Source of the DNA: Naegleria gruberi
Taxonomy: Eukaryota
Length of the DNA stretch: 64,000 nt
Direction: 5' to 3' (one strand)
Assembly: GCA_000004985.1 (NCBI GenBank)
Contig: GG738897.1
Shown: positions 1 to 64,000 of the stretch, one piece after another
Layout of the letters: each line of letters begins with the position of its first letter
Position numbering within the stretch: the stretch's first letter is position 1
Program-made: the position numbers and the translations under genes
Notes under the pieces: generated by a model
Databases searched by the model: none
The model's input: the letters and a program-made list of their open reading frames with translations, nothing else
What the model was told of the DNA's origin: nothing

Positions 1-60
1 AAAGCCCCTTTACTAAAGAAGGCAGCACTGAAATCAGACTATTTGGACGAAAAATGTGCA

Positions 61-987
61 ATGATGAGTTCTACCCATATAGAGGATCTGGAATTGGATG
101 ATTTGGATAATGACCCAGTATTTAGCATATTCAATCCAAAGTTTAGTGCTTTGAAGAGATTATCTGTTCCAAATTCATTTATTGGGAACAGAAATGATTT
201 TTCTATGTTCAAAAACCTTACAGAGTTGAATGTTAATGAAACCAAAATAGGAAATAAGGTTCTATTGGCTATTTCAAAAATGACACAATTAACTTCTCTT
301 AATATTGGAAAAAACGATATTACAAAGAATGTTTTCAAACATTTGAAAAAATTAGATAATTTAACAGCTCTTGATTTAGAGGATTGTGGAGTAAAAGATA
401 TCACTCCACTGGCAAAATTAACCAAAATTACAAAGTTGAATTTGAAAAATAACTATTTGAAAGGAGAATGGTTGCAAAAATTAGTATCATATTTACCAAA
501 TTTAAGGAAGCTGAATTCGGAAGGAAACGAGCTGACTTCTTTGGCTCCATTATCACTATTAACAAATATTCAAAAATTGAAGTTGAAAAGTCTTAAGTTT
601 AGTGATATCAAAGAAATGCAGCTACAACATCTCTTGAAATTAGAATATTTGGATAAACTTTCAATCACATCAATGGATATTGGAGAGGAAGGAGCTAAGA
701 TATTAGGTAGAGGAAGATTTAAACATCTCAAACTTAATATTTGTGAGCTACACGATAGAGCATTACCATTCATCCTAACAAATACCTCCCTCAGAACTCT
801 TGATCTTCAGAAAAATAATCTTACCGAAAAAGGAGTTAATATAATTTCAAAATCATATTTGCCATTCATGCAAAAAGTTAACGTTTCTGAAAACAAATAC
901 TATGCATCAATTGAGGAAGATGATTCAAAATTCCAAATTGTAAACAAGAATGCAAGACCATTACCATTTAGAGTTATCTTTTTTTAA
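61..987 (+). CDS. Leucine-rich-repeat (LRR) protein; reading frame is open to window start, so the 5' end may be truncated or lie upstream
   Basis: ORF 43..987; first in-frame ATG at 61. Repeated LxxLxLxxN(x)I/L motifs (LTELNVNETKI, LTSLNIGKNDI, LTALDLEDCGV, ITKLNLKNNYL). TAA stop at 985-987. Confidence 0.6.
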   Translation: MMSSTHIEDLELDDLDNDPVFSIFNPKFSALKRLSVPNSFIGNRNDFSMFKNLTELNVNETKIGNKVLLAISKMTQLTSLNIGKNDITKNVFKHLKKLDNLTALDLEDCGVKDITPLAKLTKITKLNLKNNYLKGEWLQKLVSYLPNLRKLNSEGNELTSLAPLSLLTNIQKLKLKSLKFSDIKEMQLQHLLKLEYLDKLSITSMDIGEEGAKILGRGRFKHLKLNICELHDRALPFILTNTSLRTLDLQKNNLTEKGVNIISKSYLPFMQKVNVSENKYYASIEEDDSKFQIVNKNARPLPFRVIFF

Positions 988-1110
988 ACACCTACTCTGT
1001 CAACCATAATGTAAATAAATCCTGGAAATGTAAGTAAAATAATTGAGCGCTTTTTTGGAAACTACAAGTTGATTATTTCATTCTGATTGACTCTTTCCAA
1101 AATCAAAAAA

Positions 1111-2418
1111 ATGCAAAATTTGTGGAAAGGCTTATTTGCCAAGCCTTCACAGAAACCCTCTGCTGCTGATCAACAAGAATCGGCACTTGTAAAATCAACA
1201 GCCAATAATCAAGTAGTAGAAAATTCAAACTTGTCATCAACTTCGGGAAAATACAAAAAAGATGAACACATATTAATGAAAGTTGTTAGATATTACTACA
1301 ATTATTATAAACCAACACCACAGACTATGGCTGGATATAAGAGTGGTGCCTTCAAGTATATTGTAAAGCCAGCTGGTTTTTTGGGGTTGGGTGCTTTGGG
1401 AGTTGTCTTGCTGGATGTAGGATATCGGAAATTTCATGTTAATGAGGATGCTCCTTCAATTTTCACAACAAATAAGAAGATTACACCTCATCAATTATTA
1501 AGAAATTCAGATTGGCTTGAAATTAATATACCAGAGGAAAAGAAGGAAAGAACTCCGAATAGAATTCGTGAATACTTTATAAATAGGAGAAATAAGAAAC
1601 TGGCTCTTGAAGAAACAAAGCCAGCAGAGGAGCAAGTTCCAATTGAGCACGATTTTAAAAAGTTTTATGCAAAATTAGATTACAAACCTCCTGTGGATGA
1701 TTTTAATGAAGAATCGATTATTACACATATTCATGTGGAGAAATTTCATCCTTTTATGAAGGAAGGTCAAGGATATTGGTCAACCTTAATTGAATACGCA
1801 ATGATTAGGGATAAAGTTGGAGATAGTGATTTGGCATTACACTTAATTAAGGAGCAAAATGAAGCTTTTGGATCGAAAATATGGAGAAAAATTTTCACCA
1901 ACAAGGAATTTGAAAAATACAAGGAATCAAATATTTGGTTAGAAAAGCCATGGATTTTAAATGAATTGAATATAGATTTGAATATGGAAAAGGAATATAA
2001 TGTCAAATCGCTCAAAGACTATGTTGAAAATCATGAAGCAAATCCAGGAATTCAACAGGTATTGAAAAACACATTGAACAAGCATGATAGTCTATTAACA
2101 TCGGATGATTTACTTCAACAAAATTACTATCTCTATGTGAGTGAAGAGGCCTTTGATGAATTTAAATCTACCAGAAATTCCAATATTCGAGTTGTACAAA
2201 AATCTGCCAAACAAGGTGACATGTTCTTTGTAGTTGGAAGTAAGAAGCCACAAATCAAGGATGATATTTCATCACTCACTTTCTTGACACATAAGAAAGA
2301 GGATGACTATATACAAGAATCAAAGGAGCAAGAAAAGAAAAATCATTCACCTCTCTGGATGAGATCTGCTGTAATTGCAGGAGCTCTTGGCTTGGCTGTT
2401 TCATCCATTATTTTGTAA
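1111..2418 (+). CDS. Hypothetical membrane protein with C-terminal hydrophobic tail (AVIAGALGLAVSSIIL); unknown function
   Basis: ORF 1087..2418 (track start is a TTG; first ATG at 1111, MQNLWKG...). Internal hydrophobic segment AGFLGLGALGVVLL and terminal tail-anchor-like helix. No recognisable catalytic motifs. Confidence 0.45.
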   Translation: MQNLWKGLFAKPSQKPSAADQQESALVKSTANNQVVENSNLSSTSGKYKKDEHILMKVVRYYYNYYKPTPQTMAGYKSGAFKYIVKPAGFLGLGALGVVLLDVGYRKFHVNEDAPSIFTTNKKITPHQLLRNSDWLEINIPEEKKERTPNRIREYFINRRNKKLALEETKPAEEQVPIEHDFKKFYAKLDYKPPVDDFNEESIITHIHVEKFHPFMKEGQGYWSTLIEYAMIRDKVGDSDLALHLIKEQNEAFGSKIWRKIFTNKEFEKYKESNIWLEKPWILNELNIDLNMEKEYNVKSLKDYVENHEANPGIQQVLKNTLNKHDSLLTSDDLLQQNYYLYVSEEAFDEFKSTRNSNIRVVQKSAKQGDMFFVVGSKKPQIKDDISSLTFLTHKKEDDYIQESKEQEKKNHSPLWMRSAVIAGALGLAVSSIIL

Positions 2419-2465
2419 AATATTTTGTAATCAAGATCTGTTCTTGAAAGGTAATAAAAGGAAAA

Positions 2466-3636
2466 TTAAACCAATGACAGCCTATCTCTCCTACAAATAT
2501 TAGGTCCATATTCTTGGTATGACTCTTTTGTAATCCAACCTGTTGTAATAGTGGATCTGCTTGAATAAATTGAGGCTCCAATAAACGAAGAAAATTGAGG
2601 GGAATCCATGCTAATAAATTTCTTTCTGACATTCTTTGGAAGAAGTAAATCCAACTCTTGTTCAAGTCTCTTGTCTAGTCCATCTATTAGGGAATTTCCC
2701 CCACATAATACTATATTTCCATAAAGATCTAAGCGAGAATCTATTGGACATTTTGTAAAACTGTTGTGAACCATTTCGTGAAGACCATCCACATTCTTAT
2801 TCAAAATGAATGGATTAAATAAACATTCTGCAGAGAGATTCTGTTCGCCTGACATTTCTATCTTTGTAAGATCTGGAAGGAAGTAATCTATTTTTTGAGA
2901 ATTAATATTCGGTTCACCATTGAAACAAACAACTTTCTCCTTCATTTCTCTGACAATTTCTAGCTCAGAACTTGTATGAAAAGAAAATCCTTTCTGATTC
3001 AATAATTGTCTCAAGTGGTCTGTCACCATCCTTCCATTCACAATATTGCTCCTCAAAATTGCATTTTCAATCACAAAGCAGTCCCAGATTGGGACTATTT
3101 GCGTTAAATCCTCACCCATTTCAATAATTATTGCTGAATTTCTTCCACTCGCAAATAAGGACATTATTGGTTGATATCCAAAATCCAATCCCAAAATTCC
3201 AAACCTCTCAAACAATAAACTTGTCATTCGTTCTCTTTCTGATTTTGGATTTAAAATTGCCTCCGTACAGAAAAAACATTCTTCACTGGCATACATGTGC
3301 AATTCCTCTTTAATCAAATATTCTAACAAATTTTCAAAATTATCCCAATCCACAATTACACCATTCCTAGTCACTTCCGATTCATTAACCATTCCTCTCA
3401 TCCTTTTTAAAGCCTCTCCGATATATCCCAATTTTTGTGATTCAACAAGAGGCATTGCAATTGGATATTTCGGATAACCAACAACTGAACGAATGATACA
3501 TGCTGGCTCACTCCTTGAATTAATTCCTGGGATTCAAAATTAATCATCATCAAAAACAACAATAAAATTCCAATTTTTCAATCCTTTACCTACCAGCCTT
3601 GATAGAGTGAGAGCCTAAATCCAACACGATTGTCAT
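2466..3636 (-). CDS. Actin-related protein (Arp family), 2 exons: 3594..3636 and 2466..3526; intron 3527..3593 (67 nt, GTAGGT...CCCAG)
   Basis: ORF 2466..3455 aligns to the actin fold (NPK..RE.MTS.LFE.F, SGR..AIII..GED.T.IVPI, LYGNIVL.GG.S...G...RL..EL, KESYQEYGP). The missing N-terminal actin segment (MTIVLDLGSHSIKAG + INSRSEPACIIRSVVGYPKYPIAMPLVE) is recovered by splicing a 43-nt first exon whose ATG is at 3634-3636. Confidence 0.75.
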
Positions 3637-3964
3637 TTTTTTTTATTGTAATTAATAATCTGATAAGATTTAATTGGGAGGGTGATGAACTTGGATGTTT
3701 TTTTCTTTCTTAACGAAATTGTAATTCCTCAGACGAAATGTTCCCTCCAAGAAAACCATCTTTGCGAGTTAAAAACAATCTTGTTTATTCAAATGTTCAG
3801 CCCATCTCCATTGTAAAACTTCTTCACAGTTCTTTCTCACACTGGATCCTATAATCTATTTTTAAAATTTGAATTTCAAACTCATCACACAAAAATTTTT
3901 AAGTGAGTTGAACTCGTTTTGTAAAAGAGACAACAATACATTTCGAAAAAAATATTCCAAAACC

Positions 3965-4201
3965 ATGCAAATTAACATCAAGACATTGTCAGGTGGTATT
4001 ACCAAGTTGGACGTCGAAGATACTGACAAGGTTACCTATCTTAAACAACTCATCCAAGAAAAAGTTGGTATTGCTGTTCCGCAACAAAGACTTGTCATGA
4101 ACGGTAAGATTTTGCCTGATGATAAGACTTGTGTGGATGCTGGTCTTAAGGCTGGTGATACCGTCCAATTGATTTTGCAATTGAAGGGAGGTTGTTTGTA
4201 A
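3965..4201 (+). CDS. Ubiquitin-like protein, NEDD8/Rub1-like (78 aa, ends LKGG-CL)
   Basis: MQINIKTLSGG...QQRLVMNGKIL.DDKT..D.G...D.V.L.LQLKGGCL: ubiquitin beta-grasp with the NEDD8-type QQRL motif and a Gly-Gly before a short C-terminal extension. The ORF track start at 3869 is an upstream non-ATG extension; the ATG is at 3965. Confidence 0.7.
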   Translation: MQINIKTLSGGITKLDVEDTDKVTYLKQLIQEKVGIAVPQQRLVMNGKILPDDKTCVDAGLKAGDTVQLILQLKGGCL

Positions 4202-4568
4202 ATTCATCACGATCTTGTAATTTATGTAATAAATAATTTAAAAATTGTACAATTTAATATTGTTATTATTATTAATTGATGTGATGATGATCAAAATTTT
4301 GTATTTATGTTCAACATGATCGTCATCAGCAGCACAACAATAATTATCCACACACGGTGAACTTGTTTTAGCTAGAGAACTTTATGATCAGCAGCTGCCA
4401 TACAATGTGTATTCACTCTCTACAGCACAGAAGAGAGACAATCCAAGAATGATTAATTTCCTTTTCCCTTCCTTCATAATAGAGAGTCTCTCCTGTGTAA
4501 AGCAACAAACAAAAGGAACATCATCATACGACTGCCATTTGGTGATAAAGTAAAAATAGTACAAAAAA

Positions 4569-6061
4569 ATGGCCAAAGTGAACATGATAGCCTACACCTT
4601 GCTGAGGTGGTTCTTTGAGTAGGTTTTTAAAAAAGTGATGAGGATTAATAACTTCTTTTAATATGGTGACTTTAGATTTTGTATTCACATGTTCTATGGT
4701 AATGTGAGTGCAAGAGGAACAGAAAATATTCCAAAAGATCGTCCTGTCATATTGTAAGTGATCAATCATTTAGAAATGATCAATAATGAGGATAAAGTGT
4801 TGTCAATCATTATAATGGATTAGTGGATGCATTGTTTCTCTATTCAGAAGTGAGCAATAGACTTATTAGAGGTGTTGCTAAACAAGAATTATTTAATTTA
4901 CCTGTTGTTGGATTCTTTATGAAATTACTCGGAATTATTCCAATCATTAGACCATGTGATGTGAATGGAAAGGATTTGGAAGAACAAAGAAAATTATCGA
5001 ATCTAGCTGCTATTAATGCTATGGCCGAAGTGTTGATTGATGGACATTGTATAGTCATATTCCCTGAAGGAACAAGTCACAATAATAGTGACATTCTAAC
5101 AATCAAGACAGGTTTTGCCAGAGCAGCTTTTACTTGTTTGGAGAAGTGTGAAAATTTGGATAAGATTTATCTAGTACCAGTTGGATTAAACTATGATAGT
5201 AAGAATGAATTTAGATCAGATGTTTATGTTCAATTTGGAAAGGAAATTCCTATTGATAGAAATGATTTACAAGAATACCAACAAGATAGTGGAAAGACTT
5301 TGCATAGACTTGCTGATGTTGTAAAGGATGCTTTGAGAAATGTCACAGTTGTTGCCAAGGAACCAGATACAATTTTGGCTGCTCAAGTCGCTAGATCACT
5401 TGTTAGAAATAGATCCTTCCCATTAACTCAAGAAGAATACTTGCTCATTACTCAAAGATTTATTGATTTATTTGAAAATGAGCCAGAGGCAAAACCTGTT
5501 TACGAGACTCTCAAACAATTCAATGCCCATATCAGATTATTGAATATGAAGTATTATGAAATTTCTATGAAATATTCATTTGTCAGAAAGATTATTACCC
5601 TATTGTTCACTTTACCAATTTGTTTACCTGGTTCTTTGTATCATGGTCCTATTGGTCTACTTTGTTCTCATCTTGGAAAAAAGCTTGCTGCTGGATATAA
5701 AGATCAAGAGGCTCACTACAAGCTTATGATTGTTATCAGCTTACTTCCAATTTATTATTTGATAACCATTGGAATATTGACCTATTTATTTAGTTTCTAC
5801 TTTGCCTTGTACTGTGCACTTTTATTGGCAATTTCAGGAATTTTAGCTGTTAGAATTAGACCAGTTGCCGTCTCATTGCAAATTATGAAATCTCTAGGAA
5901 AATTGCTAGTTATTAATAGAGAAGAAATCTTGAAGGTCCAAAGACAAATTAGAAATGATTTGGCACCACTAGTTGGAAAGCACTGTCAAGATCTTATCAA
6001 ACTTAATTTATTCGATACTGAAATTGTTGCCAAGAGTGAAAGCTCTATTAAACAAAATTAA
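4569..6061 (+). CDS. Glycerol-3-phosphate acyltransferase of the Sct1/Gpt2 type (PlsC superfamily), 3 exons: 4569..4618, 4676..4753, 4798..6061; C-terminal multi-TM region
   Basis: Spliced N-terminus reads MAKVNMIAYTLLRWFFEFCIHMFYGNVSARGTENIPKDRPVIFVVNHYNGLVDALFLYSEV. This matches the Sct1 block TWLLYNIFHCFF...GPCIFVAAPHANQFVDPVIL including the HX5D variant of acyltransferase motif I. Motif III is IFPEGTSHNNSD (Sct1: FPEGGSHDR). Introns 4619..4675 (GTAGGT..TTTAG) and 4754..4797 (GTAAGT..AAAG). Hydrophobic helices after residue about 250. Confidence 0.75.
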
Positions 6062-6098
6062 TTCACTACCATTATTACTCACACAATAACATTTAATA

Positions 6099-8233
6099 TT
6101 ACAATGATTTTTGCATCTTGTTAAGAGTTTCGTCCAATTTACAAGCAGCAGAAATAAGAGAAATGAAAGTGAACGCTTGTGGGAAATTTCCAAGTGCAGA
6201 ACCATTGAAACTCATTTCCTCCGAGTATAAATTCAAGTGATTTCCATAGGTAATCATTTGTTCAAGCATCATTCTACCTTCCTGAAGGAGATCCTTCGAT
6301 TCACCATAACTACATGCTCTAGCAATTGATTCAATCAACCAGAAAGTACACAAATTGAAGGTTCCCTCCTCTCCTCCACTAAACCCATCATCAGTTTTTT
6401 CAACCAGATATCTGTAGACAAGACTAGAGCTCACTAATCCATTTTCTTCGGGCGGCTTATTGATTGCCTTAATGGTATTGACTACGAGAGTATCGGATGG
6501 ACTCAGGAAGGAAACTAATGGAATAATCAAAGTGGAAGCATCAAGTGTATCAGATCCGTAGAAACTTGTGAAGGATTCAAGTTCTCTATTGTAACCCTTT
6601 TCGATTACTTGTTCGAATATTTGATTTCTGACTTTAATCCATTTGTCAACATCCGCTGGGAAAGATCTGGATTGTGCAATTTTTATAGCTCTATCCAAAC
6701 AAACCCATGTCATGATTCTACTGTAAACAAAATGTTGTCTTCCACCTCTAACTTCCCAAACACCCTCTGCCAAATGTCATTTCTATTGAAATTCACAAAA
6801 AACTTACCATCTTTTTCATCCCAATTATTACAAACCCAATTTGTAATAAATCTCAAATGCTTCCAAAAGTCATAAGAAATTGAATTCCCATACTTGTCAT
6901 AAATATACATTGAATCCATCAATTCACCATAAATATCCAATTGCAATTGATCATAGGCTCCATTTCCAATTCTAACAGGTTTAGAATTCATATAACCAGA
7001 CAAGTGATCAATAGTTCTCTCAATCAACTCATGTTCTCCATCAATACTGTACATGACCTGAAGTGGGGGTGGAGAACCCTTCTCATCTGATTGTTTGTAC
7101 TTTAAATTCATTTCTGATATTCTAGCTTCCAGATATTTCACAAATTTAGTTGCTTCCTCCATGAAACCAATGCTCATGAAACTGTAGAGTGTGAAGGAGG
7201 CATCTCTAATCCAAGTGAATCTGTAATCCCAATTTCTCACCCCACCAATGCCTTCAGGAAGTGATGTGGAGGCAGCTGCTAGAATGGCACCTGTCTTTTC
7301 ATAGGTTAAAAGCTTGAGAGCTAGTGCACTTCTTTTCACTTGTTCTCTCCATCTGCCTTTATAGGTACATTTTTGAAGCCAATCATGCCAATAATCGAGA
7401 GTTTCATTGAGCATTTCTTCACCATATTGAGTAATTGTCTTGGAACCAAAGATGGATGATAGTTCTTGCTCTGGACAAGTCAAAGCATCGTCGAATGTAC
7501 CAAATACGAAAGTTACACTTTCATCTTCCTCAATGGTAAATTCGCATTCAACACAATTACCAGTCATTGAATCAACGTATGGATCCATCATACACATGGA
7601 TTGTCTTCTGACAGTTGGGGATAGAGTATTCGATTGAGTATTTACACCATTCACAATTGGAATGATTGGTAAAACTGGAATAATCTTGAGAATTGGCTTA
7701 CTACAATACAATGTAGCGTGTTCACAATTGATACTACTCTCTGGAATGTTCAATGGATTCATTGGATTATAAAATGGTTTAAAGAATGCTTTTTTACCAT
7801 GAGCTCCAATTTTACATTCATGCAAATCACTTGCATAATTAAAGGATGGACAGCAACTAACCTTAAATGTCATGGATCCATGGATACAGTTAACTTTTCT
7901 AATAAGAAAGTTTGTACAAGGCCTCTTTTCAGAAACTGGCATAAAATCAATCAATTCACCAATTCCATGCTTGGACATGAATCTTGTAATGAGAATATTT
8001 GTATCAGGCCAATAATGTTGTTTAGTTTTTGTGTAATTCATAGCACGAATTGAGAAACTTCCACCCTTTCTACAATCGAGAATTCGTCCAAAAACACTTG
8101 AAGAATTGAATTGTGGATAACACATCCAGTCAATTGTGCCTTCGGTTCCAACCAATGCACAAGTTTCCATATTTCCAATCATTCCATGAGAATCTATTGG
8201 AAGATAATCGATTCGTTGTGCTGGAGAGGACAT
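6099..8233 (-). CDS. Glycoside hydrolase family 15 (bacterial/archaeal-type glucoamylase / glucodextranase / trehalase-like), 2 exons: 6808..8233 and 6099..6766; intron 6767..6807 (41 nt)
   Basis: N-terminus IDYLPIDSHGMIGNMETCALVGTEGTIDWMCYPQFNSSSVFGRILDCRKGG is the GH15 N-domain signature (Y..IGD..T.ALV...GSIDW.C.PRFDS.S.F). Splicing GATG|GTAAGT...GGCAG|AG joins ...[35 protein letters not shown], the conserved GH15 W.EPDEG.WE.RG...FTYSK.M.WVALDRA block. Unspliced reading hits a stop. Confidence 0.8.
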
Positions 8234-8483
8234 GTTAGAGAGTTTTTTTTAATGATTGAATAAGTAAGTTGCAAAATTGTACTCCTCAAGCAATTCTAAT
8301 AAAAAAATTAATTTGGAAAGTTTCCATATTTATTTTGGATGAATAATGTAATGTTTAGAAACTGTTTCAAATACTAAAGATAATTACATTTCCAATTTCA
8401 GGAAAAGGTAACCAGAATGTACTGCTTGCCTTAGAAGAGTATTTGAGATTCTTTTGTTAATATTTAATCTTAAATGCTCAAAT

Positions 8484-9206
8484 TCAATCCATGAGTTTAT
8501 AAACTTCTAAGTCTTCAATAAGGAAACCAATTCTTGGAAAGTACTGATTCTCCAACAATTCACCATATTCATTGACTTGATTACCACCCTCTTTCTTTAG
8601 TAATTTACACTCTGGAAAAATGTGATCCTCCATTTCATCATGTGATCCAGACGTGGCAGATGTGTTTGCATTGGTACCAATCCAAAAGCAATATCCAAAC
8701 GCAAATAAATGAAATGAGCTATATCTATACAATGCATAGATCCTATCTTCAGGTAATAATCTGAAAATACACAATCGATTGTTATCAAATCGAAACGTAA
8801 ACATTTCTTCATCCTTGACATACATTCCTCTCTCATCAAGTTTCATACTTTCACTCGTATATCCTCCAAATAAATCTCCACATTTAGATTTTAAAATAAT
8901 TACAATCTTTCCTTGATCATCACAATGTTTATGAAAATCTGAATCTGAAAATCCATCCCTACTCGCTCTGAATATTAATTTTGGAGTTTGATGAGTTCTC
9001 AATTCCTTTCTAAATAATTGATGATATTGAGTAGAGTTAATCAGTGCACGGGAAAGCTTGGCTTCTTTCCGATATAAATGAGTGAGTGTAGGTGATCCGA
9101 TGTGTTGATCGAGCTTGATTGTGATACACTCTCCGATTGGTTCTTCAAAGTTTTCCATTTTTTTGTAATTATTTAATAAATACTTATTCATCAGAAATAT
9201 ATCCAT
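8484..9206 (-). CDS. TLDc-domain protein (Oxr1/NCOA7-like)
   Basis: LIFRASRDGFSDSDFHKHCDDQGKIVIILKSKCGDLFGGYTSESMKL matches the TLDc core (LLYR.S.DGFS...FH..CD..GPT..LIK...G..FGGY.S..W). True start may be the internal MENFEEP. Confidence 0.65.
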   Translation of the reverse strand: MDIFLMNKYLLNNYKKMENFEEPIGECITIKLDQHIGSPTLTHLYRKEAKLSRALINSTQYHQLFRKELRTHQTPKLIFRASRDGFSDSDFHKHCDDQGKIVIILKSKCGDLFGGYTSESMKLDERGMYVKDEEMFTFRFDNNRLCIFRLLPEDRIYALYRYSSFHLFAFGYCFWIGTNANTSATSGSHDEMEDHIFPECKLLKKEGGNQVNEYGELLENQYFPRIGFLIEDLEVYKLMD

Positions 9207-9392
9207 TATTTAAAGGTCAAACGGTGAAATAATAAGGCTGTTATCTAACGAAAACCTGTCGCAATTTAGTAAGCTATGGGTATGTTATTAATCAACTCAT
9301 TTCAATTAATTTTCATCAAACCAAAATTTCAATCACCACTAAAGTCAAATATTTTTTATAAATAAATTTAAAAAAAGTTAGCGCTAAAAAAA

Positions 9393-11637
9393 ATGAGTGA
9401 CTCTGAATCAACGGCTTCGTCATCCAATATGATGGTGGATGAACAAACATCATCATCAACACGAAACGGAGATGAACAATCTGATAAGATGAAAGAGTTG
9501 GTCATTAAATATTTACAACAACAAGGATATCACCGATCATTGAAAGCCTTGGAGGAAGAAGCTATTGTCGGATCATCTTCACTGCCAGAATATGCAGCAG
9601 TTTTGGAAAGGGAAAGAATGATACGATCATCAGGTAGGTTTTGTAGTACAATAGTAATATAATGTTGTTATTAGGAGATTCTTTGAATAGTTTTCTAAGT
9701 GAAGCACCAAGTGGAAAGGGATTTCTTCAAGCCTATCAATCTCTCACAGATTGGGTATTCTCCTCTCTGGAAATCTATAAGGTATGTGTTGTATTATGGA
9801 CAGTCAATAATATTGAATATCATAATAATATTAGAATGAATTGATTCAAGTATTGTATCCTGTCTTTGTCCATTGTTATTTGGAATTAGTAAGCAAAAAT
9901 CATTCTGAGGAAGCTAGAAAATTCTTGAACAAGTACAAGACACAACATTCACATTTTCACTATGATGACATTTTAACACTTCAAAGTTTACAAACTCCTG
10001 AAATTGTAAATCAAAATGAATTTTCTAAAAGATTATTGTCACACAAATTTATAATCAGATTAAGTGAAGCTAGTTTTCACTTATTAATGAAGTTCTTACA
10101 AGACTCTAGTGAACTAAGACTTTTATCTATTCTCAATAGATTTGTTAATTTTAAAACATACAAAGGACAACCTAGCTTACAAGCACCAGCAATGATTGAT
10201 GGAATTCTTCTAATGGATCATGATATTAAAAGCCAACAACAAAAAAAGAAAAGAAAATCTGAGGATGTGGAAGGATCGGATGATGATGACTCTGAGGATG
10301 ATGACGACGAATTTGAAGCTATTTTCGGAAGAAATAAGAAAATTTCATGGGAAGTTGAAAACAGAGAAAAGGAGGAAGCATTAGCTGCCACTGCTGTTGT
10401 TCAACCTACTGCACCAACAGCACCTCAACCTAGTAGAAGAGGAAGAAAGAAAAAAGGAGCAGCCACAGCTCAACAAGAAATTAAGAAATTGATTGATGTT
10501 GCTAAGGAACAGGTTCCACCTTGTCCTTCTGCATGTTTCTATACACTTTTCAATTGTAATAATAATTTAAATGCTGTGGAAATCGGAACAAACTTTGAAC
10601 ACAAACCATCCAACTATTTTGTTGATGATGGCGATTTTGCTCCTCAATATAACCTAAGAAATGGTCCTGTTATTGCAGCAGGTTTTGCTGATTCTACTAT
10701 TAAATGTTGGAATTGGAGAACTCTTAATGGTACCATCCCTAATACTAAATCATATCAGAGAAATTATGAAAGTATTAATCTTGAAGATAATGAAAATAGA
10801 GAATGTCAATATGATACATTAATTGGTCACTCAGGACCAGTTTACTCCCTATCATTCAATTCTGATCAACAATGGCTTTTATCCTCCAGTGAAGATTGTA
10901 CAGTACGTTTGTGGAATGTCAATAATGCAGAATCTGTTGTTGTGTATAAGGGACATCAATATGCTGTTTGGAATGTTAGTTTCAGCCCAACAGATTACAT
11001 GTTTGCAACAGCATCACATGATCGTACAGCAAGACTTTGGGTTACTGATAGAGTTACTCCTGTCAGAGTTTTTGCTGGACATTTAGCTGATGTTGAATGT
11101 GTCAAATTCCATCCAAACTGTAATTATGTTGCAACTGGTTCTAGTGATAAGACTGTTCGTTTGTGGGATGTACAAACTGGAGAATGTATGAGAATGTTCA
11201 TAGGTCATCATGGGTCTATTAACACCTTAGCATTTTCACATGATGGTAGATATTGTGCCTCTGCAGGTGATGATGGTCAAGTTCTAGTTTGGGATATTGG
11301 ATCTGGAAAGATTGCTTACAAATTTATTGGACATACCAAACCAGTGTGGTCTCTTGACTTTAATAGAAATGACACTTTCCTTGCTTCAGCTTCATTAGAT
11401 TCAACTGTTAGAGTTTGGTCAATGTTTGACACTATTGATACAGGTTCTGTTGAGGGAAGTCAATCTGCTGCTCAAATCCTCAAAGAAAAGAAACTTGAAT
11501 TGGACAAGCACAAGATTATTTCAAAAGAACCATACAAGACTTACTATTCGAAACAAACACCAGTTTATTCACTCAAGTTCACACAACAAGACTTTATGGT
11601 GGCAGGTGGTGTTTTCACTCCAAATTTAACTTTGTAA
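9393..11637 (+). CDS. TAF5: TFIID subunit TAF5 (LisH + TAF5-NTD2 + WD40 propeller), 3 exons: 9393..9633, 9675..9781, 9835..11637
   Basis: Exon 1 carries the LisH motif (MKELVIKYLQQQGYHRSLKALEEEA). Exon 2/3 junction gives SLTDWVFSSLEIYK|NELIQVLYPVFVHCYLELV, the TAF5 NTD2 signature. C-terminus has WD repeats (GHSGPVYSLSFNSD, RLWNV, GHQYAVWNVSFSP, DRTARLW, GHLADVECVKFHPN, DKTVRLWDV, GHHGSINTLAFSHDG, VLVWDI, GHTKPVWSLDF, STVRVWS). Introns 9634..9674 (GTAGGT..TATTAG) and 9782..9834 (GTATGT..ATTAG). Confidence 0.85.
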
Positions 11638-11689
11638 AAGCAAAACTATTATAAATTATTATTATTAAATTTAATTTATTTAAAAAGTG

Positions 11690-11930
11690 GAATACTGTGA
11701 AAAAAGGGAAGGAAATTTGATTTCAAAAAGAAGGAGGGAATATTGTGTGGTAGTCTAATCTCCTATAAATTGTTTGTTGTTGTTATTATTACTCTAATAA
11801 ATAGGAGAGAGAAAATAGTGAAATGAGAAAGAATGGAAGAGAAAGTGTGTGTGGAAAAAGAAAGTGAACAAAGATGAGCACTTCGGGGAGAGAGAAGGTT
11901 ATGTAGTGTTGTTGATAGATGGTTTCATAT
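11690..11930 (+). repeat. Polypurine (A+G-rich) tract in the 3' intergenic region between convergent TAF5 and the 11952..12347 gene
   Basis: About 240 nt that is almost entirely purine on the plus strand (gggaaggaaatttgatttcaaaaagaaggagggaa...gagagagaaaatagtgaaatgagaaagaatggaagagaaagtgtgtgtggaaaaagaaagtgaacaaagatgagcacttcggggagagagaaggttatg). Confidence 0.6.
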
Positions 11931-11951
11931 GATTATTGAAGCCATCACAAA

Positions 11952-12347
11952 TTATTGATTCTTACAACCACCAGCATTTGCTTTTCCTTCTTCCTTTGGT
12001 GCTGTCCTAGAGAGTTTCTTTCCTTCAATAACATCCTGAGCAGTACAAACAATTCCATCAAATTGACCAACAGCTACACCATGTCGAGCCAATTCAATAG
12101 CTTTTTCAGCTCCCTTTTCCTTGTTAAATTGTATCACAGCAGAGCTGAAAACGAGGGCATTAGCTTTGATCACATCAATAGAACTAATTCCTCCACTAAC
12201 TTTCTCAAAGAATTCTCGAATTTGTTTTTCTTCAGCAACGAAAGGCAGTTCAAATACTACAATTGTTCGTTTCAAAAGTTTTTCACCTTCCTTATCGTTG
12301 AGCATTTCTTCAAGTTTTTGTTTTATAAGATTTCTTGATGTAGACAT
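11952..12347 (-). CDS. Small hypothetical protein, possibly an RRM-like fold (RNP2-like TIVVFELPF, RNP1-like SAVIQFNK)
   Basis: 131-aa ORF with start ATG and ordinary composition. The opposite-strand ORFs 11955..12338 and 12121..12375 are low-complexity and rejected. Weak pattern match only. Confidence 0.35.
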   Translation of the reverse strand: MSTSRNLIKQKLEEMLNDKEGEKLLKRTIVVFELPFVAEEKQIREFFEKVSGGISSIDVIKANALVFSSAVIQFNKEKGAEKAIELARHGVAVGQFDGIVCTAQDVIEGKKLSRTAPKEEGKANAGGCKNQ

Positions 12348-12618
12348 TTTCTATATATTTGTTTTAATTATTTGATGATGAAATCCTTGTCCAAGCTGTT
12401 TATCGTTGTGTGTGTTCTTCTCGGGTTGATGATGGCAGCTTGACAGCAATTATTTTTTTTAAATTGTGATGGATGCTTGACAAGTGAAAAAAGCAGCAGC
12501 GATGTTAACCAAAGGTGAGAAGACGGAATAACGTTTCTCATATTCACAAAATATGTAAATAATAGTTATTATTCAGTTAGTATTCTTTAAAATTGGATAA
12601 TTATTCTATTGTACTAGT

Positions 12619-13071
12619 TTACCACTTTTCATTGAGTAATTTGTAATATTCTTTCAGTTCCTCGTCATCCTCTGAAATATTATCATTTGATGATTTAAAA
12701 TTCAGACTCTTCAAAGTTCTTGAAGGCAAAGAAGGCTTTTGAATAGTTGTAGATGATACAGTATATTGAGTCGATTCCCACTGAAACCCTTCTCCTTTCT
12801 TTATGGTTGATGTTGAAGGAGGAAGCCTTTCATTATCAAATGAATCATTCCTTGATAGAGAAGGTTCTTGTTTTGAAGGCTTAGTTGATTTGAATTCATT
12901 ATCCTTGATCGTTGTTTTGTTTTGTTTTTTCCTCTCCTTTCGTGAGTTGATTTGATTTCTTTGTTTACGAGTCGATGAAGGAACACCTAATGTAGGACTC
13001 TTTGGAGCCTTCTTCTTCAAGACGATCATCTTTGATTGAGGTGAAACTCTTACTGTATGAGTGGTGGTCAT
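12619..13071 (-). CDS. Hypothetical basic, Ser/Lys-rich protein (150 aa)
   Basis: Uninterrupted ORF with ATG; K/R/S-rich (KKKAPKSP, RKERKKQNK); acidic C-terminal tail. No recognisable domain. Confidence 0.3.
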   Translation of the reverse strand: MTTTHTVRVSPQSKMIVLKKKAPKSPTLGVPSSTRKQRNQINSRKERKKQNKTTIKDNEFKSTKPSKQEPSLSRNDSFDNERLPPSTSTIKKGEGFQWESTQYTVSSTTIQKPSLPSRTLKSLNFKSSNDNISEDDEELKEYYKLLNEKW

Positions 13072-13306
13072 AGTGAGTTGTTTTTTTTAAATTTTATTTG
13101 TAGACTTAATCATTCAATTTGGCGCCTAATTTCTTTCCACAAGAATAAGAGTTCCCAATGCTGATGATGTAATAATTATCTTCCTATTGCATCAATATTC
13201 AAAAGGAATTACTTGTTAGAAGAAACAAATATGATTTCTTGGAAGGCTTGTGAAGTTATATCCCCGTAAGCTAGCCGTTACATTTTAAAATTTAAAAAAA
13301 AGGCAA

Positions 13307-16153
13307 ATGTTCAGATCATCACCAAGTAGTCCCTCCGAAACTCAAACTCTTGTCGCTTGTTCTTCTCCTCTCTCATTGATGGGCTTTTCTGATGATGAAG
13401 AGGATGAACAGCCAAAACATGAACTTAACATCCACACACCAATTACACCTCAAATTAAAAACATTCCTTCTCATAATAATTTAATGAATTCTCCACTAAA
13501 GTCTCCTCCGAATACTAATACATCAAATGGTAAATTATTACTCAATCTTCAACAAGGTAGTACTTCCATCACTAATAAGAATCCATTCAATATGAGCAAT
13601 ACAATGGATAGTAGTGATGATGATTTATTGGTTGATATTGATTCTCCACTATTAGAATTTGGACAAGACAATGTATTTAATAACAACACCACCACCTCTA
13701 CAGCAATTAATAGAAACAACAATTCAGGAAAGTCTTCAAGTGATTCATCATCTTCGGAGAAGACTTCCCAAGGAGGCTCCTCTGATACATCATCAAGTTC
13801 TTCAAGTAGTAGTAAGAAATCTTCATCACTTAAAGGCAGCAATAGCAGTAATAGTATTGCAAGTACGAGTAATACTAATAATAATGGAGGATCAACTCTT
13901 ACTATTAAGCCAAAGGCTAAATCCACAAAAGAAAAGAAAGAAAAGAAAGAAAAGAAAGAAACTAAATCTCCAAAGAAAAAGAAGGAAACTCCAAAAAAGA
14001 AAGTCGAATTCAAGAAGGTGGAAAGTAGTTTCAGTGACAGTAGTCCATCACCCCAAAGAGAATCAGAAAGTTCTAAGAAGAGAAAGAAATCCACTCCTGA
14101 AGAGGTTCCTAAAAAGTGGAAAAAGAAGAAAGTGGAAGAAGTTCCTCCTCTAGCTCAACCACCTCCATCAGTTGGAGGAAAGAAAAGTCTCTGTCGACAA
14201 TTTACTGACATGATTACAGAAATTAAAAAGACAGCAAAGAAAAAGAAGTATCATGATGATTTGGATGTGAGTGAGGATGATTCAGATGATTTGATGGATA
14301 TTTCATCAAGTGAGGAGTTGCTATCTTCTGATTCAGAGGATGAAGTGGTTGTGAGAAAGAGAAAGAAATTAACTCCAAAGAAAAAGAAGCTCTTTGCAAA
14401 TATGCGTTTTGTAATTTCAAATTCTCTTATTGAAAGTGATAAAGAAAAACTGGAAAAGAAAATTAAGGAAGAAAATGGAACAATTATAAGACAATTATCA
14501 TCTAGTAATTTGGATAGTTGTGAAATTGGTAAAACTGTACTCATTTCAGAAAAGACATCAACAAAACCAACCTATTTAATTGCACTATTACTCGATATTC
14601 CAATACTGAAGAAGGATTGGATATTCGATTCAATTACCGAGAAGAAACTCATAACAGATGAGAAGACTATACAGAAGTATCTATTAGATAGAGGTACAAC
14701 TAGTTCTAGATTGGATCCATCTACTCTTCATGTTGAAAAACAAACATTCAATTCATCAATGATGTGCTGTAAAAAGGAAAATAGAATTTTCTATGGTTGT
14801 CGAGTGAAGATTTTGGGAAATGAAAAAGAATTGTCCAGTTGGATCAGTATATTGGTTGCTGGTGGAGCCATCATAGATAATGAATTGACTACACAAACAA
14901 GTGAAGGATCGAATTTCATTTTTGTAAAAGATTCGAATAAGCTTACTGAAGAAGATGTGGAGAAGGCAACATCTATGAAGCTTCCAATACTTGATGGAGA
15001 AAGTTTGCTTCAAATTGTAATTACACTAGAAAGAAAATTCTCAGAAGAGCAAGTTTTAAACTATGCAGAGCTTTCGCAGATAACTAGAAAGATGCAACCA
15101 CTTCCTTCGATCAATCTATTGGAAATGTCAATGCCACTAATTGAATTGCCAGATGAAACTGATGTTATCAACAATATGGATCTCATAGATAAGATTGAGT
15201 TTGGTAACTTTTTTAATATTAATGAGAAAGATTCCATTCAAAAAACCTCATTCACAAGAGTTACAACTTGTAGTGGTGATACTATATGTGAAAAGTATTA
15301 CATTCATGATATGGTTGTTTTGGATTATTTGAATGAGGAGTTAATTTGTAGAATAGATAGTTTATACTATTGTGGAAATATTCCAACACTAAGGGCTACC
15401 CAATATTATTCGAATCCAAAACGAAAGCTTCAAAAAACTGAAAGAGTAGTCAATTGTTCCGTAGAGCATATCAAGTACAAGCTTAATATTTGTGGACCTA
15501 CCCGTCACAAATCCCAACACTTTTATTCGAATCAACGTTTCAACACCAAGACACAGGTCATTTCTGATATTTTGGAAGATATCAAAACAGTTGGAGAAAC
15601 TTGTCTTGGCTTGGAACAATGTAAAGAGCACAAATTCAAATGGCTACCACCTTTCAAAACCAATATTTTCAATGACCACATTATGGTTAGCACACTCAAA
15701 TGGAGGAAGCAATTATTCCAACAGGGAGACTTTGTTCTCATCAAACAAAAACAATCTGATTTACAAATTGTTGGATGCATAACAGAGATGAGGGAGAATG
15801 ATACCAATATTTTCGCCATTCCATCTTCCAGAAAGTTTCCAATTTCACAGGGATCACTCTTTGTGGAAATATTCGAAAAGCTCGACCAAGATTTTTGTGT
15901 ACTCTCCAAAAACTCCAACGTGATAACAACAACAACTGATAACCACCAACAAGGAAACACTGTTGTCAGTCAATTGTGTGTGAATAACAGTAATAATCAA
16001 CAGTACAAGACAACTCACCAAGTTTCAAGATTGGATGTTGAATCTATTCAGCACATCCAATCATTTGTAGCCATTAATGGTCAATTAATTGGAGACAATT
16101 CAATTAACACGCTAGTCCAACAATACTCTAACAATCTGATCATCATCCACTAG
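13307..16153 (+). CDS. Tandem BRCT-domain protein with long low-complexity Ser/Lys/Glu N-terminus (948 aa)
   Basis: Two BRCT-like modules: KKLFANMRFVISNSLIESDKEKLEKKIKEENGTII...KPTYLIALLLDIPILKKDWIFDSI, and IFYGCRVKILGNEKELSSWISILVAGGAIID...NFIFVKDSNKLTEEDVEKATSMKLPILDGESLLQIVI. Antisense ORFs 13549..14094 and 13659..14153 lie in the repetitive (AAG/GAA)n segment and are rejected. Confidence 0.5.
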   Translation: MFRSSPSSPSETQTLVACSSPLSLMGFSDDEEDEQPKHELNIHTPITPQIKNIPSHNNLMNSPLKSPPNTNTSNGKLLLNLQQGSTSITNKNPFNMSNTMDSSDDDLLVDIDSPLLEFGQDNVFNNNTTTSTAINRNNNSGKSSSDSSSSEKTSQGGSSDTSSSSSSSSKKSSSLKGSNSSNSIASTSNTNNNGGSTLTIKPKAKSTKEKKEKKEKKETKSPKKKKETPKKKVEFKKVESSFSDSSPSPQRESESSKKRKKSTPEEVPKKWKKKKVEEVPPLAQPPPSVGGKKSLCRQFTDMITEIKKTAKKKKYHDDLDVSEDDSDDLMDISSSEELLSSDSEDEVVVRKRKKLTPKKKKLFANMRFVISNSLIESDKEKLEKKIKEENGTIIRQLSSSNLDSCEIGKTVLISEKTSTKPTYLIALLLDIPILKKDWIFDSITEKKLITDEKTIQKYLLDRGTTSSRLDPSTLHVEKQTFNSSMMCCKKENRIFYGCRVKILGNEKELSSWISILVAGGAIIDNELTTQTSEGSNFIFVKDSNKLTEEDVEKATSMKLPILDGESLLQIVITLERKFSEEQVLNYAELSQITRKMQPLPSINLLEMSMPLIELPDETDVINNMDLIDKIEFGNFFNINEKDSIQKTSFTRVTTCSGDTICEKYYIHDMVVLDYLNEELICRIDSLYYCGNIPTLRATQYYSNPKRKLQKTERVVNCSVEHIKYKLNICGPTRHKSQHFYSNQRFNTKTQVISDILEDIKTVGETCLGLEQCKEHKFKWLPPFKTNIFNDHIMVSTLKWRKQLFQQGDFVLIKQKQSDLQIVGCITEMRENDTNIFAIPSSRKFPISQGSLFVEIFEKLDQDFCVLSKNSNVITTTTDNHQQGNTVVSQLCVNNSNNQQYKTTHQVSRLDVESIQHIQSFVAINGQLIGDNSINTLVQQYSNNLIIIH

Positions 16154-16213
16154 TGATGAATTTGCAATGCCACATGTCACTACTAATTATTATAATGAAA
16201 CACCAATAAAAAA

Positions 16214-19200
16214 ATGAGCAATTCCAACCCGAGAGGAGGAGGATATGGTGAGTCAGCATCATCATCTCTGGGTGGTGGTGGTCAAGTAAAGGAATCTAAA
16301 CGATATACGATGGATTTTAAAAAACTTGGTCTCAATCCCATGAATTTGAATAAATCATCAAATAATAGCAAGACAAATAATTTAGGAGGAGCTAACAGTT
16401 TATTACAACAAATAATTAATGATGATAAGAATTATCATTTGCAACAAGTGGGTGAAGTGATTGAAGGACAAACTACGGAGGGAATTAATGATGTGTTTTT
16501 TAATGTACCTCCAGGTAAATTTAAAGTACAAGTTTCGAATACGACTGGAACTGGATTGAGAATATTTTCATCTGTAGTGTTGAGAGCTGATGTTTCATGT
16601 CAATCATCAGTGACATCAACTATTCAAAATGATAATGATCAATTACATAATTCAGAAAATATAGAAAAAGGTAATTCATGGAGTACTCTTGTTACAACAC
16701 CAATGGATTCACAACAATCTACAATTAGAATTACTTTATTTTGTGAACCACCTGATGCTAAATGTAGTTACAAAATTCAAGTTCATCAAATTTTTAATAT
16801 TGTACATACTAAAGGTTTCGAATTGGGAAAAGGTGAGGAAAATGATTACAAATTTGATTTGAGTCCTGGTCAATATCACATATTTGTTCAATCATTGAAT
16901 TCTCAACCATTTGCTTGTAGTTATCAATTAGCCAATTCTACAAGTTATTCAGAGGATAATATCAAAGATTTAAAGATTCTTCCACATCCAATTGTGGTCA
17001 TCATTGAAGATGATCAACAACAGAGTACCAATTTACTTGATGTGAAAGTTGCATCAAAAACACAAAAAGCAGTCAAGGCAAAATTATTAATTTTACAATC
17101 TATTAGTGAATTTGAATTGAAAAGAACTCTGGATAGTGAACAGAGAGTTACAATTAATGAGTTTAAATCATTAATTGATGATAGTTACAGAGAAAGAAAT
17201 GTAGAAACAATGCAAGGATTGGAATTAATGTTGACAGATTTATATGAAAAGAAGGGGTCAAGATTTCAACCTATTCATGCCTATGGGAAGGCAATGAAAA
17301 CTCATTTGGAAGAATCTTTGGAATTGGAAAAACAGTTAAAAGAAATCACTCATGTTGATAATAATTTGTTAAAATCAAATTTGTTGGACAATTTGATTAA
17401 ACAATTTAAGAATTTGAAATACTTGACAGAGAAAAACAAACTTGACACTAAGGTTTTGATCAATCTTTCTGAATCAGAGCAAAAAGTAATCAAATTCAAG
17501 GAAATTGTAAAGAAAATCAATGAATGGAAACCAAAATTGAAGGAAGTCCTGCACAATCCAGACAGCAAAGTTCTCCAGGAAACACTTGATCAAATTAGTG
17601 ACGATACACTTTTACAAGATGATTCGTGCTCTGAAATTATCAATAACATGCTTGAAGAACCGTCAATTTTGCTGAAACGACTTCAAGCAGTTGACAAGAC
17701 CAAAAAGAAAATCAAAAAGTTCGTTGCTGAGGAAAATGAAACTGCTCTTCAATCACTTAAACCTGTCATTGAAGATTATGACAAGGTAGAGAGAAAATAC
17801 ATTGAAAAGGAGTATAATCTCATTCTCCAAACATTGGAAAAGATTAGTTTGAGAAAGAATGCAGAAAAGAAATTGAGAGAAGCCATTTTAACAAAACAAA
17901 CTCACAGAATTGGTGCTGATATCAAAGCTTTTGAACCATATCTGAAAGGAACTGATCTACTCAGAGATGCCAAGCAAATATTGGAAGATTTACTTGACAA
18001 TGGTGATGCCGACGTTTCTAAATATTTACATGGAGCAGATGAGGTGATTGTTGCTTCTCCACCAATTCAAAAATCAACACCCAAACAACCAGAACCTAAA
18101 AATCCATCGAGTCCAGTAGTGAAAATTCCACTCACCAACAAGGAAGATTTACTGAATAGTTTACTTGCTGAGGATGATGGCTTACCGAGTGCCAGAGGAG
18201 AAAATACAGAACCACTGAAAGCAACAACAATTAATTCGCCAACCACTTCAACAAGTGCTGTTGAACCATCTACTGCCTCCTCTGTTAAATCGCCACAGGA
18301 GGAACAAGTTCAAACTGAAAGGGAAAAGAAGGATGCCTTGTTGAATTCCATTCTTGCAGATGATGATGGATATGAAGAACAAGTGACCAATATTCAACAA
18401 CCATCAGCAGCTGTTGTTGCAACAAAAACGGTCAAGAAGATTCCAACCAAGATTTCAATTCCAAAAACTAAAAAGATTACAAAAAATAGTGATTCTGGTA
18501 AGATAATCAACTCTATCAGATCTCCAATGACAGATAAACAAAAGACTGGAAGTACAGATACTCAATCTGATATTAGTGAGCTTTCTGATAGTGATTACGA
18601 AATGTCAGATGATGAAGATGAAATTCCAAAACCAAAAGCTTCACTTTTAGAATCACTTGGATCAATATATAGTGATGTGTTAACAGAGGATGACAAGAAG
18701 AGTTCTGAAAATATTGCATCATCACCAATACCACTTGATATTCTTTTGAGAAAACCATCTTCAACTCCAACTGAAATACCAAAGAAGGATCAAGACTTTA
18801 CTCCAAAGAATAGCAGTCCAATCGTCAGTTCCATGTCTCCAAAGGAACAACAACCATTGCCAACCATTAAAACAAGTATTGAGAAGAAAGCAGAACAAAC
18901 AGTTACCTTCTCTCCTCAATTTCCAACTCCAAAACCTAAAAAGACAGTCTTCTCTCAAGCATCTGTTCTCCAAAATAAGAAGCAATGGCAAGATGAGTTG
19001 AAGCAGAAAGAAAACTCACTCTTGGAGAGATTTGAAAGGATGATTTCCAAACCAGTGAGTAATACATTGGATATTAACAATAAGGAAATGGTAAAACTCA
19101 TGATGAGACAACACAAAATATCAAACCATCCTCTGCTTAATCAACTTCACCAGGAAATACTCATTCTCATTAATAGCAATGGAGGCGATCCTAGAAATAA

Positions 19201-20413
19201 TGGTGTGATAACAGTCACCAAATTTGATCATTTTGTGGAACATGATATTGTGTATAGTCCAATTAATACTCAAAATGGAACACTTTCACAATATACAGCT
19301 CAATACTATGATCACTTTATCAAAATATTGGCAAGTGTTTGTTTGAATAGAACTAAAAAGAAGTTCTTTGGAATGTCAGAAAGAACATTCTACAGTATTC
19401 TATACGATTGTGTTTCTGATAACAGTTTGGTAATGATTAATGATCCATCACTGAGATATATGAATACTCATAGAATTCACTTGTTATTGGAATATTTTGA
19501 TTCAAAGAAATATGCCCAGAAATATCAACAACAATATCAACAATCCAAGGATATTAGTTTAATGGAATTCTTGTTGGATATTGGTGAATTGGTTGATATT
19601 TTCAATTTTATTTGTAAATATTGTAATAATTACTTATCAACAGTTTATGATCCAACATCAATCATGGTAGATAGTACTCATAGAGATGAATTCCTCTCAA
19701 TTGTTGAATTATTGAATCAGATGAACTTTTGTTTAGGATACACTCCAAAAAAACTTGATGTTTATGCAATTAATATTCATTTGAAAGGAAGTGTTGAAAA
19801 TGTACTTCAACTCACAAGAGCAACAGAGGATATTGCTAAATTTGTTGGATCTAAGAAGAATCTCAAAGTTGATGATCTAGTTCACATATCAAAGTTTGCC
19901 AGATGTACTCTGTGTCCAATTCTTGAACGAATTTTCAAGCAGGGAATTAAATTCCAATCAGTAATGAAAGGATACTATCACATATGGAGTGTAATTCTTG
20001 AAATGTTTTATTATTTACAATATCAATTGCCTGATTATGTAAAGAGTGGGTTGTCGACTGCCATTGCCCAACAGGAATTAATTGACACTTCAGGTTTGAG
20101 TAATGAACAATTACACTACTTTGATTTTGTTCATTACACACTCCTTATTTCTAAATCCATTACTAGAAACGAGCTGCTTTTCGATAGGCATTTACATTTT
20201 AGAACTTGGTTGTGTTTGGCATTGAATCATCACAGATTATTCAATTTTATTAATTTAATATTCAAGAATCAAGCTATACTGAAGAGATATTACAATATTG
20301 AAGCATCTATATTAGATCCTCACGTTCAAGAATTAATATTATCATGTGTGAACACACTGTGTGAAATTGATTTCCAAATCAAATTGGACCATCCTGAAAT
20401 GTATAATTTTTAA
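16214..20413 (+). CDS. Large hypothetical protein (1399 aa), coiled-coil middle, conserved-looking globular C-terminal region; no domain recognised
   Basis: Single uninterrupted ORF with ATG at 16214. Heptad-like K/E-rich segment at about 17000-17900; Ser/Pro/Thr-rich linker at about 18050-18950. Stop at 20411-20413 lies 1 nt from the Spo11 stop on the other strand. Confidence 0.5.
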   Translation: MSNSNPRGGGYGESASSSLGGGGQVKESKRYTMDFKKLGLNPMNLNKSSNNSKTNNLGGANSLLQQIINDDKNYHLQQVGEVIEGQTTEGINDVFFNVPPGKFKVQVSNTTGTGLRIFSSVVLRADVSCQSSVTSTIQNDNDQLHNSENIEKGNSWSTLVTTPMDSQQSTIRITLFCEPPDAKCSYKIQVHQIFNIVHTKGFELGKGEENDYKFDLSPGQYHIFVQSLNSQPFACSYQLANSTSYSEDNIKDLKILPHPIVVIIEDDQQQSTNLLDVKVASKTQKAVKAKLLILQSISEFELKRTLDSEQRVTINEFKSLIDDSYRERNVETMQGLELMLTDLYEKKGSRFQPIHAYGKAMKTHLEESLELEKQLKEITHVDNNLLKSNLLDNLIKQFKNLKYLTEKNKLDTKVLINLSESEQKVIKFKEIVKKINEWKPKLKEVLHNPDSKVLQETLDQISDDTLLQDDSCSEIINNMLEEPSILLKRLQAVDKTKKKIKKFVAEENETALQSLKPVIEDYDKVERKYIEKEYNLILQTLEKISLRKNAEKKLREAILTKQTHRIGADIKAFEPYLKGTDLLRDAKQILEDLLDNGDADVSKYLHGADEVIVASPPIQKSTPKQPEPKNPSSPVVKIPLTNKEDLLNSLLAEDDGLPSARGENTEPLKATTINSPTTSTSAVEPSTASSVKSPQEEQVQTEREKKDALLNSILADDDGYEEQVTNIQQPSAAVVATKTVKKIPTKISIPKTKKITKNSDSGKIINSIRSPMTDKQKTGSTDTQSDISELSDSDYEMSDDEDEIPKPKASLLESLGSIYSDVLTEDDKKSSENIASSPIPLDILLRKPSSTPTEIPKKDQDFTPKNSSPIVSSMSPKEQQPLPTIKTSIEKKAEQTVTFSPQFPTPKPKKTVFSQASVLQNKKQWQDELKQKENSLLERFERMISKPVSNTLDINNKEMVKLMMRQHKISNHPLLNQLHQEILILINSNGGDPRNNGVITVTKFDHFVEHDIVYSPINTQNGTLSQYTAQYYDHFIKILASVCLNRTKKKFFGMSERTFYSILYDCVSDNSLVMINDPSLRYMNTHRIHLLLEYFDSKKYAQKYQQQYQQSKDISLMEFLLDIGELVDIFNFICKYCNNYLSTVYDPTSIMVDSTHRDEFLSIVELLNQMNFCLGYTPKKLDVYAINIHLKGSVENVLQLTRATEDIAKFVGSKKNLKVDDLVHISKFARCTLCPILERIFKQGIKFQSVMKGYYHIWSVILEMFYYLQYQLPDYVKSGLSTAIAQQELIDTSGLSNEQLHYFDFVHYTLLISKSITRNELLFDRHLHFRTWLCLALNHHRLFNFINLIFKNQAILKRYYNIEASILDPHVQELILSCVNTLCEIDFQIKLDHPEMYNF

Positions 20414-20414
20414 T

Positions 20415-21641
20415 TTATTTAACAATATTAAATTTTGAAATTTTCTTAGCTAGATATGTTGATAAAAAGTTTAATCCCTTCACTGTAATGATTATCTCAA
20501 TTTCGAATTTTCTTAATTTCATACTTTGCAATTCATCTCTGACATGATCTAGTTCTTTTCTTTTGATGGAATCCTTGATATGACGATCAATAAGATTAAT
20601 TTCTCTTTGAGATATTGGCTGATTGTAATAATGTGGAATGTCCTTAACATCTTCGTAATTCATTCCAAGCCATTGAAGTCTATCTTTGAGTGCTGACTCT
20701 TGTTGAACTTTGTGTCTACTCATTTCAACACTTCCATACTTGTATGTACTCATAATTTGATATCCAAAAATATTGAAATCACATAAAGCATATAATCTAG
20801 CATTTGGAAATCTAGTAGAAACATGTTTCACAACATAACGAGTCACAATCGATGGATATCCACATCCAGTAATCAACAAACAATTCCTAACAAGTTTGAA
20901 AATCTTATCTTCCACAAGTCTTCTAAATATTGCATCTTTCTCAATAATTAACACAGTGTCCACATTTCCAAAATAATCAATTGAGGGAAAATCTCCTGGA
21001 ATGCTTTCCACTGAGGCCTGTTTGTTTCCATTAAGCGATAACAAGCTATTTCCTCTTCCATCATTGCTGTAAATAAATCCCTTACTCATGCAAATGATAT
21101 TCAATAAGGATCTGTCAACCTTCAACACATCACCAACAGTTGACAAACATCTATTACATTGAATTTGATCCCTGAATGTAGTAACATTCATATAAAACAA
21201 TTCTCTCTGAGTAATCTTCTTCCTACAATTCAACAGTAAATGAACATCCTTCATCAACAGCCAAACAAGATGATTCTTCTTAAGATGATTATTTTTCAAA
21301 CTCTTCTTCTCAAATGTTCCACTTTTTGATTTAATTATTTGATGAAGCCTTTCTCCATTAGACTGATTCGAATCCCTTGTTCCGAATGAATAATTTAAAA
21401 TCAAATCTTGTCCATTCTTTTCATCATTCTCAATCAATTTAAATAGAAACTCCAAAACATATGATTCAATCAATGATATAATCTCCTCATTCGGTAGTAA
21501 ATAGTGAATCTCACACATCTTTTCAATATCAAACAAGTTTAATTCATCTTCCATATCATCTTCATTCTCCTCCAAAACAAGCCTTGTTGCATTTTCAGAC
21601 AAGCCTTGTTCCTCATCCTCAGCATCGTTCTCATGATTCAT
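20415..21641 (-). CDS. SPO11: Spo11 / topoisomerase VI subunit A homologue (meiotic double-strand-break transesterase), intronless
   Basis: Toprim block CLLITGCGYPSIVTRYVVKHVSTRFPNARLYALCDFNIFGYQIMSTYKYGS matches Spo11/TopVIA (KGYPD.ATR.FL..L......PIY.LVD.DP.G..I...YKYGS). Upstream 5Y-CAP-like block RELFYMNVTTFRDQIQCNRCLSTVGDVLKVDRSLLNIICMSKGFIY contains the catalytic Tyr region (R..YY.....F..Q......I.D...ML...R..LNI.A..KG). Confidence 0.85.
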   Translation of the reverse strand: MNHENDAEDEEQGLSENATRLVLEENEDDMEDELNLFDIEKMCEIHYLLPNEEIISLIESYVLEFLFKLIENDEKNGQDLILNYSFGTRDSNQSNGERLHQIIKSKSGTFEKKSLKNNHLKKNHLVWLLMKDVHLLLNCRKKITQRELFYMNVTTFRDQIQCNRCLSTVGDVLKVDRSLLNIICMSKGFIYSNDGRGNSLLSLNGNKQASVESIPGDFPSIDYFGNVDTVLIIEKDAIFRRLVEDKIFKLVRNCLLITGCGYPSIVTRYVVKHVSTRFPNARLYALCDFNIFGYQIMSTYKYGSVEMSRHKVQQESALKDRLQWLGMNYEDVKDIPHYYNQPISQREINLIDRHIKDSIKRKELDHVRDELQSMKLRKFEIEIIITVKGLNFLSTYLAKKISKFNIVK

Positions 21642-21810
21642 TGTAATACAATTTACTCTAAATCTCTTTCAATGTTGTTTTATTTTTTTTAAAGCCTAAA
21701 ATTAATCAATTAATAATGAATTTGAATGAATTAATCGATAAATTAATGAGTGGTGCATTGTTTTTGTACATTAAGAGTAATCTAACTTCTCCTATTGGCA
21801 GCTTTAATAT

Positions 21811-22479
21811 TTACATTAATTTTGTTGTTTGTAGACTACAATTTGAGTTAATAAGATGTTGGAATATATTAGTTTCATAATACTTACAATGAGGATTAAG
21901 TCTTAGTTTGTTTAAAAACTTTTGTAACCATGTATCTAGAATATTGGTTGGCAAAACGAGCATTTCTCTCATAGTACCTGATTCATTAACTTGATATGGC
22001 TTAGTAAAGCTTGACATGAAATTGAATAAATCATTGGCAATAGCCTTGACTAATTGTTGAACTTGAGATTGTTCCATTTGTTGTTTTCCGACAGCATTAC
22101 AAGTCAAATTATTAATTGTATCAATTGGTTCTAAGGAAATACCAACAAATAATTGATCAACATTATTATTATAATTAATTCCTTGGAAAGCAGATTGAAC
22201 ACTTGATGATGAATCAAAGGATAAAGGAACGTGAATATGTGTACTTGGTTTATCAATTGTCAAGAAATCCAAAAATTCCCAATTATTTGAATCTTTAGAA
22301 ATATAAATTGTAAATCCGTGGCTTAATGGAGGCATTCCAACATTTGGCAATGCAAAAATCGTCAACTCCGATATCGATTGTCCATTCACTTTATCAGGTA
22401 TTTGTATAAACCAACGATTTTCACCCACTTGATTAAAATTTGCATAACAAGGTCTTCCAGGACTAACCAATCCAAACAT
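21811..22479 (-). CDS. Hikeshi (nuclear import carrier for Hsp70; OPI10/C11orf73 family)
   Basis: MFGLVSPGRPC...FIQIPD...ISELTIFALPNVGMPPLSHGFTIYIS...WEFLDFLTIDKPS...VGISLEPID...LFNFMSSFT...MREMLVLPTNILDTWLQKFLNKLRLNPHCKY parallels Hikeshi end to end (MFGCLVAGRL...FDLPD...HVVVFMLG..PFP.G.GGSVYFS...W.LLGF.TN.KPS...LDNFYNFASSFA...[24 protein letters not shown]). Confidence 0.8.
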   Translation of the reverse strand: MFGLVSPGRPCYANFNQVGENRWFIQIPDKVNGQSISELTIFALPNVGMPPLSHGFTIYISKDSNNWEFLDFLTIDKPSTHIHVPLSFDSSSSVQSAFQGINYNNNVDQLFVGISLEPIDTINNLTCNAVGKQQMEQSQVQQLVKAIANDLFNFMSSFTKPYQVNESGTMREMLVLPTNILDTWLQKFLNKLRLNPHCKYYETNIFQHLINSNCSLQTTKLM

Positions 22480-22573
22480 TTTTTTGATTTTGTTTTCTAA
22501 AAATAAATTTTCATCAATTTTTTGATATTCTTTTTAGGACCTTCTTCGGAATTGGTTTTCGGAATCAGAAAAA
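22480..22573. promoter_or_regulatory. 94-nt divergent promoter spacer between Hikeshi (minus) and the Vma22-like gene (plus)
   Basis: Start codons at 22479 (minus) and 22574 (plus). The spacer is A/T-rich (ttttttgattttgttttctaaaaataaattttcatcaattttttgatattctttttagg). Confidence 0.45.
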
Positions 22574-23233
22574 ATGCCAAAAAAACAAAAATCTTCTCCA
22601 CCAGCAACACAAACTTCCGAAGTTATTGAAGAAAAGGAAGTAACATTAACTGCTGATGAGTCAAAAGTAACAAAGGAGGATAAAGAAAATTTGGAAATAA
22701 CAGAAGAATATACAATTAATTATTTATCACTTGTTGATCGATATATGAATATTTATAAAAATGATTTGATACCAAATATTAAAAGTGGATTTTTTGGTTT
22801 GTCTACAACCAGATTGAATATGGGTGCTGAATATTTAGGAATCGAGCATATTCCTAATGAAGATATATTAAAATCAAAAATTCATTTGGATTCACAATCA
22901 TTGGAAATTATAGATTTTGATAATGTTGCCAGCCATTTTGATAAATCATTAAAAGAAGAGGATGAAGAAGAAAATGGAAAATCCAAACTCAGGAATAGAA
23001 AATCGAAAAAAGAAACAGAGGAAACTGAGGAATCAAATGGCTCCAAATTGGAAGCTGACTATGAAGAAAATTTAAAAAAGAAGAATCCTATTTATTGGTA
23101 TGGAACCATTCAACTTTCAGAAGATTTAGTTCAAGCTCAATCATATTTTGTAAATGCTCTCAAATCTGCTCTAGAATTAGGGAAAATTGTAAAGGAGTTG
23201 AATGAATTGGAAGCAAAGAAAACTACCATGTAA
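22574..23233 (+). CDS. Possible V-ATPase assembly factor Vma22/CCDC115-like protein (acidic, coiled coil)
   Basis: C-terminal NPIYWYGTIQLSEDLVQAQSYFVNALKSALELGKIVKELNELEAK resembles the CCDC115/Vma22 signature (P..WFG.LVP.SLRQAQ..F...L..A.......R). The rest is acidic low-complexity. Only 94 nt separate its ATG from the Hikeshi ATG on the opposite strand. Confidence 0.4.
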   Translation: MPKKQKSSPPATQTSEVIEEKEVTLTADESKVTKEDKENLEITEEYTINYLSLVDRYMNIYKNDLIPNIKSGFFGLSTTRLNMGAEYLGIEHIPNEDILKSKIHLDSQSLEIIDFDNVASHFDKSLKEEDEEENGKSKLRNRKSKKETEETEESNGSKLEADYEENLKKKNPIYWYGTIQLSEDLVQAQSYFVNALKSALELGKIVKELNELEAKKTTM

Positions 23234-23303
23234 ATTCTCATTCCCATCAATTAACTAAAGCCATACTTCCATCATTACTGCCACCAAGTAGATGTTGTGT
23301 TCA

Positions 23304-23783
23304 TTAAGGGCACAATTTCACAAGAGTCTCATTTCCATATTTATCTTTCATAACCTCATAAAATTCATTTGCAATATCACCATCATCATCCATATAATAA
23401 GGTTGAGCTCCAATTTTATATTCTTTAATATCTTGCAGTGTGAGAATATTTCCTCTTTCATTCATTAATTTTTCTATATTTTCCACTATTTTGAAAGATG
23501 GATCTATTTGTTTCCTATTGCTACGTTTCAATCCAATATATTTTGATTGTGATGATAGATGAGAAATTGATAAATCACTTTCCATTGCTTTTGAGGGAAA
23601 TAAATGTCGGATCAAGGAAGAAAGTCTAGTCACATGTTTAGAAGTCATGTAATGACCACTACATGAATTTTCCGATATTAATAATCCATCACCTCGATGA
23701 CCTATTGTATCTGTTAAATTCCATTCATTCAATTTGATTTCATTTAGTCTTGCCCTGCTGGATATGAAACTCTCCTCTATCAT
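23304..23783 (-). CDS. Hypothetical protein (159 aa)
   Basis: Clean ORF with ATG, ordinary composition, no recognisable motif. Confidence 0.3.
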   Translation of the reverse strand: MIEESFISSRARLNEIKLNEWNLTDTIGHRGDGLLISENSCSGHYMTSKHVTRLSSLIRHLFPSKAMESDLSISHLSSQSKYIGLKRSNRKQIDPSFKIVENIEKLMNERGNILTLQDIKEYKIGAQPYYMDDDGDIANEFYEVMKDKYGNETLVKLCP

Positions 23784-23870
23784 GTTGTTTAATATTTTTT
23801 TATTCTTATTTAATTATTGGAATTAATAGATATTAAAACAATAATTAATAAATCATTGTAAAAGGAAAAT

Positions 23871-24299
23871 TTATTCAGTAGGATTGAAAATGGTTCTATA
23901 AATCTTTCCATCTTGTTCATTACGTTCAGCTTGAACAACCATTGAACACTTGAATAATTCCTCATCCTTTTGATCAACTAAAGCTACAACAATAACAGCT
24001 ACATTATTCAACAACATTGGCGATACTCCATCCAAATTAATTCTATCAATTTGATATTTAAATGTTGTTTCTTCCGAAGGTGAATAATTCATCACTTCAC
24101 TCTGTCCCAAAACTACCGACTGTTTAGTATTAGCCATATCCACCACATAGGTTATCTTCCAGTGTACATTTTCCAAATTTTCCAATACATTCAGAGAGAA
24201 ATCCACAACAAAACCATCTTCCAACAAGCCAGCCTTGTTTTCCAAGGTCACTCTCTTCAGGAGAACATTTTTGTTTTGCATTTTTGTTGTTGGCTGCAA
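23871..24299 (-). CDS. Hypothetical 142-aa protein; distant pattern resemblance to the ASF1 histone-chaperone core (..LE.L...HWKITYV.......VVLG...V....F....D.......V.V.V.L.....E.F.....VV)
   Basis: Spacing of hydrophobic beta-strand positions parallels ASF1 (LEWKLTYVGS...ILVGPVPVG..FVF.AD......VTV.LL.C.Y.G.EF.RVGYYV). Identity is far below the usual ASF1 conservation, so this is a fold-level guess only. Confidence 0.3.
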   Translation of the reverse strand: MQPTTKMQNKNVLLKRVTLENKAGLLEDGFVVDFSLNVLENLENVHWKITYVVDMANTKQSVVLGQSEVMNYSPSEETTFKYQIDRINLDGVSPMLLNNVAVIVVALVDQKDEELFKCSMVVQAERNEQDGKIYRTIFNPTE

Positions 24300-24383
24300 T
24301 TTTTAGATTTCTAGCCGTTACATTTAATTTCATCATCAAATAAAACAAGTAAAAAATTACCTTGATTTTTGTACATACAAAAG

Positions 24384-25443
24384 ATGACCAAAGTTGTTCG
24401 AACAACTCCTATTGATAGATCCAAGAGAACAGCTGTTAAAGGAGATGTTGTATCAGAAGTGAATATTATTCACGGAAAGAGAAAACGTCGATTGAGTAAT
24501 AACTCGTTTACTGATGATTATATTGTTTCAAGTCCTAAAACACCAAAGAAGAATAAGAAAAAGACTAAAAAGACACAGCAGAAAAAGAAGGAATTATCGG
24601 AATCCTCAGAGGATGATGATGAACAAGCTGAAGAATCAGAATCAGGAGATGAAATTATTATTCCTCTCTCTGGTAATAGAAATAAGTATAAAATTGTGGA
24701 TGAAGATGATGAGGAAGAGGAAATGGAATTAAAACAAGAACCTGAGGAAGAAATGTATTCATTATTTAGTCAGGAATTGAAAAGAACTGAAAGAAAGAAG
24801 AAACAATCTTCTTCATCTGCTCCTAAAGAATTATCAACCAAAGTTAAGACTGAAGAACCAGCTATTGCTGTTTGTGATTGTAGTGAATTTGGACCTATTC
24901 CTGTGGATCCATATAAATTCTTTTCGAAAAAGATTGTAGATAATGTAAAACGTTTGGGTGGTGAATTTCCAGAATTTTACGATTCCAGAATTCCAATTGT
25001 TTATAATGATGTCAAGTTTTTCTCACCTGATTCTTTGAGATTATTTACCCTAATTAAGTGGGGAGGAAAGCAATGTACGTTTTATTCTATTATTTAGATT
25101 TATTATAACTTTAATTCAAGTCAAGAGTTCACTAGTTTCTGAAATTATTGGGCTGAAAATTGAATTGTTTGTTATTGAGGAAATTAAGAACTTTGAATTT
25201 ATTCTATCTTATGTTGATCGTATTGTATTAATTGGTGATGCTGCTGATTGTGTTTTGGGTGTAGATGCTTGCTACCCAATCTGTGTTAATGAGGAACTTG
25301 GAGATTTTTGGATCTATATCATAATAGATGATAAACGAAAAGAAGCACCTCATAAACTGCGTTTATCAACTCTACTGGAAAGTCTTACAATAGATGAAAC
25401 TGATTATGATGTGCTAGTTGATGTTGAATTCACTCAAAAATAA
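24384..25443 (+). CDS. Hypothetical acidic protein, 2 exons: 24384..25074 and 25121..25443 (intron 25075..25120, GTACGT..TTCAAG)
   Basis: ORFs 24369..25097 and 25165..25443 join in frame via a 46-nt GT-AG intron (...LIKWGGKQ|F|KSSLVSEIIGLKIELFVIEEIKNFEF...). First ATG at 24384 (MTKVVRT). Stop is 1 nt from the PRP3 stop on the other strand. Confidence 0.4.
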
Positions 25444-25444
25444 A

Positions 25445-26968
25445 TTAAACTGTATTACTATTCTTATCATTGGCAAAAACATCGAAATAATGGATACATC
25501 CATGGTCATTCAGATAATTTTTGATGGATTCCTCATCCTCAAACTTTTGGAATTTAAAGTATTGGAAATTTCTTTTTAAAACAGTTCCTTTCCATAACAT
25601 TCTGGCACTAGGTTGGTTGTCTGATTGTGTTGGAATGGTATTTTCTGATTGTACACCTTCAACTTTTGACCAGTCAATCTTATTTAATATTACATCGTCG
25701 TATTTCTTTAAAAACTTTTTACCTCCTTCAGCAATAAGTAAAATTCTATCTTTGTCTCTTGTTTGGGATGGATATGATAGGACAGCTCCTGTTATACCCT
25801 TTTCTTTGGCAGTATTAATCTTGAATCTGGTTTGAGGATGAGCAATATTTGGTATAGAATAGAGAATTGTAATGAGTTCTGATTCGGCATCTTCAGTAAT
25901 CTTTCTAATTTTCTTTTCTTTCCGTTGCTCCTTGGTTAACTTTTCATTGTTATTTCTTTCTTCGTGAGCTTGCATTCTTTCCTCAATTTCCTTCTTAATT
26001 TTCATTTCCAATTCAGTTGCATCCTGACCAGAAGCCAATAGAGCTTTCATGTAATTTCCCATATTGGCCTTTGGTGGTGGAGGAGGTGTCAATCCAAGAG
26101 CAATCTTTCTTTGATTTTCCTTTTCACGTTGAATTCTTTGTTGTGTTCTCATCTTCTTTTGTTCTTTCTTTGTTAACATGAGAGGTAATGGACCAGCATC
26201 AACCTTCTTCTTGAGTGGATCAACAATGATTGGGTGTTCCACAAAATCATGTTTCACTAATTTCTCCTTGATAGAATACACTTCATTTTCTGCATCAAAA
26301 TCTCTCTGATAAATATCTACATGGTTATTAACATTTTCATCTGCTTTTTTACAACTCTTAAGAATCTTTTTATCCCACCAGAAAGCATCTGGAATAGTTG
26401 ATTCAAAATCCTCAATTCTTCTACAACCTAGCATCATGTGTAATTCTCCAATTTCTAATTCTTCTTGAATTAATCGAAGTCTTTCCTTTTCTTTTTCAAT
26501 TTTTTCTTGTTCCTTTCGTTCTTTTTCCAATTGTTCTTTCAAAAGTGCTCTTTGTCTTTCTTCCTCTTCCAATTCTCTCATCATTTTGGCTTTCTCAATA
26601 AATTCGCCTTGTTCATGGAAAGCTAATCCTCTATTTCTTTTCTTTCTTTCAGCCTTTGGAACACTTAAAGTAGAATCATAAAAATCTAATTTCTTAATAT
26701 TTGGTGGCTTTTCAATTTTCAAAATATTTTCCTTCTTTTGTTTTCTATTTTGATTAATCTTTGCACTGCTGACAGTCCTTTTAGATTGTATAATTTTACC
26801 ATTAGCATCCACCAAATTACCAAACTCATCCATAATTAATGATCCATAATCTACTTCCTCTTCCTTTTGTTCAGCACCATCCCGACCATCATTTTCCTGT
26901 TGTTGCTGATGTTCTGCTCGTTGTTGTTGCGTCGAAGATGATGATGATTGCTTTCTATTTAAAAACAT
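25445..26968 (-). CDS. PRP3: U4/U6 snRNP protein Prp3 (PRPF3) homologue
   Basis: Central PRP3 domain (MLTKKEQKKMRTQQRIQREKENQRKIALGL.PPPPPKANMGNYMKALLASGQDATELE...NEKLTKEQRKEKKIRKITED) plus C-terminal DUF1115-like block (RILLIAEGGKKFLKKYDDVILNKIDW...MLWKGTVLKRNFQYFKFQKFEDEESIKNYLNDHGCIHYFD). Confidence 0.8.
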   Translation of the reverse strand: MFLNRKQSSSSSTQQQRAEHQQQQENDGRDGAEQKEEEVDYGSLIMDEFGNLVDANGKIIQSKRTVSSAKINQNRKQKKENILKIEKPPNIKKLDFYDSTLSVPKAERKKRNRGLAFHEQGEFIEKAKMMRELEEEERQRALLKEQLEKERKEQEKIEKEKERLRLIQEELEIGELHMMLGCRRIEDFESTIPDAFWWDKKILKSCKKADENVNNHVDIYQRDFDAENEVYSIKEKLVKHDFVEHPIIVDPLKKKVDAGPLPLMLTKKEQKKMRTQQRIQREKENQRKIALGLTPPPPPKANMGNYMKALLASGQDATELEMKIKKEIEERMQAHEERNNNEKLTKEQRKEKKIRKITEDAESELITILYSIPNIAHPQTRFKINTAKEKGITGAVLSYPSQTRDKDRILLIAEGGKKFLKKYDDVILNKIDWSKVEGVQSENTIPTQSDNQPSARMLWKGTVLKRNFQYFKFQKFEDEESIKNYLNDHGCIHYFDVFANDKNSNTV

Positions 26969-27427
26969 TTTTTTTGAAGGTGAATCAAAAAATTAAAGCC
27001 TAAATTTTTCATCATTTCAAAATCAAACAACAATTAACAAAAAAGCCTTCTGAAATAATTTTCCAATTTAAAATATTCAAAGAATTGTAGTTCATTTTCT
27101 TTTGAATACCAAATAGGTTCACCATCCAATCAGTAACCATTAGAAAAACAAGGTAACTTTTTCAAATAGAATCTATTTGATTTTTATATTGATGCGAAAG
27201 CCTTTCCTCAACGGTTCTATTTTTTAAAATGTAGTTGATGGCTAATGACCAAAGAGGGGAGATGGGTTTTATTTAGATTTTTAAAAAAAAATTTCAAACT
27301 TTAGCTGTTACTCAAGAGGAAGTTTTCTCAGAGTTCTTTGATTATTGTTATTGGTTTAATTTGAATAATATAATTATTATTACTATTGATTAGGAATATC
27401 TAGTTGGATAAATTGATCGGATAAAAC

Positions 27428-28200
27428 ATGCCTATTAAATATTTTCTCGTAACTGATGGTGCTGATGTTATTGCTGAACATCCATCACAACAAAAATTGA
27501 GAAGTGTTCTTTTGGATAAAGTTATTCCAAAGTTGGAGAGAACTAATCACAAGAGAGTATTAACAAACGACGAGTAGGTTTAATTATATTTATACAATAT
27601 TGATTATATTGTATCAACAAAACAGTAATAATATTTATGTCAAGTACAGTGGTAGATATTATTATTTTTGTATTGCTACTCAAGAAATCAAACAAAGAGT
27701 TTCTTGGAGTTTGATTGATGAAGTTGAAAATGAAACATTGAAGAATAATCTCGATAAAAATCTTTTGAAGGAAAAGGTTAAATTCTATAACAATCCAGAT
27801 AATGACAAGATTCAAAGATTGCAAAACGAAATTGACAAGGGTAAGTGACAATATTTATTCTACTTTGTATTAATGAATTCAGTCCGAGATGTCATGGTTG
27901 AAAACGTTGACAAGATTTTGGCCAACCAAGTTGTTATGGATGGTTTGATTGAAACAACAGAAGAATTAGCTCAACAAGGTGAAGAGTAAGTTGAAATTCA
28001 ATGATTTTAGTTGACTAATTTAAAATAGATTCCAAAGAGGTGGTAAAAAGTTGAAATGGAGCATGAGAAAGCGTTTGATTATTATTATTCTTATTGCCAT
28101 TATCATTTTCGCTATTATTATTGCCATTATTGTTATTGTTCTTATTTCTGTCTTTGCTGGCAAAGGTAGTAGCAACAACAACTCAACTAAATCTGTTTAA
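27428..28200 (+). CDS. Longin-type R-SNARE (Sec22/VAMP7-like synaptobrevin), 4 exons: 27428..27573, 27626..27840, 27883..27985, 28029..28200
   Basis: Spliced product: longin-like N-domain (MPIKYFLVTDGADVIAEHP...YVKYSGRYYYFCIATQEIK), SNARE heptads with the zero-layer Arg (RLQNEIDKVRDVMVENVDKILANQVVMDGLIETTEELAQQGEEFQRGGKKLKW), then an Ile-rich TM anchor (LIIIILIAIIIFAIIIAIIVIVLISVF). Introns 27574..27625 (GTAGGT..AACAG), 27841..27882 (GTAAGT..TTCAG), 27986..28028 (GTAAGT..AATAG). Confidence 0.75.
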
Positions 28201-28244
28201 TTAAATTATTTATTATTATTTATTTGTATCACTAGTCTATCAAT

Positions 28245-30675
28245 TTATTTGAGTAATTTAGATATGGCATCCCATCTTTCAAGTAATCCACCAACAAGCT
28301 CACTAATATCACAAATATCACTAAACTCTGAAAATACAGATTCTGTACCAACAATTTGACTAATTTGTTTAACTTTTTTGTCGGCAATATCTCTTATTGC
28401 TAAGAGCTCTGCATAAGCATTTGCAAACTTGGTGTGTTTCTTGTCATGCAAATTCATACCACCCTCAATTTGAAGATAATAAGTGGCAAGTTGGTCTATT
28501 AATTGCAACATAAAGTTAAGCAGAGGAGTTAAATTAAGTAACAATTCCTTGTGCTCATAATTTTTCAAGATGGCTGCTTCTTTCTCCTTATTGAGATTTG
28601 TAATGGATTTTTGAAGCTCCTCCAATTGATTTTTCACACTAGATAGATTATCCGTTAAGGTTGATTTTTCAAGCTTAAGCGAGTCTATGGTCTTTTGATT
28701 TTCATCTAAGGATTCTTTTTGTGTATCGTTGGTCTTTTTTAATAGGTCCATATCTGCAAGTAACTGCTTGTGTTTAGATTCATAATTTTTCACCTCAGTT
28801 TCAAGAGAGCTAATTTGTACAAGTTGACCCTTTGATTTTGATTCACTGGCTTCCAATTTCTTCTTTAGGTCTGCAGACTCTTTCATGGCATCCTCGGATA
28901 TGTGCATATTCTTTTGATAAATTTCCAATTCCAGTTCTTTTTCAGTCAAACTCGTCATTAAATTACTTGTTTTCATTTGCTCTTCAGCAATTAGTTTCGA
29001 GTGAGATTCGGAAGATTTCTTGTGTTCTTCCAATAACCTCTTCAATTCTTCATTTTCTTTCAAAATGGCTTCGAGCTTTGTACATGTTTCATCCTTGGTA
29101 AGTATTACTGATTGCAAATTTGACTGTAAAGTTTCGATTTGCTTTTCGTATGCTTCATTTTGTTGTGTGATTTCAGAAAGTTTCATATTCAATTCTGAAT
29201 TTTTTTGAGAGAGCTCTGTCAACTCTTTACTATTCTTTGTGGATCCCAGAAAAGAGAATGTCTTTACAAATGAAAAGTCAGAACTATTTTCTAAAGAGTC
29301 ATCAATATCTGAGTATTTGATTTTGAACTTGAAGAGACTTTGAGAGTGTTTTTTAACTAACTCATTTACAGTTTCATCACTCAGAGATAGGTCTGGAGTG
29401 ATAAAAGAGCTCTTATTTACATAACTAACTGTCTGCTCAACACATGGTATTATTGTAGAAATATTGACAAGTGAATAATTACTATCTTCTGTGATCAGGT
29501 CGATAAAGTAGTTTCTTCTTTCATTTTCTTCTTTTATGAATGAGTTAATTTCGTCTATAGTAGCACTCAGAATATTTCTAAACTTATTTCTCTGGTGCAA
29601 TTCTAAAATTGTAAGCTCGTATGTTCTATCAAGAGTTGACAATGCCTTTTGAAGTTATTACATCAATATTTGATGGAAAGACTTACTTTAATACGTGGAT
29701 AAAACCTGTCAATCATAAGTTTCAAATTACTGAAAGAAACTGAAAATTTGATCGTGTAACTGCAAATTCTATAGAACTCATCTGTTACATTCTTTCTTCT
29801 TGTAATGATATCAGAAGAACTATTTTGTAAATCTATTGAGGAGAACTTTTGTGACAACATTAACTTCAATTCATTATATTTTGGAAATATCTTTTCATTG
29901 AATAGACTGAGATTCTTCTCTGGTTCCTTAAAATAATCAATTAACGATTTTCCTCCAAACTTTTTATCCACAATAACATCCGAAACGTGATCGAAATTCA
30001 TATTTTTACATTCTTCCAATTTACCATGTAATTCCTCCAATTTGGTGGCATACTTTTGTTGAATAATTTCAATATATTTAAGAAATACTTCCAATGATTC
30101 AAATTGAATTTTACACGATTCCACTAATGAGTCTTCTCTCGATTGATCTTGTTTATAATTTAAAAGTAATTGATCCTCAATTATTTCAGGAATGATTATA
30201 TAAAACCTATTACTTCTTTTAAACTGTTAATGGTTTCAACCGATTAGAATTGTGTCATCATCAACCTACCTGTTGCAAACAAGAACTCAATCTATGAGGA
30301 GCATATCCATCACTATTAATAATTAATGGAGTTGTTTGTAATTTCAAACGATCAGCAATAAACGATCCAAAATCACTCCAACTATTTAAATTGTAATTGG
30401 AGAGTGTTTTCATATGAAACAAACCTTGTCAGAGTAGGTGGTACATTATTATTCAAATCAAGTAGCCTTTCTCCTGTATTTGCTACAATCAATTCAACTT
30501 GAGCAATGAGAGTTCCGTTTTCTTGTTGTTGATCAGCAAGAATAGAAGAAGAGGTGGTGGCTGCATTGGTATTATTACTCTCATCTAACAATGGAGAAGA
30601 AGGTGAATCAATCACATCAAGACATTTAAATTGACAAAGTTTCGGAGGTGTTGTTGTTATTTGATGATGCTTCAT
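28245..30675 (-). CDS. Coiled-coil protein, multi-exon: 28245..29645, 29687..30223, 30270..30381, 30426..30675 (alternative model starts at ATG 30413 and lacks the first intron)
   Basis: ORFs 28245..29642, 29663..30124 and 30382..30675 join in frame across short GT-AG introns. Intron 29646..29686 (GTAAGT..AAAAG) joins ...DRFYPRIK|ALSTLDRTYE. Intron 30224..30269 (GTAGGT..TAACAG) joins ...RLSSCLQQ|FKRSNRFYIII. Optional intron 30382..30424 (GTTTGT..AAATAG). Long heptad-rich region at 28400-29300 (LEELQKSITNLNKEKE, LKRLLEEHKKSSESHSKLIAEEQ). Confidence 0.55.
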
Positions 30676-31090
30676 AATAATAAAATTCTTTTTGCTTTTA
30701 TGATAAAAAGGCTTTTTTTCTTCTAATTAATTTCAAAAATAGATTTTTGCACCAAGAATTCATGTGATACATGAGGAATCGGAAGGCAAGAAGTGTTGCA
30801 TTGATTCAAGAGTTGGTAATGTAGAACATCTTTAAACTGAACATTAAGAAGGATAATGAATTGGACTGGTTTTGATTTTAAGTTTGCCTTCTTTATTGCT
30901 TAGTAGTGATAATTTCGAATATAAGAGATGGAATCAGGTAAAGTTTCAATTACATGTTCACATTCCGTAACGGTGCCCTATTGTTCAACAATTTGATATC
31001 AGCTTCCAATCAATTCATTGTTGGTTTAATTATTAATAAATTGATTTGGTGATGAACTAAATCATCAAGGAATTATTAATAATTAAAAAA

Positions 31091-32322
31091 ATGTTGAAAT
31101 CAATAAAGCCAGGTTCTCATTCCTGGAGAAAGGCTTTTTCAGTAAATAATTTAAATTTGAGAGATTTTCATACCAAATCGTCATGTTTATTAGATCCGGT
31201 ACGAGTTATTGTCTCCCAATCTAATAATCCATACTTTAATTTGGCTACTGAAGATTATTTGTTTTCCATTGATAAAGAGGCTTTGGAATATCCAACTCTA
31301 TTCTTGTGGAGAAATGATAAGACTGTTGTTATTGGAAAACATCAAAATCCATTCAAGGAATGTAATCTTGCTCGGATGGAACAAGATGATGTTAATTTAG
31401 TGAGACGTAGATCAGGTGGAGGTGCTGTCTATCAAGATATGGTATGTATTAATTTGTTTTGAATCTTCATTATTAATAATCAATTATATACCAAATTGAA
31501 TAATAATAGGGAAATAGTATTTTCACTTTCTTATCACCAAAGGAAAGTTATTCAAAGGAATTGAATTTTAAAATTCTGATGGAATCTCTTAATAATGGAT
31601 TTAATATTAACAGTGAATTGAGTGGAAGAAATGATCTTATATTATCAGATTGTAAAAGAAAAATAAGTGGTTCAGCATTTAAACAAGGAAAGGATGTTTG
31701 TTTTCATCATGGTACAATGCTCTTAAATCTTGATACAGAAGCTTTACAAAAATATTTGACACCACACAAACTCAAATTACAAAGTAAGGGAGTAGCAAGT
31801 GTTGCTAGCAGAGTTTGTAATTTGCAAACCGTTTGCCCAACTATTTCACATGACAAATTTAATGAAGAACTTATCAGAGCCTTTTGTAGTAGATATGGAC
31901 AAACTGCTTCAAGTGTTGAAATTGAAAATGTGAATGAGAGCTACTTTTCTAATAATCAATCATGGAAAAACTTTTATGATGAATTGAGTGATAAGGAGTG
32001 GAATTACGGGTTAACTCCTGATTTTTCAAACAATATTGAAACAAAATTTGATTGGGGTCTTGTTGACCTACATATTGATTACAAAGCTGGCAAAATAGCT
32101 AATGTTAAAATGTACAGTGATGTCTTATTCCCAGTATTTGTAGAAATAGTCGAAGAGGGTCTTGTAAATAATGATTTTTCAAAGGAAGGTATTGACAATT
32201 TTGAAAGCTGGACTAAAGAGAGAATCAAGTTACTTCCAAATATCGACGATGCTTCTAAGGAAATTTTAACCAATTTTTCGAAACAGCTTTCCTCTTGGAT
32301 GTCAGTAGCGCTATTCGAGTAA
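31091..32322 (+). CDS. Lipoyltransferase / lipoate-protein ligase (LplA/LIPT1 family), 2 exons: 31091..31441 and 31510..32322
   Basis: FNLATEDYLF...PTLFLWRNDKTVVIGKHQNPFKECNLARMEQDDVNLVRRRSGGGAVYQDM|GNSIFTFLS matches LplA (FNLA.EE.IF.....LFLW.N..TVVIGR.QNPW.ECN...ME.D.V.L.RR.SGGGAV.HDLGN..F.F). GTATGT..AATAG intron 31442..31509. N-terminal presequence-like MLKSIKPGSHSWRKAFS suggests mitochondrial targeting. Confidence 0.8.
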
Positions 32323-32425
32323 ATAACCCTGCAATTGGATTACTAGTATTAATTTATAAAGTAGGAACTCTTTTGATAAGCAAAGAACAAGATTAGTTTC
32401 GTGGAACTCGAAAAAAAACCACAAA

Positions 32426-33481
32426 ATGCACACATCTCTTCACCAATTACCGTACGAGTTGTTTTGTGAAATCTTGTCATTTCTCCACTCCCACACCATA
32501 GTATCAACTTGTTCATTGGTATCAAAGGAATGGCTCGAAATGATCAAGAACCATGTAAAATTATTAATTGAATTTAAATTATTGAAACTATCCGGTGATG
32601 AAATATTAACAATGATGATTAATAGTCAATTCAAGGATTGTATCACAAATATTGAGAAAATTTATCCAAAGAAAATTACACATGAAGTATTACAAAATAT
32701 TACAAAATTGGAGAAGGTTAATTATGTTGATATTGCAGCAATAAGAATAGGTGATGAAGGAGCTAGTATGATTGGGCAAATGAAACAACTGACATATCTC
32801 GATATTTCGTTTACTGGTATCAGTTATAATGGAATGAGATCTATTGGTCAATTGACCAATTTAACCCAATTGATTTTTTCTTCAGATGATTATGAAAACT
32901 ATTCCGCTCCAAAAGGTGTTACAGTTGCTATACATTTGAGAAATTTGAAAAAATTAACACACCTTGATATTACTTACAATGAAATAGGTGATGAGGGATC
33001 TCAATTTATTAGTGAATTGCTGAATTTAACTTACTTGGAAATGCCAAATAATCAATTGAGAAACGAAGGTTTCAAAATGATTTCTAAACTTGAAAATTTA
33101 ACACATCTCAATATTAGTAATAACGATTTCAATTGTGAAAGTATGAAACATTTATGTGAATTGAAAAATTTAACAAGCTTGGAAGCATTCAACACTGGTA
33201 TAACTTCAAATGATGTTAAATTAATTGCAAATCATTTAAAGTACTTGACAGAGCTTGATTTATCCTGCAATGATATTGGAAATGAGGGTGCAAAGTATGT
33301 TAGTGAACTAAAACAATTACAATCTCTTCAATTGGCCCAAACTAATTTAGATTCTGAAGGAGTTAAATATTTAGTTAGATTGGACCAATTGACTGATCTT
33401 GATGTTAGTGAAAATTCCATTGATGCAGAAAGATGTAAATATCTTAATGAAATGAAACAATTAGAAGAACTTTCAATTTAA
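32426..33481 (+). CDS. F-box / leucine-rich-repeat protein (RNI-like LRRs)
   Basis: N-terminal F-box (LPYELFCEILSFLHSHTIVSTCSLVSKEWLEMI) followed by about nine LRRs (LTYLDISFTGIS, LTQLIFSSDD, LTHLDITYNEIGDEGSQFISE, LTYLEMPNNQLRNEGF, LTHLNISNNDF, LTSLEAFNTGITS, LTELDLSCNDIGNEGAKYVSE, LQSLQLAQTNLDSEGVKYL, LTDLDVSENSIDAE). Confidence 0.7.
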   Translation: MHTSLHQLPYELFCEILSFLHSHTIVSTCSLVSKEWLEMIKNHVKLLIEFKLLKLSGDEILTMMINSQFKDCITNIEKIYPKKITHEVLQNITKLEKVNYVDIAAIRIGDEGASMIGQMKQLTYLDISFTGISYNGMRSIGQLTNLTQLIFSSDDYENYSAPKGVTVAIHLRNLKKLTHLDITYNEIGDEGSQFISELLNLTYLEMPNNQLRNEGFKMISKLENLTHLNISNNDFNCESMKHLCELKNLTSLEAFNTGITSNDVKLIANHLKYLTELDLSCNDIGNEGAKYVSELKQLQSLQLAQTNLDSEGVKYLVRLDQLTDLDVSENSIDAERCKYLNEMKQLEELSI

Positions 33482-33933
33482 TGATAGTGAAATTGTTAAA
33501 TATTTCTTATTAACATTAAAGGAAATTTCTTTTAAACGAGAGAGTTAACATGGGCAATAACATATCCTTCTACACAACCATGTACTTTCTATTCCACTAA
33601 AGGGAAACTCTATCCCTTATTTGATATCTATTTGAATTCTAGATAATTAGTTGGTTAGAATGATTTTGGAATCTACTCAAATATTTTGAATTATCAGAGG
33701 AGGAATAAAACTATTGGAAACTTAATAAACAATGCTCAAACAGAAGAGTTCTACTGTTTCATTTGCTCACTCATCACCATTCCAACATTTATGAAGATTG
33801 TTCCGTTGAGTCCTGTCACCCATCGCTCTGTGCTTTCACACTTTAAAAAAAACGAGTTCTCATTCTTCCAACACAGAGCACATACAATTAACACCCACCC
33901 ACACAGCTGTTGTAGTTTTCCATCATCATCATT

Positions 33934-36506
33934 ATGAGTATCACAACATCAACAGCCGAGTCCAAACATTTAAAAGCTGGACAACGGCTCAACATTATGA
34001 AGGAAATTCTCGACACGGAAAAGAATTACATTGAAGAATTGGATGTATGTAATATTAAACAGTAATGTAAATTAAATTGTTATATATATACACTGATGAC
34101 TATTATGATAATTGAAAAGATTCTTGAAGATTTCTATGCAAAACCATTGAGGGAGTTAATTGGACAAAAACAAAAATTCATCACCAAAGAATTGCACAGT
34201 AAAATATTTAAAGGAGATTTGGTGATTATTAGAAAGACGAATGGAGAGTTGTATGGTGAATTGATTGAGAATTTTGAAATGGAAAGAGCAAACAAAGTTC
34301 GTAAGTGTTATTTTGAAAAAGATTGTTAAATACTTTACAATATTATAAATAATTAAACTTTACAATGATAGCAAACAAAACATTTGGACAAATATTTCTT
34401 CAATATGCACCTTTTATCAAGGGATATACACGTTATTTTAATGAATTTGATAATATTAATGCAACATTGGAAGATATTCGAAAGAATAATAAACCTCTCC
34501 AACAATGGATGGATGATCAGAGAAGAGAAGCCAAAAACAAACCATTGGGAGGATTATTAATTACTCCAATTCAAAGAGTACCAAGATATAAACTCCTACT
34601 TACAGAATTAGTGAGATATACATCACCTTACAATAAGGATTATTCAATGTTACAAAATGCATTAAAGGAAATTTCAGAAGTTGCAACAGAGCTCAATAAG
34701 AAAATCACTGAAAATCAAAATAGAGGTCGTTTATATGCAATTGGTGATATGATAAAAGGAAGAGAAAGATTAATTGAATTGGAACCAAACAAACAAATTG
34801 TTAAACCTGGAAGAATGTTTTATCAGGAAGTTAATTTAACAGGTGTCTATAGCAAAAAGTTTAATGTTAATATTAACAATTGTACTTTATTGATTTTTAA
34901 TAACATGTTTGTGTTGTGTAAGAATAATGATTCAACCAGAACAACAATGGCAGATATTGATGGAAGAGTAACCTATGATTATGAACATTTGGAATTTATA
35001 TTTGAACCTATTGTTTGTGAGGCACGTGTTATTGAAAAATCACCTGATTTATATCCATTCCCATGGATTATTGATATTCCAAGTGAAGAAGAGAATAGAA
35101 TTGAAGAGGATGTTGCCACTACTGGAAGTAAACCAACAAGTTCAAGTGGACCACTTGTTGACTCGGAACCAAAGAGAACCAAACACAATATCAATGAATT
35201 GTACATTTTCAAGAAACCACTCTTCCAATTGGTTTCTCAAAAGGATGTTTACACATTACAATTTAGTGGTGTTGAGGAAAAACTTGATTGTTTGAAAGCA
35301 GTTCACGATGCCATTGATGAACAATACAAGGATTGTAAATTAAAGGACAAGGAAAATAGAAGATGTCCATTTTTGAATTACGAAAAGGAGAGAATTCAAT
35401 TCTATTCGGAGAAGAAGGTTAATCCATTCCCTAAGGAACAAGTTGATGAATCAGATACAGTTGCTCAACTTTTCACAAATTATTCCTACATGTTAGGAAA
35501 GGATTTACCAAAATCAAGCTCAAAGAAGAAACAAGAAGAAATGGCAAATATTGTTAATGAGAAAGTATTGGAAGAGCTGAGACAGAAATTCAATTCCAAA
35601 TGTATTGAAGAACAAGCTTTGGGTGCTTTCTATGCTACGTATGATTGTTGTGAAGCTGATGCATCTCAATTCCAATTGAATTTCCATGTTGGTGACATTT
35701 TCATTTTATGGCAAAAGGTAAAGAAGGGTAAGAAATGGTTGCTGGTCCAGAAAACTGGTCTCAATTTCAGTCCAGTTAGAAAAATGCAACTTCTCGATGA
35801 ATTATTGCCAAATAATCTCAAAGATATGAAGAGTGTGATGAGAAAACAAAATCTTGCAAAGAAGAAGAAACCAAAAACACCAAAACAAGTAATTGCCATC
35901 ACTGATCATTATTGTAAAATAGAAAAAGAAATGGAAGCTGACAAATTATATGAAGAAATTGCTTTGGAATTGAACTTTTTATCACTTTTGTCTGAAACAA
36001 GCTTTGGAGTTTCCGCAAAGAAATCATCAGAAAGGGATAAGAATGAATATAAGAATCAAATCAGAAAATCAGTTCATCCAAGTTTATTAGGAGCAAAGAA
36101 GGATGAATACAAGCAAAACCCAGAAACTGTATTTTTCAAGAATATATTCAATGTGAGCGCAGATAGAAATCAGGTTGGTATTGTCCCAACTAAGGTTCTA
36201 TCTGAGCTACCAAATCAAACCTTCAAAACTCTCATTACACTCATGGAAAAGAGAGATGCACTCGAAGAGAAGAAGATTAGAAATTTCACAGTTTCTAAAA
36301 AGGGTCCAACAACAACAACAATTGGAGCAGGTAATAGCACACCTTCCACTTTGAGTACAGGCAATTCCAATAGTAAGACCAATTCTTCCAATAATACCCC
36401 AACTTCACCTTCTACCACTACTGAACAAGTTTCTCAAAGTGTTGATAATTTACAAACAGAAGGAAAGAGAAATAGACTCTTCTCCATATTTACAAAGAAT
36501 AAATAA
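33934..36506 (+). CDS. RhoGEF (Dbl-homology domain, probable PH domain, Ser/Thr-rich tail), 3 exons: 33934..34044, 34120..34300, 34372..36506
   Basis: DH signature across exons: ...IMKEILDTEKNYIEELD|ILEDFYAKPL...|...FGQIFLQYAPFIKGYTRYFNEF...LGGLLITPIQRVPRYKLLLTELVRYT. Introns 34045..34119 (GTATGT..GAAAAG) and 34301..34371 (GTAAGT..TGATAG). Confidence 0.7.
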
Positions 36507-36602
36507 TCATCTCTAATAGATTGATTTCATAAAAACTCAAATAAAACTTCAATTTCTCAATGCTAAACGCTGCCAATTTTTAAATTAGAAATTCAAAAAA
36601 AA

Positions 36603-37769
36603 ATGGGAAGAAAAACAAAAGGATTTGATGATGACGGTTACTACAATAATAAAGAAAAAGCTGGTGGTAGTGCTGGTAAAGCATTAAAAGGAGTTTTTAA
36701 TAAGAGAGGATCAAATCATAGAGGATATAAAGCCGGAGGATATGGTGGATATTACAAGGCTATGGAAATGCTCGATAATGAATCATCTATGGAAATGGAA
36801 AGAAAGAAAAAACCAATAGAAGATTCTGAAGAGGAGGAAGAAGAGGAGAAAGAAGAAAAGGAAGAAGAAAAATCTGAAGAAGAGGAAGAAGAATCCGAAG
36901 AAGAAGAGGAAGAAGAAAAATCGGAAAAGCCTAAAATTGATGATGGTGAATTCCAACCTCAAAGAGTACAAAAAACTAAAAAGCAAATGCGTTTAGAAAG
37001 ATTAGCACAAAGAAAATCAGAGAAGGAAAAGGAAAAACCCGAAGTTAAAAAAGAAGCACCTAAAAAGAAGACAAATTTCCCTATTGATTTAGCAATGTGG
37101 GATTTCCAACAATGTGATTCAAAGAGATGTACAGGTAAAAAGTTAGAAAGAATGAGAATGTTGAGATCATTACCTGTCTCTTGTCACTTTAGAGGAGTTG
37201 TTCTTACACCACAAGGTAAACAATCAGTTTCAGCAGCAGATAGAGAAGTTGTTAAAGAACATGGTGCATGTGTTGTGGATTGTTCATGGAATTGTTTAGA
37301 TATGGTACCATTCCATAAATTGAAATCACCAAATAATAGATTATTACCTTACCTTGTTGCTGCCAATCCTGTAAATTATGGTAGACCATTGAAATTAAGC
37401 TGTGCTGAAGCTCTTGCTGGAACTATGTATATTTGTGGATTGAAAGAAGAAGCTAAAGCTCTTTTAGCAAAATTCAAATGGGGACATTCATTTATTGAAC
37501 TCAATTATGATTTATTAGAAGCTTATTCACAGTGTAAGAATAGTGCAGAAGTTGTCGCCGTTCAACAAGATTATATTACAAAATTAGAAAAGGAAGCTAG
37601 TTCAAAAGAAAAGAGTGATTCTTCAGGAAATATTGTTTCTGCTGATGATTTATATGGCGAATATTTTACAAAAGATGATGAAAATGAAGAAGAAGGTGTT
37701 GAAGATGATTTGGTAGAACCACTTTCTGATGAAGAAGAGGAAGATGATGACGATGAAGAAGAAGAATAA
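36603..37769 (+). CDS. TSR3: Ribosome biogenesis protein Tsr3 (18S rRNA aminocarboxypropyltransferase) with poly-Glu N-terminal insert and acidic C-tail
   Basis: FPIDLAMWDFQQCDSKRCTGKKLERMRMLRSL...GVVLTPQGKQSVSAADREVVKEHGACVVDCSWNCLD.VPF......NRLLPYLVAANPVNYGRPLKLSCAEALAGTMYICGLKEEAKALLAKFKWGHSFIELN matches human TSR3 almost motif by motif (LAMWELGHCDP.RCTG.KLARLGLV, LLPYLVAANPVNYGRP..LSCVEA). Confidence 0.8.
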   Translation: MGRKTKGFDDDGYYNNKEKAGGSAGKALKGVFNKRGSNHRGYKAGGYGGYYKAMEMLDNESSMEMERKKKPIEDSEEEEEEEKEEKEEEKSEEEEEESEEEEEEEKSEKPKIDDGEFQPQRVQKTKKQMRLERLAQRKSEKEKEKPEVKKEAPKKKTNFPIDLAMWDFQQCDSKRCTGKKLERMRMLRSLPVSCHFRGVVLTPQGKQSVSAADREVVKEHGACVVDCSWNCLDMVPFHKLKSPNNRLLPYLVAANPVNYGRPLKLSCAEALAGTMYICGLKEEAKALLAKFKWGHSFIELNYDLLEAYSQCKNSAEVVAVQQDYITKLEKEASSKEKSDSSGNIVSADDLYGEYFTKDDENEEEGVEDDLVEPLSDEEEEDDDDEEEE

Positions 37770-37902
37770 ATTATTATAAACAAAATAAGATCCAATGAAG
37801 AAAATTATTTATCGTTGTTATCTTTGTGTTTTTCTTGTAATTTCTTGGTAATTGGTTCTATGGCTTGATGGAAAATCAAATTAAATTTTTTTCCAGTAAA
37901 AA

Positions 37903-39538
37903 ATGAACAAACGTCGAAGCACCTCTTCCGTTGGATCATCAACAGCCTCTTCTTCATCATCAATGAGTGTCGTGCAACAAAGAGGCTTTAATTTATATGA
38001 TGGTTCAACTAATCACAGTACAGCTAGCAGTACAACACTTTCATCAAATTCTGTTAGTCAGAGCATGTTTCCAGGACAAACACCTCTTCTTTTTCCACCA
38101 CAACAACAAAACCTTCAACAACAACAACAAGTGTTAATAACTGCTACAAAGACTGGACACTTGTGTACGGAACAAGAAGAGGAAACTAGATTGCAATATC
38201 TCTTTCAAAAATACTATAATCTTGAGAAGAGACACCGAATTGAAATGCAGTGGTATGGGCATCCAATCAGGTATGTAAATTTTGTGCGATCAAGCATGCT
38301 AAATAATTTTACCACATGATAACAGTAATAATAATAACTGTCCAGCTATGGTTGATATTTTGGTGACTAGTAGAAAGTTGAAAAACGAAGAAACCTCACC
38401 AACAGAAGTACTATTCAAAACACATTCATACGAAATTAAATTAATACCGAATGAGTATTTCTTTGAGTGGAATGGTGGAAAAAAGAGTGGATATAATGTT
38501 GAACTTAAATTATTTAAAAAAGCTGTTAGTGGAAAAAAGAAGAAAGGAGAGGAATCACAAGAAGTATATAATGAACACACTGATTGTGGTGTTCCATTGA
38601 TTAGTTATACATATACAGAGGATGTGTTCACAAATTCTTGGATTTTGAACTTGATATGGCCAGATGAAAAAACTAAAACATCCTTCAGAGGAGACTTTTA
38701 CTTTTCAATTTCTGTTTATAGAAAAATTGATGAAGATACATTTAGAAGACTTTTCACAAGAGTTTCAAGTAGATTTAAGATTGTATCAAAACCTGGTGTA
38801 TATTTAAGTAAGAAGAGAAAAAAGTCTGAGGAAGATGAAGAAGTTTCCAATGAAGTACCAAGCTCTAAGAAACTTCAACCACCACAAAAGGTCATTCCTC
38901 CAAATTCATCATCAAGTGCCACCTCAACTTTATTACTTCCAAGCTTAGAAGCTACTCCAATGCCAACTTCCAATTCAAACCTAAATACTATTTTCACAAA
39001 TACTGTACATGATGCATCATTATTCCTTCCTCTTCCACAAACAATCAAGCAACAACCATTATCTCAATTATCTACACAAGAGAATCTCCTATCTGATAAT
39101 CAATTCTTTGCAGAAATGGACTCTAATAGAAATTTGATGCAACCACCAATAACCAATGAATCTACCAAGTCTGTGGATACATCTTTAAAGATTGATAACT
39201 CCCAGCTGAAGCCATCCTTTGATAATTTATTCTTTTCACAAGCTTCTCAACCATTCCTTTCATTTTCTCTTATTGAACCAACTCCAAAACCATCATCAGA
39301 AGAAATTAATCCATTCTCACCAATAACACCTCATACACCATCAACACCAAATGGTATTTTTGGAGAACATCAACAAAATCCTCAAAAAGGTGTGTTGACA
39401 CTCAATTTTTCACAAGAGGGAGCAACTGAAAATGATTGGTGGTTCTACAATACTTCTCAATTACCAGAGAAAGAAGCTCAAACCAATGATGATTTCTATC
39501 ACAAAATGTTGGAAGATACTAATAATAGGAAAGTGTAA
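37903..39538 (+). CDS. Hypothetical Ser/Gln-rich protein, 2 exons: 37903..38270 and 38326..39538 (intron 38271..38325, GTATGT..AACAG)
   Basis: ORFs 37903..38319 and 38348..39538 are 28 nt apart. A phase-2 GT-AG intron joins ...QWYGHPI|S|NNNNCPAMVDILVTSRKLK. No domain recognised. Confidence 0.4.
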
Positions 39539-39587
39539 ATTTGAATTTATTAAATAATTATGATGACTAACAAGTGTGTTTTGAAAG

Positions 39588-40790
39588 TCAAAGGTTAAAA
39601 TCCTCTACAATTATTGTGCAGGCAGGATCTAATGTAGAATCACTAACATGACTCAACGAAATTAGAGTTGCAGTATTAGTATTAACACTGCCAGTTAACT
39701 CTTCGTCTATTGATTGTCTATTAGAGGAATCAGTAATGCAATCAAAATTGTCTAATGAATTCTTAATCATTTGACTAGTGCATTTAGATTCTCTCCAAGT
39801 ACGGTATTCTTTAGTTTGTATAAATCTGGAAAAGGAATCAAAAAGATTTGTACAAACATCTCTTTTCAAAAATTCCAAAACTGTTTTGGAAGTTTCAACA
39901 TCAATCTTCTTTGAAAATCTTTCTCTTTCAACAAGTTTTCTACTTGAATGGGAAACATTCACCTCTTTATCACTTGAACTACTAAGAAATCTATCATGAA
40001 TTGATTTGATATGTTTACTTCTCTTACTTGATGAAATATTTGACAAGCGTTGTTCAAGTATTTCTAATTCTTTAAATAATTCAATATTTTCAGTACATAA
40101 TTGTTGTTCACAAAACTCATAAAACAATTGCATTCCACTTGGATCTCTCAAAAGTGCAATTATTTCTTGTATATTAATTGATGGATTTAAACTATTGAAA
40201 ATATCTTCGTCTTCGTTAGAGGATGAGGATAAGATTGGTGATGTTGAAACTGATGATGTTAGTGATGATTTGTTTGGTGATAATTGTAATAATCTCTTAT
40301 GTTTTGGAATGGTAGTTGAACTTGGAGAAAGTGAAACTGATTTACGGTCATTAAGTATATTTTTGCTGTTTGGCATATTGACAAGTGAAAATCTTTTTTC
40401 TTGACTGTTAGATTGATCATTAGAATGTTTGTTGGAAGAATTAATGTCGTTCGGATGACGTTGTTTCTTATCCTTTGTTGGTGTGCCCAAAGACACTGTA
40501 AATCTCTTATTAGAAGAAGCAGAAGAATTCGGTGATGATGAATTATTATTGTTGGTACTAGTAATAATACTTGATGAAGTTATTGTCAAATGTGTTGGAA
40601 GATGTGAATTGGTAAGACTCTTACGATCACCACTACCTCCAACCATCATCAAACGACCAAGACTATTTCTATTAGTAGTCGTAGATTTAGATTCATCAAT
40701 AGTGGATTCAAAATCATCGGCATATTCATTCGAATGTCCATACAGAACTGAATGACGTTTCAGGGAGGATTTCTGTTGATTATTTCCCAT
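39588..40790 (-). CDS. RGS-domain protein with N-terminal myristoylation-type MGNNQQK start and Ser-rich middle
   Basis: RGS box: EIIALLRDPSGMQLFYEFCEQQLCTENIELFKELEILEQ...HIKSIHDRFL...VNVSHSSRKLVERE...VLEFLKRDVCTNLFDSFSRFIQTKEY (pattern ..F..FL..E.S.EN..FW.A.E.F). ORF track start (MINIYTMGNN) is 6 codons upstream of the MG start at 40790. Confidence 0.6.
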   Translation of the reverse strand: MGNNQQKSSLKRHSVLYGHSNEYADDFESTIDESKSTTTNRNSLGRLMMVGGSGDRKSLTNSHLPTHLTITSSSIITSTNNNNSSSPNSSASSNKRFTVSLGTPTKDKKQRHPNDINSSNKHSNDQSNSQEKRFSLVNMPNSKNILNDRKSVSLSPSSTTIPKHKRLLQLSPNKSSLTSSVSTSPILSSSSNEDEDIFNSLNPSINIQEIIALLRDPSGMQLFYEFCEQQLCTENIELFKELEILEQRLSNISSSKRSKHIKSIHDRFLSSSSDKEVNVSHSSRKLVERERFSKKIDVETSKTVLEFLKRDVCTNLFDSFSRFIQTKEYRTWRESKCTSQMIKNSLDNFDCITDSSNRQSIDEELTGSVNTNTATLISLSHVSDSTLDPACTIIVEDFNL

Positions 40791-41217
40791 TGTATATATA
40801 TTGATCAAAATTGTTTTAAAGGTATGTAGTTGATGCAGATGATTGAATCCAACTCCTAACGACTGAGATCTTGAATATCACACAACACTTCGTTTCTTTT
40901 TTTTTCGAACGCACCATTCACCAACAGGCAATTAAATATTTGATTGATGTCCTCTTTTTTTGATGCGAAACTAAAAGGCCTTAAGGCACTCACGGTCTGT
41001 TGGTTTTTGGTGCTGATTACTCAATCATCACCTTAATTGGCACAAATTGTTTGTCATTTCTTAGATTACCATCTTTGAAATTAAGACACTCTCTGAATTT
41101 GTTTCTTTTCATTATACCCTCAATAATTTTTCAATGTAGTAATTAGTTTGGCAAGATTAAACACGAATGTGAAAATGTCTTTTTCTTTTTAACTTTTTTA
41201 TTCGTGAATTTGATATC

Positions 41218-42819
41218 TTACATCAGCTCATCTTTAATGATATGAACGATGGATTGAATCCACGAATTCAAAATTTGAGGAAGTGTTATTGAGGAATGTA
41301 AATTCTGAAAAGGTATATTATCAATACTTTTTCCAATACCAAACAATGCTTTACCTCCAATTAAATTATTAAAATATCTTCGTATATTTACAAATAAACT
41401 ATTCTTTTCTGTTGCATAATTATTTTTAAATGTTATCGAACATGGAAGAATATTTAAATCCTCTACAAGTACATCAATATTTAAATTTGGGAGTGTTATA
41501 GTTCCCTTTTCTCTTGGATGTACAATAAATATTACTGTATATACTGTATCAGATTGTTTTTCTACCTTAATTAGAGGTAGATCTACAATGTTACATGTTA
41601 GAGAGGGTAATTCATCCAATTTTACCTCATTTATCAAACTTCGTTTTATAATATCTATAGCTGCAAGTCTCTTTTTAGGATTTGGTGGTAAATTCAGTAT
41701 AGTATCTCTCTTCTTAGTCGAGGGTATTAAATCAAAACAATTTAAATCTCCTACAATTGAATTTGATGAAATTAAATATGAAAATCCTAAATTTTCAGTC
41801 AATATTTCAATACCAGCTTGAAGTTCCTTTTCTGGTAATTTCAGAATATCAAAATCTTGATCAAATTGAATTTTAAATTTCTTCTTTAAACCTTCTTTCA
41901 GAGAAGAAATAAATTTCATATGACCCTCGTTAGGTTTAAAAGTAGTTTTTTTTTCAGGAGTATTAAACAAATTGAGTAAAAATTCTAAATGTTTGGCATT
42001 TTCATTTTGTTTTGTACAGTCAATAGTTAATTTTTCATATTCATTCGATCCTTTTGGAAATTTATCCAATTTTAATTTACTTTCCTCAAGCCTTTTTTGT
42101 AAGGGTGTCAAAACTTCTGCTCTAATAAAATCTGCATGTTTTTTCAATTGTTCATAAACTTTCCAATATACAGCTGTAAAATCCTCGGTGCTATTATTTT
42201 GTAAATTATTGGAAGCAATATTACTCGTTCCAATATTAGATTTAGTATTAATACAATCAAACAATTCCTTTTGAATATTTTCTAATGTATAAGATGCTGG
42301 TTTATAATTTGTAAATATCAATTTTGCTATTGAACTTAGAAATACTTCTTTTGAAGAAGCCTTTTTCCAACCATCCACAATTTTCTCTAAAAAGTCCTTA
42401 TTATCTTCTTGTGTAATATTAGCAATTTTAGATGCCAATGAAAATAATTCCTTTCTCTTCTCTCTATTAATTTCATCCCTCCATGAAGGTTCCGATGGTG
42501 CCTGTTGTTGTTGTTGTTGATGTGCTGATGTTATTTGATGTTGTTGTTGTTGTTGTTGTTGTAGCAGTGGATTAATACTACCTCCTGTAAGTATTTTAAC
42601 AGGTTGTTTGTTATTCTTGAGTAACGACATCGGAGCAGTCCCACCTAATGGTAAGCCAATATTTGATGTCATAATATTCGGTGGAACACCAGCAACTAAA
42701 GTAGAAGAAGGAACCTTCGAAGTCATTGTCTGTATCGATGATGATAAAGGCTTGTTCGAGGTTGTTAAACCACCACCACCAGCTGCCGATGAAGAGGGTT
42801 TCATTTTTTCATCGAACAA
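41218..42819 (-). CDS. Hypothetical Gln-rich (poly-Q) nuclear-type protein, 533 aa
   Basis: Uninterrupted ORF with ATG; QQQQQQHQITSAHQQQQQQ tract encoded by (CAA/CAG)n at about 42480-42570. Structured C-terminal 300 aa without recognisable motif. Confidence 0.4.
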   Translation of the reverse strand: MFDEKMKPSSSAAGGGGLTTSNKPLSSSIQTMTSKVPSSTLVAGVPPNIMTSNIGLPLGGTAPMSLLKNNKQPVKILTGGSINPLLQQQQQQQHQITSAHQQQQQQAPSEPSWRDEINREKRKELFSLASKIANITQEDNKDFLEKIVDGWKKASSKEVFLSSIAKLIFTNYKPASYTLENIQKELFDCINTKSNIGTSNIASNNLQNNSTEDFTAVYWKVYEQLKKHADFIRAEVLTPLQKRLEESKLKLDKFPKGSNEYEKLTIDCTKQNENAKHLEFLLNLFNTPEKKTTFKPNEGHMKFISSLKEGLKKKFKIQFDQDFDILKLPEKELQAGIEILTENLGFSYLISSNSIVGDLNCFDLIPSTKKRDTILNLPPNPKKRLAAIDIIKRSLINEVKLDELPSLTCNIVDLPLIKVEKQSDTVYTVIFIVHPREKGTITLPNLNIDVLVEDLNILPCSITFKNNYATEKNSLFVNIRRYFNNLIGGKALFGIGKSIDNIPFQNLHSSITLPQILNSWIQSIVHIIKDELM

Positions 42820-43257
42820 ATTTCAATGATAATTATTATTACGGAAAGTTATTTTGTTTTGGCTGCAATGTATTTCACTGTGGTGGAAGTTTTTTAGAGT
42901 GTGATGAGTCATCAAGGAAGATCACGTTATGTTCTTTAAAGTATCCTCCTGTGAATGTTAACAAACTCATTCAAGTGAAGGACAATTTTGGTGGGTGCGT
43001 AGTTTGGAAATTTTGAGAGACAATTTCAAAATTGAGATTCCATGCTTGCTTTTTGATTGCATCCCTTCCCCCTGAGACAAACCAAAAGATATATGTAAAT
43101 CATTGATGAAGAGAATATATGATATTCTGGATTGGAAAATTAGATTATCAGAATGATGGTGATGATAATTAAACATAATAAAAAATGTCTGGAGTGGTAT
43201 GTGTTTATATTTGATGATACTGATGATGTTGATCACAAAATCTCTTAGGAAGACTAC

Positions 43258-44098
43258 ATGTTAGATATTTATGATGATGTATTAAAATCGAATGGAAATA
43301 ACAATGCGAGTGGAAATGTTGATAGCACCACCACCAGTAGTAGTAGTAGCATTAATCAACAACAATCTAATAATTTATTGTACAAAAGTAATGATCAACA
43401 GAGAAGTGGTGTAGAATATCGATCACATTCGGAAAGTGTAAATAATTATGAAGATGAGGCTGATGCCACTTCATCTATTAAAATTAGTAATTTACAATGG
43501 GTAGGTGTTTAATGATCATTCAACATTATTAATGATTAAACATTATTTAAATATATTATAGTGGACAACAGATGAATTTATGGAAAACATTTTACGAAAA
43601 TACGGAATAATTAAAAGCCTAAAATTTGAAGAAGACAAGAATAATGGAAAGAGTAGAGGAATTATAAATTGTGAATTTGAGGATAAATATCAAGCAATGA
43701 AGGCAAAGGAAGCAATGTTAGGAATGAAAATTCGTGGAAGTTTAATTCAAATAGAATATATTCAAAAAGGAGGAGCAGTACAACCAAGGTATACAAGTTC
43801 CTCTTCATTGGGAAGATCTTCTGAGAATGATCAAGAATCATCATCATCAAGGAATGATTATTATGATTCAGATAGAGATTCCAATAGAAATTCATCTGGA
43901 GGAAGAAATGATTCTGATAATAGAAAAAAGGGAAATAACAGTAGAAATGATTCTAGAAATGATTCCAGAAATGATTATTACAGATCTTTATCTAATAATT
44001 ATGATAAGAAGAGAGATCGAAATAGTAGTGGAAATGGCAATAGATCTTCCTATGAATCATCAAGAAAGTCTCCAAGAAGATACAGAGATTATAGATAA
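43258..44098 (+). CDS. RRM protein with Arg/Ser/Asp/Asn-rich (SR-like) tail, 2 exons: 43258..43500 and 43562..44098
   Basis: Intron 43501..43561 (GTAGGT..TTATAG) joins ...IKISNLQW|WTTDEFMENILRKYGIIKSLKFEEDKNNGKSRGIINCEFEDKYQAMKAKEAMLGMKIRGSLIQIEY (RNP2 ISNLQW, RNP1 SRGIINCEF). Tail RNDSRNDSRNDYYRS...SPRRYRDYR. Confidence 0.6.
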
Positions 44099-44120
44099 AA
44101 ATTTATTGAGCTATATAGGT

Positions 44121-44852
44121 TTAATCATTTCTCTTTCTCTTACCTGCCTTGTCAACAGATTCAACATTTTTATCAAAAGATTCCTTAGCTCTTTTTGTAT
44201 TGAATTTAACTTTTCTAGCTTGTTTCTTCTTATATGCATGTCCAGGATTAGGTTGAGTATTTTTCTTAACAGTTGGTTGTGGAGTTGGTGTTTTCTTATC
44301 GTTTGAAGATTGAGGAAGTGTCTTCATCTTATTCTTTAAATGTTGTTGAATAACTTGAAGAGGATTGGATTGAAAAACTGGATGATTTAAAACATTTGTA
44401 AATTGTTCAATTTCATTCTTCATTTTCTTATTCTTCTTTGCAACTTCATTCGATTCCTTTTTAGGTTTTTCTGGTTTTTTCATATCTGATGTTTCTTCAT
44501 TTTGTAAAAGTTTTGACATTGGATCAAAACTGAAAATTCCTTGTTGTTTTTGTTGTTGTTTCTTATTCTTATTCATTGATTCTTTAGTTTCCGTTATTCT
44601 TTGTAATAAACCTTTTCTTTTCTCAAATTTTTCTTGTTTTTTAAGAGTTTTTCTCTTTCTTCTTGATAATCCTCTTTCAAATTCCAAACGATCAGTTGCT
44701 GTAATATTTTCATCAATTGTTGGTTCCGATATTGTTGTTGATGTTTCATCATTAACTGTTGGTTCTTCAGCTTTTTCTACAAGTGTAGAGTGAGAAGCAT
44801 CATTACTATCTTCCACAAAACGTCTTCTCTTATTAATTGGTTGTTTAATCAT
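44121..44852 (-). CDS. Possible Slx9/FAM207-like ribosome-biogenesis protein (basic, 243 aa)
   Basis: Lys-rich protein whose C-proximal VLNHPVFQSNPLQVIQQHLKNKMK resembles the conserved Slx9/C21orf70 motif (HPAFQ.DPL.AIR.HL.N.L). Weak evidence. Confidence 0.4.
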   Translation of the reverse strand: MIKQPINKRRRFVEDSNDASHSTLVEKAEEPTVNDETSTTISEPTIDENITATDRLEFERGLSRRKRKTLKKQEKFEKRKGLLQRITETKESMNKNKKQQQKQQGIFSFDPMSKLLQNEETSDMKKPEKPKKESNEVAKKNKKMKNEIEQFTNVLNHPVFQSNPLQVIQQHLKNKMKTLPQSSNDKKTPTPQPTVKKNTQPNPGHAYKKKQARKVKFNTKRAKESFDKNVESVDKAGKRKRND

Positions 44853-45414
44853 TTTTTTTCAACTTGTTTTTTGAATTAAATATTCAATAATAATTTTATA
44901 ATATTATATTAAATATTATAAAATTATTATTACTAATAATAGTACTGGCTAGTATAATAAAAACTAGAAGAACATGAATAGCTGCTAATAATTATTACAA
45001 TATTTACATTTAGTTTAATAATTTTAAATCTTCATCATCGGGAGCGAAGAGTGATTTTTTCTTCCATTTATCTCTTCTGGTCATATTTTCTGATAATTTT
45101 AAATTATGATCATATTCCCACTTCGGAACATGAGGTATTTTGAATTTTCTTAAAATGTAATAAAATACAATTTCACCAGATCGACTGTATTAACACATTT
45201 TAAATATTATTAAATTAATTATAATAAAACAACATACAATAAAAACCATCCCCAAATTAAAGTATTAAAAATAAATTTTGGAATGTCCAAAGATGATGAG
45301 GACGAATCTCTTACCATAAGAGAAGACATTTTTTACAATTTGAATTTAATCAATTATTAATTTTGAATTGTAAAAATGATTAAGAGAAATTTACTTGAGG
45401 ATGATATTGGAATT

Positions 45415-47069
45415 CTACAGCTGAGTTATTGTAACATTATGTGAAGGTTTAATCCAAGAAGGACTATGATCATAGGTTCCTGGACCAATGTGTGGTGATT
45501 CAAATCTAGATATTGGAGCTGTCTGTACACGTGTATTCTTTGATAAATCAATTCCTTTTGGTTTCTTATCTGTAAATGAGGGTGGTAAATAATTCGGTCC
45601 AACAATTGCTGCTCTATCTCTTGGTAATTTCTCTGTAAATCTACTCGTTGTTGATGTGAACCCAGTTGTTCGTGTGGAAAATGATTTCTTTGACCAATTT
45701 TCATTTGCAATTGCATAAACTCCAACTGGAGGTGTTGTATCTTTCACTAATTTTCTTTCATTGTTATCAGAGCTTCTTGTTGTCCTGGATTGGAATGTAC
45801 TAGATCTTGCATCTGTCTTTCTTACTTGATTTAGTTTTTCAGGTACGTTATATGAACCTGGTGGAGGTGCTTTTGCTTTTTCTATATTTGTAAACCTAGC
45901 AGATGTTGAGCCAAATACACCAAAAGCACCTCTTGGTTTCTTTGTTAAATCATTTGTAAGATAATTACTATCATTGTAGCTTCCAGGTCCTGGAGGAGCA
46001 TCTTTGGATTTGTAATTAAATCTTTCAGTTTTAGCATTGAATGGTCCATGAACTTTTGTACGATCACTACTAACATATTTCTCCTCAAAAACTCTAATAT
46101 ATTCACCAGGTCCAGGTGCACTTGAAAATGTACTTGAAAAATCAAAAGGCCTAGATGTTGTACTTCCAAATGGTTGGTGTTTTGTTTTGTGAGCAAGTTT
46201 TGGCTCCTTAGAATCATAAGCTCCAGGTCCTAAATTTGGTGACCTTATTTTGTCAATTGGAACAAGTGATGATCGTTGAGTCCTAGATCCAAATATCGAA
46301 CCATAACTTCTTGACATATCATTCACTTTGCTGTCATATGCTCCAGGTCCTGGATTTTTTGGAATTTTAAATATGTCTCTTGTAGTTGAACTTGTAAATA
46401 TTCCTTGTGTTTTCCTTGGTGCTGTAATTTCTTCTACAAAATATTGACCTGGTCCAATTGAATCTTGATATGTTCCTTTATATCCTCCATCTGGTGGTCT
46501 TTGTCTTATTAATTCACCACGTGGACCTTCTTCATATCCATGTGATTGTGTATTAGCTGGAATTGATGGGGCAGTTGATAGTTGTTTAGTTGGAGTTGAT
46601 GGATTTCTTGTTTTTGGAGGTGATTTACTAAACTTTTTTTCAAGGAAACTGTCAATATCCGATTTTACTTGATAACTTCCAGGTCCTTAATTCATCAATT
46701 CAACATTAAATTATTATTCATATTAAATAGAAGAAATATAGAAAAAAAATTGGTCATAATAAACCTACCTGGATTTTCCTCAATTGATGTATTTAAATCA
46801 AATCTTGTTGTTGCAGATTTAAAAACAGAGGAACGATCGGTTTTTGAGGTGAAGGCTGTTGGACTTGAATAAGTACCAGGTCCAGGAGTGAGAAACTTTT
46901 CATTGGTTGATGTTGTGTACCTCTTTTCCGTTGAGAAGAATGGTGCTGAGGCATATTTAGGCTGTTTTAAGAATGGTTCATGAGAAATGTAACTACCCGG
47001 TCCTAGTGCATCACTTGTGTTTGTTTTGGAGAGATCAAAGTCTCTTATGGATCGGCTTACCCATGCCAT
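45415..47069 (-). CDS. STPG (sperm-tail PG-rich / SHIPPO repeat) protein, 2 exons: 46769..47069 and 45415..46685 (intron 46686..46768, GTAGGT..TTAAG)
   Basis: At least 14 copies of the G-P-G-x-Y / PGPG repeat spaced about 35-40 aa apart (LGPGSYISHEP, TPGPGTYSSP, GPGSYQVKSD, IGPGQYFVEE, NPGPGAYDSK, PNLGPGAYDSKEP, APGPGEYIRVF, PPGPGSYNDSNY, PPPGSYNVPEK, HIGPGTYDHSP). The second exon extends well upstream of the ORF-track start at 46326. Confidence 0.65.
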
Positions 47070-47418
47070 TAGGTGTTGATGATGATGAAATTATTGTTTA
47101 TTGTACTACTATCTAGATCCTAGTTGTTTATTTTTTTTAAAAAATTTTAATCGGTTTTTAAGGGCGCCAAATTATTTACGGCCGTTGAAAGATTGTGCTG
47201 ATAATTCAGATGTTTTGCTATTACTAATACCATTGATACTCAATTAATTGAGTTTGTGTGTTCGGCATCAACTCCAATCTTTCCTTAGTTTCATTTTGCA
47301 TAAAGAAAGAAAAATTTAATGCCAATAATTTGGGATATTAATGAGAAATTTCTTTTATTTACACTACTTTTTTAATTTAAATTTTGTTAGTCAAATTTTA
47401 TTATTTAACCGTTGTAAA

Positions 47419-48326
47419 TTAAAATACACCAGAGTAATATTCTTCATAGGCTTGCATAATTTCCTCTCTCGTATTCATAACAAATGGTCCTTGTCTTGCA
47501 ACTGGTTCCTTAATAGGTTGACCTGATAAAATTAAGAATTGAACTTGATCAGATGTACTTTCAAATTCAAATTGAGTATTTTCAATTGTTTCATCGAATA
47601 AAACTGCAGATTTTTCAACAACTTGTTGATTTTCAAATATTCCATTTCCTTCAAATAAATAAATTAAACCTTGAAATCCTTTTGGAATTGTTTCTATGAA
47701 TTTTTCATTCTTCTTATTGATTTTAACATGACCTACTAATACAGGAGTTTTTAAAAGCACTGGACTATTTAAATCATGTGAAATACTTTTACCTGCCAGA
47801 ACAGAATAAAGTACATTTTCCGTAATTTGCTTTTTTGGAATTTCACTTGCTCTTAAATCTTGATAATATGGATCAATTAATTTATCTTGAGATTTTAAAT
47901 TAATCCAAATTTGAAACCCATGCATAGGTCCATCTCCAATTGGTGTTTCTTCATGTCTAATTCCTCTACCAGCTATTGTAATTATATTATTGTAAATAAT
48001 TGTAAAGTATTAACAAGTATTAACATACCAGTCATCCATTGAGCATCACCAGAAGATAAATAACCACTTCTTCCCAAACTATCTCTATGCCTAGTTTGAC
48101 CAGTTAATATATAAGAAAGTGTTTCAAATCCCTTATGAGGATGTTCTGGAAATCCATTTTTAGCATTTGGTATTTTAGCTTCATCCAATAATAAGAATGG
48201 ATCATGAACTGAAACTGTTGGTCCACCAATGGTTCTACACACTTTAACACCTGCACCTTCATTCACTTCCTTTCCGAGAATTGTTTTAAGAATTTTTAAT
48301 TTCATAGCGTGTTGTTGTAGACTCAT
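47419..48326 (-). CDS. Pirin (bicupin), 2 exons: 48029..48326 and 47419..47971 (intron 47972..48028, GTATGT..CAATAG)
   Basis: Exon 1 ...HPHKGFETLSYILTGQTRHRDSLGRSGYLSSGDAQWMTG| joins exon 2 |AGRGIRHEETPIGDGPMHGFQIWINLK, giving the canonical pirin GD.QWMTAG.GI.HEE motif and HPH.GFET metal site. Confidence 0.85.
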
Positions 48327-48599
48327 TTTATTTGATTGTTTTATTTGCTTAATTGTTTATTGCTCAAGAGATGAAATATCAAAATAGATGCGTTCGGACA
48401 TGGGAGGTTATGTAATCTTTCATTTATTCCGAATTGAGTGGCTTATTTCTTGCATTTCATCCGAATGTGTATTGGTTTTTTTGTTACAATGTGTTTAATA
48501 ATTGTTGTTCTTCATCATTTAATTGTAAATAATAGTTTAATGTCAATCATTCATCAATCACCACTCATAAATAATAATTTAAATAGTTCAATTTAAAAA

Positions 48600-49619
48600 A
48601 TGTTTAAACTTGCATTTCCAATACGAGTTACCAAATTATACATGGTGATGATGATCATCATTTCCATCTCTATATTATTCATCATTATATTTACACTTTA
48701 CAATAAAAACATACAGAATAATCATGGAAAATCTACACAAGTAGAACATATATTACATGAATCATTATATCATCGGAATGATGGATTTCCATATATTCCT
48801 TATCAGATGGGAAATAATCAACTCATTCCACGAATAATTCATCAAACATTTAAAAGTCAAACTAGAAATGAAATGACAAGTGGCATGCAAAATGCAAGTA
48901 AAAGTTATGAATCCAATTCAAAATTTAAATATATTTATTATAATGATGATGCAGTTTTACAATTTTTAATTGATAATTATGGAGAAAATTCTGATGAATT
49001 TCATGCATTTAATAATTTAATTCCATTTGCATATAAAATTGATTTTTGGAGATTGGCAGTTTTATATAAAATTGGAGGTTATTATTCAGATATTGATTCA
49101 ATTTTATTAAAAGATTTAGATAAGTGGATTGAAAATAATGCAACAATGGTATTACCTGTTGGATATGCTTCATTTGCTTGGTTTGGATTTGAATTTGCAT
49201 TCATTGGAAGTATTCCTCATCATCCATTATTGAGAATTGCTATGGATATGATTATTTATAATGTGAAAAATAAGTATATTCCAGAAGTTCCTAGAAAATT
49301 ACATGAACTTGATTTATTTCTTAAATTTGTTACAATTTCAGGACCTGTTCTTATGGGAAAAGCTTTTAATAGATATATGAATGAACCTGATGAAGCTCCT
49401 CATAATATTGTAAAGGGAAGAAGAGAAGGTTTTCAATTTCTTGGATTTTGTGATAATGGTATAAAATATTTTACAACAATTCCACATCAGAGAGATTATA
49501 GAGAATGTAGAGGTGAAATTGTCATACAATTCAGATATGAGGAATATCGTCAAGAGAGGAGGAAATCTTATAAACCATATTGGGCAAGTTTTAAGGAAGG
49601 TAACATTTTTAAAACTTAG
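48600..49619 (+). CDS. GT32-family glycosyltransferase (Och1 / Sur1-Csg1 / alpha-1,6-mannosyltransferase-like) with N-terminal signal-anchor
   Basis: Signal-anchor MVMMIIISISILFIIIFTLY; IPRIIHQTFKS (GT32 IP.IIHQ.W motif); DXD-type YYSDIDSILLKDL; WRLAVLYKIGGYYSD. Confidence 0.7.
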   Translation: MFKLAFPIRVTKLYMVMMIIISISILFIIIFTLYNKNIQNNHGKSTQVEHILHESLYHRNDGFPYIPYQMGNNQLIPRIIHQTFKSQTRNEMTSGMQNASKSYESNSKFKYIYYNDDAVLQFLIDNYGENSDEFHAFNNLIPFAYKIDFWRLAVLYKIGGYYSDIDSILLKDLDKWIENNATMVLPVGYASFAWFGFEFAFIGSIPHHPLLRIAMDMIIYNVKNKYIPEVPRKLHELDLFLKFVTISGPVLMGKAFNRYMNEPDEAPHNIVKGRREGFQFLGFCDNGIKYFTTIPHQRDYRECRGEIVIQFRYEEYRQERRKSYKPYWASFKEGNIFKT

Positions 49620-49921
49620 AAAAAAGTTGTAATGCACTAACACAGAAACGAGATTAATGTTGTCGATTAATAAACGAGAAGAAATCAAAGATTTTAGGTA
49701 AAATCTAATTGATTGTGTCATTCAGCTATTTAAAAATGATCTATTAGATGAAGAGATGGTCATTGCATGAGGTAGAACATGAAATTGTTGTCTTGATTTT
49801 TAAATTAAGGGCTTCAAAGTTTTTTGATTTGTTCACAAGAGGTCAGATAGAAAGATCGAAACAATAGTGTTATTTATTCGAATTAATTTAGGGTATTTAT
49901 TTATTTTAGACATAGAGAAAA

Positions 49922-52900
49922 TCAAATAAAACTTTGATTTGATTTTGTTGGAGATGAAGAAGGTGAAGAATTAGTTGATAATTGTTTTAAATTTTTCAAT
50001 CTTGGACTATTTGGACTTGAATTTCCATTTAAATTATTATTGGTAAAAGGTGATTCTAATGAAATATTTCCATTTATAGTATTATTATTAACAATTGAAC
50101 AAATATTTGGAATTGGTAAATTAATATTTCCACTATTTAATTTAATTAAAGAATATTGTTGTAATTTTTTAATAATATTTACATAAGAATTATTTAAATC
50201 ACCATTTAAAAGTAATAAAATAATAAAAAATAAATCATCTGAATATTGAATTAAAGGTTTTTTAAATTTAAATGTTAAAAATGTTTTTAATTGATTAACA
50301 TCAATATTTGTATTAATTAAATCCTTATTTGGATTAATTTCCAAAATTAGAAGTTGTAATAAAATAAATCCAATACATTTTATATCTTTTTTAAAATAAT
50401 CATTTTGATTTTGATTTAAAAGTTCATTCATATTTTCATATTGAATTTGTTCAAATACTAAATTTGTATCGTGATGTTTTTTTAACATTGAATTAATTCT
50501 TTGTTTTAAAATTCTATTTTGGTTTTGAATTTCTAAATTTGTAAAATCTTGTAAATATTCAATTCCACTTAAAATTATTTCAAAATCTTTTTCATTAAAA
50601 AGTAAAGTTTCTAAATTTAAATGATTATGTACTTGTTGCCTTTTATGGAGATATTGAATAACTTCAATTAATTGTTTTCCTATTTTGTAAATTTCAATTT
50701 CTTCAAATAATATTGTTTGATTTTGTAAAAATTGTTGAAATGTTGGATAATAGTTTGTAACATAATAATAATTATCATTAAAATAAAATTCTTCTATTTT
50801 TGATTGTAAATATTTATGTTTAAATATATTATATTTAGAAATCTAATTAAATTAAATATAAAAATATAAAATAAATATTAAATTAAATATTAAATTAAAT
50901 TAAAATATATTATAAACATACCATATTTGTAAATTCTGATAAAGTATTAAATTTACTAATAAATGAAATTTCTAATTTTTGTAAATCATTTACTTTATAA
51001 ATAGTATATTGATTTAAATGTTTAATATTTTCAATAATTTTAAATCTTCCATTATAAATAAATTGATCATTAAATTTCTTTAAAAAATTAAAAATTGCCT
51101 TTTTCTTTTTTCTTGAACTTTTTAATTCTGGTAATTTTAATAAAACTTTATCAAATCTATTTAAACATTCCTTTCTAGCATTACTATCATCTAAATGATT
51201 TACAAAAACATTTAAAATATCAACAATTGTATCAATAGTTGGTCTTGTTAATGGATGTAATTGTAACATTGATATTACTAATCGAATTATTAATTCTGGT
51301 ATTCCATTATTTTTTAACTTGTTACAAATAATTGAATGAGTTTCATTTTCATCGGTTTTTATAGCTTCATGCATTAAAAATTTAGTTTCTTGATTTTTTA
51401 CATTTCTAATAATTTGAATTTCCAATGTTAATAATTCATAAAATACACATCCCAATGAAAATATATCTATTATTATTATTATTATTATTATTATTGGTAT
51501 GAATTAGTATGAATTAGTATCATGATGATGATGATGATATTAAGGTGATGATAAATCCAATTAAATGTTATTAAAATATTAAATATATTAAAATATTAAA
51601 CATACCACTATTTTTATCAATTTTAAAATTACCAGTTGAACATTCAGGTGATAAAGTAATTGGTGTTCCTCTAAAACTAATTGTATTTAAATCATTTGTT
51701 GAAGTTAATAAACCAAAATCACCAATTGCAACTTCTTCCATATTTAGAGTTGAAGAATAATTAATTAAAATATTTTCATTTTTTAAATCTCTATAAATTA
51801 AATTATTAAAATGAATTTGTTGTAAACCTAAACAAATTTGTAATAAAATATTTAACCAATTTGGAACTGTTTTTAAATTTCTTAATTTTGAATTTGTAAT
51901 TAATTGTTGTAATGAAGATTTATAAAAAGGCATAACAAGACAACATGAATATTCATCATTTTTCTTTTCAATTGAATAATCTAAATATGGTATTAGATTT
52001 GGATGTTTTAAATTTGAAACTTGTTCAATATTCCATTGTAATTCTTTTAATTTAATTGAATCTAAATTTTGTATTAATTTTTTAATAGCAACATCTCCAA
52101 ATTGAATTGATTTACAATGAAATACAGTTCCTTCTCCTCCACTTGCTATTTTTTTTAAAACAACATATTTACCATTACATAATGTATGTACTGTTATGGA
52201 TTTTAACCAAATTGGTTCAATTTGAATTAAATTTAAAATTAAATATTTTAATAACATTGAAATATGATTTCCTTTAGAAAATTCAGGTAATTTACCAATT
52301 ATTTGTTTACCAAATATCCACATATGTTTTAATGTATAACTAACTAATTGTATATTAAATATTTCCTTCTTTTTCTTTTTTTGATTATTCAATTTTTTTA
52401 AATCTTGTTCAATAAAACTTTTTATAGCTTCCATACTTGTTTGAAAGGCAATTTGTTCATCTTTAGATATTTTAGAATCGGGAAATTTAACCCTATCAGA
52501 TTTTACAAGTAATTTTATAGCTGCCAATATTGAACATGTTAAAATAAAGATTAAATGTGAACATGATTTTTGTGATAATAATGTATAATATCTATTCAAT
52601 TCTATATCTATATTATTACTAGTAGTAGTTGTATTATTTGTATTATTTGTATTATTTGTATTATTTGTATGAGTATTATTAGAATTATTAGAATTATTAG
52701 ATGATGAATTACCCTGATCAATAGTTGCTCTAAATGAAGTTGTAGGTAAATGTAAATTAATTTCCTCAGTGAGTGGATTATGATCATTGGAATTGAAAAA
52801 ATTATTCATACTACTTCTATTTTGATTATTTTGATTATTATTATTGAATGATTTTAAAACTCTACCAAATGTTGCAGGTGTTGGTAATTGTTTTCTATCA

Positions 52901-55366
52901 ACAAAACCAAAAGCATCAATAACTAATTTTTGTAAATCATCAAAATTATTTGGTATTTGAGTAAAGAATGGTTCATTAGAATCTTCATCAATTGAACTTA
53001 AAATTGTATCTTCTAAATATTGAATAAAAGTTTCAATTATAATTGTAATATTTTGTTCAAATGCAATCATTAGAGTATAAATTAATTCATTCAATCTTGT
53101 TGAATTTTGAAAGAAATTTGTTATATTAATATAAACAAACATGAAATCCTTATTTGATTTTAAATTTAAATGATGATTTTGTATAAAATCTTTCATTCTC
53201 TTTTTAATTAAAAATAAATAATCAAAATTTTGACCAAATTTATCAATTTGTAATTTTTGAAATTCAATTTGATTTTGTAAATAAGCATCAGAAGAAGCTT
53301 TAAAATAAAATTCAAAATATTTTAAATCATATTCACCTTGTATCATATCATATAATGAAAGTGATTGAAAATAATCTAATAATTTTTTATAATTAATTGA
53401 TTTTTCTGTAATTGAATGTAATGTAAAATAATTATCTAATAATTGAATTTTACTAAATTTATCCATTGGATATATTGCTGATTTTAATACTGTTATTACT
53501 TTACCATCACATAAAAAATCAAAATGATCAATTTTATAATAATATTGATTAAAATATTTTGTAAAAAATCTACTTTTAATATTTCCATTTATAGTAATTA
53601 TTTTACCTCTATCTGCTATAAATAAATCATTTTCTAATAATTCTGTTACATAATGTGTTAATAATATTTTAATTGGTTTATAATTTGTATATTCTCCACT
53701 ACAATATACACTTCCTGAATTACTTAAAAAGTAACAATTATTTTTAGAACATTCAATATCTATAATTGGTATATCTTGTTCTATAAAATATGTTAATTTT
53801 TCAAATTCTCCATATATATCATTAGTATGATTTAATCCAAATTTACCAAATTGATTTTCACCATATACATATATATTAAATGTTGATGTTAAAATTAAAA
53901 TACTTTTATCATGACATGAAATTTTTTTAATAAAATCTTTTTGAATATTTCTATTATTATTTAAATTATTTATATTATTTAAATTATTATTTAAATTTAT
54001 ATTATTTATATTATTATTTAAATTATTTATATTATTTAAATTAGAATTATTTAAATTAGAATTATTTAAAATTAATTGATTATTAAAATTTGGAAATGGA
54101 ATTGGTTTTGTACAAAAATTTTTAACATCTTTACATTTAATTCCAATTTCATCATCATTACAAATTCCACAAATAAATAAATCAAAATCTTTTGTAATCA
54201 TTAAAACATAATATTTTGTTAATGATGAAATTGAATGAATATTTGATGTAATAAGTGTTGGTGTTTTAATTACTTTTAATCTATTATCTGTATTACTTGT
54301 TATATCTGAATAATAATTAATTCCACATCCATATAAATTACCACTTTCTATATTATTTTAAATATTATTTATTTAATAAATATATTTAATATTATATTTA
54401 GTTCTATATTATTTTAAATATATTGTAAACATACCAGTTAAAAATAAAGTACTTTCATATAAAGTTGTAATTTTCTTAATTTTTTCACCTTTAAAATTAT
54501 TAAATTGTAATCTAGTTGGTATTTGAGTGAGAGGTTTATTATGTCCTAATCCTAATTGATAATTATTATTATTACCTGCTACCCAAATACTTTCATCCTC
54601 TTTTATTAAATATTAAATATTAAATATGATAAATATTTAAAAACATACCCATTACTATAAAAGTACAATAATTTTCAGTATAAATATTTCTAATTCTAGA
54701 AACATCAATTGAATCTCTATATTCATTCTTTACACCTAACATTATTAAATGATTTTCATACACTTCAGAGTCTTGTTGATCATCAAATTGTTGTTGATCA
54801 TCATCACCATATAATATATAATCATCATCATCAATGGCTACTAAATATTGTCCATAATTAGTATTCTCTTTAATAATACCACTATTTAATATTAATGTAC
54901 TTGATCCACTCAATTTATTTAAGTGATTAATTTTATAAAACAAATATTCTACATTAATAGTATTCTTATTGATCATATATTTACTTAGTGATGATAATGC
55001 TGATGCTGATGCTTTTATATTTTGATTAGATGATGATCCTACTCCTACTATAATATTACTACCACTATTACTACCAGGTGATGATACAGGTGAATCTATT
55101 GGTGTAGCAATTGATGATCTAAAGCCTAGTGCATTGTTATAATTACCTGAAAGGCTTGTTGATGATGATGATGGTGATATTGAAGTATCATTTTTATGAA
55201 TACTAAAATATTCTTGATCCGAAGTAAATAATTTTAATAAATTCTGAGAACTTGTAGTACTGCCACTAGATGTTGACAGTCTATTATTATTGTTATTGGT
55301 GAGAATGGATGGTGAAGAATTGGAGGGTGATAGAGAAGGTGAATTTAATGAATGTCTTGAAGACAT
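49922..55366 (-). CDS. Very large (1696 aa) RCC1-repeat + protein kinase + second kinase-like (pseudokinase?) domain protein with poly-Asn tracts, 5 exons: 54649..55366, 54435..54599, 51606..54347, 50922..51466, 49922..50842
   Basis: Introns 54600..54648 (G|GTATGT..AAAAG), 54348..54434 (GTATGT..TATAG), 51467..51605 (GTATGT..AATAG), 50843..50921 (GTATGT..AATTAG). Exon lengths sum to 5091 nt, or 1696 codons plus stop. RCC1 blades (GNNNNYQLGLGHNK, GNLYGCGINYY, YVYGENQFGKFGL). Kinase: GGEGTVFHCK..VAIKKL, HFNNLIYRDLKNENILIN, IGDFGL, GTPITLSPE, DIFSLGCVFYELL. Second degenerate kinase-like lobe (YLHKRQQVHNHLNLETLLFNE). Confidence 0.7.
52612..52700 (-). repeat. Tandem 11-mer (tattatttgta)x4 plus (attattaga)n within kinase exon 3, encoding (NNT)n / (SNN)n
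   Basis: gtattatttgtattatttgtattatttgtattatttgta at 52624-52664. Translates on the minus strand to TNNTNNTNNTNNT within ...SNNSNNSNNTHTNNTNNTNNTNNTTTTSNN. Confidence 0.8.
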
Positions 55367-55555
55367 TTTTTATACTGTCTGACACTTGGCGTTTGATTGA
55401 TCAACATTGTGGATAATTGATGGATAAAAACTCTTGAGCAGCAAAGAAAGAGCGGGAAGGTAGTTAACTTCCTTTTTTGAGTGTTAGCCACAATATTATG
55501 AATCAAATTTTGACAACAAAACAATTTAGTGTTGATTATAAATTTAAATGAATCA
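55367..55555. promoter_or_regulatory. Divergent (bidirectional) promoter spacer between the kinase gene (minus, ATG 55366) and the C5-methyltransferase gene (plus, ATG 55556)
   Basis: 189-nt spacer of moderate GC (gacacttggcgtttgattgatcaacattgtgg...agagcgggaaggtag) lying between two extremely AT-rich head-to-head genes. Confidence 0.5.
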
Positions 55556-58500
55556 ATGAGTGAATCAGAATCATCACAAGAACAAGTTGAAATTCTAGAT
55601 GATTTATCATATATACATAATTATAAAGATGATATATTATTATTAGATGAATTTTATTTATTAAATGATGAAAATGTTTACATTTCATTAACTGATAATA
55701 ATAATAAACAATCTATTTCTATATATGGAATATTATATAATAGTAATAAAATACCAAATAATTTAATTATAGATATGAATAATTTAATTCATGAAGATTT
55801 AAATATAATAATTTCAAAATTAAAATTAGAATCAAAATTTATTGGAAAATTAATTAATTTTAATATTGAATATGATAAATGTAAAAAACCAATAATTTTA
55901 TTTACTATAAATAGAAATGATAAAATATTTGAATGTGAATGTCTAAGATGTGATTCAGATTATTTTAAAATTTTTAAAAAAATTTATAATTTATCTTCAA
56001 TTACATTTTGTTTAATTTTATCTATTTTTAAATTTCCTAAACATGGAATTAATAAAATTATAAATGAATCAAATTCAATTTCAAAAGAATTTAAATTAAA
56101 TATAAATATAAATTTAGAAATAATTAAAAATAATTATAATTTTATTATTGATGAAATTCATAAATTAAATAATGAAAAAATATTTAAAAGTAAATTTATT
56201 AATGAAATTTCAAATATTTTATTTAATAATTCTGAAATGGAAGAATATTCATCAGATTCTTCAGATTCATCTGATTATGATTATAAATTAACACCTAAAA
56301 AGGAAAGAAAACAATTAAAAAGAAAAAATGAAAATTTAAATTCTAAAAAAAGAAAAAAATTTAAAGAATTTAAAAATGAATTTGAAATTGAATTTTTAAA
56401 AGATGAAAATTCTATTAAAATTAATAATGAAATTATTCAAGATGGAGAAGCAATATATTTATTTCCATATTTAGAATTATTTCCAGATTTTTTAAAAAGT
56501 AAAATTGATATAAATTATTATCCTTATTTTATTTTTCAAATTAAATTTAAAAATAATGAAATTTATGGTAAAAGATTATTTAGACATTATGATTTAGCCT
56601 TTTTAAGTTTAAAAAATAATTTAAATATTTTAACTAGAGATGTAAATGAATTATTTTTAGATGAAAATGAAATTTTAATTCCAATACAAAAATACTATAT
56701 AAGGAAATGTTATGTTTTTTATTTAATTGAAACAAATGAATTTGAATCAATTTCTAAAGATATAAGAGAACGAAGAGATATTTTTTATTGTAAACATTTA
56801 ATTAATATTAAAAATAATTTTCAAAATTTTGAATTACTAAATATAGAAAAATTATATTGTAAAAATATGTTTAATTTAATTGATAATTATTCTAAATTTA
56901 TTTTAAATAATTTAATTATTGAAAATGAAAATACAAGAAATTTATTAATTGGATTGGATTTATTTGGTGGATGTGGAGGTTTATCTTTTGGTTTATCTAA
57001 ATCTGGAATTAATATGAAATATGCAATTGATAATAATATTGATGCTATAAATAATTTTCAATTAAATTTTAAAAATTCAAATACTTTTTGTAAAGATTCA
57101 ATTAAATTTTTACAAAAAGTTAAAATTATTAATGAATTGAGAAAATTATGTANNNNNNNNNNNNNNNNNNNNNNNNNNNNNNNNNNNNNNNNNNNNNNNN
57201 NNNNNNNNNNNNNNNNNNNNNNNNNNNNNNNNNNNNNNNNNNNNNNNNNNNNNNNNNNNNNNNNNNNNNNNNNNNNNNNNNNNNNNNNNNNNNNNNNNNN
57301 NNNNNNNNNNNNNNNNNNNNNNNNNNNNNNNNNNNNNNNNNNNNNNNNNNNNNNNNNNNNNNNNNNNNNNNNNNNNNNNNNNNNNNNNNNNNNNNNNNNN
57401 NNNNNNNNNNNNNNNNNNNNNNNNNNNNNNNNNNNNNNNNNNNNNNNNNNNNNNNNNNNNNNNNNNNNNNNNNNNNNNNNNNNNNNNNNNNNNNNNNNNN
57501 NNNNNNNNNNNNNNNNNNNNNNNNNNNNNNNNNNNNNNNNNNNNNNNNNNNNNNNNNNNNNNNNNNNNNNNNNNNNNNNNNNNNNNNNNNNNNNNNNNNN
57601 NNNNNNNNNNNNNNNNNNNNNNNNNNNNNNNNNNNNNNNNNNNNNNNNNNNNNNNNNNNNNNNNNNNNNNNNNNNNNNNNNNNNNNNNNNNNNNNNNNNN
57701 NNNNNNNNNNNNNNNNNNNNNNNNNNNNNNNNNNNNNNNNNNNNNNNNNNNNNNNNNNNNNNNNNNNNNNNNNNNNNNNNNNNNNNNNNNNNNNNNNNNN
57801 NNNNNNNNNNNNNNNNNNNNNNNNNNNNNNNNNNNNNNNNNNNNNNNNNNNNNNNNNNNNNNNNNNNNNNNNNNNNNNNNNNNNNNNNNNNNNNNNNNNN
57901 NNNNNNNNNNNNNNNNNNNNNNNNNNNNNNNNNNNNNNNNNNNNNNNNNNNNNNNNNNNNNNNNNNNNNNNNNNNNNNNNNNNNNNNNNNNNNNNNNNNN
58001 NNNNNNNNNNNNNNNNNNNNNNNNNNNNNNNNNNNNNNNNNNNNNNNNNNNNNNNNNNNNNNNNNNNNNNNNNNNNNNNNNNNNNNNNNNNNNNNNNNNN
58101 NNNNNNNNNNNNNNNNNNNNNNNNNNNNNNNNNNNNNNNNNNNNNNNNNNNNNNNNNNNNNNNNNNNNNNNNNNNNNNNNNNNNNNNNNNNNNNNNNNNN
58201 NNNNNNNNNNNNNNNNNNNNNNNNNNNNNNNNNNNNNNNNNNNNNNNNNNNNNNNNNNNNNNNNNNNNNNNNNNNNNNNNNNNNNNNNNNNNNNNNNNNN
58301 NNNNNNNNNNNNNNNNNNNNNNNNNNNNNNNNNNNNNNNNNNNNNNNNNNNNNNNNNNNNNNNNNNNNNNNNNNNNNNNNNNNNNNNNNNNNNNNNNNNN
58401 NNNNNNNNNNNNNNNNNNNNNNNNNNNNNNNNNNNNNNNNNNNNNNNNNNNNNNNNNNNNNNNNNNNNNNNNNNNNNNNNNNNNNNNNNNNNNNNNNNNN

Positions 58501-59497
58501 NNNNNNNNNNNNNNNNNNNNNNNNNNNNNNNNNNNNNNNNNNNNNNNNNNNNNNNNNNNNNNNNNNNNNNNNNNNNNNNNNNNNNNNNNNNNNNNNNNNN
58601 NNNNNNNNNNNNNNNNNNNNNNNNNNNNNNNNNNNNNNNNNNNNNNNNNNNNNNNNNNNNNNNNNNNNNNNNNNNNNNNNNNNNNNNNNNNNNNNNNNNN
58701 NNNNNNNNNNNNNNNNNNNNNNNNNNNNNNNNNNNNNNNNNNNNNNNNNNNNNNNNNNNNNNNNNNNNNNNNNNNNTATATATTTATTTAATTTTATTTA
58801 ATTTTATTTATATTTATTATATATTTATTTTATATTTAATATTTAATATTTTAAAATAGAATCAAGAATATTAACAGTTAGAGAATGTACTAGAATTCAA
58901 GGATTTCCAGATACATTTATATTTGTAGATGATAAAGTACCATATTGTAAAAGTCAAAAATTAAAAGAGAAATATACTCAAATAGGAAATGCAGTACCAG
59001 TTGTATTTGGATATCAATTTGGAATTGAATTTAGAAAAGCATATTCTAAATTAAAAAATATTAATAATGATTTTAAATCAATATCAAAATTATTTGAAAC
59101 TATTTTTTTAAATGAAACTAGAGAATTTATGGAAAATAATGATTCATCTTTTATAGAATCAACTCAAATTTGGACTGTTAAAGATTTTGAAATACCAGAT
59201 GATTTAAAAGAAGGTTTTTTATTACCTTTTAGACAAGATGAATTGGATTTTCAAAAATCACAAGAATTTTTACAATATTTATCAGAACCAGTAAAAGAAA
59301 ACACTAAAATTACTACTAAAATTACTTCTAAAAAGACAATAACAACAACAACAATTAGGAATAGTAATGTTGCAGATGAGGACATTGTATCATCAACAGA
59401 TGAAGAGGAAGAATTTGGTTATACTTCTGATTTGGAAGAGGAATTAATAACAAGTTCGATGAGTGAAATTGAAGATAGTGATGATAGTACCATTTAA
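55556..59497 (+). CDS. Dnmt1/MET1-like DNA (cytosine-5)-methyltransferase with a 480-aa Lys/Asn/Ile-rich N-terminal region; exon 1 runs from 55556 into assembly gap 57153..58776, last exon 58860..59497
   Basis: Motif I LIGLDLFGGCGGLSFGLSKSGINMKYAIDNNIDAINNFQLNFKNSNTFCKDSIKFL (compare Dnmt1 LDVFSGCGGLSEGFHQAGI...[31 protein letters not shown]). After the gap and an AT-rich 3' intron end (..TTTTAAAATAG at 58859): ESRILTVRECTRIQGFPDTFIFVDDKVPYCKSQKLKEKYTQIGNAVPVVFGYQFGIEF, i.e. motifs IX (RE.AR.QGFPD.F.F) and X (R.QIGNAVPP). Motifs IV (PCQ), VI (ENV), VIII and the target-recognition domain would lie inside the N-run. ORF 59129..59497 is the acidic C-terminal tail of the same exon. Confidence 0.7.
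57153..58776. other. Assembly gap (1624 N) inside the methyltransferase gene
   Basis: Uninterrupted run of n; the flanks are in different exons of one gene. Confidence 0.99.
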
Positions 59498-59875
59498 CAA
59501 TTCATCTATTGAAATGCAATTGTGACATGTGTGTAATGAAGATGGTTTCCACTCTATCAAGAGTGAAGTTTCAGATAATTTCCAACTATTGTAAACATTA
59601 AGGTTGTTCCTAGTGAGTAAAACAATGTTTTTTTCATAAACTTTACAAAATGTTATCGATTTACGATAATTACAAGGAATTACGTTTAAACAATGTGTTT
59701 TCAATTCATTGACCAGCTTGAATACATAATCATTTGTATTGGGTAAACATCTTGGCTAATGTTTTGGGATATTTAAGGAATTTTTTTAAACAGTAAATTT
59801 CTAAACATGGAGAGTTCGCAATTTTTTTTTTTTATCCAAACGCTCATCAAAACCATTTTGTTGTTTTTTTCTAAG

Positions 59876-62526
59876 GATCTATTCTTTGCTCAATGCTGGA
59901 GTTGGTAAGAGTAGATTTATTAATACAATGATTGAGGCTGATATTTTACCTTCTTCAAGTGGAAATAATCATGTTACCAAGAGTTTAATTAATCTTCAAT
60001 ATGGCAAAGATTATTCAATGGAAATTATTCTTTGCACAGATGAAGAGTTGAGAGAAAGATGTCAAGAAACACAATATCAACTCGATCCAAATTATATTAT
60101 ATTCCTAAATTATATAGTGGTATAACTCGTTTCAAAAATGCACAAAGTCTGAAAGTAATATTGAACAAAGACAATTATCCATGACCAAGGATGATATGTA
60201 TCATGTCAAATTATTTCGTATAACTGCTCCAATTCCACTATTGAAAGAACAAAAATTGGAAATTATTGATGTACCAGGTTTGTTCAGTGGTGAATACAGT
60301 TTACTTTTTAATAGATTAGCAATAGAAGCAAGTTTAATTTCAGATACCATTAATATATTTCCAAATAATTTTCGTTCTATTTTCCCAACAGACATATTTG
60401 ATATTGTTGGAAAGGTATTCTCACATCACTCTGCACAACGTTCTCCTAAAATGTTTGTTTATACTTATGGAGGAAAATATACTAGTATGAAGAATGCTTC
60501 AATAGAATTCTTAAATTCTCTTTCAGAAAAAGAGGTCACTGAAAAAGAAATAGAATTCTCTCAACTTTTAGAAGATTATTTTGATTACAAGTTTGATGAT
60601 GTACCTTTTGATAAATCAAATAGAGTCAGTGAAATTATTGGCAAGGTGGAATTTGTAGAACCAAAAGTTCAAGTTTTAGAATTTTTGAAAGATAATTTCA
60701 TGTTATATCCAATTCCAAATTTAGATTCTAAAAATCATTCAAATGAGTTAAAGTTGACTAAAAGATATTTCAAGTTGACTATAATTAGAGATAAACTCAT
60801 TAAAGCTACAAGACTAGTTGAAGAGATTAGTAGAACAGCAATTCTTTGCTTACCTAAACTTATTTCTAGCTCCAAATATCAGTCTAAAAAGCTTGATGAA
60901 TTTGTTGATGAGATAATGACAGAATGTCAAGAAATAATAGAATTCTTACTTGGTAAATTTAAAGACTAATAATTATTCAAAGAAGGAAAAAGCAGGTAAA
61001 ATTGATAAATGGTTGGGAGATAACTTTTTAACAGAAGAGTTAGAATTTAATAGTGAGTCTAAAGCTCACAACAGTATTTTAAAGCATTTAAAACTATTAG
61101 AAGACAATATTAGAACATTAGCAGAAACATATTTTGTTTCAGAATCAAGTGGAAATGATTGTGAAGATTACAAGGGTTTTAAAGCAATGGTTTTACCAAT
61201 GTTTGATGTTGAGAGTGGTGATCATGTCATTCTTGCAACAGAAACCAAAGGTGTATTGAAAGAATTATTAGGAACCTATTTAAATTCTATTAGTAGTAAC
61301 AAATATGAACCTAATTTCAATCAACATTATGCTCACTTGCATTTATTTGAAACAAATTCCAAAAAATCTCTATCTCTACCAACTAAATCTTCCTATTCAG
61401 ATATTGATGAAATGAAACAAGCAAAGTTATTTAATAATAGAGATGACGTTAATAATTGTTTTAGACATGATAAGACTATGGCTAAAATTGTTCATGAATT
61501 AATGTCAACCATTCCACTTCAATCTAATCTTATTACAATTTCTCNNNNNNNNNNNNNNNNNNNNNNNNNNNNNNNNNNNNNNNNNNNNNNNNNNNNNNNN
61601 NNNNNNNNNNNNNNNNNNNNNNNNNNNNNNNNNNNNNNNNNNNNNNNNNNNNNNNNNNNNNNNNNNNNNNNNNNNNNNNNNNNNNNNNNNNNNNNNNNNN
61701 NNNNNNNNNNNNNNNNNNNNNNNNNNNNNNNNNNNNNNNNNNNNNNNNNNNNNNNNNNNNNNNNNNNNNNNNNNNNNNNNNNNNNNNNNNNNNNNNNNNN
61801 NNNNNNNNNNNNNNNNNNNNNNNNNNNNNNNNNNNNNNNNNNNNNNNNNNNNNNNNNNNNNNNNNNNNNNNNNNNNNNNNNNNNNNNNNNNNNNNNNNNN
61901 NNNNNNNNNNNNNNNNNNNNNNNNNAATTTCTCAATATATTCTCAAGATGAACAAATCAATCTATTCCAATGAGATTGCTGAATGTGAAAACATTAAGAA
62001 TATACTCACTTCTCAAGATAAGAATCGTTGGATTTCTGATATTTCACCATTTTTAGAAAATTTAAAAATAGTTGATAATGAAATTAATTTGAGAAAAAAA
62101 CAAACATCAAATTTAGAATCAACTTTCAAATCTTCATTCTTTTCAATGAATAAGGGTAGAGTTAGTTGTTATGATGGACGTGATACTAAATCATATGGAG
62201 ATAAGATTTATTCAAGAGAGGGATTTAATTACATGATTTCCAATGGAGTGAGTGGTGTTGAAACATTTTATCTTCCATCTATGAAGGATATTTTACCAAT
62301 TCCTGACAATTTAATTATGAAGAAATATGATGAATCAAATCAAGATTTCAATTTGAAAACCTTAATGTTGAAATTCAGATGTAACATGTTATCAAATGGA
62401 GTTGGAGGTTTCTTTCATGTTGGATTTAAATTTAAAAAGAAGATACAAAGAAAACGTTGCAGAAGAACTTCAAAGAGAAAGACTAATTCAAGTTCTTCTT
62501 CTACCATCAATAAGAAGAGAAAGTAA
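59876..62526 (+). CDS. Dynamin-superfamily large GTPase, fragmented model: exon pieces 59876..60116, 60190..60952, 60993..61544 (runs into gap 61545..61925), continuing 61926..62526 with a basic C-terminus; 5' exon not found
   Basis: G1 NAGVGKSRFINTMIEADILPSSSGNNHVTKSLINLQYGKD parallels dynamin [36 protein letters not shown]. G3 EIIDVPGLFSG lies about 95 aa downstream after removing the candidate intron 60117..60189, which is the dynamin-type spacing. Frame changes at 60118-60125 and 60950-60969 are resolved by candidate introns 60117..60189 (weak GTGGTA donor) and 60953..60992 (GTAAAT..AAAAAG), or are assembly indels. ORFs 60181..60969, 60950..61951 and 61948..62526 belong to one gene. Confidence 0.45.
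61545..61925. other. Assembly gap (381 N) inside the dynamin-like GTPase gene
   Basis: Uninterrupted run of n. Confidence 0.99.
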
Positions 62527-62821
62527 TCCAATTAATTGTAAATATGTAAACCAAATAATTGTAAATATATTGTGTAAATAAATATTGAGATTATAAAGAA
62601 ATATCTGGATTAAATCATTTACAGCTAACACTTTTAGAACAGTGTTTTTAGTGTTCAGCAAGGGGAAAAAGCGTTTCACCACCAACACATGGTTTATCAA
62701 AATTACAATAATCTCCCCATCTGTATTGAATAAAAGAAACAAGAACAATCATAATAGTAATATGGCAAATGTTACAACAAATGCAAAGTAATAGTAGAGG
62801 AGGTGTTTAACAATAATTTAT

Positions 62822-64000
62822 TTAAATAATTAATAAACCAGATTTAAAAGCATGTACAAATTCATTAAAATCAATAATACCATTCTTATCTGTATCTAAT
62901 TGATCAAAAATAATTCTAGTTTCATTCAATAATTGATTTTCATTTAAATTTTGAAATTTACTCATTGATCTTCTCATATGTAATAATTCATCAAATGTAA
63001 TTGAATTATCCTTATTAATATCAAATGTATTAAATAAATGATATAATACTTGTTCTGTATTATTATTATTATTATTTAAATTATTATTATTATTTAAATT
63101 ATTATTATTATTTATATTATTATTTAAATTATTATTATTATTATTATTTAATTGATTATAAAACATTAAAAAAGCAACAACAAATTCTCTAAAATCAATT
63201 TTACCAGAATGATCAGTATCAAATAAATTGAAATGATTTTCAATAAATAATTTATCATTAATATTAAATAATTTCATAATAATATTAATAAAATCATTTC
63301 TAGATAAAGTACCAGTTTTTTTATCTGAAATATTTTGAAAATATTCTAATAATTTGTTAAATAAATCTGAATCTATATTTGTATTTTGAGTTAATTGTTT
63401 AAAAGTTTTATATTTTAATTCAATTTCTTCATTTTCTAAATCAATTAAAGATTTACTTGATAAAGTTAAAGTTTTATAATAATCTTGATCATTTAAATTT
63501 GAAATATTTTGAATTGATTGTAAAATTTTAGATAATTTTATAATTTTATCTTTTTTTTCTTGATATTGTAATTTAAATGAATTTAATAATGGATTTGTTT
63601 GTTTTTCAATTAAATTAAAAGATTGATTTAAAATTTCTTGAATTAAATTTTCAATTTTTAAAGAAATTTCTTTAAAATTAAATTTATCAAATAAATTTTT
63701 TAAAAATAATAATAAAATATTTAAATATTCTTCTAATGATCTTGTTTGTTGTTTTGAATATTTCCAATTATTTATAGATTCTCTAATTGGTGAATTTACA
63801 ATTCCTTTTAATAAATTTAAAATTTCAATTATATTTGAAATATTAAATTTTTGTAAAATAATTAATTGATAATTTATAATTTCATTTTTAGTAACTCCAC
63901 TAAATAAAGAACTTCCTAATTGAGTAGATGGTAATAATTTACCATTTGTATTATTTAAAATTGATAATAAACAATTAATTGTATAATAAATTAATTCAAA
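62822..64000 (-). CDS. Coiled-coil protein with C-terminal EF-hand calcium-binding domains and poly-Asn insert; 5' end lies beyond the window (partial)
   Basis: The reading frame is open on the minus strand from 62822 to the window edge (...KIENLIQEILNQSFNLIEKQTNPLLNSFKLQYQEKKDKIIKLSKILQ...SDKKTGTLSRNDFINI...). EF-hand loops DTDHSGKIDFREF, DINKDNSITFDEL, DTDKNGIIDFNEF. ORF-track entry 62822..63277 is only the segment after an internal Met. Confidence 0.55.
   Translation of the reverse strand, partial: FELIYYTINCLLSILNNTNGKLLPSTQLGSSLFSGVTKNEIINYQLIILQKFNISNIIEILNLLKGIVNSPIRESINNWKYSKQQTRSLEEYLNILLLFLKNLFDKFNFKEISLKIENLIQEILNQSFNLIEKQTNPLLNSFKLQYQEKKDKIIKLSKILQSIQNISNLNDQDYYKTLTLSSKSLIDLENEEIELKYKTFKQLTQNTNIDSDLFNKLLEYFQNISDKKTGTLSRNDFINIIMKLFNINDKLFIENHFNLFDTDHSGKIDFREFVVAFLMFYNQLNNNNNNNLNNNINNNNNLNNNNNLNNNNNNTEQVLYHLFNTFDINKDNSITFDELLHMRRSMSKFQNLNENQLLNETRIIFDQLDTDKNGIIDFNEFVHAFKSGLLII
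63060..63150 (-). repeat. (AAT/ATT)n microsatellite-like tract encoding poly-Asn in the EF-hand gene; a similar tract at 53930..54080 lies in the kinase gene
   Basis: tattattattattatttaaattattattattatttaaattattattattatttatattattatttaaattattattattattattattt translates to NNNNNNLNNNINNNNNLNNNNNLNNNNNN. Confidence 0.8.

Follow-up and report, generated by a model that had tools for sequence, protein, structure and literature searches.

A probable SPO11-2-type gene of Naegleria gruberi ends one nucleotide from a convergent RUN-domain gene

The Spo11 gene and its gene model

The window analysed here is a stretch of 64,000 nucleotides of Naegleria gruberi DNA. On its minus strand, an ORF at 20415..21641 extends from ATG to TAA and encodes 408 aa with zero internal stops; the chance of an open frame of 408 codons at the local base composition is ∼2e-15. 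The ORF itself, the Pfam domains, and the fold match of its product all point to the CDS of a Spo11 protein, probably of the SPO11-2 type. The deduced product was identical to XP_002672555.1 at 373 of 374 residues, apart from 34 aa that the public model lacks. Judged by this match, the ORF is evidently NAEGRDRAFT_81222 (XP_002672555.1, UniProt D2VU03) of N. gruberi NEG-M, read without the intron predicted there. The gene is already catalogued and is one of two SPO11-family genes previously reported for N. gruberi; the literature gives two SPO11 orthogroups for this organism, plus DMC1, HOP2, MND1, MSH4, and MSH5. The first-pass annotation had suggested searching for further meiotic genes, and SPO11, HOP2, MND1, and DMC1 are indeed listed in the literature for NEG-M. 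It had also argued, correctly, against assigning the window to Dictyostelium discoideum: five proteins encoded in the window are identical to GenBank entries of N. gruberi NEG-M, and dictyostelids lack Spo11 according to the literature. The AT-rich island of the window (GC 2–4% at 57–59 kb) is partly an assembly gap of 1624 Ns, and a comparison of one ORF with IMG/VR yielded no relative that would indicate viral origin.

In the public model of 374 aa, an in-frame segment of 102 nt (20483..20584, minus strand; GTCATA...ACAG) is spliced out. It encodes aa 353–386, which form part of the C-terminal helices of the Toprim domain, and was kept in N. fowleri, N. lovaniensis, Willaertia, plants, animals, and fungi in the alignment. 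When the segment was omitted, the Toprim Pfam score dropped from 106.5 to 86.9 bits and profile coverage from 170 to 118 positions. The AF2 model had a pLDDT of 87–94 over aa 341–380, and the Spo11 orthologues are single ORFs of 1200 nt. Because the segment encodes conserved Toprim helices, the intronless 408-aa ORF is, on the grounds of alignment and modelling, the better Spo11 model and the intron of the public model apparently an annotation error. The earlier description of the gene as intronless thus stands, contrary to the public model. Its description as intact also agrees with the full 408-aa reading frame; ORFs were likewise intact in N. fowleri, N. lovaniensis, a fourth Naegleria-like sequence, and Willaertia. 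In the sister species, the gene is under purifying selection (dN/dS = 0.13, N. fowleri versus N. lovaniensis).

The predicted protein and its placement in the family

The N-terminal 45 aa of the protein are acidic and, in the AF2 model, disordered, as is an insert at aa 83–115; between them lies a conserved helix (aa 51–70; conserved residues I58, E59, and L69). The 5Y-CAP (TP6A_N) winged-helix region spans aa 123–182 (21096..21275, minus strand; Pfam PF04406, E 1.8e-14). It contains, within the motif QRELFY, the predicted catalytic Tyr150 (codon TAT, 21192–21194, minus strand), as assigned by alignment; this region aligns with the RDIFY motif of yeast, and R146 and Y150 were invariant across 38 aligned sequences. 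The Toprim domain follows at aa 230–401 (20439..20954, minus strand; PF21180, TOP6A-Spo11_Toprim, E 1.9e-30), with a match spanning profile positions 2–170 of 170. Within it lie E234 (codon GAG, 20940–20942, minus strand) and the motif D288-F-N290-I-F-G (20763–20780, minus strand), of which E234, D288, and G293 were invariant in the family alignment. The first-pass annotation had ascribed to the ORF a 5Y-CAP tyrosine region and a Toprim DxD region. Both domains are present, but a literal DxD is absent, the motif being DFNIFG. Position 290 was Asn in all Heterolobosea and all plant SPO11-2 proteins examined, and 68 of the 167 family members examined had DxN at this motif. Judged by its distribution, DxN is a subfamily variant and evidently no lesion. 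Metal chemistry may nonetheless be altered, with N290 replacing the second metal-binding Asp and Ile replacing the Pro that usually follows.

The core of the AF2 model was predicted with a pLDDT of 80–95, and its ten best PDB matches were all TopoVI-A or Spo11 (probability 1.00, E 3e-14 to 3e-11), after which the E-value jumped to 0.1 for the next fold match. Membership in the Spo11/TopVIA family, as proposed earlier, is thus supported by the TP6A_N and Toprim Pfam domains, the catalytic residues, sequence matches in the PDB, and the fold.

Among sequences outside Heterolobosea, the best matches were SPO11-2 proteins (7e-29 for plant SPO11-2, with 31% identity over 88% of the query, versus ∼1e-17 for animal and fungal SPO11), and the top representatives among the relatives were nearly all DxN, including proteins of Mesostigma and Gefionella. 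Phylogenetic placement, which the first-pass annotation had called for, was done by an NJ tree and by HMM comparison on a sequence set that held no named TOP6A reference. In the tree, the protein fell into the DxN (SPO11-2) half, with a bootstrap of 50/100 for the DxN split, and an HMM of the DxN clade outscored that of the DxD clade by ∼16 bits. Taken together, tree and profiles suggest, with moderate support, that N. gruberi Spo11 groups with the SPO11-2 branch. Arabidopsis SPO11-2, which carries the DxN motif, is needed for meiotic double-strand breaks; in plants, SPO11-2 depends on a SPO11-1 partner. Plant SPO11-2 proteins (e.g., Arabidopsis SPO11-2, Amaranthus P0006, and Camellia P0021) have the same two-domain layout and a length of ∼380–410 aa, and share with the Naegleria protein the catalytic-Tyr motif TQRELFY and the Toprim D-x-N. 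The named plant proteins examined had RELFY or RELYY together with DWNPAG, whereas in the Naegleria protein RELFY is combined with DFNIFG, which lacks the Pro; its acidic disordered N-terminus and disordered insert also set it apart. Spo11 of Saccharomyces cerevisiae (PDB 8urq/8uru) has the same fold (Foldseek probability 1.00, E ∼3e-12). In the yeast and animal proteins (SPO11-1 type), the catalytic Tyr, the Toprim Glu, and the first Asp align with those of Naegleria, but these proteins have the canonical DxD and an RDI[YF]Y motif and occupy the other half of the tree. The 5Y-CAP and Toprim folds are homologous to those of archaeal topoisomerase VI A, which provided the top structural matches (PDB 1d3y, 2zbk, 2q2e, and 9o8p).

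The stop–stop junction and other convergent gene pairs

On the plus strand, a gene of 1399 aa (16214..20413) converges on Spo11. Its C-terminal RUN domain (aa 1232–1392; nt 19907–20389; Pfam RUN, E 3.7e-20) extends to within a few residues of the end of the protein. Its last 400 aa were 69% identical to the N. lovaniensis orthologue and aligned to ≤2 residues from the stop, and the C-terminus of Spo11 was likewise alignable with its orthologues; by these alignments, both C-termini are genuine. Orthologues of the RUN gene are syntenic in N. lovaniensis and N. fowleri. A search of a collection of 5.8 billion proteins returned no N. gruberi protein matching the RUN gene, and its exact sequence was absent from the protein collection consulted. 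The genes flanking it on the plus strand bear consecutive accessions (EFC39747 and EFC39748). It therefore seems that the gene set of NEG-M lacks an entry for the RUN-domain gene.

The two stops meet in the sequence TAA-T-TTA (20411..20417; context TTT TAA T TTA TTT): the TAA of the RUN gene occupies 20411–20413 on the plus strand, that of Spo11 (TTA on the plus strand) 20415–20417, and the single nucleotide 20414 separates them, exactly as first noted. In N. fowleri and N. lovaniensis, the two genes overlap by 6 nt (TTATAA/TTATAG). According to the public models, the spacing would be peculiar to N. gruberi (127 nt in N. lovaniensis and 450 nt in N. fowleri), but reading of the ORFs led us to reject this, since in both species the real C-terminal exon of the RUN gene, stop included, reaches 6 nt into the Spo11 CDS. 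Thus, as far as the ORFs tell, tail-to-tail abutment of the two genes is kept across Naegleria.

The first-pass annotation had pointed to two comparable arrangements in the window, and both were found. The stop of a hypothetical gene on the plus strand (last exon 25165..25443, first exon ∼24369–25076) lies at 25441–25443 within an AATAAA, 1 nt from the stop (25445–25447) of the minus-strand gene for the splicing factor PRP3 (25445..26968; XP_002672558.1; Pfam PRP3 and Prp3_C); the junction reads AAA TAA A TTA AAC, and the C-terminus encoded by the last exon of the partner matches N. lovaniensis right up to the last residues (E 5e-22). In the three Naegleria species, the spacers of this pair are 1, 9, and 41 nt. 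The near-abutment involves an acyltransferase gene (plus strand, ending at 6061) and a GH15/trehalase-like gene (minus strand, ending at 6099), which together cover 4823..8233 and are separated by 37 nt. Over the whole window, convergent spacers measured 1, 1, 22, 37, 47, 49, and 70 nt, plus three of ∼300 nt. Hence, a 1-nt spacing is not unique to Spo11 and the RUN gene: the PRP3 pair equals it, and five further pairs are ≤70 nt apart. Both 1-nt junctions contain the 12-mer AAATAAATTAAA, of which the window has four copies compared with 0.4 expected. The idea of a dedicated junction element was dropped, as the other two copies lie away from gene junctions, and the 12-mer was taken to be AT-rich sequence that includes stop and poly(A) hexamers.

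An AATAAA hexamer covers the Spo11 stop (AA-TAA-A; 20414..20419, minus strand) and is a candidate dual-use stop/poly(A) signal; an ATTAAA lies downstream of this stop (20409–20414, minus strand). The candidate poly(A) signal of the RUN gene is another ATTAAA (20427..20432, plus strand), 13 nt past its stop and in antisense of the last Spo11 codons. Direct RNA-seq of N. gruberi has given a median 3′-UTR of 39 nt; transcripts with dual-use AAUAAA stop codons have a median 3′-UTR of 22 nt, with cleavage and polyadenylation ∼15–20 nt downstream (PMC11529991). The AAUAAA over the Spo11 stop and that over the stop of the hypothetical gene, both candidate signals, resemble the dual-use stops described, with ultrashort 3′-UTRs, for N. 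gruberi and Giardia (PMC11529991). At the Spo11/RUN junction, geometry dictates that any 3′-UTR longer than 1 nt would overlap. On this basis and that of the published N. gruberi 3′-UTR lengths, the 3′-UTRs of Spo11 and the RUN gene would each reach beyond the UTR of the partner into its coding end. Antisense overlap of 3′-ends is to be expected genome-wide in N. gruberi, because convergent spacers are tiny, smaller than twice the median 3′-UTR of 39 nt. Convergent yeast genes also have overlapping 3′-UTRs (PMC3900390), but the Naegleria coding regions, which abut or overlap by 6 nt, are packed more tightly than typical yeast pairs. A literature search found no Naegleria-specific reports of convergent or antisense overlap, and the main text of Herman et al (2021) mentions neither Spo11 nor UTRs.

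A compact locus for a putative meiotic break enzyme

With a probability of about 0.85, the locus is best explained as a SPO11-2-type meiotic gene with a single exon, whose stop abuts that of its neighbor through genome compaction. By homology, the protein would be the catalytic subunit of a TopoVI-like complex that makes meiotic double-strand breaks. The residue attacking the DNA backbone would be Tyr150, and Mg2+ would be bound in the Toprim domain by E234, D288, and N290. A TopoVIB-like partner would dock on the N-terminal helix (aa 51–70), and a heterodimer would presumably form with the second SPO11 paralogue. As no one has ever observed sex in Naegleria, we infer the meiotic role from homology. 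The stops would lie 1 nt apart because of extreme genome compaction, involving no device specific to Spo11; convergent genes of Naegleria are typically 0–70 nt apart. If Spo11 and the RUN gene were transcribed in the same cell, the 3′-end of each mRNA would be antisense to the last codons of the other over a few tens of nucleotides.

The protein could instead belong, as its A subunit, to a true topoisomerase VI (SPO11-3/TOP6A type) that includes a TopoVIB ATPase and serves the DNA metabolism of vegetative cells. TopoVI passes strands at the expense of ATP and has a GHKL protein as its B subunit; the Naegleria protein is likened to it by sequence and fold. Its best PDB sequence match was TopoVI-A of Sulfolobus (1.4e-11), marginally ahead of yeast Spo11 (3.1e-10), the best fold matches were TopoVI-A of M. 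mazei, and the UniRef name is "DNA topoisomerase (ATP-hydrolyzing)." However, such differences in PDB and fold matches do not discriminate, whereas the closest sequences are SPO11-2 orthologues with the same DxN. Moreover, according to Brinkmeier et al, excavates lack BIN4 and RHL1, two proteins that strictly co-occur with TopoVI A and B; N. gruberi is among the species in the SPO11 and TOPOVIBL alignments of these authors. This makes a vegetative topoisomerase very improbable. Even less credence is due to the gene being a decaying, non-functional relic of lost sexuality, despite the fact that sex is unobserved and that the Toprim motif has Asn for its second Asp and lacks the usual Pro: DxN is normal in the SPO11-2 branch, the remaining catalytic residues are invariant, and neither the dN/dS of 0.13 nor the intact ORFs in N. 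gruberi and its four relatives fit decay.

A different reading concerns the junction rather than the protein: its conservation might mark a functional cis-antisense switch that represses Spo11 outside a cryptic sexual stage. Transcription running from the RUN gene into the end of Spo11, or from Spo11 into the RUN gene, would act by transcriptional interference or by dsRNA and RNAi, for which Naegleria encodes components. In yeasts, meiotic genes are known to be under antisense control. The abutment has been kept in three Naegleria species, at +1 nt in N. gruberi and at −6 nt in both N. fowleri and N. lovaniensis, although the C-terminal tails of both proteins carry indels. Around the junction, the latter two species are 0.92–0.93 identical in nucleotides, slightly above the Spo11 average of 0.79. 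Yet, other 60-nt windows inside the genes likewise reach 0.93, and no extra nucleotide or synonymous-site conservation was found at the junction in this comparison beyond a slight rise that is no outlier. The unrelated PRP3/hypothetical pair is equally tight, and because the gene block BRCT-RUN-Spo11-Hikeshi-Vma22-...-PRP3 is syntenic as a whole, the conservation is not specific to Spo11 and the RUN gene. An antisense switch is thus very unlikely. Slightly less probable still is a selected module, held at +1 to −6 nt, that gates the meiotic break enzyme, with vegetative read-through from the RUN gene or 3′-end overlap silencing Spo11 until a cryptic sexual stage; if true, it would provide a handle to induce or detect meiosis where sex is unseen. 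Spo11 may be silent in vegetative cells, and an abutment persisting over deep divergence in the genus could reflect more than compaction.

Under the preferred reading, a meiotic gene in a compacted genome, the finding is real but ordinary, already known, and of small direct significance: overlapping convergent 3′-ends are a known outcome of compact genomes with ultrashort UTRs. What the locus adds concerns annotation, namely a 408-aa Spo11 model in place of the public 374-aa version, which lacks part of the Toprim domain, a 1399-aa RUN-domain gene apparently omitted from the NEG-M annotation, and a clear attribution of the window to N. gruberi. All three should be useful to those who draw on these gene models in phylogeny, in modelling the structure of the TopoVI-like complex, or in expression analysis. 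N. gruberi Spo11 itself is among the genes on which the published "meiotic toolkit" case for cryptic sex in Naegleria is built.

Gene model and setting of Spo11

The Spo11 gene (20415..21641, minus strand) was read as a 408-aa ORF without interruption; at about 30% GC, the chance probability of an open frame of 408 codons is near 2e-15. Pfam assigned two domains: TP6A_N (E 1.8e-14) over aa 123-182, and, over aa 230-401, the Toprim domain of Spo11/TopoVI-A (E 1.9e-30), with all 170 profile positions covered. A PDB sequence search led to Sulfolobus and Methanocaldococcus TopoVI-A and to yeast Spo11. The AlphaFold2 model had a core pLDDT of 80-95, with disordered stretches at aa 1-47, 83-115, and 306-314, and its ten top PDB structure matches were TopoVI-A or Spo11 throughout (E 3e-14 to 3e-11), beyond which E jumped to 0.1. 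In alignments that took in Heterolobosea, plants, one red alga, animals, and fungi, R146 and Y150 (QRELFY), E234 (IIEKD), D288, and G293 were invariant. Purifying selection is indicated by a comparison of the N. lovaniensis and N. fowleri genes (dN/dS 0.13).

The top database match of the ORF was N. gruberi XP_002672555.1 (EFC39811.1; UniProt D2VU03; NAEGRDRAFT_81222), a 374-aa protein differing solely in that aa 353-386 are missing and V387 is read as L, which corresponds to an in-frame predicted intron of 102 nt (20483-20584, minus strand; GTCATA...ACAG). Several observations contradict this intron. The excised segment carries the conserved EL..M..K.EIE Toprim helices present in all homologues and is folded confidently by AlphaFold2; without it, the Toprim match scores 86.9 bits and spans 118 profile positions, compared with 106.5 bits and 170 positions for the full ORF. 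Moreover, the Spo11 genes of N. fowleri and N. lovaniensis are one 1200-nt ORF each, and a genuine nearby Naegleria intron opens with GTAAGT rather than GTCATA. The intron is thus probably a gene-prediction artefact, and the gene is intact and intronless, as the first-pass annotation had described it.

The neighbouring Hikeshi, Vma22, PRP3, and BRCT proteins each had an identical counterpart among the NEG-M entries of a 326,913-bp scaffold. Together with the Spo11 match, this bears out the earlier argument against Dictyostelium; Spo11 has been reported missing in dictyostelids. The AT-rich island at 49900-64000 has 20.6% GC without Ns, compared with 31.9% in the remaining window. Two assembly gaps (1624 Ns at 57153-58776 and 381 at 61545-61925) account for an apparent GC minimum of 2-4% and for a spurious "ORF" of 1081-1090 aa across 55.5-58.8 kb. 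The island contains an RCC1-like and protein-kinase ORF (51571-54201, minus strand), a fragment with C5 DNA-methyltransferase motif I (near 56.9-57.1 kb), and an EF-hand protein (62822-63277, minus strand). Several further long ORFs there had no Pfam match, and no viral relative was found in IMG/VR for the one ORF searched.

Convergent gene ends

The convergent partner of Spo11 is a 1399-aa ORF (16214..20413, plus strand) with a RUN domain extending to aa 1392 (Pfam). Syntenic orthologues are present in N. lovaniensis and N. fowleri, the last 400 aa being 69% identical to the N. lovaniensis orthologue and aligned up to two residues from the stop. Because no N. gruberi protein in a database of 5.8 billion sequences matched it, and because the flanking plus-strand genes bear consecutive GenBank numbers (EFC39747 and EFC39748), the NEG-M annotation seems to lack the RUN gene. 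The public N. lovaniensis model (9328..13727 of the PYSW02000041.1 locus) falls short of the conserved C-terminus ending at 9195. In the N. fowleri locus, a 66-nt GTAAGT...TTAG intron (9585-9650) was missed by the gene caller, leaving the last RUN exon (9195-9584) outside the gene model.

At the junction (...AAT TTT TAA T TTA TTT AAC...), the stops of RUN (20411-20413, plus strand) and Spo11 (20415-20417, minus strand) are one nucleotide apart. The recurrence of this arrangement proposed in the first-pass annotation was found at 25443/25445, between a hypothetical gene and PRP3 (AAA TAA A TTA AAC at 25441-25447), and nearly so at 6061/6099, where 37 nt separate the acyltransferase and GH15 genes. 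The ten convergent spacers in the window measured 1, 1, 22, 37, 47, 49, and 70 nt, and three times about 300 nt. The 12-mer AAATAAATTAAA occurs four times in the window (0.4 expected); two copies, 20409-20420 (minus strand) and 25438-25449 (plus strand), make up the two 1-nt junctions (Lys-stop, one nucleotide, partner's stop), and no gene junction lies at the other two, 11670-11681 (minus strand) and 47657-47668 (plus strand). The GH15/trehalase-like gene (6099-8233, minus strand) is divided between two ORFs that overlap but lie in different frames, 6099..6773 and 6710..8233. Their Pfam matches adjoin each other on the profile (positions 4-167 and 168-426), which implies a short intron or frameshift near 6710-6773.

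Public models place wide Spo11/RUN spacers in N. lovaniensis (127 nt) and N. fowleri (450 nt), which ORF reading refuted: the RUN ORF, with the C-terminus ...LDHQEMFVNL*, runs to locus position 9195, and Spo11 to 9200. Both strands use TTA TAA in N. fowleri and TTA TAG in N. lovaniensis, the last Leu codon of either gene being complementary to the partner's stop, so that the genes overlap by 6 nt. The two genes thus abut throughout the genus, even though both tails carry indels. When positions 13307-26968 were compared with the whole N. lovaniensis and N. fowleri loci, all three species shared the order BRCT - RUN - Spo11 - Hikeshi - Vma22 - three small genes - PRP3. In Willaertia magna, this order around Spo11 is not conserved, and Spo11 adjoins a gene for a 2397-aa helicase-RdRP fusion.

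In N. gruberi, the median 3′ UTR is 39 nt by direct RNA sequencing, and 11-13% of stop codons overlap AAUAAA ("dual-use"); UTRs after these stops have a median length of 22 nt (PMC11529991). The Spo11 stop, judged by its sequence, shares this overlap (AA-TAA-A, 20414-20419, minus strand) and is followed by ATTAAA; the hypothetical-gene stop (25441-25443, plus strand) is likewise of this type, and an ATTAAA lies 13 nt beyond the RUN stop (20427-20432, plus strand). From hexamer positions and published UTR lengths, transcripts are predicted to end at about 20393-20400 (Spo11) and 20447-20455 (RUN). The mRNAs would then be complementary over roughly 50-65 nt, each UTR running antisense to the final 5-13 codons of the other gene. 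Spo11 may be silent in vegetative cells. The one non-trivial alternative, that the conserved overlap serves as an antisense gate on Spo11, we consider very improbable: the entire gene block is syntenic, not Spo11/RUN alone, the unrelated PRP3 pair is also close-packed (spacers of 1, 9, and 41 nt across the three species), and the junction, with a surrounding nucleotide identity of 0.92-0.93, does not stand out from other stretches compared. General compaction is the simplest reading of the abutment.

Toprim variant and subfamily

The first-pass annotation had credited the ORF with 5Y-CAP and Toprim regions, which Pfam supports, and with a DxD Toprim motif, which is instead D288-F-N290 (DFNIFG). 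This motif is common to N. gruberi, N. fowleri, N. lovaniensis, a fourth Naegleria-like sequence, and Willaertia. Of the 167 family members examined, DxD was present in 98 and DxN in 68. Every named plant SPO11-2 examined shares DxN, albeit as DWNPAG, whereas animal and fungal SPO11 have DxD. Plant SPO11-2 was also the top non-heterolobosean match (7e-29; animal/fungal SPO11, about 1e-17), and the highest HMMER representatives were nearly all DxN proteins, including those of Mesostigma and the malawimonad Gefionella. In an NJ tree, Naegleria Spo11 grouped in a DxN half (plant SPO11-2, Galdieria, heteroloboseans) against a DxD half, with a bootstrap for the split of only 50/100. For each heterolobosean sequence, the score from a DxN-clade HMM was about 16 bits higher than that from a DxD-clade HMM. 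On the strength of motif, top matches, tree, and HMM preference, the Naegleria protein is assigned with moderate confidence to the SPO11-2 type, in agreement with a published report that both SPO11-1 and SPO11-2 persist in some excavates.

The N. gruberi Spo11 gene is already known. The Naegleria pangenome paper, citing the 2010 genome paper, gives two SPO11 orthogroups with one N. gruberi gene in each and also lists DMC1, HOP2 (two copies), MND1, MSH4, and MSH5; Brinkmeier et al. included N. gruberi in their SPO11 and TOPOVIBL alignments. The initial observation and interpretation were thus essentially right, yet concern a known gene, a known genome, and a generic genome feature. What is gained is a corrected Spo11 gene model, an apparently unannotated RUN-domain gene in N. 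gruberi NEG-M, and the observation that Naegleria Spo11 bears the SPO11-2 DxN variant of the Toprim motif.

Follow-up and report, generated by a model that had tools for sequence, protein, structure and literature searches.

A Naegleria gruberi gene encoding a predicted STPG2/DMAP5-type protein with twelve PG units, probably of the flagellar doublet microtubule

The founding member of the SHIPPO repeat family PF07004 is CIMAP1/ODF3 (SHIPPO1). In Tetrahymena, Kubo et al. showed P-G-P-G-x-Y to be a microtubule-binding motif (PMC10105768): spacers of ~40 residues act as 8-nm rulers, so that, motif by motif, consecutive tubulin dimers are bound along a protofilament groove, and proteins with 12 such motifs are expected to span 96 nm. 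The STPG proteins of this system are located mostly outside the doublet, weaving into the lumen, and include a protein named STPG2 that exhibits a P-G-P-x-Y motif and lies in the groove of protofilaments A6-A7 (PMC10105768). The model of the binding mode derives from Tetrahymena STPG1A (8G2Z chain 6G), in which one motif is found per tubulin dimer in the outer inter-protofilament groove and part of the chain is woven into the lumen. In trypanosomatids, Doran et al. (PMC7617938) described the DMAPs as external doublet-microtubule-associated proteins; DMAP5 of Leishmania lies beside or partly inside a one-dimer hole in protofilament A02 and is the sole new DMAP with a distribution beyond Discoba (PMC7617938). 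In 9Y6S, the doublet microtubule of Leishmania tarentolae is represented by its 96-nm repeat (PMC12637542), and a supplementary table of the same work lists DMAP5 as STPG2 (LtaP35.3930, Tb927.9.11140) with a periodicity of 96 nm and a length of 476 aa.

Naegleria gruberi is an amoeboflagellate: its amoebae can turn into flagellates, forming basal bodies and flagella of the 9+2 type de novo (PMC4819266, PMC2107041). Within the window, by which we mean the whole stretch of 64,000 nucleotides that was analysed, a two-exon gene encodes a protein that aligns over its full length with STPG2-type proteins (Table 1). When left unspliced, the frame of exon 1 reaches a stop 25 codons into the intron (ORF 46695..47069), and the program-made list of open reading frames presents the gene as two fragments, this one and a second at 45415..46326; the latter begins at an internal GTG because the sequence from 46685 to 46326 contains no in-frame start codon. 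A preliminary description of this DNA, made from the letters alone, had placed the gene at exactly the coding span including the stop, and had rightly proposed both the first exon with its 83-nt intron and an extension of ~360 nt 5' of the listed fragment, given that the fragment in the list begins at 46326 and exon 2 at 46685. The splice junction (ENPG|PGSY) rebuilds a GPGSY motif, in which P100, G101, P102, G103 and Y105 show no or hardly any variation in an alignment of 20 relatives. In a protein search, the spliced product showed 100% identity at 100% coverage (523 aa) to Naegleria gruberi XP_002672561.1, and the derived gene model, first exon and intron included, is the same as the deposited one: the locus is NAEGRDRAFT_52250, situated on a 326,913-bp scaffold and deposited as a "predicted protein" (EFC39817.1, XP_002672561.1, UniProt D2VU16), and the deposited protein already carries a precomputed PF07004 assignment. 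With this, the structure and the identity of the gene are established, and the window is recognised as nuclear DNA of N. gruberi. Both ends of the protein also conform to the family, as the N-terminus MAWVSRSIR fits the consensus MAFVSRAxR, in which M1 and R9 do not vary among the 20 relatives, and the C-terminal ...GPGTYDHSPSWIKPSHNVTITQL aligns with the motif PGPGxY...W/F-x-K-x-S/T-F/H-N-x-T.

Table 1. Coordinates of the gene and of its sequence features within the window.
Feature	Position	Strand	Description
STPG2-like gene, coding span including stop	45415..47069	minus	1572 nt; 523 aa plus TAG
Exon 1	46769..47069	minus	301 nt; ATG at 47069; residues 1-100 and base 1 of codon 101
Spliceosomal intron	46686..46768	minus	83 nt; GT..AG; phase 1; within the Gly codon of the third GPGSY motif
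Exon 2	45415..46685	minus	residues 101-523; TAG stop at 45415-45417
Array of 13 in-register units of ~40 aa (12 PG, 1 non-PG)	45472..47003	minus	residues 23-505; intron crossed
Family-specific central non-PG element	46504..46575	minus	residues 138-161; TAPSIPANTQSHGYEEGPRGELIR

The repeat array consists of 9 strict GPGxY motifs and three degenerate ones (PPPGSY at residues 374-379, PPVGVY at 419-424 and VGPNY at 462-466), which together make 12 PG units. A conserved non-PG element, QSHGY at 147-151, stands in register between units 3 and 5; PPDGGY at 164-169 is extra and out of register. Across the 13 in-register units the spacing from tyrosine to tyrosine is 31-46 aa with a mean of 39.8 aa, and in most units a half-motif resembling F-x-S-x-x-x-R-F follows ~20 residues past the PG motif. 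The "at least 14" repeats claimed in the preliminary description are obtained with a loose pattern, yet the count reduces to the 12 PG units and the one conserved non-PG element. The register is conserved within the family: for 11 of the PG units the tyrosine column is retained in 17-20 of the 20 aligned sequences, and PG unit 12 is shifted by one alignment column with G463 and P464 conserved.

The closest relatives come from the same genus, with 51% identity to N. lovaniensis C9374_010230 and 50% to N. fowleri FDP41_010865, the latter bearing the UniRef name 'Sperm-tail PG-rich repeat-containing protein 2', followed by those of Willaertia magna (37%) and Percolomonas (34%). Further full-length relatives at ~28-33% identity are found in Goniomonas, Prymnesium, oomycetes, Cymbomonas, Stentor, Blepharisma, Trimastix and, as STPG2, in frog; altogether the full-length relatives, N. 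fowleri and frog STPG2 among them, cover 86-100% at identities of 28-51%. In case of frog STPG2, BLASTP aligned residues 6-520, including the central block, at 27% identity (E 1e-28). This frog protein, the STPG2 of Spea bombifrons (P0108), shares with the Naegleria protein the N-terminus, the APSIP..Q..GYEE..G.L.RQ.PP block, the register of the PG units and the C-terminal F/H-N-x-T; it differs in its length of 567 aa and in extra units near the C-terminus. Using a profile built from 20 diverse relatives (the alignment mentioned above), we searched all PDB sequences. The strongest matches were two chains of 476 aa named 'Sperm-tail PG-rich repeat', 9y6s_4F from L. tarentolae (E 2.2e-49) and 9e5c_0r from T. 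brucei (E 3.5e-43), both collinear end to end, and because the 476-aa entry for DMAP5/STPG2 in the published table matches the length of 9y6s_4F, the Leishmania chain can be identified as this protein. The weaker matches were partial and covered 2-4 repeats: Tetrahymena STPG1A (8g2z_6G, E 2.6e-9, over ~110 residues), DMAP7 (9e78_4I, E 2.8e-9) and the CIMAP1/ODF3 chains of 8otz, 8snb and 8iyj (E 4e-7 to 2e-5). The relation to the trypanosomatid chains emerges at the level of the profile, as a phmmer search of the PDB sequences with the single Naegleria sequence gave no match even at E 10; in a single-pair BLASTP comparison with the Leishmania chain, whose sequence was partly reconstructed from the printed alignment, 29% identity was obtained over 183 aa (E 5e-10).

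The trypanosomatid proteins, which come from organisms that belong to the Discoba as Naegleria does, agree with the Naegleria protein in the N-to-C collinearity of the match, the PG spacing of ~40 aa and the C-terminal ...PG.Y....KK.FN.TI. On the other hand, they are shorter (476 aa compared to 523 aa), pairwise identity is about 25-29%, and the Naegleria-type P-S-I-P...Q-S-x-G-Y-E-E...G-E-L element lies outside both aligned stretches. Tetrahymena STPG1A has the P-G-P-G-x-Y motif and the ~40-aa spacer in common with the Naegleria protein, but exhibits only 5 motifs in 364 aa and a 48-nm span on the B-tubule: it belongs to a paralogous subfamily. CIMAP1/ODF3 of mammalian sperm and airway cilia (8OTZ, 8IYJ, 8SNB) represents a separate subfamily, which carries the same PF07004 repeat but has ~250-300 aa and roughly half the repeats. 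The Tetrahymena protein named STPG2 was not among the PDB sequences matched by the profile, and the shared name is no guarantee of the same position on the doublet.

Two other readings of the repeat array have to be weighed against its assignment as an STPG2-type protein. As the sequence is of biased composition (S 13%, T 10.5%, P 10%) and is predicted to be disordered, the PG motifs could in principle be a chance or generic low-complexity tract rich in proline and glycine, arising in an AT-rich genome and unrelated to STPG. We rejected this explanation, the probability of which is virtually nil: in 5000 residue shuffles of the 523-aa protein the strict GPGxY motif occurred on average 0.009 times and at most once, against the 9 observed; the Pfam search proposed in the preliminary description returned PF07004 SHIPPO-rpt at 78.2 bits with a gathering threshold of 20 bits (E 3.5e-22, 6 separately significant stretches); and the protein search retrieved 859 proteins at E<=1e-3, of which the best 120 all carry PF07004. 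Moreover, ~50 columns are invariant across the 20 distant eukaryotes of the alignment, and these include segments outside the repeats, with the signatures M-A-F-V-S-R-A-x-R at the N-terminus, P-T-A-P-S-I-P-x-x-x-Q-S-x-G-Y-E-E-x-P-x-G-E-L-I-x-Q in the centre and W-N-K-x-S-F-N-x-T at the C-terminus. The score for the Pfam repeat and the full-length, collinear homology to STPG2-type proteins bear out the earlier identification of the gene as SHIPPO/STPG and show the PG motifs to be true repeats of this family rather than generic low complexity. The same Pfam repeat is, however, common to all subfamilies, and our profile also matches STPG1A, DMAP7 and CIMAP1 chains, so that a member of another PG-repeat subfamily, STPG1 or CIMAP1/ODF3-like, has to be considered; its place on the doublet and its periodicity would then differ, for example as a B-tubule wedge with a 48-nm repeat. 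This is highly improbable, given that the matches to these chains (E 2.6e-9 to 2e-5, compared to 2e-49) are 40 orders of magnitude weaker and restricted to 2-4 repeats, while in its length of 523 aa, its 12 units and its signatures at the N-terminus, in the centre and at the C-terminus the Naegleria protein corresponds end to end to STPG2-type proteins. The collinear matches to the DMAP5/STPG2 chains, when set against the partial weaker ones, thus argue for NAEGRDRAFT_52250 as a member of the STPG2-type (DMAP5) subfamily and not of STPG1 or ODF3, an assignment of family and subfamily that is drawn from sequence comparison.

By analogy with these relatives, the Naegleria gene very probably encodes an STPG2/DMAP5-type protein that sits on the outside of the axonemal doublet with 96-nm periodicity in the flagellate stage. 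From the relatives we infer that the protein binds microtubules, spans 96 nm, is located externally on the axoneme and is used in a stage-specific manner; the position of DMAP5 on the doublet is seen in the trypanosomatid structures, whereas the Naegleria protein is known here from its sequence. The protein would have no globular fold and form an extended chain of 12 motifs of the P-G-P-G-x-Y type, ~40 residues apart, that becomes ordered only on the microtubule. Every PG motif would hold on to a single tubulin dimer, the spacer of ~40 residues would bridge the 8-nm dimer repeat, and with one motif per dimer the 12 motifs would cover 12 consecutive dimers, i.e. 12 × 8 nm ≈ 96 nm, which is the length of the axonemal repeat and agrees with the periodicity listed for Leishmania DMAP5. 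The protein would be produced in the flagellate stage and run along the outside of the axonemal doublet microtubule, with its short conserved central element possibly dipping into or through the lattice, and its role would be to stabilise or mark the lattice rather than being enzymatic. As to the protofilament, the protein named STPG2 in Tetrahymena is found in the A6-A7 groove and the Leishmania protein near A02. Since PG motifs bind the tubulin lattice generally (PMC10105768), a protein of the STPG family could also be placed on other microtubules of the flagellate, such as the triplets of basal bodies or centrioles, the cortical array or the mitotic spindle, and not on the axonemal doublets. 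We consider this improbable: the structures of its closest solved relatives come from models of axonemal doublets that had been isolated from flagella, the named sources among the best 120 of the 859 matches are all flagellated or ciliated lineages, and 12 motifs suit the axoneme-specific 96-nm repeat. The searchable literature and supplements yielded no mention of NAEGRDRAFT_52250, 52250, D2VU16, XP_002672561 or EFC39817, and no expression, localisation or proteomic entry for the protein.

We predicted the fold of the axonemal doublet candidate with AlphaFold2 using the 20-sequence alignment. The model showed almost no secondary structure, which one would expect of a filamentous microtubule-associated protein, with a mean pLDDT of 45.8, at which the matches of a fold search would be meaningless, and a pTM of 0.15. 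We read such low confidence as fitting an extended protein that becomes ordered only when bound, and not as a failed prediction of a globular one. The sole part predicted with confidence is a small beta-hairpin formed by strands 151-153 and 159-161: the blocks across residues 151-170 reach pLDDT values of 83 and 65, while the remainder of the protein stays below 55. This hairpin falls within the central non-PG element (Table 1), in which P140, S141, P143, G150, Y151 and G157 are invariant in the 20-relative alignment, and it is speculatively a candidate for a special contact, for instance entry into the lattice. The central element (~138-161) is found in Naegleria and in most STPG2-type proteins of eukaryotes. 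Neither of the stretches that align with the trypanosomatid chains includes it, and for this reason structural details may differ. A rather doubtful extension of this thought is that the hairpin could plug or thread a defined hole in the A-tubule lattice, with STPG2 being an ancestral 96-nm external ruler that marks the site of the missing dimer. In Naegleria, whose amoebae lack cytoplasmic microtubules, all flagellar microtubules are made de novo in about an hour, and this would make the organism a clean system for the idea of a hole-plugging hairpin.

The gene, its family, the repeat, the microtubule-binding mode and the flagellate stage of Naegleria were all known before. What the comparison offers is that the deposited "predicted protein" can be upgraded to a confidently predicted flagellar microtubule-binding protein of the STPG2/DMAP5 type, which is of little import beyond annotation. 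One finding of modest use is that organisms from Naegleria to vertebrates have the 12-unit register and the conserved central hairpin in common, which supports a 96-nm external doublet protein in the last eukaryotic common ancestor.

From the STPG gene and Spo11 together, the preliminary description had concluded that the DNA probably came from a protist that forms flagella at some stage of life, and not from a non-flagellate social amoeba or from a fungus lacking zoospores. Naegleria gruberi, being an amoeboflagellate, is such an organism, and the Spo11 gene is real (20415..21641, minus strand). The concern raised there that the genome might contain no other ciliary genes is settled without a genome survey, since Naegleria is known to assemble flagella. 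Among the large ORFs of the window scanned against Pfam, no axonemal marker was found besides the STPG2 gene, and its neighbours are not ciliary; gene order in a eukaryote is not expected to be informative. The other ORFs with Pfam assignments comprise LRR, actin-family, acyltransferase, GH15, TAF5-like WD40, BRCT, RUN, Spo11, Hikeshi, Vma22, PRP3, lipoate ligase, F-box/LRR, RhoGEF, TSR3-like, RGS, SLX9, Pirin and DXD glycosyltransferase proteins.

A neighbouring AT-rich island had been described as surprising and Dictyostelium-like. Its low GC content is real in part: the true sequence at 50.0-57.15 kb has a GC content of 14-24% and encodes proteins rich in poly-Asn tracts, but the near-zero bins reflect gaps in the scaffold, namely runs of N at 57153-58776 (1624 N) and 61545-61925. 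Two ORFs of 1090 aa and 547 aa (55529..58801 and 57148..58791) were rejected as real genes of that length, as they run through the 1624 N. The AT-rich block also includes a gene with RCC1 repeats and a protein kinase domain; in the protein search its sole strong relative was N. lovaniensis C9374_010233 (E 1.4e-116). As the matches to this ORF included no protein of N. gruberi, it may be missing from the deposited gene set of that species. The N. lovaniensis kinase ortholog lies three locus tags from the STPG2 ortholog C9374_010230, on what appears to be the same contig (392,059 bp for both). Given this conserved gene order, contamination by or horizontal transfer from Dictyostelium was rejected as the origin of the AT-rich block, and the block, with its kinase gene, is native to Naegleria.

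The low-GC 'island' near the gene for the STPG2-type sperm-tail PG-rich repeat protein, which had been described as Dictyostelium-like in the preliminary description, is a mixture of real AT-rich sequence and scaffold gaps: the genuinely AT-rich part (window positions 50001-57152 and 63001-64000) has a GC content of 13-24%, whilst the two gaps of N that lie within the island (57153-58776 and 61545-61925) are the reason for the bins with GC near zero. Four apparent ORFs (see table) pass through these Ns, and their stated lengths were therefore rejected as artefacts.

The AT-rich block holds a multi-exon gene, whose product combines a Ser/Thr protein kinase domain (Pfam, E 9e-22) with RCC1-like repeats and long stretches of poly-Asn. 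Only one protein is strongly related to it, N. lovaniensis C9374_010233 (E 1.4e-116), which lies three locus tags away from the N. lovaniensis STPG2 ortholog, indicating that gene order is conserved. As the protein search returned no N. gruberi protein among the matches to this kinase gene, it may be missing from the deposited N. gruberi annotation. In the case of the ORF with a motif resembling motif I of C5 DNA methyltransferases, the Pfam DNA_methylase score falls slightly under the threshold (21.4 bits vs 22) and the reading frame is interrupted at the 1624-N scaffold gap: this may be a DNA methyltransferase gene shortened by the assembly. Separately, the two EF-hand-like loops of the 151-aa ORF (DTDHSGKIDFREF and DTDKNGIIDFNEF) were seen to be divided by a long Asn-rich tract.

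Features in the window (window positions)
Feature	Position	Strand	Remarks
Spo11 / topoisomerase VI-A homolog	20415-21641	minus	
Probable small gene, two exons	about 45011-45340	minus	starts ATGTCTTCTCTTATGgtaaga..., ends ...DDEDLKLLN*
Pirin gene	47419-48326	minus	directly upstream of STPG2 gene; two ORFs
Pirin C-terminal cupin domain ORF	47419..47925	minus	
Pirin N-terminal cupin domain ORF	47982..48326	minus	
RCC1/kinase gene, multi-exon	49922-54201	minus	ORFs 51571..54201, 50910..51455, 49922..50488
ORF, C5 DNA-methyltransferase motif-I-like	55529-57152	plus	LDLFGGCGGLSFG; AT-rich block
Apparent ORF	55529..58801		1090 aa; crosses Ns
Apparent ORF	57148..58791		crosses Ns
Apparent ORF	60950..61951		crosses Ns
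Apparent ORF	61519..61935		crosses Ns
151-aa ORF, two EF-hand-like loops	62822-63277	minus	second AT-rich stretch

On the upstream side of the STPG2 gene, about 350 nt separate the Pirin stop codon from the STPG2 start codon, and the gap between the two Pirin ORFs is probably a short intron, about 56 nt long. Downstream, the candidate small gene starts about 75 nt from the STPG2 stop codon; it lies below the minimum size of the ORF list, and its two-exon structure is probable.

In a search of PDB sequences (E<=1), the STPG2-type family profile gave no match to the Tetrahymena doublet protein named STPG2, which carries a P-G-P-x-Y motif (PMC10105768), although STPG1A from the same PDB entry did match. 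Thus, the label 'STPG2' may have been applied to non-orthologous proteins in different papers.

The Spo11 gene named in the preliminary description was confirmed as a Spo11 / topoisomerase VI-A homolog, with TP6A_N (E 1.8e-14) and Toprim (E 1.9e-30) domains.

Follow-up and report, generated by a model that had tools for sequence, protein, structure and literature searches.

A native, AT-rich gene island with ordinary spacers in Naegleria gruberi

Described systems and the N. gruberi locus

Loss of C and G from gene bodies, beside promoter spacers that keep their composition, has been described for vertebrate CpG islands and for invertebrate genes with bimodal CpG observed/expected ratios. An island of AT-rich genes in a 64,000-nt window of Naegleria gruberi NEG-M (the window being the whole stretch of DNA that was analysed, its identity established by exact protein matches to that strain; all GC values exclude N) resembles these systems in that respect, in that the effect operates gene by gene, and in that the host has cytosine methylation (PMC12344493). 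The systems differ in what is lost, which is CpG only in vertebrates and invertebrates but all cytosines in the island; to account for this, methylation would have to act in every sequence context, as has been reported from N. gruberi. In addition, methylated genes are broadly expressed in invertebrates, whereas those of N. gruberi are reported to be rare and mostly silent.

The isochores left in fungi (Leptosphaeria maculans, Neurospora) by RIP, the repeat-induced C-to-T hypermutation of duplicated sequence, are likewise sharp blocks of ~13–18% GC in an otherwise homogeneous genome, with a possible link to a DNMT-family gene, and an extreme, sharply bounded AT enrichment with a DNMT-family gene is what the locus presents. 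However, fungal RIP blocks are contiguous, whereas the N. gruberi island spares its spacers, and there is no CpA-to-TpA signature: (CpA+TpG)/(ApC+GpT) is 1.5–2.5 here, compared with less than ~1.03 under RIP, and TpA/ApT is ~0.8, compared with more than ~0.89. The genes are intact, conserved, free of premature stops and not accelerated at the protein level. Repeat searches over 44–64 kb on both strands returned only AT low-complexity matches, and neither repeats nor transposable elements were found at the locus. A RIP-like process is thus highly improbable. The absence of repeats, together with a profile search that recovered only two methyltransferase paralogue lineages, both also present in N. 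lovaniensis, leaves the initial annotation's idea of an expanding gene family unsupported.

Expression-linked codon bias in the AT-rich protists Dictyostelium and Plasmodium gives weakly expressed genes A/T-ending codons, Asn/Lys/Ile-rich proteins and poly-Asn runs similar to those of the island. In those organisms, however, non-coding DNA is AT-richer than coding DNA, whereas the island genes are AT-richer than their spacers and the effect is limited to three near neighbours in one lineage. GC-biased gene conversion, as in isochores, the 5'-3' GC3 gradients of grasses and the promoter hotspots of yeast, shares with the island the joint movement of silent sites and introns, a higher GC3 beside some spacers and a gradient toward the island; the island differs in its step-like edges and in containing a gene of ordinary composition.

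Genes, spacers and composition of the island

Three AT-rich blocks of 13–18% GC (49871–54985, 55611–58874 and 62806–64000) stand against 32% for the remaining window. Likelihood segmentation assigned GC of 0.301 to 40001–49870, 0.184 to 49871–54985, 0.314 to 54986–55610, 0.134 to 55611–58874, 0.275 to 58875–62805 and 0.140 to 62806–64000. The island recognised in the initial annotation is confirmed by this segmentation and by GC3, 4-fold sites and intron cores. GC3 is 0.03–0.06 in the three island genes versus 0.26 in upstream ORFs (n = 26), and a rank test per gene set the three apart from 35 ORF values of the window (p = 0.002). Their 4-fold sites have 0–5% GC, compared with 19% in ordinary genes, and their intron cores 7.2%, compared with 18.7% in the left-hand genes (Fisher p = 3e-5). 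The earlier claim that island introns are AT-richer therefore stands, although the uniform ~30% GC given for left-hand introns does not, as these span 16–31%.

The RCC1-repeat/protein-kinase gene (49922–55366, minus strand; GC 19.3%, GC1/GC2/GC3 0.28/0.26/0.057) has five exons (55366–54649, 54599–54435, 54347–51606, 51466–50922 and 50842–49922) that the splice model joins into one uninterrupted reading frame encoding 1696 aa. Its introns, all four bounded by GTATGTTT...AG, measure 49 nt (intron 1, 54600–54648, phase 1, GC 0.08), 87 nt (intron 2, 54348–54434, GC 0.07), 139 nt (intron 3, 51467–51605, phase 1, GC 0.16, within the kinase domain) and 79 nt (intron 4, 50843–50921, phase 0, GC 0.04), exactly reproducing the model first proposed. 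The frame contains the kinase VAIK, YRD and DFG motifs, with Pfam matches to Pkinase and RCC1.

The C5 DNA methyltransferase gene (55556–59497, plus strand; GC1/GC2/GC3 0.27/0.22/0.036) has a long N-terminal extension, and its N-terminal part has a GC of 14.5%. It contains an N gap (57153–58776), adjoined by the AT-only 3' portion of an intron (58777–58846), and Pfam PF00145 matches on either side of the gap (motif I and motifs IX–X); the product is a DNMT1/CMT-like C5 enzyme. The only annotated part of the gene is its last 122 codons (59129–59497), as the 'predicted protein' EFC39756. GC is near normal in this gene's 3' tail and in the 5' 380 nt of the RCC1-kinase coding sequence, in good part because of Ser/Thr/Pro/Asp/Glu codons, yet GC3 is still low in both (0.02–0.18).

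The third AT-rich gene is represented by its 3' part (62822–64000, minus strand, 392 codons; GC 14.1%, GC1/GC2/GC3 0.22/0.17/0.026), in which Pfam EF-hand pairs were matched, marking the product as a calcium-binding protein; no stop interrupts the frame before the window ends, and the gene continues past it. Between this EF-hand gene and the methyltransferase gene lies a divergent dynamin-family GTPase gene (59886–62526, start approximate, plus strand; GC 0.281), which has an N gap (61545–61925) and only a weak Pfam Dynamin_N match. Its composition is slightly low but near ordinary, with GC1/GC2/GC3 of 0.35/0.30/0.196 compared with 0.41/0.32/0.262 for 21 ORFs at 0–39.5 kb, and is thus intermediate, as originally described, even though its flanking genes have GC3 of 0.036 and 0.026.

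The spacers of the island are ordinary. They separate GT32 from the RCC1-kinase gene (49620–49921, convergent 3'-3', GC 0.275), the RCC1-kinase from the methyltransferase gene (55367–55555, divergent 5'-5', GC 0.307, the core of the GC-normal block at 54986–55610), the methyltransferase from the dynamin-like gene (59498–59885, GC 0.284) and the dynamin-like from the EF-hand gene (62527–62821, convergent, GC 0.268). Their equivalence to spacers elsewhere in the window (28.6 +/- 3.6%) agrees with the initial annotation, although its figure of 30–36% GC has to be replaced by 27–31%. Block edges lie close to gene ends: 49871 is 51 nt beyond the RCC1-kinase stop codon and 62806 is 16 nt beyond the EF-hand stop codon, while the AT shift begins ~55 nt inside the methyltransferase start, and the spared spacers are 190–390 nt long.

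Relatives and the direction of change

Gene order at the locus is conserved. In N. lovaniensis, the divergent RCC1-kinase/methyltransferase pair is followed by the STPG gene, and in Willaertia magna the RCC1-kinase gene is followed by STPG, both in synteny with N. gruberi. One environmental relative (contig L003) has the order methyltransferase, dynamin-family gene, EF-hand gene, and another (L004/L005, two contigs of one organism) carries the RCC1-kinase/methyltransferase pair. The RCC1-kinase orthologues are C9374_010233 in N. lovaniensis (with an adjacent kinase gene) and ABK040_002523 in W. magna; the methyltransferase orthologue is N. lovaniensis C9374_010234 (42% identity), and a syntenic EF-hand orthologue with 51% identity and GC3 0.43 lies on L003. 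At the position equivalent to the dynamin-like gene, that contig has a canonical dynamin, to which the N. gruberi protein has no detectable similarity. Intron positions and phases in the RCC1-kinase gene are common to relatives, the position of intron 1 being found in both N. lovaniensis and W. magna, that of intron 2 in N. lovaniensis and that of intron 4 in W. magna.

These data bear on the earlier proposal that the genes were recently acquired, with an AT-rich eukaryote or a eukaryotic virus, such as a giant virus, as donor. Only the composition and the Dictyostelium-like poly-Asn tracts favour it. Against it are the syntenic orthologues of ordinary composition in four relatives, the common intron positions, a protein tree with the species topology, and spacers typical of N. 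gruberi; in addition, a search of IMG/VR found nothing closely related to the EF-hand gene or the dynamin-like gene. Unique changes in a three-taxon count (N. gruberi 65, N. lovaniensis 83, W. magna 153) agree with the species tree, and comparison of the first two values gave no acceleration of protein evolution in N. gruberi. A foreign origin is therefore extremely improbable. For all three AT-rich genes, horizontal acquisition is refuted by synteny.

A chimeric scaffold, or contigs from an AT-rich contaminant, might be suspected from the two N gaps in the region, given how poorly AT-rich DNA clones and assembles. However, all five boundaries (49871, 54985, 55611, 58875 and 62806) fall in uninterrupted sequence, one gap lies in a uniformly AT-rich gene and the other in a uniformly GC-normal gene, and the 54985 boundary is inside a single RCC1-kinase exon whose alignment to the N. 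lovaniensis orthologue is colinear. With gene order as in the relatives and spacers of ordinary composition, we agree with the initial annotation in discounting simple contamination or mis-assembly, and an assembly artefact has next to no probability.

Across aligned codons, GC3 is 0.00–0.11 in N. gruberi, 0.19–0.32 in N. lovaniensis, 0.11–0.19 in W. magna, 0.37–0.47 in L003 and 0.19–0.53 in L004/L005, and the orthologues differ little from their own neighbours (0.244 vs 0.284 in N. lovaniensis; 0.142 vs 0.141 in W. magna). At identical residues, island genes have 164 strong-to-weak versus 12 weak-to-strong changes, and flanking genes 101 versus 51; replacements into FYMINK (Phe, Tyr, Met, Ile, Asn, Lys) number 263, versus 97 out, the shift having driven residues under weak constraint toward these amino acids. 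This comparison of coding sequences shows the AT shift to postdate the split of N. gruberi from N. lovaniensis, Willaertia and the two environmental relatives. The 876-codon open frame of the island cannot be accidental, as the probability of one arising by chance at island composition is ~1e-42. Judged from the sequences, purifying selection has preserved the frames, the visible catalytic motifs and the rate of protein evolution. Because silent sites and introns have been nearly emptied of G and C and the spacers have not, we regard the island as real and as a lineage-specific mutational oddity rather than foreign DNA. We make with high confidence the joint claim that the genes are native and that the shift is limited both to this lineage and to individual gene bodies.

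Candidate processes behind the shift

The main rival to a methylation mechanism is relaxed codon selection, which invokes no special mutator: mutation would be so AT-biased that the neutral equilibrium is ~3–7% GC, and the three genes, having become nearly silent in N. gruberi, would have relaxed to it. Codon-usage selection and/or biased gene conversion would hold ordinary genes at GC3 ~0.26, and spacers would stay at 28% because they are dense in signals of promoters, UTRs and terminators. Spacers are not a neutral baseline, since their GC (28.6%) exceeds that of 4-fold sites (19%) even in ordinary genes. The frequencies of 2-fold codons ending in C and G fall from 0.22 and 0.32 to 0.02–0.06 in island genes, as for a loss of preferred codons; the odds shift is larger at 4-fold sites (~0.13) than in introns (0.34), indicating that part of the effect is codon-specific; and intermediate genes, with GC3 of 0.11–0.20, are present. 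In island genes, the coding strand has mostly gained A where C and G were lost at 4-fold sites (A 0.60, T 0.35), a skew over T that introns lack, which indicates a codon preference superimposed on the shift. However, introns moved too, including those of the same size, and none of the ~35 other ORFs of the window, surely including some that are weakly expressed, falls below 0.11. The three extreme genes are also near neighbours with only the dynamin-like gene between them, and their orthologues are outliers in none of the four relatives, so that expression would have to have collapsed for three neighbouring genes on one branch only. We consider relaxed selection by itself rather unlikely.

Genes immediately upstream point to some regional component. 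In a transition zone (39591–49619) containing an RGS-like gene, an RRM gene, SLX9, STPG, pirin and GT32, GC3 is 0.11–0.20, except in STPG exon 1 (0.27), compared with an upstream mean of 0.26, and the boundary is thus partly a gradient, as had been suspected. One explanation would be a recombination-cold stretch in N. gruberi, for example near a centromere, within an inversion or within a domain that is heterochromatic or mating-type-like, where GC-biased gene conversion and efficient selection would have been lost and every weakly constrained site would drift AT-ward. Consistent with this, GC3 falls islandward from ~36 kb (0.26, then 0.11–0.20, then 0.03–0.06), and SLX9 (0.16) and STPG exon 2 (0.13) lie 0.12–0.18 below their N. 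lovaniensis orthologues (0.28 and 0.31). GC3 also rises at some spacer-side gene ends (codons 1–60 of the kinase, the tail of the methyltransferase and GT32 at both its ends), as would fit promoter conversion hotspots. The dynamin-like gene, however, keeps its GC3 of 0.196 only 300–400 nt from collapsed genes, island spacers are indistinguishable from others, and composition at gene ends changes abruptly, over tens of nucleotides rather than along kilobase slopes. A purely regional cause is accordingly improbable.

The reading we tentatively prefer, at somewhat less than an even chance, is cytosine loss tied to chromatin state, by way of the 5mC that N. gruberi places in all contexts, from the bodies of weakly expressed genes, with the spacers spared. 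In N. gruberi, 5mC occurs in all contexts, with 447 discrete, heterochromatic hypermethylated regions and 112 methylated genes (~0.6%), mostly silent and co-located with H3K9me3 and H3K27me3 (PMC12344493). The island gene bodies would be present or past targets of such methylation, 5mC deamination would remove C on both strands and in every context, and genes expressed at a low level would be freed from the selection on codon usage that holds others at GC3 ~0.26. The spacers, being free of nucleosomes and methylation and under functional constraint, would escape, following the logic of vertebrate CpG-island preservation extended to all cytosines. We infer that the mutational input is specific to single genes and their chromatin state rather than to the whole region. 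Of the three explanations suggested in the initial annotation, the gene-body-specific process is the one left standing: exons and introns shifted, spacers did not, and only the N. gruberi branch is affected, but the C-to-T spectrum suggested with it could not be demonstrated.

Several observations weigh against methylation as the mechanism. Another study tied the N. gruberi H3K9me3/H3K27me3 state to transposable elements, not repressed genes; the V1.0 annotation used there seems to lack the island genes. The methyltransferase, which would be expected to be expressed, is itself among the affected genes; symmetric deamination predicts balanced gains of T and A, whereas 4-fold gains are mostly A; and the GC3 gradient at 39.6–49.6 kb suggests a regional contribution. 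CpG observed/expected drops to 0.08 in the island, a figure confounded by codon structure. The fall in intron-core GC speaks for a non-translational component, and the near-ordinary dynamin-like gene, the unchanged spacers, the block edges near gene ends and the higher GC3 at some gene ends beside spacers speak for a process that acts gene by gene.

Composition of the AT-rich genes and their surroundings

Three native, functional genes of N. gruberi have undergone a lineage-specific collapse towards A and T that is confined to them. They are an RCC1-kinase gene (49922-55366, minus strand), a methyltransferase gene (55556-59497, plus strand) and an EF-hand gene of which the 3′ part lies in the window (62822-64000, minus strand); a dynamin-like gene (59886-62526, plus strand) sits between the last two. 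The initial annotation had described an island of AT-rich genes with GC-richer spacers, and the computed values for GC, third-codon-position GC (GC3), introns and spacers bear this out: the anomaly is genuine and strong, and statistically it is secure. Window positions 1-49870 have 31.9% GC (N excluded), and likelihood segmentation of 40-64 kb delimited AT-rich blocks at 49871-54985 (GC 0.184), 55611-58874 (0.134) and 62806-64000 (0.140), separated by a GC-normal block at 54986-55610 (0.314) and by the block holding the dynamin-like gene at 58875-62805 (0.275). GC1/GC2/GC3 is 0.28/0.26/0.057 for the RCC1-kinase, 0.27/0.22/0.036 for the methyltransferase and 0.22/0.17/0.026 for the EF-hand gene, compared with 0.41/0.32/0.262 for the 21 ORFs at 0-39.5 kb. 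The 4-fold sites of the island genes have 0-5% GC, those of the left-hand genes 19%.

The island gene bodies have 13-19% GC (GC3 0.03-0.06), whereas the adjoining promoter-containing spacers have 27-31%. That range holds for each of the four spacers within or next to the island (49620-49921, 55367-55555, 59498-59885 and 62527-62821), and ORF-free segments across the window average 28.6 +/- 3.6% GC. The 4-fold sites of ordinary genes, at 19% GC, are also more AT-rich than spacers, so that spacers are no neutral yardstick. Introns share in the shift. The proposed 1696-aa kinase model, with introns of 49, 87, 139 and 79 nt, was reproduced exactly; these introns have GC of 0.08, 0.07, 0.16 and 0.04, respectively, and all four start with GTATGTTT and end with AG. 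With splice signals removed, intron GC is 7.2% in the island versus 18.7% for six introns elsewhere (Fisher p = 3e-5).

The block edges follow the genes closely. Segmentation edges lie 51 nt beyond the kinase stop codon, which AATAAA polyadenylation-like motifs closely follow, 16 nt beyond the EF-hand stop and, at the start of the methyltransferase gene, 55 nt into the coding sequence. The 5′ end of the kinase coding sequence and the 3′ tail of that of the methyltransferase are GC-normal overall, mainly because they encode Ser/Thr/Pro/Asp/Glu-rich tracts; their GC3 is only 0.02-0.18, and low GC3 thus covers essentially the entire coding sequence. GC3 does rise beside some spacers, to 0.18 in the first 60 kinase codons and 0.17 in the methyltransferase tail, and in the left-flank gene GT32 it is 0.28 and 0.23 at the ends versus 0.07-0.13 in the interior. 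A suspected gradient at the left boundary was also found, in that ORFs at 39.6-49.6 kb have intermediate GC3 (0.11-0.20; STPG exon 1, 0.27).

Native origin and annotation of the island genes

Acquisition of these genes from an AT-rich eukaryote or a virus, as initially proposed, is refuted by syntenic orthologues of all three among relatives, by introns common to those relatives, and by substitution counts that follow the species tree and carry no donor-lineage signal. The kinase ORF has its best match in N. lovaniensis C9374_010233. At that locus (L001), the methyltransferase gene is divergent from RCC1 and kinase genes, which are followed by an F-box gene, STPG, SLX9, RRM and RGS; the order from STPG to RGS is that of the window read backwards from 55.5 kb. 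Willaertia magna has a fused RCC1-kinase (1551 aa) with the STPG gene next to it. Profile searching with the N-terminal part of the methyltransferase, done without a word index, recovered orthologues from both species, together with fragments from environmental contigs. A homology search with two concatenated AT-rich pieces of the same protein gave no matches, and we suspect that its word index was swamped by low-complexity candidates.

Contigs of two environmental relatives extend the picture. One (L003; 7.3 kb, 39% GC) carries the methyltransferase gene, a dynamin-family gene and the EF-hand orthologue in the N. gruberi order and orientation, and the other relative (L004 and L005, 33% GC, one organism because their overlap is virtually identical) has the divergent RCC1-kinase/methyltransferase pair. 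Kinase intron 1 is common to N. gruberi, N. lovaniensis and W. magna in both residue and phase, intron 2 is common to N. lovaniensis, and intron 4 to W. magna. Unique residues in the three-taxon alignment number 153 for W. magna, 65 for N. gruberi and 83 for N. lovaniensis, which is the species topology. No close relatives turned up when IMG/VR was scanned with the dynamin-like and EF-hand proteins, and a metagenome scan with the RCC1-kinase alignment yielded nothing closer than distant RCC1 proteins (22-35% identity). Screens for horizontal transfer that rely on composition would misflag this island.

The earlier judgement that simple mis-assembly is unlikely holds. Four single-exon ORFs of the window match EFC39753, EFC39814, EFC39747 and EFC39748 exactly, all on a 326,913-bp N. 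gruberi NEG-M scaffold. All five compositional boundaries lie in continuous sequence and outside the N gaps (57153-58776 and 61545-61925); the one at 54985 falls inside an exon colinear with the N. lovaniensis protein, and the gaps themselves fall within compositionally uniform genes. Contamination by a foreign contig and assembly chimerism can therefore be set aside.

Coverage of these genes in the public N. gruberi annotation appears poor. The N. gruberi RCC1-kinase ORF is absent from a collection of 15 billion proteins, and of the methyltransferase the public set has only the last 122 codons (59129-59497), as the ‘predicted protein’ EFC39756. Genes that have collapsed in this way may be missed systematically, and surveys of the DNMT repertoire, the kinome or chromatin states based on this annotation may be incomplete. 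In N. lovaniensis the RCC1-kinase is annotated as two genes of 1039 aa and 793 aa (L001 10001-16795), and the methyltransferase likewise as two of 728 aa and 435 aa (L001 5899-9927). In N. gruberi the RCC1 middle region and the kinase N-lobe lie together on one uninterrupted exon of 876 codons; given this exon and the single W. magna protein, the splits are probably annotation errors. A 122-nt ‘intron’ in N. lovaniensis (L001 11991-12112; GTAAAT...AAG, GC 0.37) also looks doubtful.

An AT shift on the N. gruberi branch and its candidate causes

Across aligned orthologous codons of the island genes, GC3 is 0.00-0.11 in N. gruberi, 0.19-0.32 in N. lovaniensis, 0.11-0.19 in W. magna, 0.37-0.47 in L003 and 0.19-0.53 in L004/L005. 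The relatives’ orthologues resemble their own neighbours, with pooled GC3 of 0.244 vs 0.284 in N. lovaniensis and 0.142 vs 0.141 in W. magna. Normally N. gruberi has the higher GC3 of the two when compared with W. magna (0.242 vs 0.141), but in the island the order is reversed (0.053 vs 0.142), which places the collapse on the N. gruberi branch. Where residues are identical with N. lovaniensis, third positions show 164 G/C-to-A/T differences and 12 in reverse, compared with 101 and 51 in flanking genes. Amino-acid replacements are likewise skewed, with 263 into FYMINK (Phe, Tyr, Met, Ile, Asn, Lys) versus 97 out, while in the flanks they are symmetric; FYMINK content is 0.46 versus 0.35. Between the species, silent sites are saturated, and the gain at 4-fold sites is mostly of A on the coding strand (A 0.60, T 0.35), an excess that the introns do not have.

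A burst of hypermutation overwhelming selection is rejected, as the N. gruberi protein is not accelerated: the relative-rate test gave 65 unique changes in N. gruberi versus 83 in N. lovaniensis (chi-square 2.2). Protein identity in alignable blocks is 55% in the island versus 56% in the flanks. Frames are intact, the 876-codon exon having a probability of ~1e-42 of being open by chance at this composition, and the kinase retains its VAIK, YRD and DFG motifs. The island genes still function and remain under purifying selection; AT pressure has recoded them. We did not find an AT collapse of this kind described in the literature searched.

The shift of the introns implies more than lost codon selection. 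It counts against the main rival explanation, namely that the genes lost expression and relaxed to a very AT-biased mutational equilibrium, which we regard as rather unlikely. Neither is the effect simply regional, given its step-like edges, the spared spacers and the spared dynamin-like gene, which keeps a GC3 of 0.196 only 300-400 nt from collapsed genes on either side. A recombination-cold region would fit the flanking gradient. However, in such a gBGC-free region all weakly constrained sites would shift together, and here the spacers and the dynamin-like gene have an ordinary or nearly ordinary composition; we consider this explanation quite improbable.

RIP is rejected on its indices: in the AT-rich blocks (CpA+TpG)/(ApC+GpT) is 1.5-2.5, TpA/ApT is 0.76-0.87, and CpA is not depleted. 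Its usual targets and damage are missing as well: the frames are intact, and repeat searches (44-64 kb, both strands) and tandem-repeat searches returned only AT low-complexity and poly-Asn-type repeats, with no transposable elements. Fungal RIP isochores are a near analogy whose tested defining features the locus lacks. Scanning the full window against Rfam and for tRNAs gave no matches, and by-eye inspection of the divergent spacer in four species revealed no conserved promoter motif beyond an A-rich context before the ATG. Observed/expected CpG falls from 0.35 to 0.08 in the AT-rich blocks, a drop that codon structure alone can produce. In the ordinary sequence at 1-39500, CpG (that same 0.35) and TpA (0.62) are both under-represented; the low CpG could stem from CpG sites having long been hypermutable in N. 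gruberi, though present methylation has no CpG preference.

N. gruberi reportedly methylates cytosine equally in all four dinucleotide contexts; the methylation is reported to centre on 447 hypermethylated regions and on 112 genes, mostly silent, and to overlap H3K9me3 and H3K27me3 (PMC12344493). Deamination of 5mC over particular gene bodies could supply a chromatin-state-specific mutational input, if combined with low expression of the island genes. Such a process would explain why exons and introns are shifted and spacers are not, why the effect goes gene by gene and touches all contexts, why GC3 rises at some gene edges, and why one lineage is affected. We tentatively favour this combination as the cause of the collapse, as a possible rather than a probable explanation. 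Three observations count against it: the excess of A over T at 4-fold sites (0.60 vs 0.35), absent from introns; the flanking GC3 gradient, which suggests some regional component; and another N. gruberi study, in which the H3K9me3/H3K27me3 state was reported on transposable elements and not on repressed genes. That study used the V1.0 annotation, from which these island genes appear to be absent.

The stronger claim, that all-context methylation is a mutator confined to gene bodies that makes almost cytosine-free functional genes, including a DNA methyltransferase gene, we hold to be unlikely. AT-rich DNA attracts heterochromatin in Neurospora; were the same to apply here, the process might be self-reinforcing. 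If the stronger claim were true, the island would extend to non-CpG sites the logic behind CpG islands and CpG depletion in animals, and would exemplify a small class of AT-collapsed genes, largely unannotated, in a free-living protist. If the collapse is linked to methylation or chromatin at all, the locus would illustrate what mutational price a deep-branching eukaryote pays over the long term for non-CpG methylation, and how essential genes survive it through open frames (~10% stop probability per random codon) and FYMINK recoding. Methylation-driven CpG decay with protected CpG-island promoters is a near analogy, in which the compositional feature is matched here and methylation at the locus is hypothetical.

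The methyltransferase and neighbouring genes

The methyltransferase matches PF00145 motif I at residues 467-517 of its 532-aa N-terminal part and motifs IX-X in its C-terminal exon. Motifs IV-VIII would fall within the 1624-nt N gap at 57153-58776 and are present in the N. lovaniensis orthologue (PF00145 positions 122-183); on these motif matches, the protein has a bona fide C5-methyltransferase domain. The initial label ‘Dnmt1-like’ is plausible but tentative: Pfam BAH and RFTS domains were not detected at E <= 0.01 in the N. gruberi and N. lovaniensis N-terminal regions, and PDB matches are weak (best E about 1e-7 to 1e-5) and not DNMT1-specific, with DNMT1/chromomethylase chains scoring about the same as bacterial M.HaeIII. 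Two DNMT1 orthologues have been counted in N. gruberi, neither of which could be linked to this locus. With an N gap over the catalytic core, sequence-based surveys of N. gruberi DNMTs could miss or truncate this paralogue.

In N. lovaniensis, a 1710-aa SNF2-family helicase gene (PF00176 and Helicase_C; L001 755-5887) is convergent with the methyltransferase gene, and N. gruberi and L003 have a dynamin-family gene and the EF-hand gene in that position. The juxtaposition of a DNMT and an SNF2 remodeller may have functional significance or may reflect rearrangement. The N. gruberi dynamin-like protein retains recognisable GTPase motifs G1 (NAGVGKS) and G3 (DVPG); tblastn detected no similarity between its gene and the canonical dynamin in the syntenic slot of L003 (4523-6228), so that either extreme divergence or replacement by a non-orthologue has occurred. 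The presence of a dynamin-family gene in the same slot, even with similarity undetected, weakens the idea that the N. gruberi gene is GC-normal through recent arrival.

At the island’s left edge, pirin and GT32 (47419-49619) lie between STPG and the RCC1-kinase in N. gruberi, an interval that holds an F-box gene in N. lovaniensis (L001 17240-18898) and no gene in W. magna; these differences amount to a small local rearrangement. Within the W. magna RhoGEF gene, GC falls to 16-19% (L002 18001-19000) versus a background of 26%; this dip could represent the phenomenon in weaker form, or simply low-complexity sequence. The window gene at 20415-21641 (minus strand) has 49% identity to a W. magna Spo11/TopoVIA-type gene (TP6A_N) that sits directly upstream of the RCC1-kinase there, and the W. 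magna locus also includes the lipoate-protein ligase and RhoGEF genes found at 31-36.5 kb of the window, indicating that synteny is broad but rearranged.

Follow-up and report, generated by a model that had tools for sequence, protein, structure and literature searches.

A five-exon gene of Naegleria gruberi predicted to encode an RCC1-repeat protein with adjacent kinase and pseudokinase domains

The window analysed in this study, a stretch of 64,000 nucleotides (64 kb) of the Naegleria gruberi contig GG738897.1, most probably contains on the minus strand of positions 49922-55366 a single nuclear gene of five exons, which encodes a soluble signalling protein of 1,696 residues. We assign a probability of about 0.85 to this reading. 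The locus is an ordinary lineage-specific signalling gene, and its deduced product consists of an RCC1-like propeller, a lineage-specific middle region, a Ser/Thr kinase domain that is predicted to be active, and a complete but degenerate kinase-fold domain directly downstream of it (Table 1).

Table 1. Exons, introns and predicted domains of the RCC1-kinase gene (positions refer to the window).
Feature	Position	Strand	Size and content
Exon 1	54649..55366	-	718 nt; ATG 55366-55364; aa 1-239 plus 1 nt; ORF 54620..55366; Ser-rich N-terminus (aa 1-138), then first RCC1-like blades
Intron 1	54600..54648	-	49 nt; GTATGTTT...AAAAG; phase 1
Exon 2	54435..54599	-	165 nt; aa 240-294; one RCC1 blade with WVAGNNNNYQLGLGHN
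Intron 2	54348..54434	-	87 nt; GTATGTTT...TATAG; phase 1
Exon 3	51606..54347	-	2,742 nt; aa 295-1208; uninterrupted frame from RCC1 blades through middle region to kinase beyond SPE
Intron 3	51467..51605	-	139 nt; GTATGTTT...AATAG; phase 1
Exon 4	50922..51466	-	545 nt; aa 1209-1390; kinase C-lobe, linker, pseudokinase N-lobe strands
Intron 4	50843..50921	-	79 nt; GTATGTTT...AATTAG; phase 0
Exon 5	49922..50842	-	921 nt; aa 1391-1696; TGA stop 49922-49924; remaining pseudokinase and Asn/Ser-rich tail (aa 1621-1696)
RCC1-like propeller	53431..54952	-	aa ~139-600; spans introns 1 and 2
Asn-rich in-frame insert of propeller	53950..54081	-	aa 384-427
Lineage-specific middle region	52186..53430	-	aa ~601-1015; predicted mostly helical; N/T-rich linker at aa 795-875
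Conserved hydrophobic segment SHLIFILTCSILAAIKLLV	52504..52560	-	aa 891-909; followed by KSDRVK
Protein kinase domain	51222..52167	-	aa 1022-1290; spans intron 3
Pseudokinase	50333..51053	-	aa ~1347-1560; spans intron 4; helices continue to ~aa 1620

The spliced exons comprise 5,091 nt and thus 1,696 codons. The ORF fragments from which the first-pass annotation had assembled the gene (54620..55366, 51571..54201, 50910..51455 and 49922..50488) match the ORF list exactly and are all located on the minus strand. Enumeration of all AG acceptors at a distance of up to 400 nt from each donor yielded 180 in-frame, stop-free combinations. The chosen model, which uses the first usable acceptor at every intron, is identical to the one proposed before, i.e. 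one gene with four GT-AG introns. Alternatives with longer introns would remove residues with counterparts in the orthologue alignments. As a single exon encodes the RCC1 part together with most of the kinase, the fusion is independent of splicing. Since about one in ten random codons would be a stop at 19% G+C, according to our estimate from the base composition, the 914 open codons of this exon are not a product of chance. The Ser-rich N-terminus and the Asn-rich tail noticed previously were both recovered. The first approximately 130 codons, which are Ser-rich, are open and show no conservation in the orthologues, so that the start codon is putative.

Between positions 49800 and 55500, the minus strand contains just four copies of the donor motif GTATGT (54648, 54434, 51605 and 50921), each of which coincides with an ORF break. 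The introns end as listed in the first-pass annotation. The 9-mer G|GTATGTTT is found at all four introns and nowhere else in the 64 kb. Furthermore, the two strands of the window together contain four copies of the extended donor GGTATGTTT (0.01 expected from a shuffle of the gene region), all of which are donors of the RCC1-kinase gene. The previous description of the introns as consisting only of A and T was overstated; with G+C contents of 8.2, 6.9, 15.8 and 3.8% for introns 1 to 4, they are AT-rich. The repeats reported for the 139-nt intron were found directly before DIFSLGCVFYELL: (AAT)9, which reads (ATT)n on the plus strand, (ATC)5, which reads (GAT)n, and a 10-nt direct repeat with 2.8 copies. 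This intron splits the codon (G|AT) of Asp1209, the first residue of DIFSLGCVFYELL.

Willaertia, Naegleria lovaniensis and one metagenome contig (L002) were the only sources of close relatives; the latter two carry colinear orthologues. The proposed amoebozoan affinity was not supported, N. gruberi being a member of the Heterolobosea. The origin of the window from this species is evident from a neighbouring ORF, which matched an N. gruberi protein with 100% identity and 100% coverage, and from the agreement of the gene order with that of N. lovaniensis. BLASTP gave one alignment of aa 141-1561 with a Willaertia magna protein of 1,551 aa (ABK040_002523, P0001; 41% identity), which is gapless at the four junctions. 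At the individual introns, the sequences FIVM|EDESIW (intron 1; FIVMEDDSIW in the N. lovaniensis protein P0002), LFLT|ESGNLYGCG (intron 2; P0001 and P0002), KIDKNS|DIFSLGCV (intron 3; P0001) and EFTNM|ISKYNIFKHKYL (intron 4; P0001) align without gaps, the last one also agreeing with EFTEMSSKFSLFQHKYL of the N. lovaniensis protein P0010. Judging from the sequence signals and these alignments, the exon-intron junctions are probably positioned as modelled. N. lovaniensis has introns at the positions of introns 1, 2 and 4, and the metagenome contig has one at that of intron 1. At the position of intron 3, neither N. lovaniensis nor the metagenome contig has an intron.

The RCC1 repeats claimed in the first-pass annotation were verified with Pfam, as PF13540 (RCC1_2; 38.9 bits, cut-off 22; E=7e-10) and PF00415 (RCC1; 29.0 bits, cut-off 21.7; E=2e-6) both exceeded their curated cut-offs. 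The best RCC1 stretch comprises aa 243-284 in the blade of exon 2. In addition, WD40_RLD matched with E=2e-27, and the whole-domain model PF25390 reached 96.7, which is under its cut-off of 150. The best relatives in the PDB are UVR8, RPGR, RCC1L and HERC1. From counting by eye, we infer seven to eight blade-like units of the type 'hhhhxxxGxhhxxG' in aa 139-600.

No Pfam family matched the middle region, and when aa 520-1020 were searched against 1.84 billion representative proteins, four matches were retrieved, all of which were orthologues. Within this protein set, the region is confined to Naegleria and Willaertia relatives. An AlphaFold model of the region was unusable (pLDDT 38).

In all four orthologues, aa 891-909 represent the most hydrophobic 19-residue window (Kyte-Doolittle 2.0-2.4), and the columns LAA.KLL.K.DRVK are invariant. 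This conserved segment could mean an association with membranes, which is absent from the explanation as a soluble protein. If it were a transmembrane helix, the protein would be a membrane-anchored receptor-like kinase, with the propeller and the helical region on one side and the kinase and pseudokinase in the cytoplasm on the other. The variable low-complexity linker before the segment, the conserved basic K-x-DRVK after it and its distance of about 110 residues from the downstream kinase are in line with such an anchor. However, three orthologues have hydrophilic N-termini that show no signal-like stretch, and without a signal sequence the translocation of some 890 N-terminal residues is unlikely. 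Moreover, a conserved Lys lies inside the segment, which might just as well form a buried helix in the core of a helical domain. A membrane-anchored protein is therefore unlikely, and a soluble one is preferred.

For the kinase domain, the search with PF00069 suggested in the first-pass annotation gave 127.4 bits in comparison to a cut-off of 31.7 (E=8e-37). The domain had been described as active-looking because of its VAIK, YRD, DFG and SPE motifs, and the residues agree with this description. It possesses the Gly-rich loop ASGGEGTV (G1031 and G1034), Lys1050 in the VAIK of beta3, YRDLKNEN with D1148, K1150 and N1153, DFG (1171-1173), SPE (1194-1196), D1209 of subdomain IX and R1283 of subdomain XI, as well as the alphaC Glu E1069, which was placed by alignment to NEK1. 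Except for E1069, the catalytic residues occupy invariant or nearly invariant columns in an alignment of 12 kinases. As all catalytic residues are present, the Ser/Thr kinase is predicted to be active. The catalytic Asp is preceded by Arg (YRD), and Ser and Thr are abundant in the activation segment of 20 residues. Activation of the kinase probably occurs through phosphorylation of the activation loop, because this is usual for kinases with an Arg at this position.

According to the sequence searches, the closest solved relative of the kinase domain is NEK1 (81.6 bits as a single sequence; next match ~60). With the orthologue profile, NEK1 (109.5 bits) and NEK2 (91) also scored high, but JAK (101.8), IRAK4 (95.5) and CTR1 (94.4) score nearly as high as NEK1, and membership in the NEK family is therefore not established.

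The second domain scored below the Pfam Pkinase cut-off (19.1 bits, E=9e-4). An hhalign comparison with a kinase alignment, on the other hand, gave a probability of 98.5% (E=2e-15) over 190 columns. At E<=1, the profile of the second-domain family matched 821 chains of the PDB, the best 60 of which were all kinases (top E=4e-8). An AlphaFold model of the second domain of the Willaertia orthologue has a kinase-like topology with low confidence (pLDDT 51), and the top Foldseek matches of this model are all kinases (TM ~0.3, likewise low confidence). The first-pass annotation had spoken of a second degenerate kinase-like lobe; it is indeed degenerate, but these comparisons indicate a whole domain with N- and C-lobes instead of a single lobe. 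The corresponding loop (ENIKHLNQY) contains no Gly. Both the catalytic Lys and the catalytic Asp, whose retention had been left to be checked, are lost: the beta3 Lys is replaced by Ser1379 (Arg in three orthologues) and the catalytic Asp by His1464 (His, Gln and His in the orthologues). Asn1466 and Thr1469 stand in place of the Lys and Asn of the catalytic loop, and Glu1478 in place of the DFG Asp, which is Asp in the orthologues. Degeneracy of the catalytic positions extends to all four orthologues.

The gene is situated in an AT-rich island. Its third-codon-position GC is 5.7%, in comparison to 14-29% for the other ORFs in the window, and this extreme local AT bias is the reason for its Dictyostelium-like appearance. 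The CpG observed/expected ratio is 0.10 versus 0.37 in the rest of the window, and the amino acid composition is skewed to residues with AT-rich codons (Phe, Tyr, Met, Ile, Asn and Lys). Among the N. gruberi proteins in the protein searches none matched the gene, which therefore seems to be unannotated and is apparently absent from the public protein set; a look-up of the exact sequence was likewise without match. A decaying or silent gene in an AT-hypermutated island might be an explanation for this absence, and it would fit that only N. gruberi has the Glu for the DFG Asp and the Ser for Arg at beta3 in the pseudokinase. Nevertheless, all 1,696 codons are open where stops are expected about every ten, all catalytic residues of the first kinase are intact, identical extended donors are kept in all four introns, and conservation among the orthologues peaks in the structured blocks. 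Decay is thus very improbable, and the preferred reading remains a single signalling gene.

The W. magna protein, which is hypothetical and uncharacterised, contains the propeller, the middle region, the kinase and the degenerate kinase-like domain in the same order. Neither the Ser-rich N-terminal extension nor the Asn-rich tail is present in it, and the N-lobe of its kinase contains a long insert of low complexity. In N. lovaniensis, the orthologous locus is annotated as C9374_010233 (RCC1, P0002) and C9374_010232 (kinase, P0010). The gene order agrees with that in N. gruberi, the locus being flanked upstream by divergent DNA-methylase-like genes and downstream by a SHIPPO-repeat gene. N. 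lovaniensis differs in having one more intron, near aa 1338, and in a C-terminus that appears truncated, as further similarity is found at L001 12888-13082. The annotation as two genes results from a frame change near L001 9770-9790.

These two models, which comprise 1,039 aa (RCC1) and 793 aa (kinase) and follow each other on one strand at a distance of 117 bp, would also be the precedent for two distinct mRNAs in N. gruberi, one for an RCC1-repeat protein and one for a downstream kinase, but this is the least probable explanation, as one uninterrupted exon contains the RCC1 blades together with the kinase as far as SPE, Willaertia has both parts in a single model, one ORF of L002 covers aa 693-1338, and in N. 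lovaniensis nothing but the frame change parts the two models, conservation runs in frame 3 through the annotated 'intergenic' gap (L001 9765-10046, 58% identity) and the kinase model begins at an internal Met within conserved sequence. An internal promoter would nevertheless be conceivable.

In the single protein preferred here, the active kinase would constitute the output. The vertebrate NIMA-related kinases NEK8 and NEK9 (Nercc1) likewise possess an RCC1-repeat domain, so that a Ser/Thr kinase and an RCC1-like propeller are combined in one polypeptide, and NEK7 is also among the high-scoring relatives of the Naegleria kinase, beside NEK1 and NEK2. By analogy to the RCC1 domains of NEK8 and NEK9, the propeller may serve as a protein-binding, targeting or autoinhibitory module. 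The order of the domains is different, however. The propeller is C-terminal in NEK8 and NEK9 but N-terminal in the Naegleria protein, so that their architecture of a kinase followed by RCC1 repeats does not apply, and the Naegleria protein has a pseudokinase and a lineage-specific middle region in addition.

Tandem kinase-pseudokinase proteins are known from JAK (JH2-JH1), GCN2 and plant tandem kinase proteins such as WTK1. The accessory domains of these proteins differ from those of the Naegleria protein, and beyond the kinase fold no sequence relationship to them was found. By analogy to them, the C-terminal pseudokinase might act as an allosteric regulator of the adjacent kinase or as a docking scaffold. 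JAK and GCN2 carry the pseudokinase first, whereas the active domain comes first in the Naegleria protein. Common to all of them are two kinase folds in tandem, one complete and the other without key catalytic residues, and in the Naegleria family this loss is kept across the orthologues.

The apparently unannotated gene on the minus strand at 49922-55366 adds a new member to a small family of multidomain kinases in the Heterolobosea, and is ordinary in kind. The motif GTATGT occurs only four times on this strand between 49800 and 55500 (at 54648, 54434, 51605 and 50921), each copy lying exactly at the end of an open reading frame. The extended donor G/GTATGTTT (the slash marks the splice junction) is identical at all four introns and absent elsewhere in the 64-kb window on both strands, while 0.01 copies were expected from a shuffle of the gene region. 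The only further sites of GTATGTTT in the window may belong to introns of other minus-strand genes; one of them lies opposite a plus-strand ORF (table).

For each donor, all AG dinucleotides in the 400 nt that follow it were enumerated, which gave 180 in-frame, stop-free donor/acceptor combinations. With the first usable acceptor at every intron, the same five-exon model of 1,696 codons (5,091 nt) was obtained that the first-pass annotation had assembled, and the alternatives with longer introns remove residues which can be aligned to orthologues. That annotation had called the introns AT-only, which is an overstatement because their G+C content is 3.8-15.8%. Its description of the third intron, with (ATT)n, a direct repeat and (GAT)n ahead of DIFSLGCVFYELL, was accurate for the plus-strand reading; on the coding strand the two trinucleotide repeats are (AAT)9 and (ATC)5, and the direct repeat consists of 2.8 copies of 10 nt. 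Intron 3 splits the codon of Asp1209 (G/AT), the first residue of DIFSLGCVFYELL. An Rfam scan of 49000-57100 yielded no match at E<=0.1, and the repeat-rich intron 3 thus carries no sign of an intronic RNA.

Coordinates of the gene model, of further features of the window and of the orthologue on the metagenome contig L002
Feature	Position	Strand	Remarks
ORF fragments	54620..55366, 51571..54201, 50910..51455, 49922..50488	minus	ORF list; same four as in the first-pass annotation
Exons 1-5	55366-54649, 54599-54435, 54347-51606, 51466-50922, 50842-49922	minus	
Intron 1	54600-54648	minus	49 nt, end AAAAG, G+C 8.2%
Intron 2	54348-54434	minus	87 nt, end TATAG, G+C 6.9%
Intron 3	51467-51605	minus	139 nt, end AATAG, G+C 15.8%
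Intron 4	50843-50921	minus	79 nt, end AATTAG, G+C 3.8%
Further GTATGTTT sites	48714, 10161	minus	
Glycosyltransferase-like ORF	48600-49619	plus	opposite the site at 48714
Coding tandem repeat	53946-54090		in frame; Asn-rich propeller insert
Coding tandem repeat	52614-52701		in frame; Asn/Thr-rich linker before hydrophobic segment
Hydrophobic segment	52504-52560 (aa 891-909)	minus	highest hydropathy peak in each of the four orthologues; followed by conserved K-x-DRVK
Divergent ORF	55529-57152	plus	C5 cytosine methyltransferase motif I (DLFGGCGGLSFGL); weak Pfam DNA_methylase, E=2e-4; truncated by gap
N runs (assembly gaps)	57153-58776, 61545-61925		first run 1,624 nt
RhoGEF	34365-36506		
TSR3	36603-37769		
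RGS	39588-40808		
SHIPPO repeats	45415-46326		
L002 orthologue	L002 4232-8758		ENA ERZ27315067, contig k141_1916765, 41.5% G+C; colinear, 39-50% identical

In a search of 5.8 billion proteins, strong matches were obtained only with P0001 of Willaertia magna (ABK040_002523, 1,551 aa) and P0002 of Naegleria lovaniensis (C9374_010233, 1,039 aa). The Willaertia protein is covered by one alignment with the model (aa 141-1561, 41% identity), which has no gaps at any of the four junctions (FIVM/EDESIW, LFLT/ESGNLYGCG, KIDKNS/DIFSLGCV and EFTNM/ISKYNIFKHKYL). Colinear orthologues were detected by tblastn at a N. lovaniensis locus (L001, PYSW02000041.1) and on a metagenome contig of 9 kb (L002), which presumably stems from an unsequenced Naegleria-like amoeba. 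The orthologue on L002 has three introns and was broken into separate ORFs by prokaryote-style gene calling. The position of intron 1 is common to all three genomes, and those of introns 2 and 4 are common to the window and N. lovaniensis. Among the three genomes compared, intron 3 was found in the window only; an intron near aa 1338 is present in N. lovaniensis and L002 and absent from the window gene.

According to the annotation of N. lovaniensis, the RCC1 part (C9374_010233) and the kinase part (C9374_010232) belong to two separate, adjacent genes 117 bp apart. This reading was rejected. Exon 3 is a single open frame of 2,742 nt from the RCC1 blades to the SPE motif of the kinase, and the fusion is therefore independent of any splice. 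Furthermore, conserved sequence carries on in another frame with 58% identity through the annotated intergenic gap of N. lovaniensis (L001 9765-10046), so that only a frame change near 9770-9790 parts the two models, and the kinase model starts at an internal Met within conserved sequence. In Willaertia the gene is one model, and one ORF of L002 extends over aa 693-1338. As read from these alignments, the comparison shows that the N. lovaniensis orthologue was wrongly split.

The single protein contains a propeller region (approximately aa 139-600). The RCC1 repeats seen in the first pass were recovered with RCC1_2 at 38.9 bits and RCC1 at 29.0 bits, each exceeding its Pfam cut-off; WD40_RLD, at 96.7 bits, stayed under its cut-off of 150. 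The region is closest to UVR8, RPGR, RCC1L and HERC1 and comprises seven to eight blade-like units, as counted by eye, with a microsatellite-encoded Asn-rich insert at aa 384-427. Unrelated low-complexity inserts are found in the orthologues at places similar to those of the coding tandem repeats. The middle region (aa 601-1015) matched no Pfam family, and an exhaustive phmmer search with aa 520-1020 against 1.84 billion representative proteins gave four matches only, all of them orthologues (Willaertia, N. lovaniensis and two fragments from L002). Modelling suggests that this region is probably helical; the AlphaFold model from the four-sequence alignment was unusable (pLDDT 38).

The domain following the middle region (aa 1022-1290) matched Pkinase with 127 bits (E=8e-37; cut-off 31.7). 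All canonical kinase residues are in place, namely the glycine loop ASGGEGTV, Lys1050 of VAIK, Glu1069 (assigned via alignment to NEK1), Asp1148, Lys1150 and Asn1153 of YRDLKNEN, DFG (1171-1173), SPE (1194-1196), Asp1209 and Arg1283; in an alignment of 12 kinases they occupy invariant or nearly invariant columns, with the exception of Glu1069. The domain, already described as active-looking, is predicted to be an active kinase. Its catalytic loop DLKxxN is of the Ser/Thr type, and an Arg precedes the catalytic Asp. With the single sequence, the closest solved relative was NEK1 (81.6 bits; next match about 60). When the kinase domains of four orthologues were combined in a profile, NEK1 again ranked first (109.5 bits) but was closely followed by JAK (101.8), IRAK4 (95.5), CTR1 (94.4) and NEK2 (91), and the domain can therefore be termed NEK-like at most; a firm NEK assignment was rejected.

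The C-terminal 398 aa alone gave a sub-threshold Pkinase match (E=9e-4). When the four orthologous C-terminal regions were compared with a kinase-domain alignment by hhalign, a match spanning beta1 to alphaF (190 columns) was obtained (probability 98.5%, E=2e-15). The corresponding profile matched 821 PDB chains at E<=1, and the best 60 listed were all kinases (top E=4e-8). A model of the Willaertia domain, of moderate to low confidence (pLDDT 51, pTM 0.47), has a kinase-like order of secondary structure (three strands, alphaC, two strands, helical C-lobe). The top Foldseek matches of this model were all kinase domains, NEK7 first (E=4e-5), with TM-scores of only about 0.3. The first-pass annotation had proposed a second degenerate kinase-like lobe; the degeneracy was confirmed, and the single lobe has to be replaced by a whole domain. 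The catalytic Lys and Asp, the retention of which was to be checked, are both lost: the beta3 Lys is Ser1379 (Arg in the three orthologues) and the catalytic Asp is His1464 (His, Gln and His). In addition, the glycine loop of the N. gruberi domain has no Gly, the catalytic-loop Lys and Asn are Asn1466 and Thr1469, and the Asp of DFG is Glu1478 (Asp in the three orthologues). This catalytic degeneracy is conserved across the orthologues, and the C-terminal domain is a complete pseudokinase. At the N. lovaniensis locus, similarity to the C-terminal pseudokinase runs past the stop annotated for the kinase model (L001 12888-13082).

The amoebozoan resemblance noted at first points to the wrong taxon. 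The TSR3 ORF is over its full 388 aa 100% identical to a Naegleria gruberi protein, which rules out an amoebozoan (Dictyostelium-like) origin; its homologues in N. fowleri and N. lovaniensis are 79% identical and that of Willaertia 76%. The gene order is also that of N. lovaniensis: upstream of the target lies a divergent DNA-methylase-like gene, downstream of it one with SHIPPO repeats. The window is therefore heterolobosean. Apart from the taxon affinity and the 'AT-only' introns, the core of the first interpretation stands. The stretch 34365-46326 is gene-dense and intron-poor, as is typical of Naegleria. DNA_methylase genes occupy the position in N. lovaniensis that is syntenic to the divergent ORF at 55529-57152. 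A longer version of this ORF (55529..58801, 1,090 aa) is an artefact beyond about 57152, since it crosses the 1,624-nt N block.

The target gene and its divergent neighbour form a sharp AT-rich island (49922-57152). The G+C content is 31.9% in 1-49900 (CpG observed/expected 0.37), 19.3% in the target gene (0.10) and 14.7% in the methyltransferase-like ORF (0.13); the 5' region shared by the two genes (55000-55499) is of normal composition (33% G+C). Third-position GC amounts to 5.7% in the target gene and 2.6% in its neighbour, 14-29% in the other ORFs of the window, 23.5% in the N. lovaniensis orthologue and 51% in that of L002. The composition of the model protein is shifted correspondingly towards amino acids encoded by AT-rich codons (Phe, Tyr, Met, Ile, Asn and Lys), and the Dictyostelium-like look of the protein is due to this bias. 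The AT bias may also, as we infer, have defeated gene prediction. More speculatively, the island might reflect methylation-driven C-to-T decay of the gene bodies.

No N. gruberi protein matching the gene was found in two word-indexed searches of a database which does contain N. gruberi proteins. Since any annotated model with as little as one exon in common would rank as the top match, the gene is apparently unannotated among the deposited N. gruberi proteins. Exact-sequence look-ups left the model and four neighbouring proteins unmatched, the N. gruberi protein P0075 included; evidently the gene-position index does not cover the N. gruberi assembly. No account of the gene or of its architecture was retrieved in searches of the literature on Naegleria RCC1, kinases, kinome, NEK or splice sites. 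A full-length, correctly spliced model is supplied for a large signalling gene that is seemingly missing from the reference protein set. It defines a small Naegleria/Willaertia-specific family combining an RCC1 propeller, a predicted active kinase and a conserved pseudokinase, which could be a useful case in which to study pseudokinase control of neighbouring kinases outside animals and plants. The gene is also a candidate for surveys of the kinome of N. gruberi, an organism used in work on how basal bodies assemble de novo. Protists commonly have lineage-specific multidomain kinases, and current understanding is not overturned.

The hydrophobic segment at aa 891-909 may form a helix, either in a membrane or buried in the core of the protein. 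A transmembrane role is possible but unlikely, because a signal-like N-terminus was found in none of the orthologues. Should the segment truly span or insert into a membrane, which we consider a long shot, the protein would be a heterolobosean-specific receptor-like kinase, in which a signal on one side of the membrane would be sensed by the propeller and the novel helical region, which would control the kinase-pseudokinase pair on the other; to our knowledge, no receptor kinase with such an arrangement has been described. The predicted active kinase is flanked by the propeller upstream and the conserved pseudokinase downstream. By analogy, the kinase would probably be switched on via phosphorylation of its activation loop. 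The pseudokinase probably acts as an allosteric regulator of the kinase or as a scaffold, as in tandem kinase-pseudokinase proteins, and the propeller, by comparison with NEK8 and NEK9, is probably a module that binds partners, or one by which the kinase is targeted or autoinhibited.

What the first reader, a model, noticed from the sequence alone, without database searches (positions are those of the whole stretch)
55556..59497. Large Dnmt1/MET1-like cytosine-5 DNA methyltransferase with an unrecognisable 480-aa N-terminus and its catalytic core hidden in a 1.6-kb gap
Motif I (LDLFGGCGGLSFGL...AIDNNIDAINNFQLNFKNSNTFCKDSIKFL) is upstream of the N-run. Motifs IX/X (ILTVRECTRIQGFPDTFIF...YTQIGNAVPVVFGY) are downstream. 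Together they show an unambiguous C5-MTase whose closest pattern is the Dnmt1/MET1 class, not Dnmt2.

The N-terminal 480 residues are Lys/Asn/Ile-rich with no recognisable RFTS, CXXC or BAH pattern by eye. The PCQ, ENV and target-recognition segments are entirely inside the gap at 57153-58776, so activity and specificity cannot be judged.

AT-rich amoeba-like genomes typically carry only a Dnmt2-type enzyme. A second, large maintenance-type MTase encoded by a gene with almost no CpG would therefore be noteworthy. It could also be part of whatever process generated the AT-rich island.
Basis: partly seen in the sequence, partly recalled or inferred. Interest (0 to 1): 0.8.

Follow-up and report, generated by a model that had tools for sequence, protein, structure and literature searches.

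The report
Unannotated second DNMT1-family methyltransferase of Naegleria
The gene is real: it is a gap-broken, unannotated copy of a DNMT1-type DNA cytosine methyltransferase in the amoeboflagellate Naegleria gruberi, an organism already known to have such enzymes and methylated DNA, so it is mostly ordinary apart from its extreme A+T-richness.

Summary
An ORF starts at 55556, carries C5-methyltransferase motif I, and runs into a 1,624-N gap (57153-58776). It resumes after an intron 3' end (58859) with motifs IX and X and stops at 59497.

The window is Naegleria gruberi (Heterolobosea), not a Dnmt2-only amoebozoan. The N-terminus is recognisable with tools: an RFTS/RFD-like domain, a basic linker and one BAH domain precede motif I. 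There is no CXXC.

The gene is the "B" paralogue of a heterolobosean DNMT1-family pair. Its orthologues are in N. lovaniensis (42% identity, syntenic) and on a metagenome contig (44%). Both have intact PCQ, ENV and QxRxR motifs, so the gap most likely hides an active core. The "A" paralogue is the canonical DNMT1 orthologue.

Published work (PMC12344493) already reports DNMT1 enzymes and all-context 5mC in N. gruberi, so the class is not new. This locus, however, has no methyltransferase protein model; only a 122-aa tail is annotated.

Two leads remain. The gene body is extremely A+T-shifted (GC3 2.3%), and only in N. gruberi. The family also carries a possibly chromodomain-like insert where plant CMTs have their chromodomain.

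Interest is moderate.

The parts
55367..55555 (.). Divergent intergenic or promoter region shared with the RCC1/kinase gene on the minus strand. Its GC is normal (30-36%), unlike both flanking gene bodies.
55556..57152 (+). First exon: 532 open codons running from the start ATG into the gap. GC 14.5%, GC3 2.3%.
55628..56230 (+). RFTS/RFD-like domain, approximately aa 25-225.
   Evidence: BLASTP of aa 92-240 onto aa 108-270 of P0109, which holds that protein's Pfam RFD (107-189), gives E 1e-5. Foldseek to the bovine DNMT1 RFTS structure 6pzv_G gives E 1.8e-4. Model pLDDT is 75-93 over aa 140-220.
56231..56386 (+). Low-confidence linker: an acidic Ser/Asp run followed by a Lys/Arg-rich, NLS-like stretch (KKERKQLKRKNENLNSKKRKKFKEFK).
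56387..56845 (+). Single BAH domain, approximately aa 278-430. It carries a B-paralogue-specific insert (LELFPDFLKSKIDINY).
   Evidence: Pfam PF01426 gives 23.1 bits, E 7e-5, below the cut-off. BLASTP E 5e-33 onto the BAH of P0109. Foldseek hits EBS, BAHCC1, polybromo and ORC1 BAH domains. Alignment.
56942..57152 (+). Start of the C5-methyltransferase domain. It holds motif I (DLFGGCGGLSFGL) and the following FCKDSIKFL segment.
57153..58776 (.). Assembly gap of 1,624 N. By orthology it hides the chromo-like insert, motifs IV (PCQ), VI (ENV) and VIII, the target-recognition domain and one to three introns.
   Evidence: Orthologue content.
58777..58859 (+). 3' end of an A+T-rich intron (acceptor ...aaaatag, phase 1). 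An N. lovaniensis intron lies at the same place and phase.
58860..59011 (+). Motif IX (RILTVRECTRIQGFPD) and motif X (QIGNAVPV). Between them lies the B-paralogue-specific 9-aa insert (PYCKSQKLK).
59012..59497 (+). Conserved C-terminal extension and acidic tail, ending at the stop (59495-59497). GC returns to normal from about 59250.
59129..59497 (+). The only public protein model at this locus: XP_002672500.1 / NAEGRDRAFT_72509, a 122-aa 'predicted protein'. It starts after motif X and has no Pfam domain.

Best explanation
This is the Naegleria gruberi copy of a second, divergent DNMT1-family cytosine-5 DNA methyltransferase, here called paralogue B.

**Architecture.** RFTS-like domain, basic linker, one BAH domain, then the C5-methyltransferase domain and a conserved acidic C-terminal extension. 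The whole protein is probably 1,100-1,150 aa. A scaffold gap splits the gene, so the reference annotation holds only a 122-aa tail.

**Shown here.**
- Host identity.
- Motifs I, IX and X.
- The BAH and RFTS-like domains.
- Orthology and upstream synteny with N. lovaniensis.
- Purifying selection on the visible parts.

**Inferred from orthologues.** The gap encodes an intact catalytic core (GPPCQGFS, ENV, QSRSR).

**Inferred from established DNMT1/CMT enzymology.**
- The enzyme flips the target cytosine out of the helix.
- The motif IV cysteine attacks C6, and the methyl group is transferred from AdoMet bound by motifs I and X.
- The RFTS and BAH domains couple activity to chromatin marks.

**Speculative role.** Together with the canonical A paralogue, it contributes to the heterochromatin-restricted, all-context 5mC reported for N. 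gruberi.
For: **Host.** ORF 59129-59497 is 100% identical to N. gruberi XP_002672500.1.

**Methyltransferase motifs.** PF00145 matches both sides of the gap.

**Homologues.** An exhaustive HMMER search with the N-terminal 532 aa gave:
- N. lovaniensis XP_044544034.1, E 2e-107, 42% identity over aa 5-532.
- Pieces of a metagenome orthologue (P0003, P0004, P0008).
- Willaertia magna and N. lovaniensis 1,188-1,230-aa proteins with Pfam RFD + BAH + DNA_methylase.

**Domains in the window protein.** BLASTP to P0109 covers its BAH and motif I (E 5e-33), its RFD (E 1e-5) and its C-terminal region (E 3e-15). An AlphaFold model built with the 11-sequence alignment has pLDDT 61.5. Its Foldseek hits are MET1 and DNMT1 (3e-10), ZMET2 (5e-8), DIM2 (2e-5), isolated BAH domains and the DNMT1 RFTS (1.8e-4).

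**One gene, not two.** Both halves carry B-specific indels that are shared with the orthologues. The order of parts is colinear in L001 and L002. The intron before motif IX has the same position and phase as in N. lovaniensis.

**Catalytic core in orthologues.** GPPCQGFS, ENV and QSRSR are intact in L002 and in N. lovaniensis.

**Synteny.** Window 50531-54952(-) matches L001 3136-9948(-) at 45-71% aa identity across most matches (one distal piece ~30%).

**Selection.** The window protein keeps 88% of the 95 columns that are invariant in five other homologues, and 71% of the columns where the two other B orthologues agree.

**Literature.** DNMT1 enzymes and CX-context 5mC in H3K9me3/H3K27me3 regions are reported for N. 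gruberi (PMC12344493).
Against: - Motifs IV, VI and VIII and the target-recognition domain are not visible in this genome, because they lie in the gap.
- No expression data were available here.
- The N. lovaniensis orthologue shows a reading-frame switch upstream of motif IV. This could be a real frameshift rather than an assembly error.
- The extreme A+T shift (GC3 2.3%) could mark a silenced, heterochromatic locus.
- Pfam does not call RFD on the window protein directly, and it calls BAH only below the gathering score.
- The specific role in non-CG methylation is inference only.
Confidence: 0.85

Rival explanations
1. The locus is a decaying or catalytically dead DNMT1-family paralogue. It would be a pseudo-enzyme or a silenced gene inside an A+T-mutated heterochromatic island.
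For: - GC is 11-17% and GC3 is 2.3%, and FYMINK residues make up 53% of the protein, against 27-36% in 18 normal genes of the window.
- The catalytic core is unseen.
- The N. lovaniensis orthologue has an apparent frameshift and is annotated as two genes.
- Methylated genes in N. gruberi are mostly silent (PMC12344493).
Against: - Open frames of 532 and 212 codons persist in DNA where about 1 codon in 10 would be a stop by chance.
- 88% of family-invariant positions are retained, which is no worse than in the orthologues. The replacements are conservative or follow A+T-rich codons.
- Motifs I, IX and X are canonical.
- The intron position is conserved.
- The metagenome orthologue is fully intact with four canonical GT-AG introns.
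Confidence: 0.1
2. The two flanks of the gap belong to different genes or were wrongly joined by scaffolding. In that case there is no single large methyltransferase gene.
For: - The join is an estimated-size N gap.
- The public annotation treats the downstream part as a separate 122-aa protein.
Against: - Both flanks match the same B-type orthologues best, in the same order and strand. They include B-specific indels in the BAH domain and between motifs IX and X.
- The distance across the gap is about 1.7 kb. The same interval is about 1.1 kb in L002 and about 1.4 kb in L001.
- Genes on both sides are syntenic with relatives.
Confidence: 0.03
3. The gene is a bacterial or giant-virus C5-methyltransferase acquired laterally as part of a foreign A+T-rich insertion.
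For: - With the short fragments alone, the best PDB hits are bacterial: M.HaeIII at 33 bits and 3g7u at 21.7 bits.
- The island's composition differs sharply from the rest of the window.
- Viral insertions are known 5mC targets (PMC12344493).
Against: - RFTS-like and BAH domains are present.
- The gene has a spliceosomal intron.
- Orthologues occur in N. lovaniensis, Willaertia and other Naegleria-like genomes.
- The island's genes are colinear orthologues of N. lovaniensis genes that have normal GC.
- The full-length orthologue scores far higher to CMT, MET1 and DNMT1 than to bacterial enzymes.
Confidence: 0.02

Closest known systems
Heterolobosean DNMT1-family paralogue B (N. lovaniensis XP_044544034.1 plus the adjacent 435-aa model; ENA contig ERZ27315067 k141_819941)
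   Same: - 42-44% identity over about 670-690 aligned residues.
- The same domain order.
- The same B-specific indels in the BAH domain and between motifs IX and X.
- The same intron position before motif IX (N. lovaniensis).
- The same upstream RCC1/kinase neighbour (N. lovaniensis) and a downstream dynamin-family neighbour (L002).

   Different: - The N. gruberi copy has GC3 of 2.3%, against 42% in the L002 coding sequence and 29-38% GC for the N. lovaniensis gene.
- Its protein is strongly enriched in Asn, Lys, Ile, Phe and Tyr.
- It lacks two N-terminal introns that the relatives have.
- Its middle third is unsequenced.
Canonical DNMT1/MET1 (mammalian DNMT1, Arabidopsis MET1) and the heterolobosean A paralogue (N. 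lovaniensis XP_044555355.1, W. magna KAL9657727.1)
   Same: - The RFTS, BAH, C5-methyltransferase order.
- Motif I with GCGGLS.
- The F-x-x-D segment after motif I.
- Motifs IX and X.
- Foldseek top hits are MET1 and DNMT1.
   Different: - Only one BAH domain is detectable, not two.
- There is no CXXC and no KG-repeat linker.
- Identity to the A paralogues is about 28%.
- The B orthologue scores lower to DNMT1 (116 bits) than the A paralogue does (235 bits).
Plant chromomethylases (ZMET2/CMT3)
   Same: - A single BAH domain lies directly upstream of the methyltransferase domain.
- The best PDB sequence hit of the full B orthologue is ZMET2 (160 bits).
- The 55-75-aa insert between motifs I/II and IV sits exactly where CMTs carry their chromodomain. 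In L002 the insert aligns to the ZMET2 chromodomain (z = 6.3, 0 of 2,000 shuffles).
   Different: - CMTs have no RFTS domain.
- Pfam Chromo does not match any heterolobosean insert, and a profile of the inserts finds no chromodomain in the PDB.
- Two of the three aromatic-cage positions appear substituted in the L002 alignment.
- In the window itself this segment lies in the gap.
Dnmt2/TRDMT1
   Same: It shares only the generic C5-methyltransferase motifs.
   Different: Dnmt2 has no N-terminal regulatory region. The B orthologue scores only 32-34 bits to DNMT2 structures. N. gruberi has a separate DNMT2 (Table S1 of PMC12344493).

Membership tests
DNMT1 family (DNMT1/MET1/CMT/DIM2 clade) | C5-methyltransferase domain: AdoMet-binding motif I and motifs IX and X | tested here: met
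   PF00145 scores 22.7 bits (aa 467-517) and 41.3 bits (C-terminal piece, aa 2-48).
DNMT1 family (DNMT1/MET1/CMT/DIM2 clade) | Catalytic motifs IV (PCQ cysteine), VI (ENV) and VIII (QxRxR), and the target-recognition domain | not testable with these tools
   These lie in the N gap 57153-58776. They are present and intact in the orthologues L002 and N. lovaniensis.
DNMT1 family (DNMT1/MET1/CMT/DIM2 clade) | BAH domain N-terminal to the methyltransferase domain | tested here: met
   Pfam BAH scores 23.1 bits, E 7e-5, below the 30.8 cut-off. BLASTP gives E 5e-33 onto the Pfam-significant BAH of P0109. Foldseek hits isolated BAH domains at 1e-5 to 1e-3.
DNMT1/MET1 proper | Replication-foci targeting (RFTS/RFD) domain | tested here: met
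   BLASTP of aa 92-240 onto the RFD region of P0109 gives E 1e-5. Foldseek to the DNMT1 RFTS structure 6pzv_G gives 1.8e-4. Pfam RFD is only 14.8-14.9 bits in the B orthologues and gives no direct hit on the window protein, so support is indirect.
DNMT1/MET1 proper | Two tandem BAH domains; CXXC zinc finger (holozoan DNMT1) | tested here: not met
   Only one BAH stretch is found in the window protein and in all heterolobosean homologues, and there is no CXXC hit. CXXC is described as a holozoan addition (PMC12344493).
Chromomethylase (CMT) | Chromodomain embedded between methyltransferase motifs I/II and IV | tested here: inconclusive
   In the window the segment is in the gap. In orthologues, the L002 insert aligns to the ZMET2 chromodomain (z = 6.3). 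Other inserts give z of 3.4 or less. Pfam Chromo and a PDB profile search find nothing.
Chromomethylase (CMT) | No RFTS domain; plant-lineage clade | tested here: not met
   An RFTS-like domain is present. The host is a heterolobosean. No phylogeny was run.
Dnmt2/TRDMT1 | Stand-alone ~350-400-aa methyltransferase without N-terminal regulatory domains | tested here: not met
   A 460-aa RFTS and BAH extension precedes motif I. The orthologue scores 32-34 bits to DNMT2, against 116-160 bits to DNMT1 and CMT.
Prokaryotic or viral orphan C5-methyltransferase | Bare catalytic domain, no introns, no eukaryotic chromatin modules, patchy phylogeny | tested here: not met
   The gene has an intron and RFTS and BAH domains. 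It has syntenic orthologues in related genera.

The most novel reading that the evidence does not exclude
The B paralogue combines a DNMT1-type RFTS domain with a CMT-type architecture: one BAH plus a chromodomain-like module embedded in the catalytic domain. It would then be a chromomethylase-like enzyme outside plants.

On this reading it is the missing activity behind the puzzling all-context (CX), H3K9me3-associated methylation of N. gruberi. Proteome-based surveys missed it because of the assembly gap.

A further, weaker possibility is that the N. gruberi-specific A+T collapse of this gene and its neighbours is a footprint of deamination of all-context 5mC. The methylation system would then be eroding the locus that encodes it.
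Probability: 0.2. Interest if true: 0.7.

Novelty: new member of a known kind. Interest (0 to 1): 0.4.

Why it matters
N. gruberi is currently the reference discoban for reconstructing ancestral eukaryotic DNA methylation. Its methylome is unusual: low-level 5mC in every CX context, confined to H3K9me3/H3K27me3 regions, and attributed to DNMT1 enzymes alone (PMC12344493).

Proteome-based counts list a single DNMT1 for N. gruberi (Table S1 of that paper). The only protein model at this locus is a domain-less 122-aa tail. A complete, correctly annotated sequence of this second, fast-evolving paralogue is therefore needed before anyone can assign CG versus non-CG, or maintenance versus de novo, activity to the two enzymes.

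The finding also flags a practical annotation error in N. lovaniensis, where one gene is split into two models. Finally, it exposes a striking species-specific A+T-rich island made of intact, selected genes. That island is unexplained and could be checked directly against the published methylome.

Tried and rejected
**Approaches that gave nothing useful**
- The word-indexed homologue search with the 532-aa N-terminus returned nothing. The 8,000 candidates were probably swamped by low-complexity words. The same happened with the W. magna protein, which returned only its own paralogue.
- Exact-protein look-ups of three window ORFs were not on record.
- Single-sequence AlphaFold gave pLDDT 35 and was unusable.
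- PDB phmmer with only the visible fragments could not separate bacterial from DNMT1 matches. M.HaeIII and 3g7u came first.

**Chromodomain tests**
- Pfam on five inserts gave no hit.
- An insert profile against the PDB found no chromodomain.
- Only the pairwise test for the L002 insert was significant.

**Hypotheses rejected**
- A dictyostelid or amoebozoan origin, suggested by the Asn runs and A+T-richness, is rejected by the 100% match to N. gruberi.
- A foreign or giant-virus insertion as the cause of the AT island is rejected by colinear orthology with normal-GC N. lovaniensis genes.
- Fungal-type RIP is rejected: (CA+TG)/(AC+GT) is 1.5-2.5, not below 1.

**Literature**
- A search for A+T-rich islands in N. 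gruberi found nothing relevant.
- I could not establish whether the 'two DNMT1 enzymes' in the text of PMC12344493 include this locus.
Full report
**1. Observation**

The region reads as the first stage described it.
- An ATG at 55556 opens a frame of 532 codons that runs without a stop into a block of 1,624 N at 57153-58776.
- After the gap come 83 bases of very A+T-rich, repetitive sequence. They contain an in-frame TAA (58844-58846) and end in ...aaaatag.
- Coding resumes at 58860/58862 and continues for 211 codons to TAA at 59495-59497.
- Pfam PF00145 (C-5 DNA methylase) matches both flanks. Profile positions 4-52 (motif I) match aa 467-517 at 22.7 bits. Profile positions 276-313 (motifs IX and X) match the C-terminal piece at 41.3 bits.
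- At 14.5% GC roughly one random codon in ten is a stop, so a 532-codon open frame is not chance.

**2. Whose genome it is**

- The 122-aa ORF at 59129-59497 is 100% identical to NCBI XP_002672500.1 (NAEGRDRAFT_72509), a 'predicted protein' of Naegleria gruberi on a 326,913-bp scaffold.
- That fragment starts after motif X and has no Pfam domain. It is the only public protein model at the locus.
- An exhaustive HMMER search of 1.84 billion cluster representatives with the 532-aa N-terminus found nothing closer than 42% identity full-length (63% over a 106-aa fragment). The N-terminal exon is therefore not represented in public protein sets.

**3. What the N-terminus is**

The HMMER search returned true homologues:
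- N. lovaniensis XP_044544034.1 (P0002), E 2e-107, 42% identity over aa 5-532.
- Three fragments (P0003, P0004, P0008) that sit on one 7.25-kb metagenome contig.
- 1,188-1,230-aa proteins of Willaertia magna (P0005, P0118) and N. lovaniensis (P0109, XP_044555355.1).

The long proteins have significant Pfam DNMT1-RFD (36-47 bits), BAH (43-61 bits) and DNA_methylase (188-192 bits) domains.

With compositional adjustment, BLASTP aligns the window protein to P0109 in three places:
- aa 286-530 onto P0109 400-630, its BAH and motif I, E 5e-33.
- aa 92-240 onto P0109 108-270, its RFD, E 1e-5.
- The C-terminal piece onto P0109 991-1121, E 3e-15.

Scanned alone, the window's aa 281-463 give Pfam BAH at 23.1 bits (E 7e-5, below the 30.8 cut-off).

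A single-sequence AlphaFold model was useless (pLDDT 35). With the 11-sequence alignment A1 the model reached pLDDT 61.5, with 75-93 over aa 140-220 and 70-86 over most of aa 280-440. Foldseek against the PDB then gave:
- MET1 and DNMT1 first (E 3e-10 to 1e-8).
- ZMET2 (5e-8).
- DIM2 (2e-5).
- Isolated BAH domains of EBS, BAHCC1, polybromo and ORC1 (1e-5 to 1e-3).
- The isolated DNMT1 RFTS domain 6pzv_G (1.8e-4).

So the '480-aa unrecognisable N-terminus' is an RFTS-like domain, an acidic/basic linker and one BAH domain. There is no CXXC and no second BAH.

**4. One gene, and what is probably in the gap**

*The metagenome orthologue (L002).* I reconstructed it from contig ERZ27315067 k141_819941. 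Five exons and four GTAAGT/GTATGT...AG introns give a 1,097-aa protein.

*The N. lovaniensis orthologue (L001).* It lies on PYSW02000041.1 and is annotated as two genes, a 728-aa model and a 435-aa model.

*Catalytic motifs.* Both orthologues contain GGPPCQGFS (motif IV), MENV (VI), PQSRSR (VIII), and motifs IX and X nearly identical to the window's.

*B-specific features.* In a six-sequence alignment the window shares two indels with these two proteins only. One is an insert in the BAH domain (LELFPDFLKSKIDINY). The other is a 9-residue insert between motifs IX and X (PYCKSQKLK). Identity is 43.9% to L002 and 42.3% to N. lovaniensis, against about 28% to the other (A) paralogues.

*Intron.* The intron that ends at 58859 is in phase 1, immediately before ...RILTVRE. 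N. lovaniensis has a phase-1 intron at the same place.

*Synteny.* Upstream, window 50531-54952(-) is colinear with the N. lovaniensis RCC1/kinase genes at 45-71% aa identity across most matches (one distal piece ~30%). Downstream, a Dynamin_N ORF follows, as it does in L002.

*Gap size.* The gap interval is about 1.7 kb. The same interval is about 1.1 kb in L002 and about 1.4 kb in L001.

I conclude that the two flanks are one gene. The gap most probably hides an intact catalytic core plus one to three introns, giving a protein of about 1,100-1,150 aa.

**5. Is it still under selection?**

The window protein keeps 84 of 95 columns (88%) that are invariant in the five other heterolobosean homologues. 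It keeps 71% of the columns where the two other B orthologues agree, and the reciprocal values are 66-68%. The eleven replacements are conservative or go to A+T-rich codons (G to N, R to K, A to S, L to I). This argues against a pseudogene.

**6. Which family**

- The canonical (A) paralogue P0109 scores best to mammalian DNMT1 (235 bits, with RFTS, BAH1 and methyltransferase all aligned), then MET1 (187), then ZMET2 (178).
- The complete B orthologue scores best to maize ZMET2, a chromomethylase (160 bits). MET1 (125) and DNMT1 (116) follow, far above M.HaeIII (79), DIM2 (53), M.HhaI (38) and DNMT2 (32).
- The bacterial top hits seen with the short visible fragments are therefore an artefact of fragment length.

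The gene is a member of the DNMT1 family. It is neither Dnmt2 nor a bacterial or viral orphan.

A second Naegleria-like organism (SRR29240419) also carries both A and B copies, as does N. lovaniensis. The A/B pair is therefore conserved in the genus.

**7. The chromo-like insert: a lead, not a result**

All heterolobosean homologues have 55-75 extra residues between motif I/II and motif IV, the site of the chromodomain in plant CMTs.
- For: phmmer aligns the L002 insert to the ZMET2 chromodomain (VEK...K[IV]xW...W...NL).
- For: the L002 insert alone against that ZMET2 segment gives z = 6.3, with 0 of 2,000 shuffles reaching the score.
- Against: the other inserts give z of 3.4 or less.
- Against: Pfam Chromo finds nothing, and a profile of the inserts finds no chromodomain in the PDB.
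- Against: two of three aromatic-cage positions look substituted.

In the window the segment is inside the gap. I rate this inconclusive.

**8. What is already known**

PMC12344493 (Mol Biol Evol 2025) reports the following for N. gruberi:
- It has 0.28% 5mC spread over all four CX contexts.
- It has 447 hypermethylated regions that coincide with H3K9me3 and H3K27me3.
[quoted passage not shown] The only model at the present locus has no methyltransferase domain, so that single count must be the A paralogue elsewhere. Whether the 'two' in the text includes this locus I could not establish.

Either way, a DNMT1-class enzyme in Naegleria is expected, not surprising. The same paper treats the chromodomain as a plant CMT addition and does not mention an insert in the Naegleria enzymes.

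**9. Mechanism**

*Shown here:* the AdoMet-binding motif I, motifs IX and X, and the BAH and RFTS-like modules.

*Inferred from orthologues:* the motif IV cysteine, and the ENV and QxRxR motifs.

*Inferred from established C5-methyltransferase chemistry and DNMT1/CMT structures:*
- The target cytosine is flipped out of the helix.
- The motif IV cysteine attacks C6, and the methyl group is transferred from AdoMet.
- RFTS and BAH act as chromatin-reading or autoinhibitory modules.

*Speculative:* B is the heterochromatin-directed, context-relaxed partner of a canonical maintenance enzyme A.

**10. The AT island (unexplained)**

*Composition.*

| Sequence | GC | GC3 | FYMINK |
|---|---|---|---|
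| Methyltransferase N-terminal exon | 14.5% | 2.3% | 52.8% |
| RCC1/kinase gene | 18.8% | 4.8% | 45.8% |
| EF-hand gene 62822-63277 | 14.3% | 5.3% | 53.6% |
| 18 ORFs of the first 49.6 kb | 27-36% | 15-31% | 27-36% (one at 43%) |

*Sharp boundaries.* The shared promoter (55367-55555), the first ~400 nt of the kinase gene and the last ~250 nt of the methyltransferase gene are at normal GC.

*Species-specific.* The orthologous genes are not shifted. N. lovaniensis is at 29-38% GC, and the L002 coding sequence is at 39% GC and 42% GC3. The island's genes are colinear orthologues of N. lovaniensis genes. It is therefore an N. gruberi-specific compositional collapse of otherwise conserved and still-selected genes, not a foreign insertion.

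*Not RIP.* The RIP indices are not fungal-RIP-like.

*Open question.* Deamination of all-context 5mC in a hypermethylated block is an attractive explanation, but I could not test it here.

**11. Verdict**

The gene is a new, unannotated member of a known kind. Interest is moderate (0.4). It rests on the annotation gap in a reference methylome organism, the CMT-like lead and the unexplained AT island.

Noticed in passing
window 50000-54900, 55556-59250, 62750-64000: These are N. gruberi-specific A+T-rich blocks (GC 10-24%, GC3 2-7%) made of intact, conserved genes with Asn-rich products. The boundaries are sharp, and the shared promoter at 55367-55555 stays at 30-36% GC. Orthologous genes in N. 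lovaniensis and on a metagenome contig have normal GC. The pattern is not RIP-like, and the cause is unknown.
   Followed up: partly
L001 10001-14029 (N. lovaniensis PYSW02000041.1): The orthologous methyltransferase is annotated as two genes: XP_044544034.1 (728 aa) and a 435-aa PF00145 model. The reading frame switches near a CCCC run at about 12300-12330 (...FSQLQQQ / SPNYKMLLSKFLEK). This is either an assembly indel or a real frameshift.
   Followed up: partly
L002 2290-2560; P0005 aa ~640-700; P0109 aa ~630-700: Every heterolobosean DNMT1-family protein seen carries a 55-75-aa insert between methyltransferase motifs I/II and IV, at the position of the plant CMT chromodomain. Only the L002 insert shows significant similarity to the ZMET2 chromodomain (z = 6.3). 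Pfam Chromo does not match any of them.
   Followed up: partly
window 1-64000: CpG is depleted throughout the window (observed/expected mostly 0.1-0.6 per kb), not only in the methyltransferase gene.
   Followed up: no
L001 14041-19173 (-) and 20819-22349 (-): In N. lovaniensis the methyltransferase gene is followed tail-to-tail by a 1,710-aa SNF2-family helicase gene. Further on lies a gene with a Phage_integrase (tyrosine recombinase) domain. Neither has a counterpart in the window, where a dynamin-family gene follows instead.
   Followed up: partly
window 61545-61925: A second assembly gap (381 N) interrupts the ORFs of the gene downstream of the dynamin-like ORF.
   Followed up: no
window 55556-57152 versus L001 and L002: The N. 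gruberi gene lacks two N-terminal introns that are present at equivalent positions in both orthologues: after ...IMSA/...VIRL and after ...NVIE/...GLEK. This indicates intron loss in N. gruberi, or gain in the relatives.
   Followed up: no
L004 and L005 (Logan SRR29240419): One sequencing sample of an unidentified Naegleria-like organism contains both an A-type gene (RFD, BAH, DNA_methylase) and a B-type gene. The two-paralogue arrangement therefore extends beyond N. lovaniensis.
   Followed up: partly
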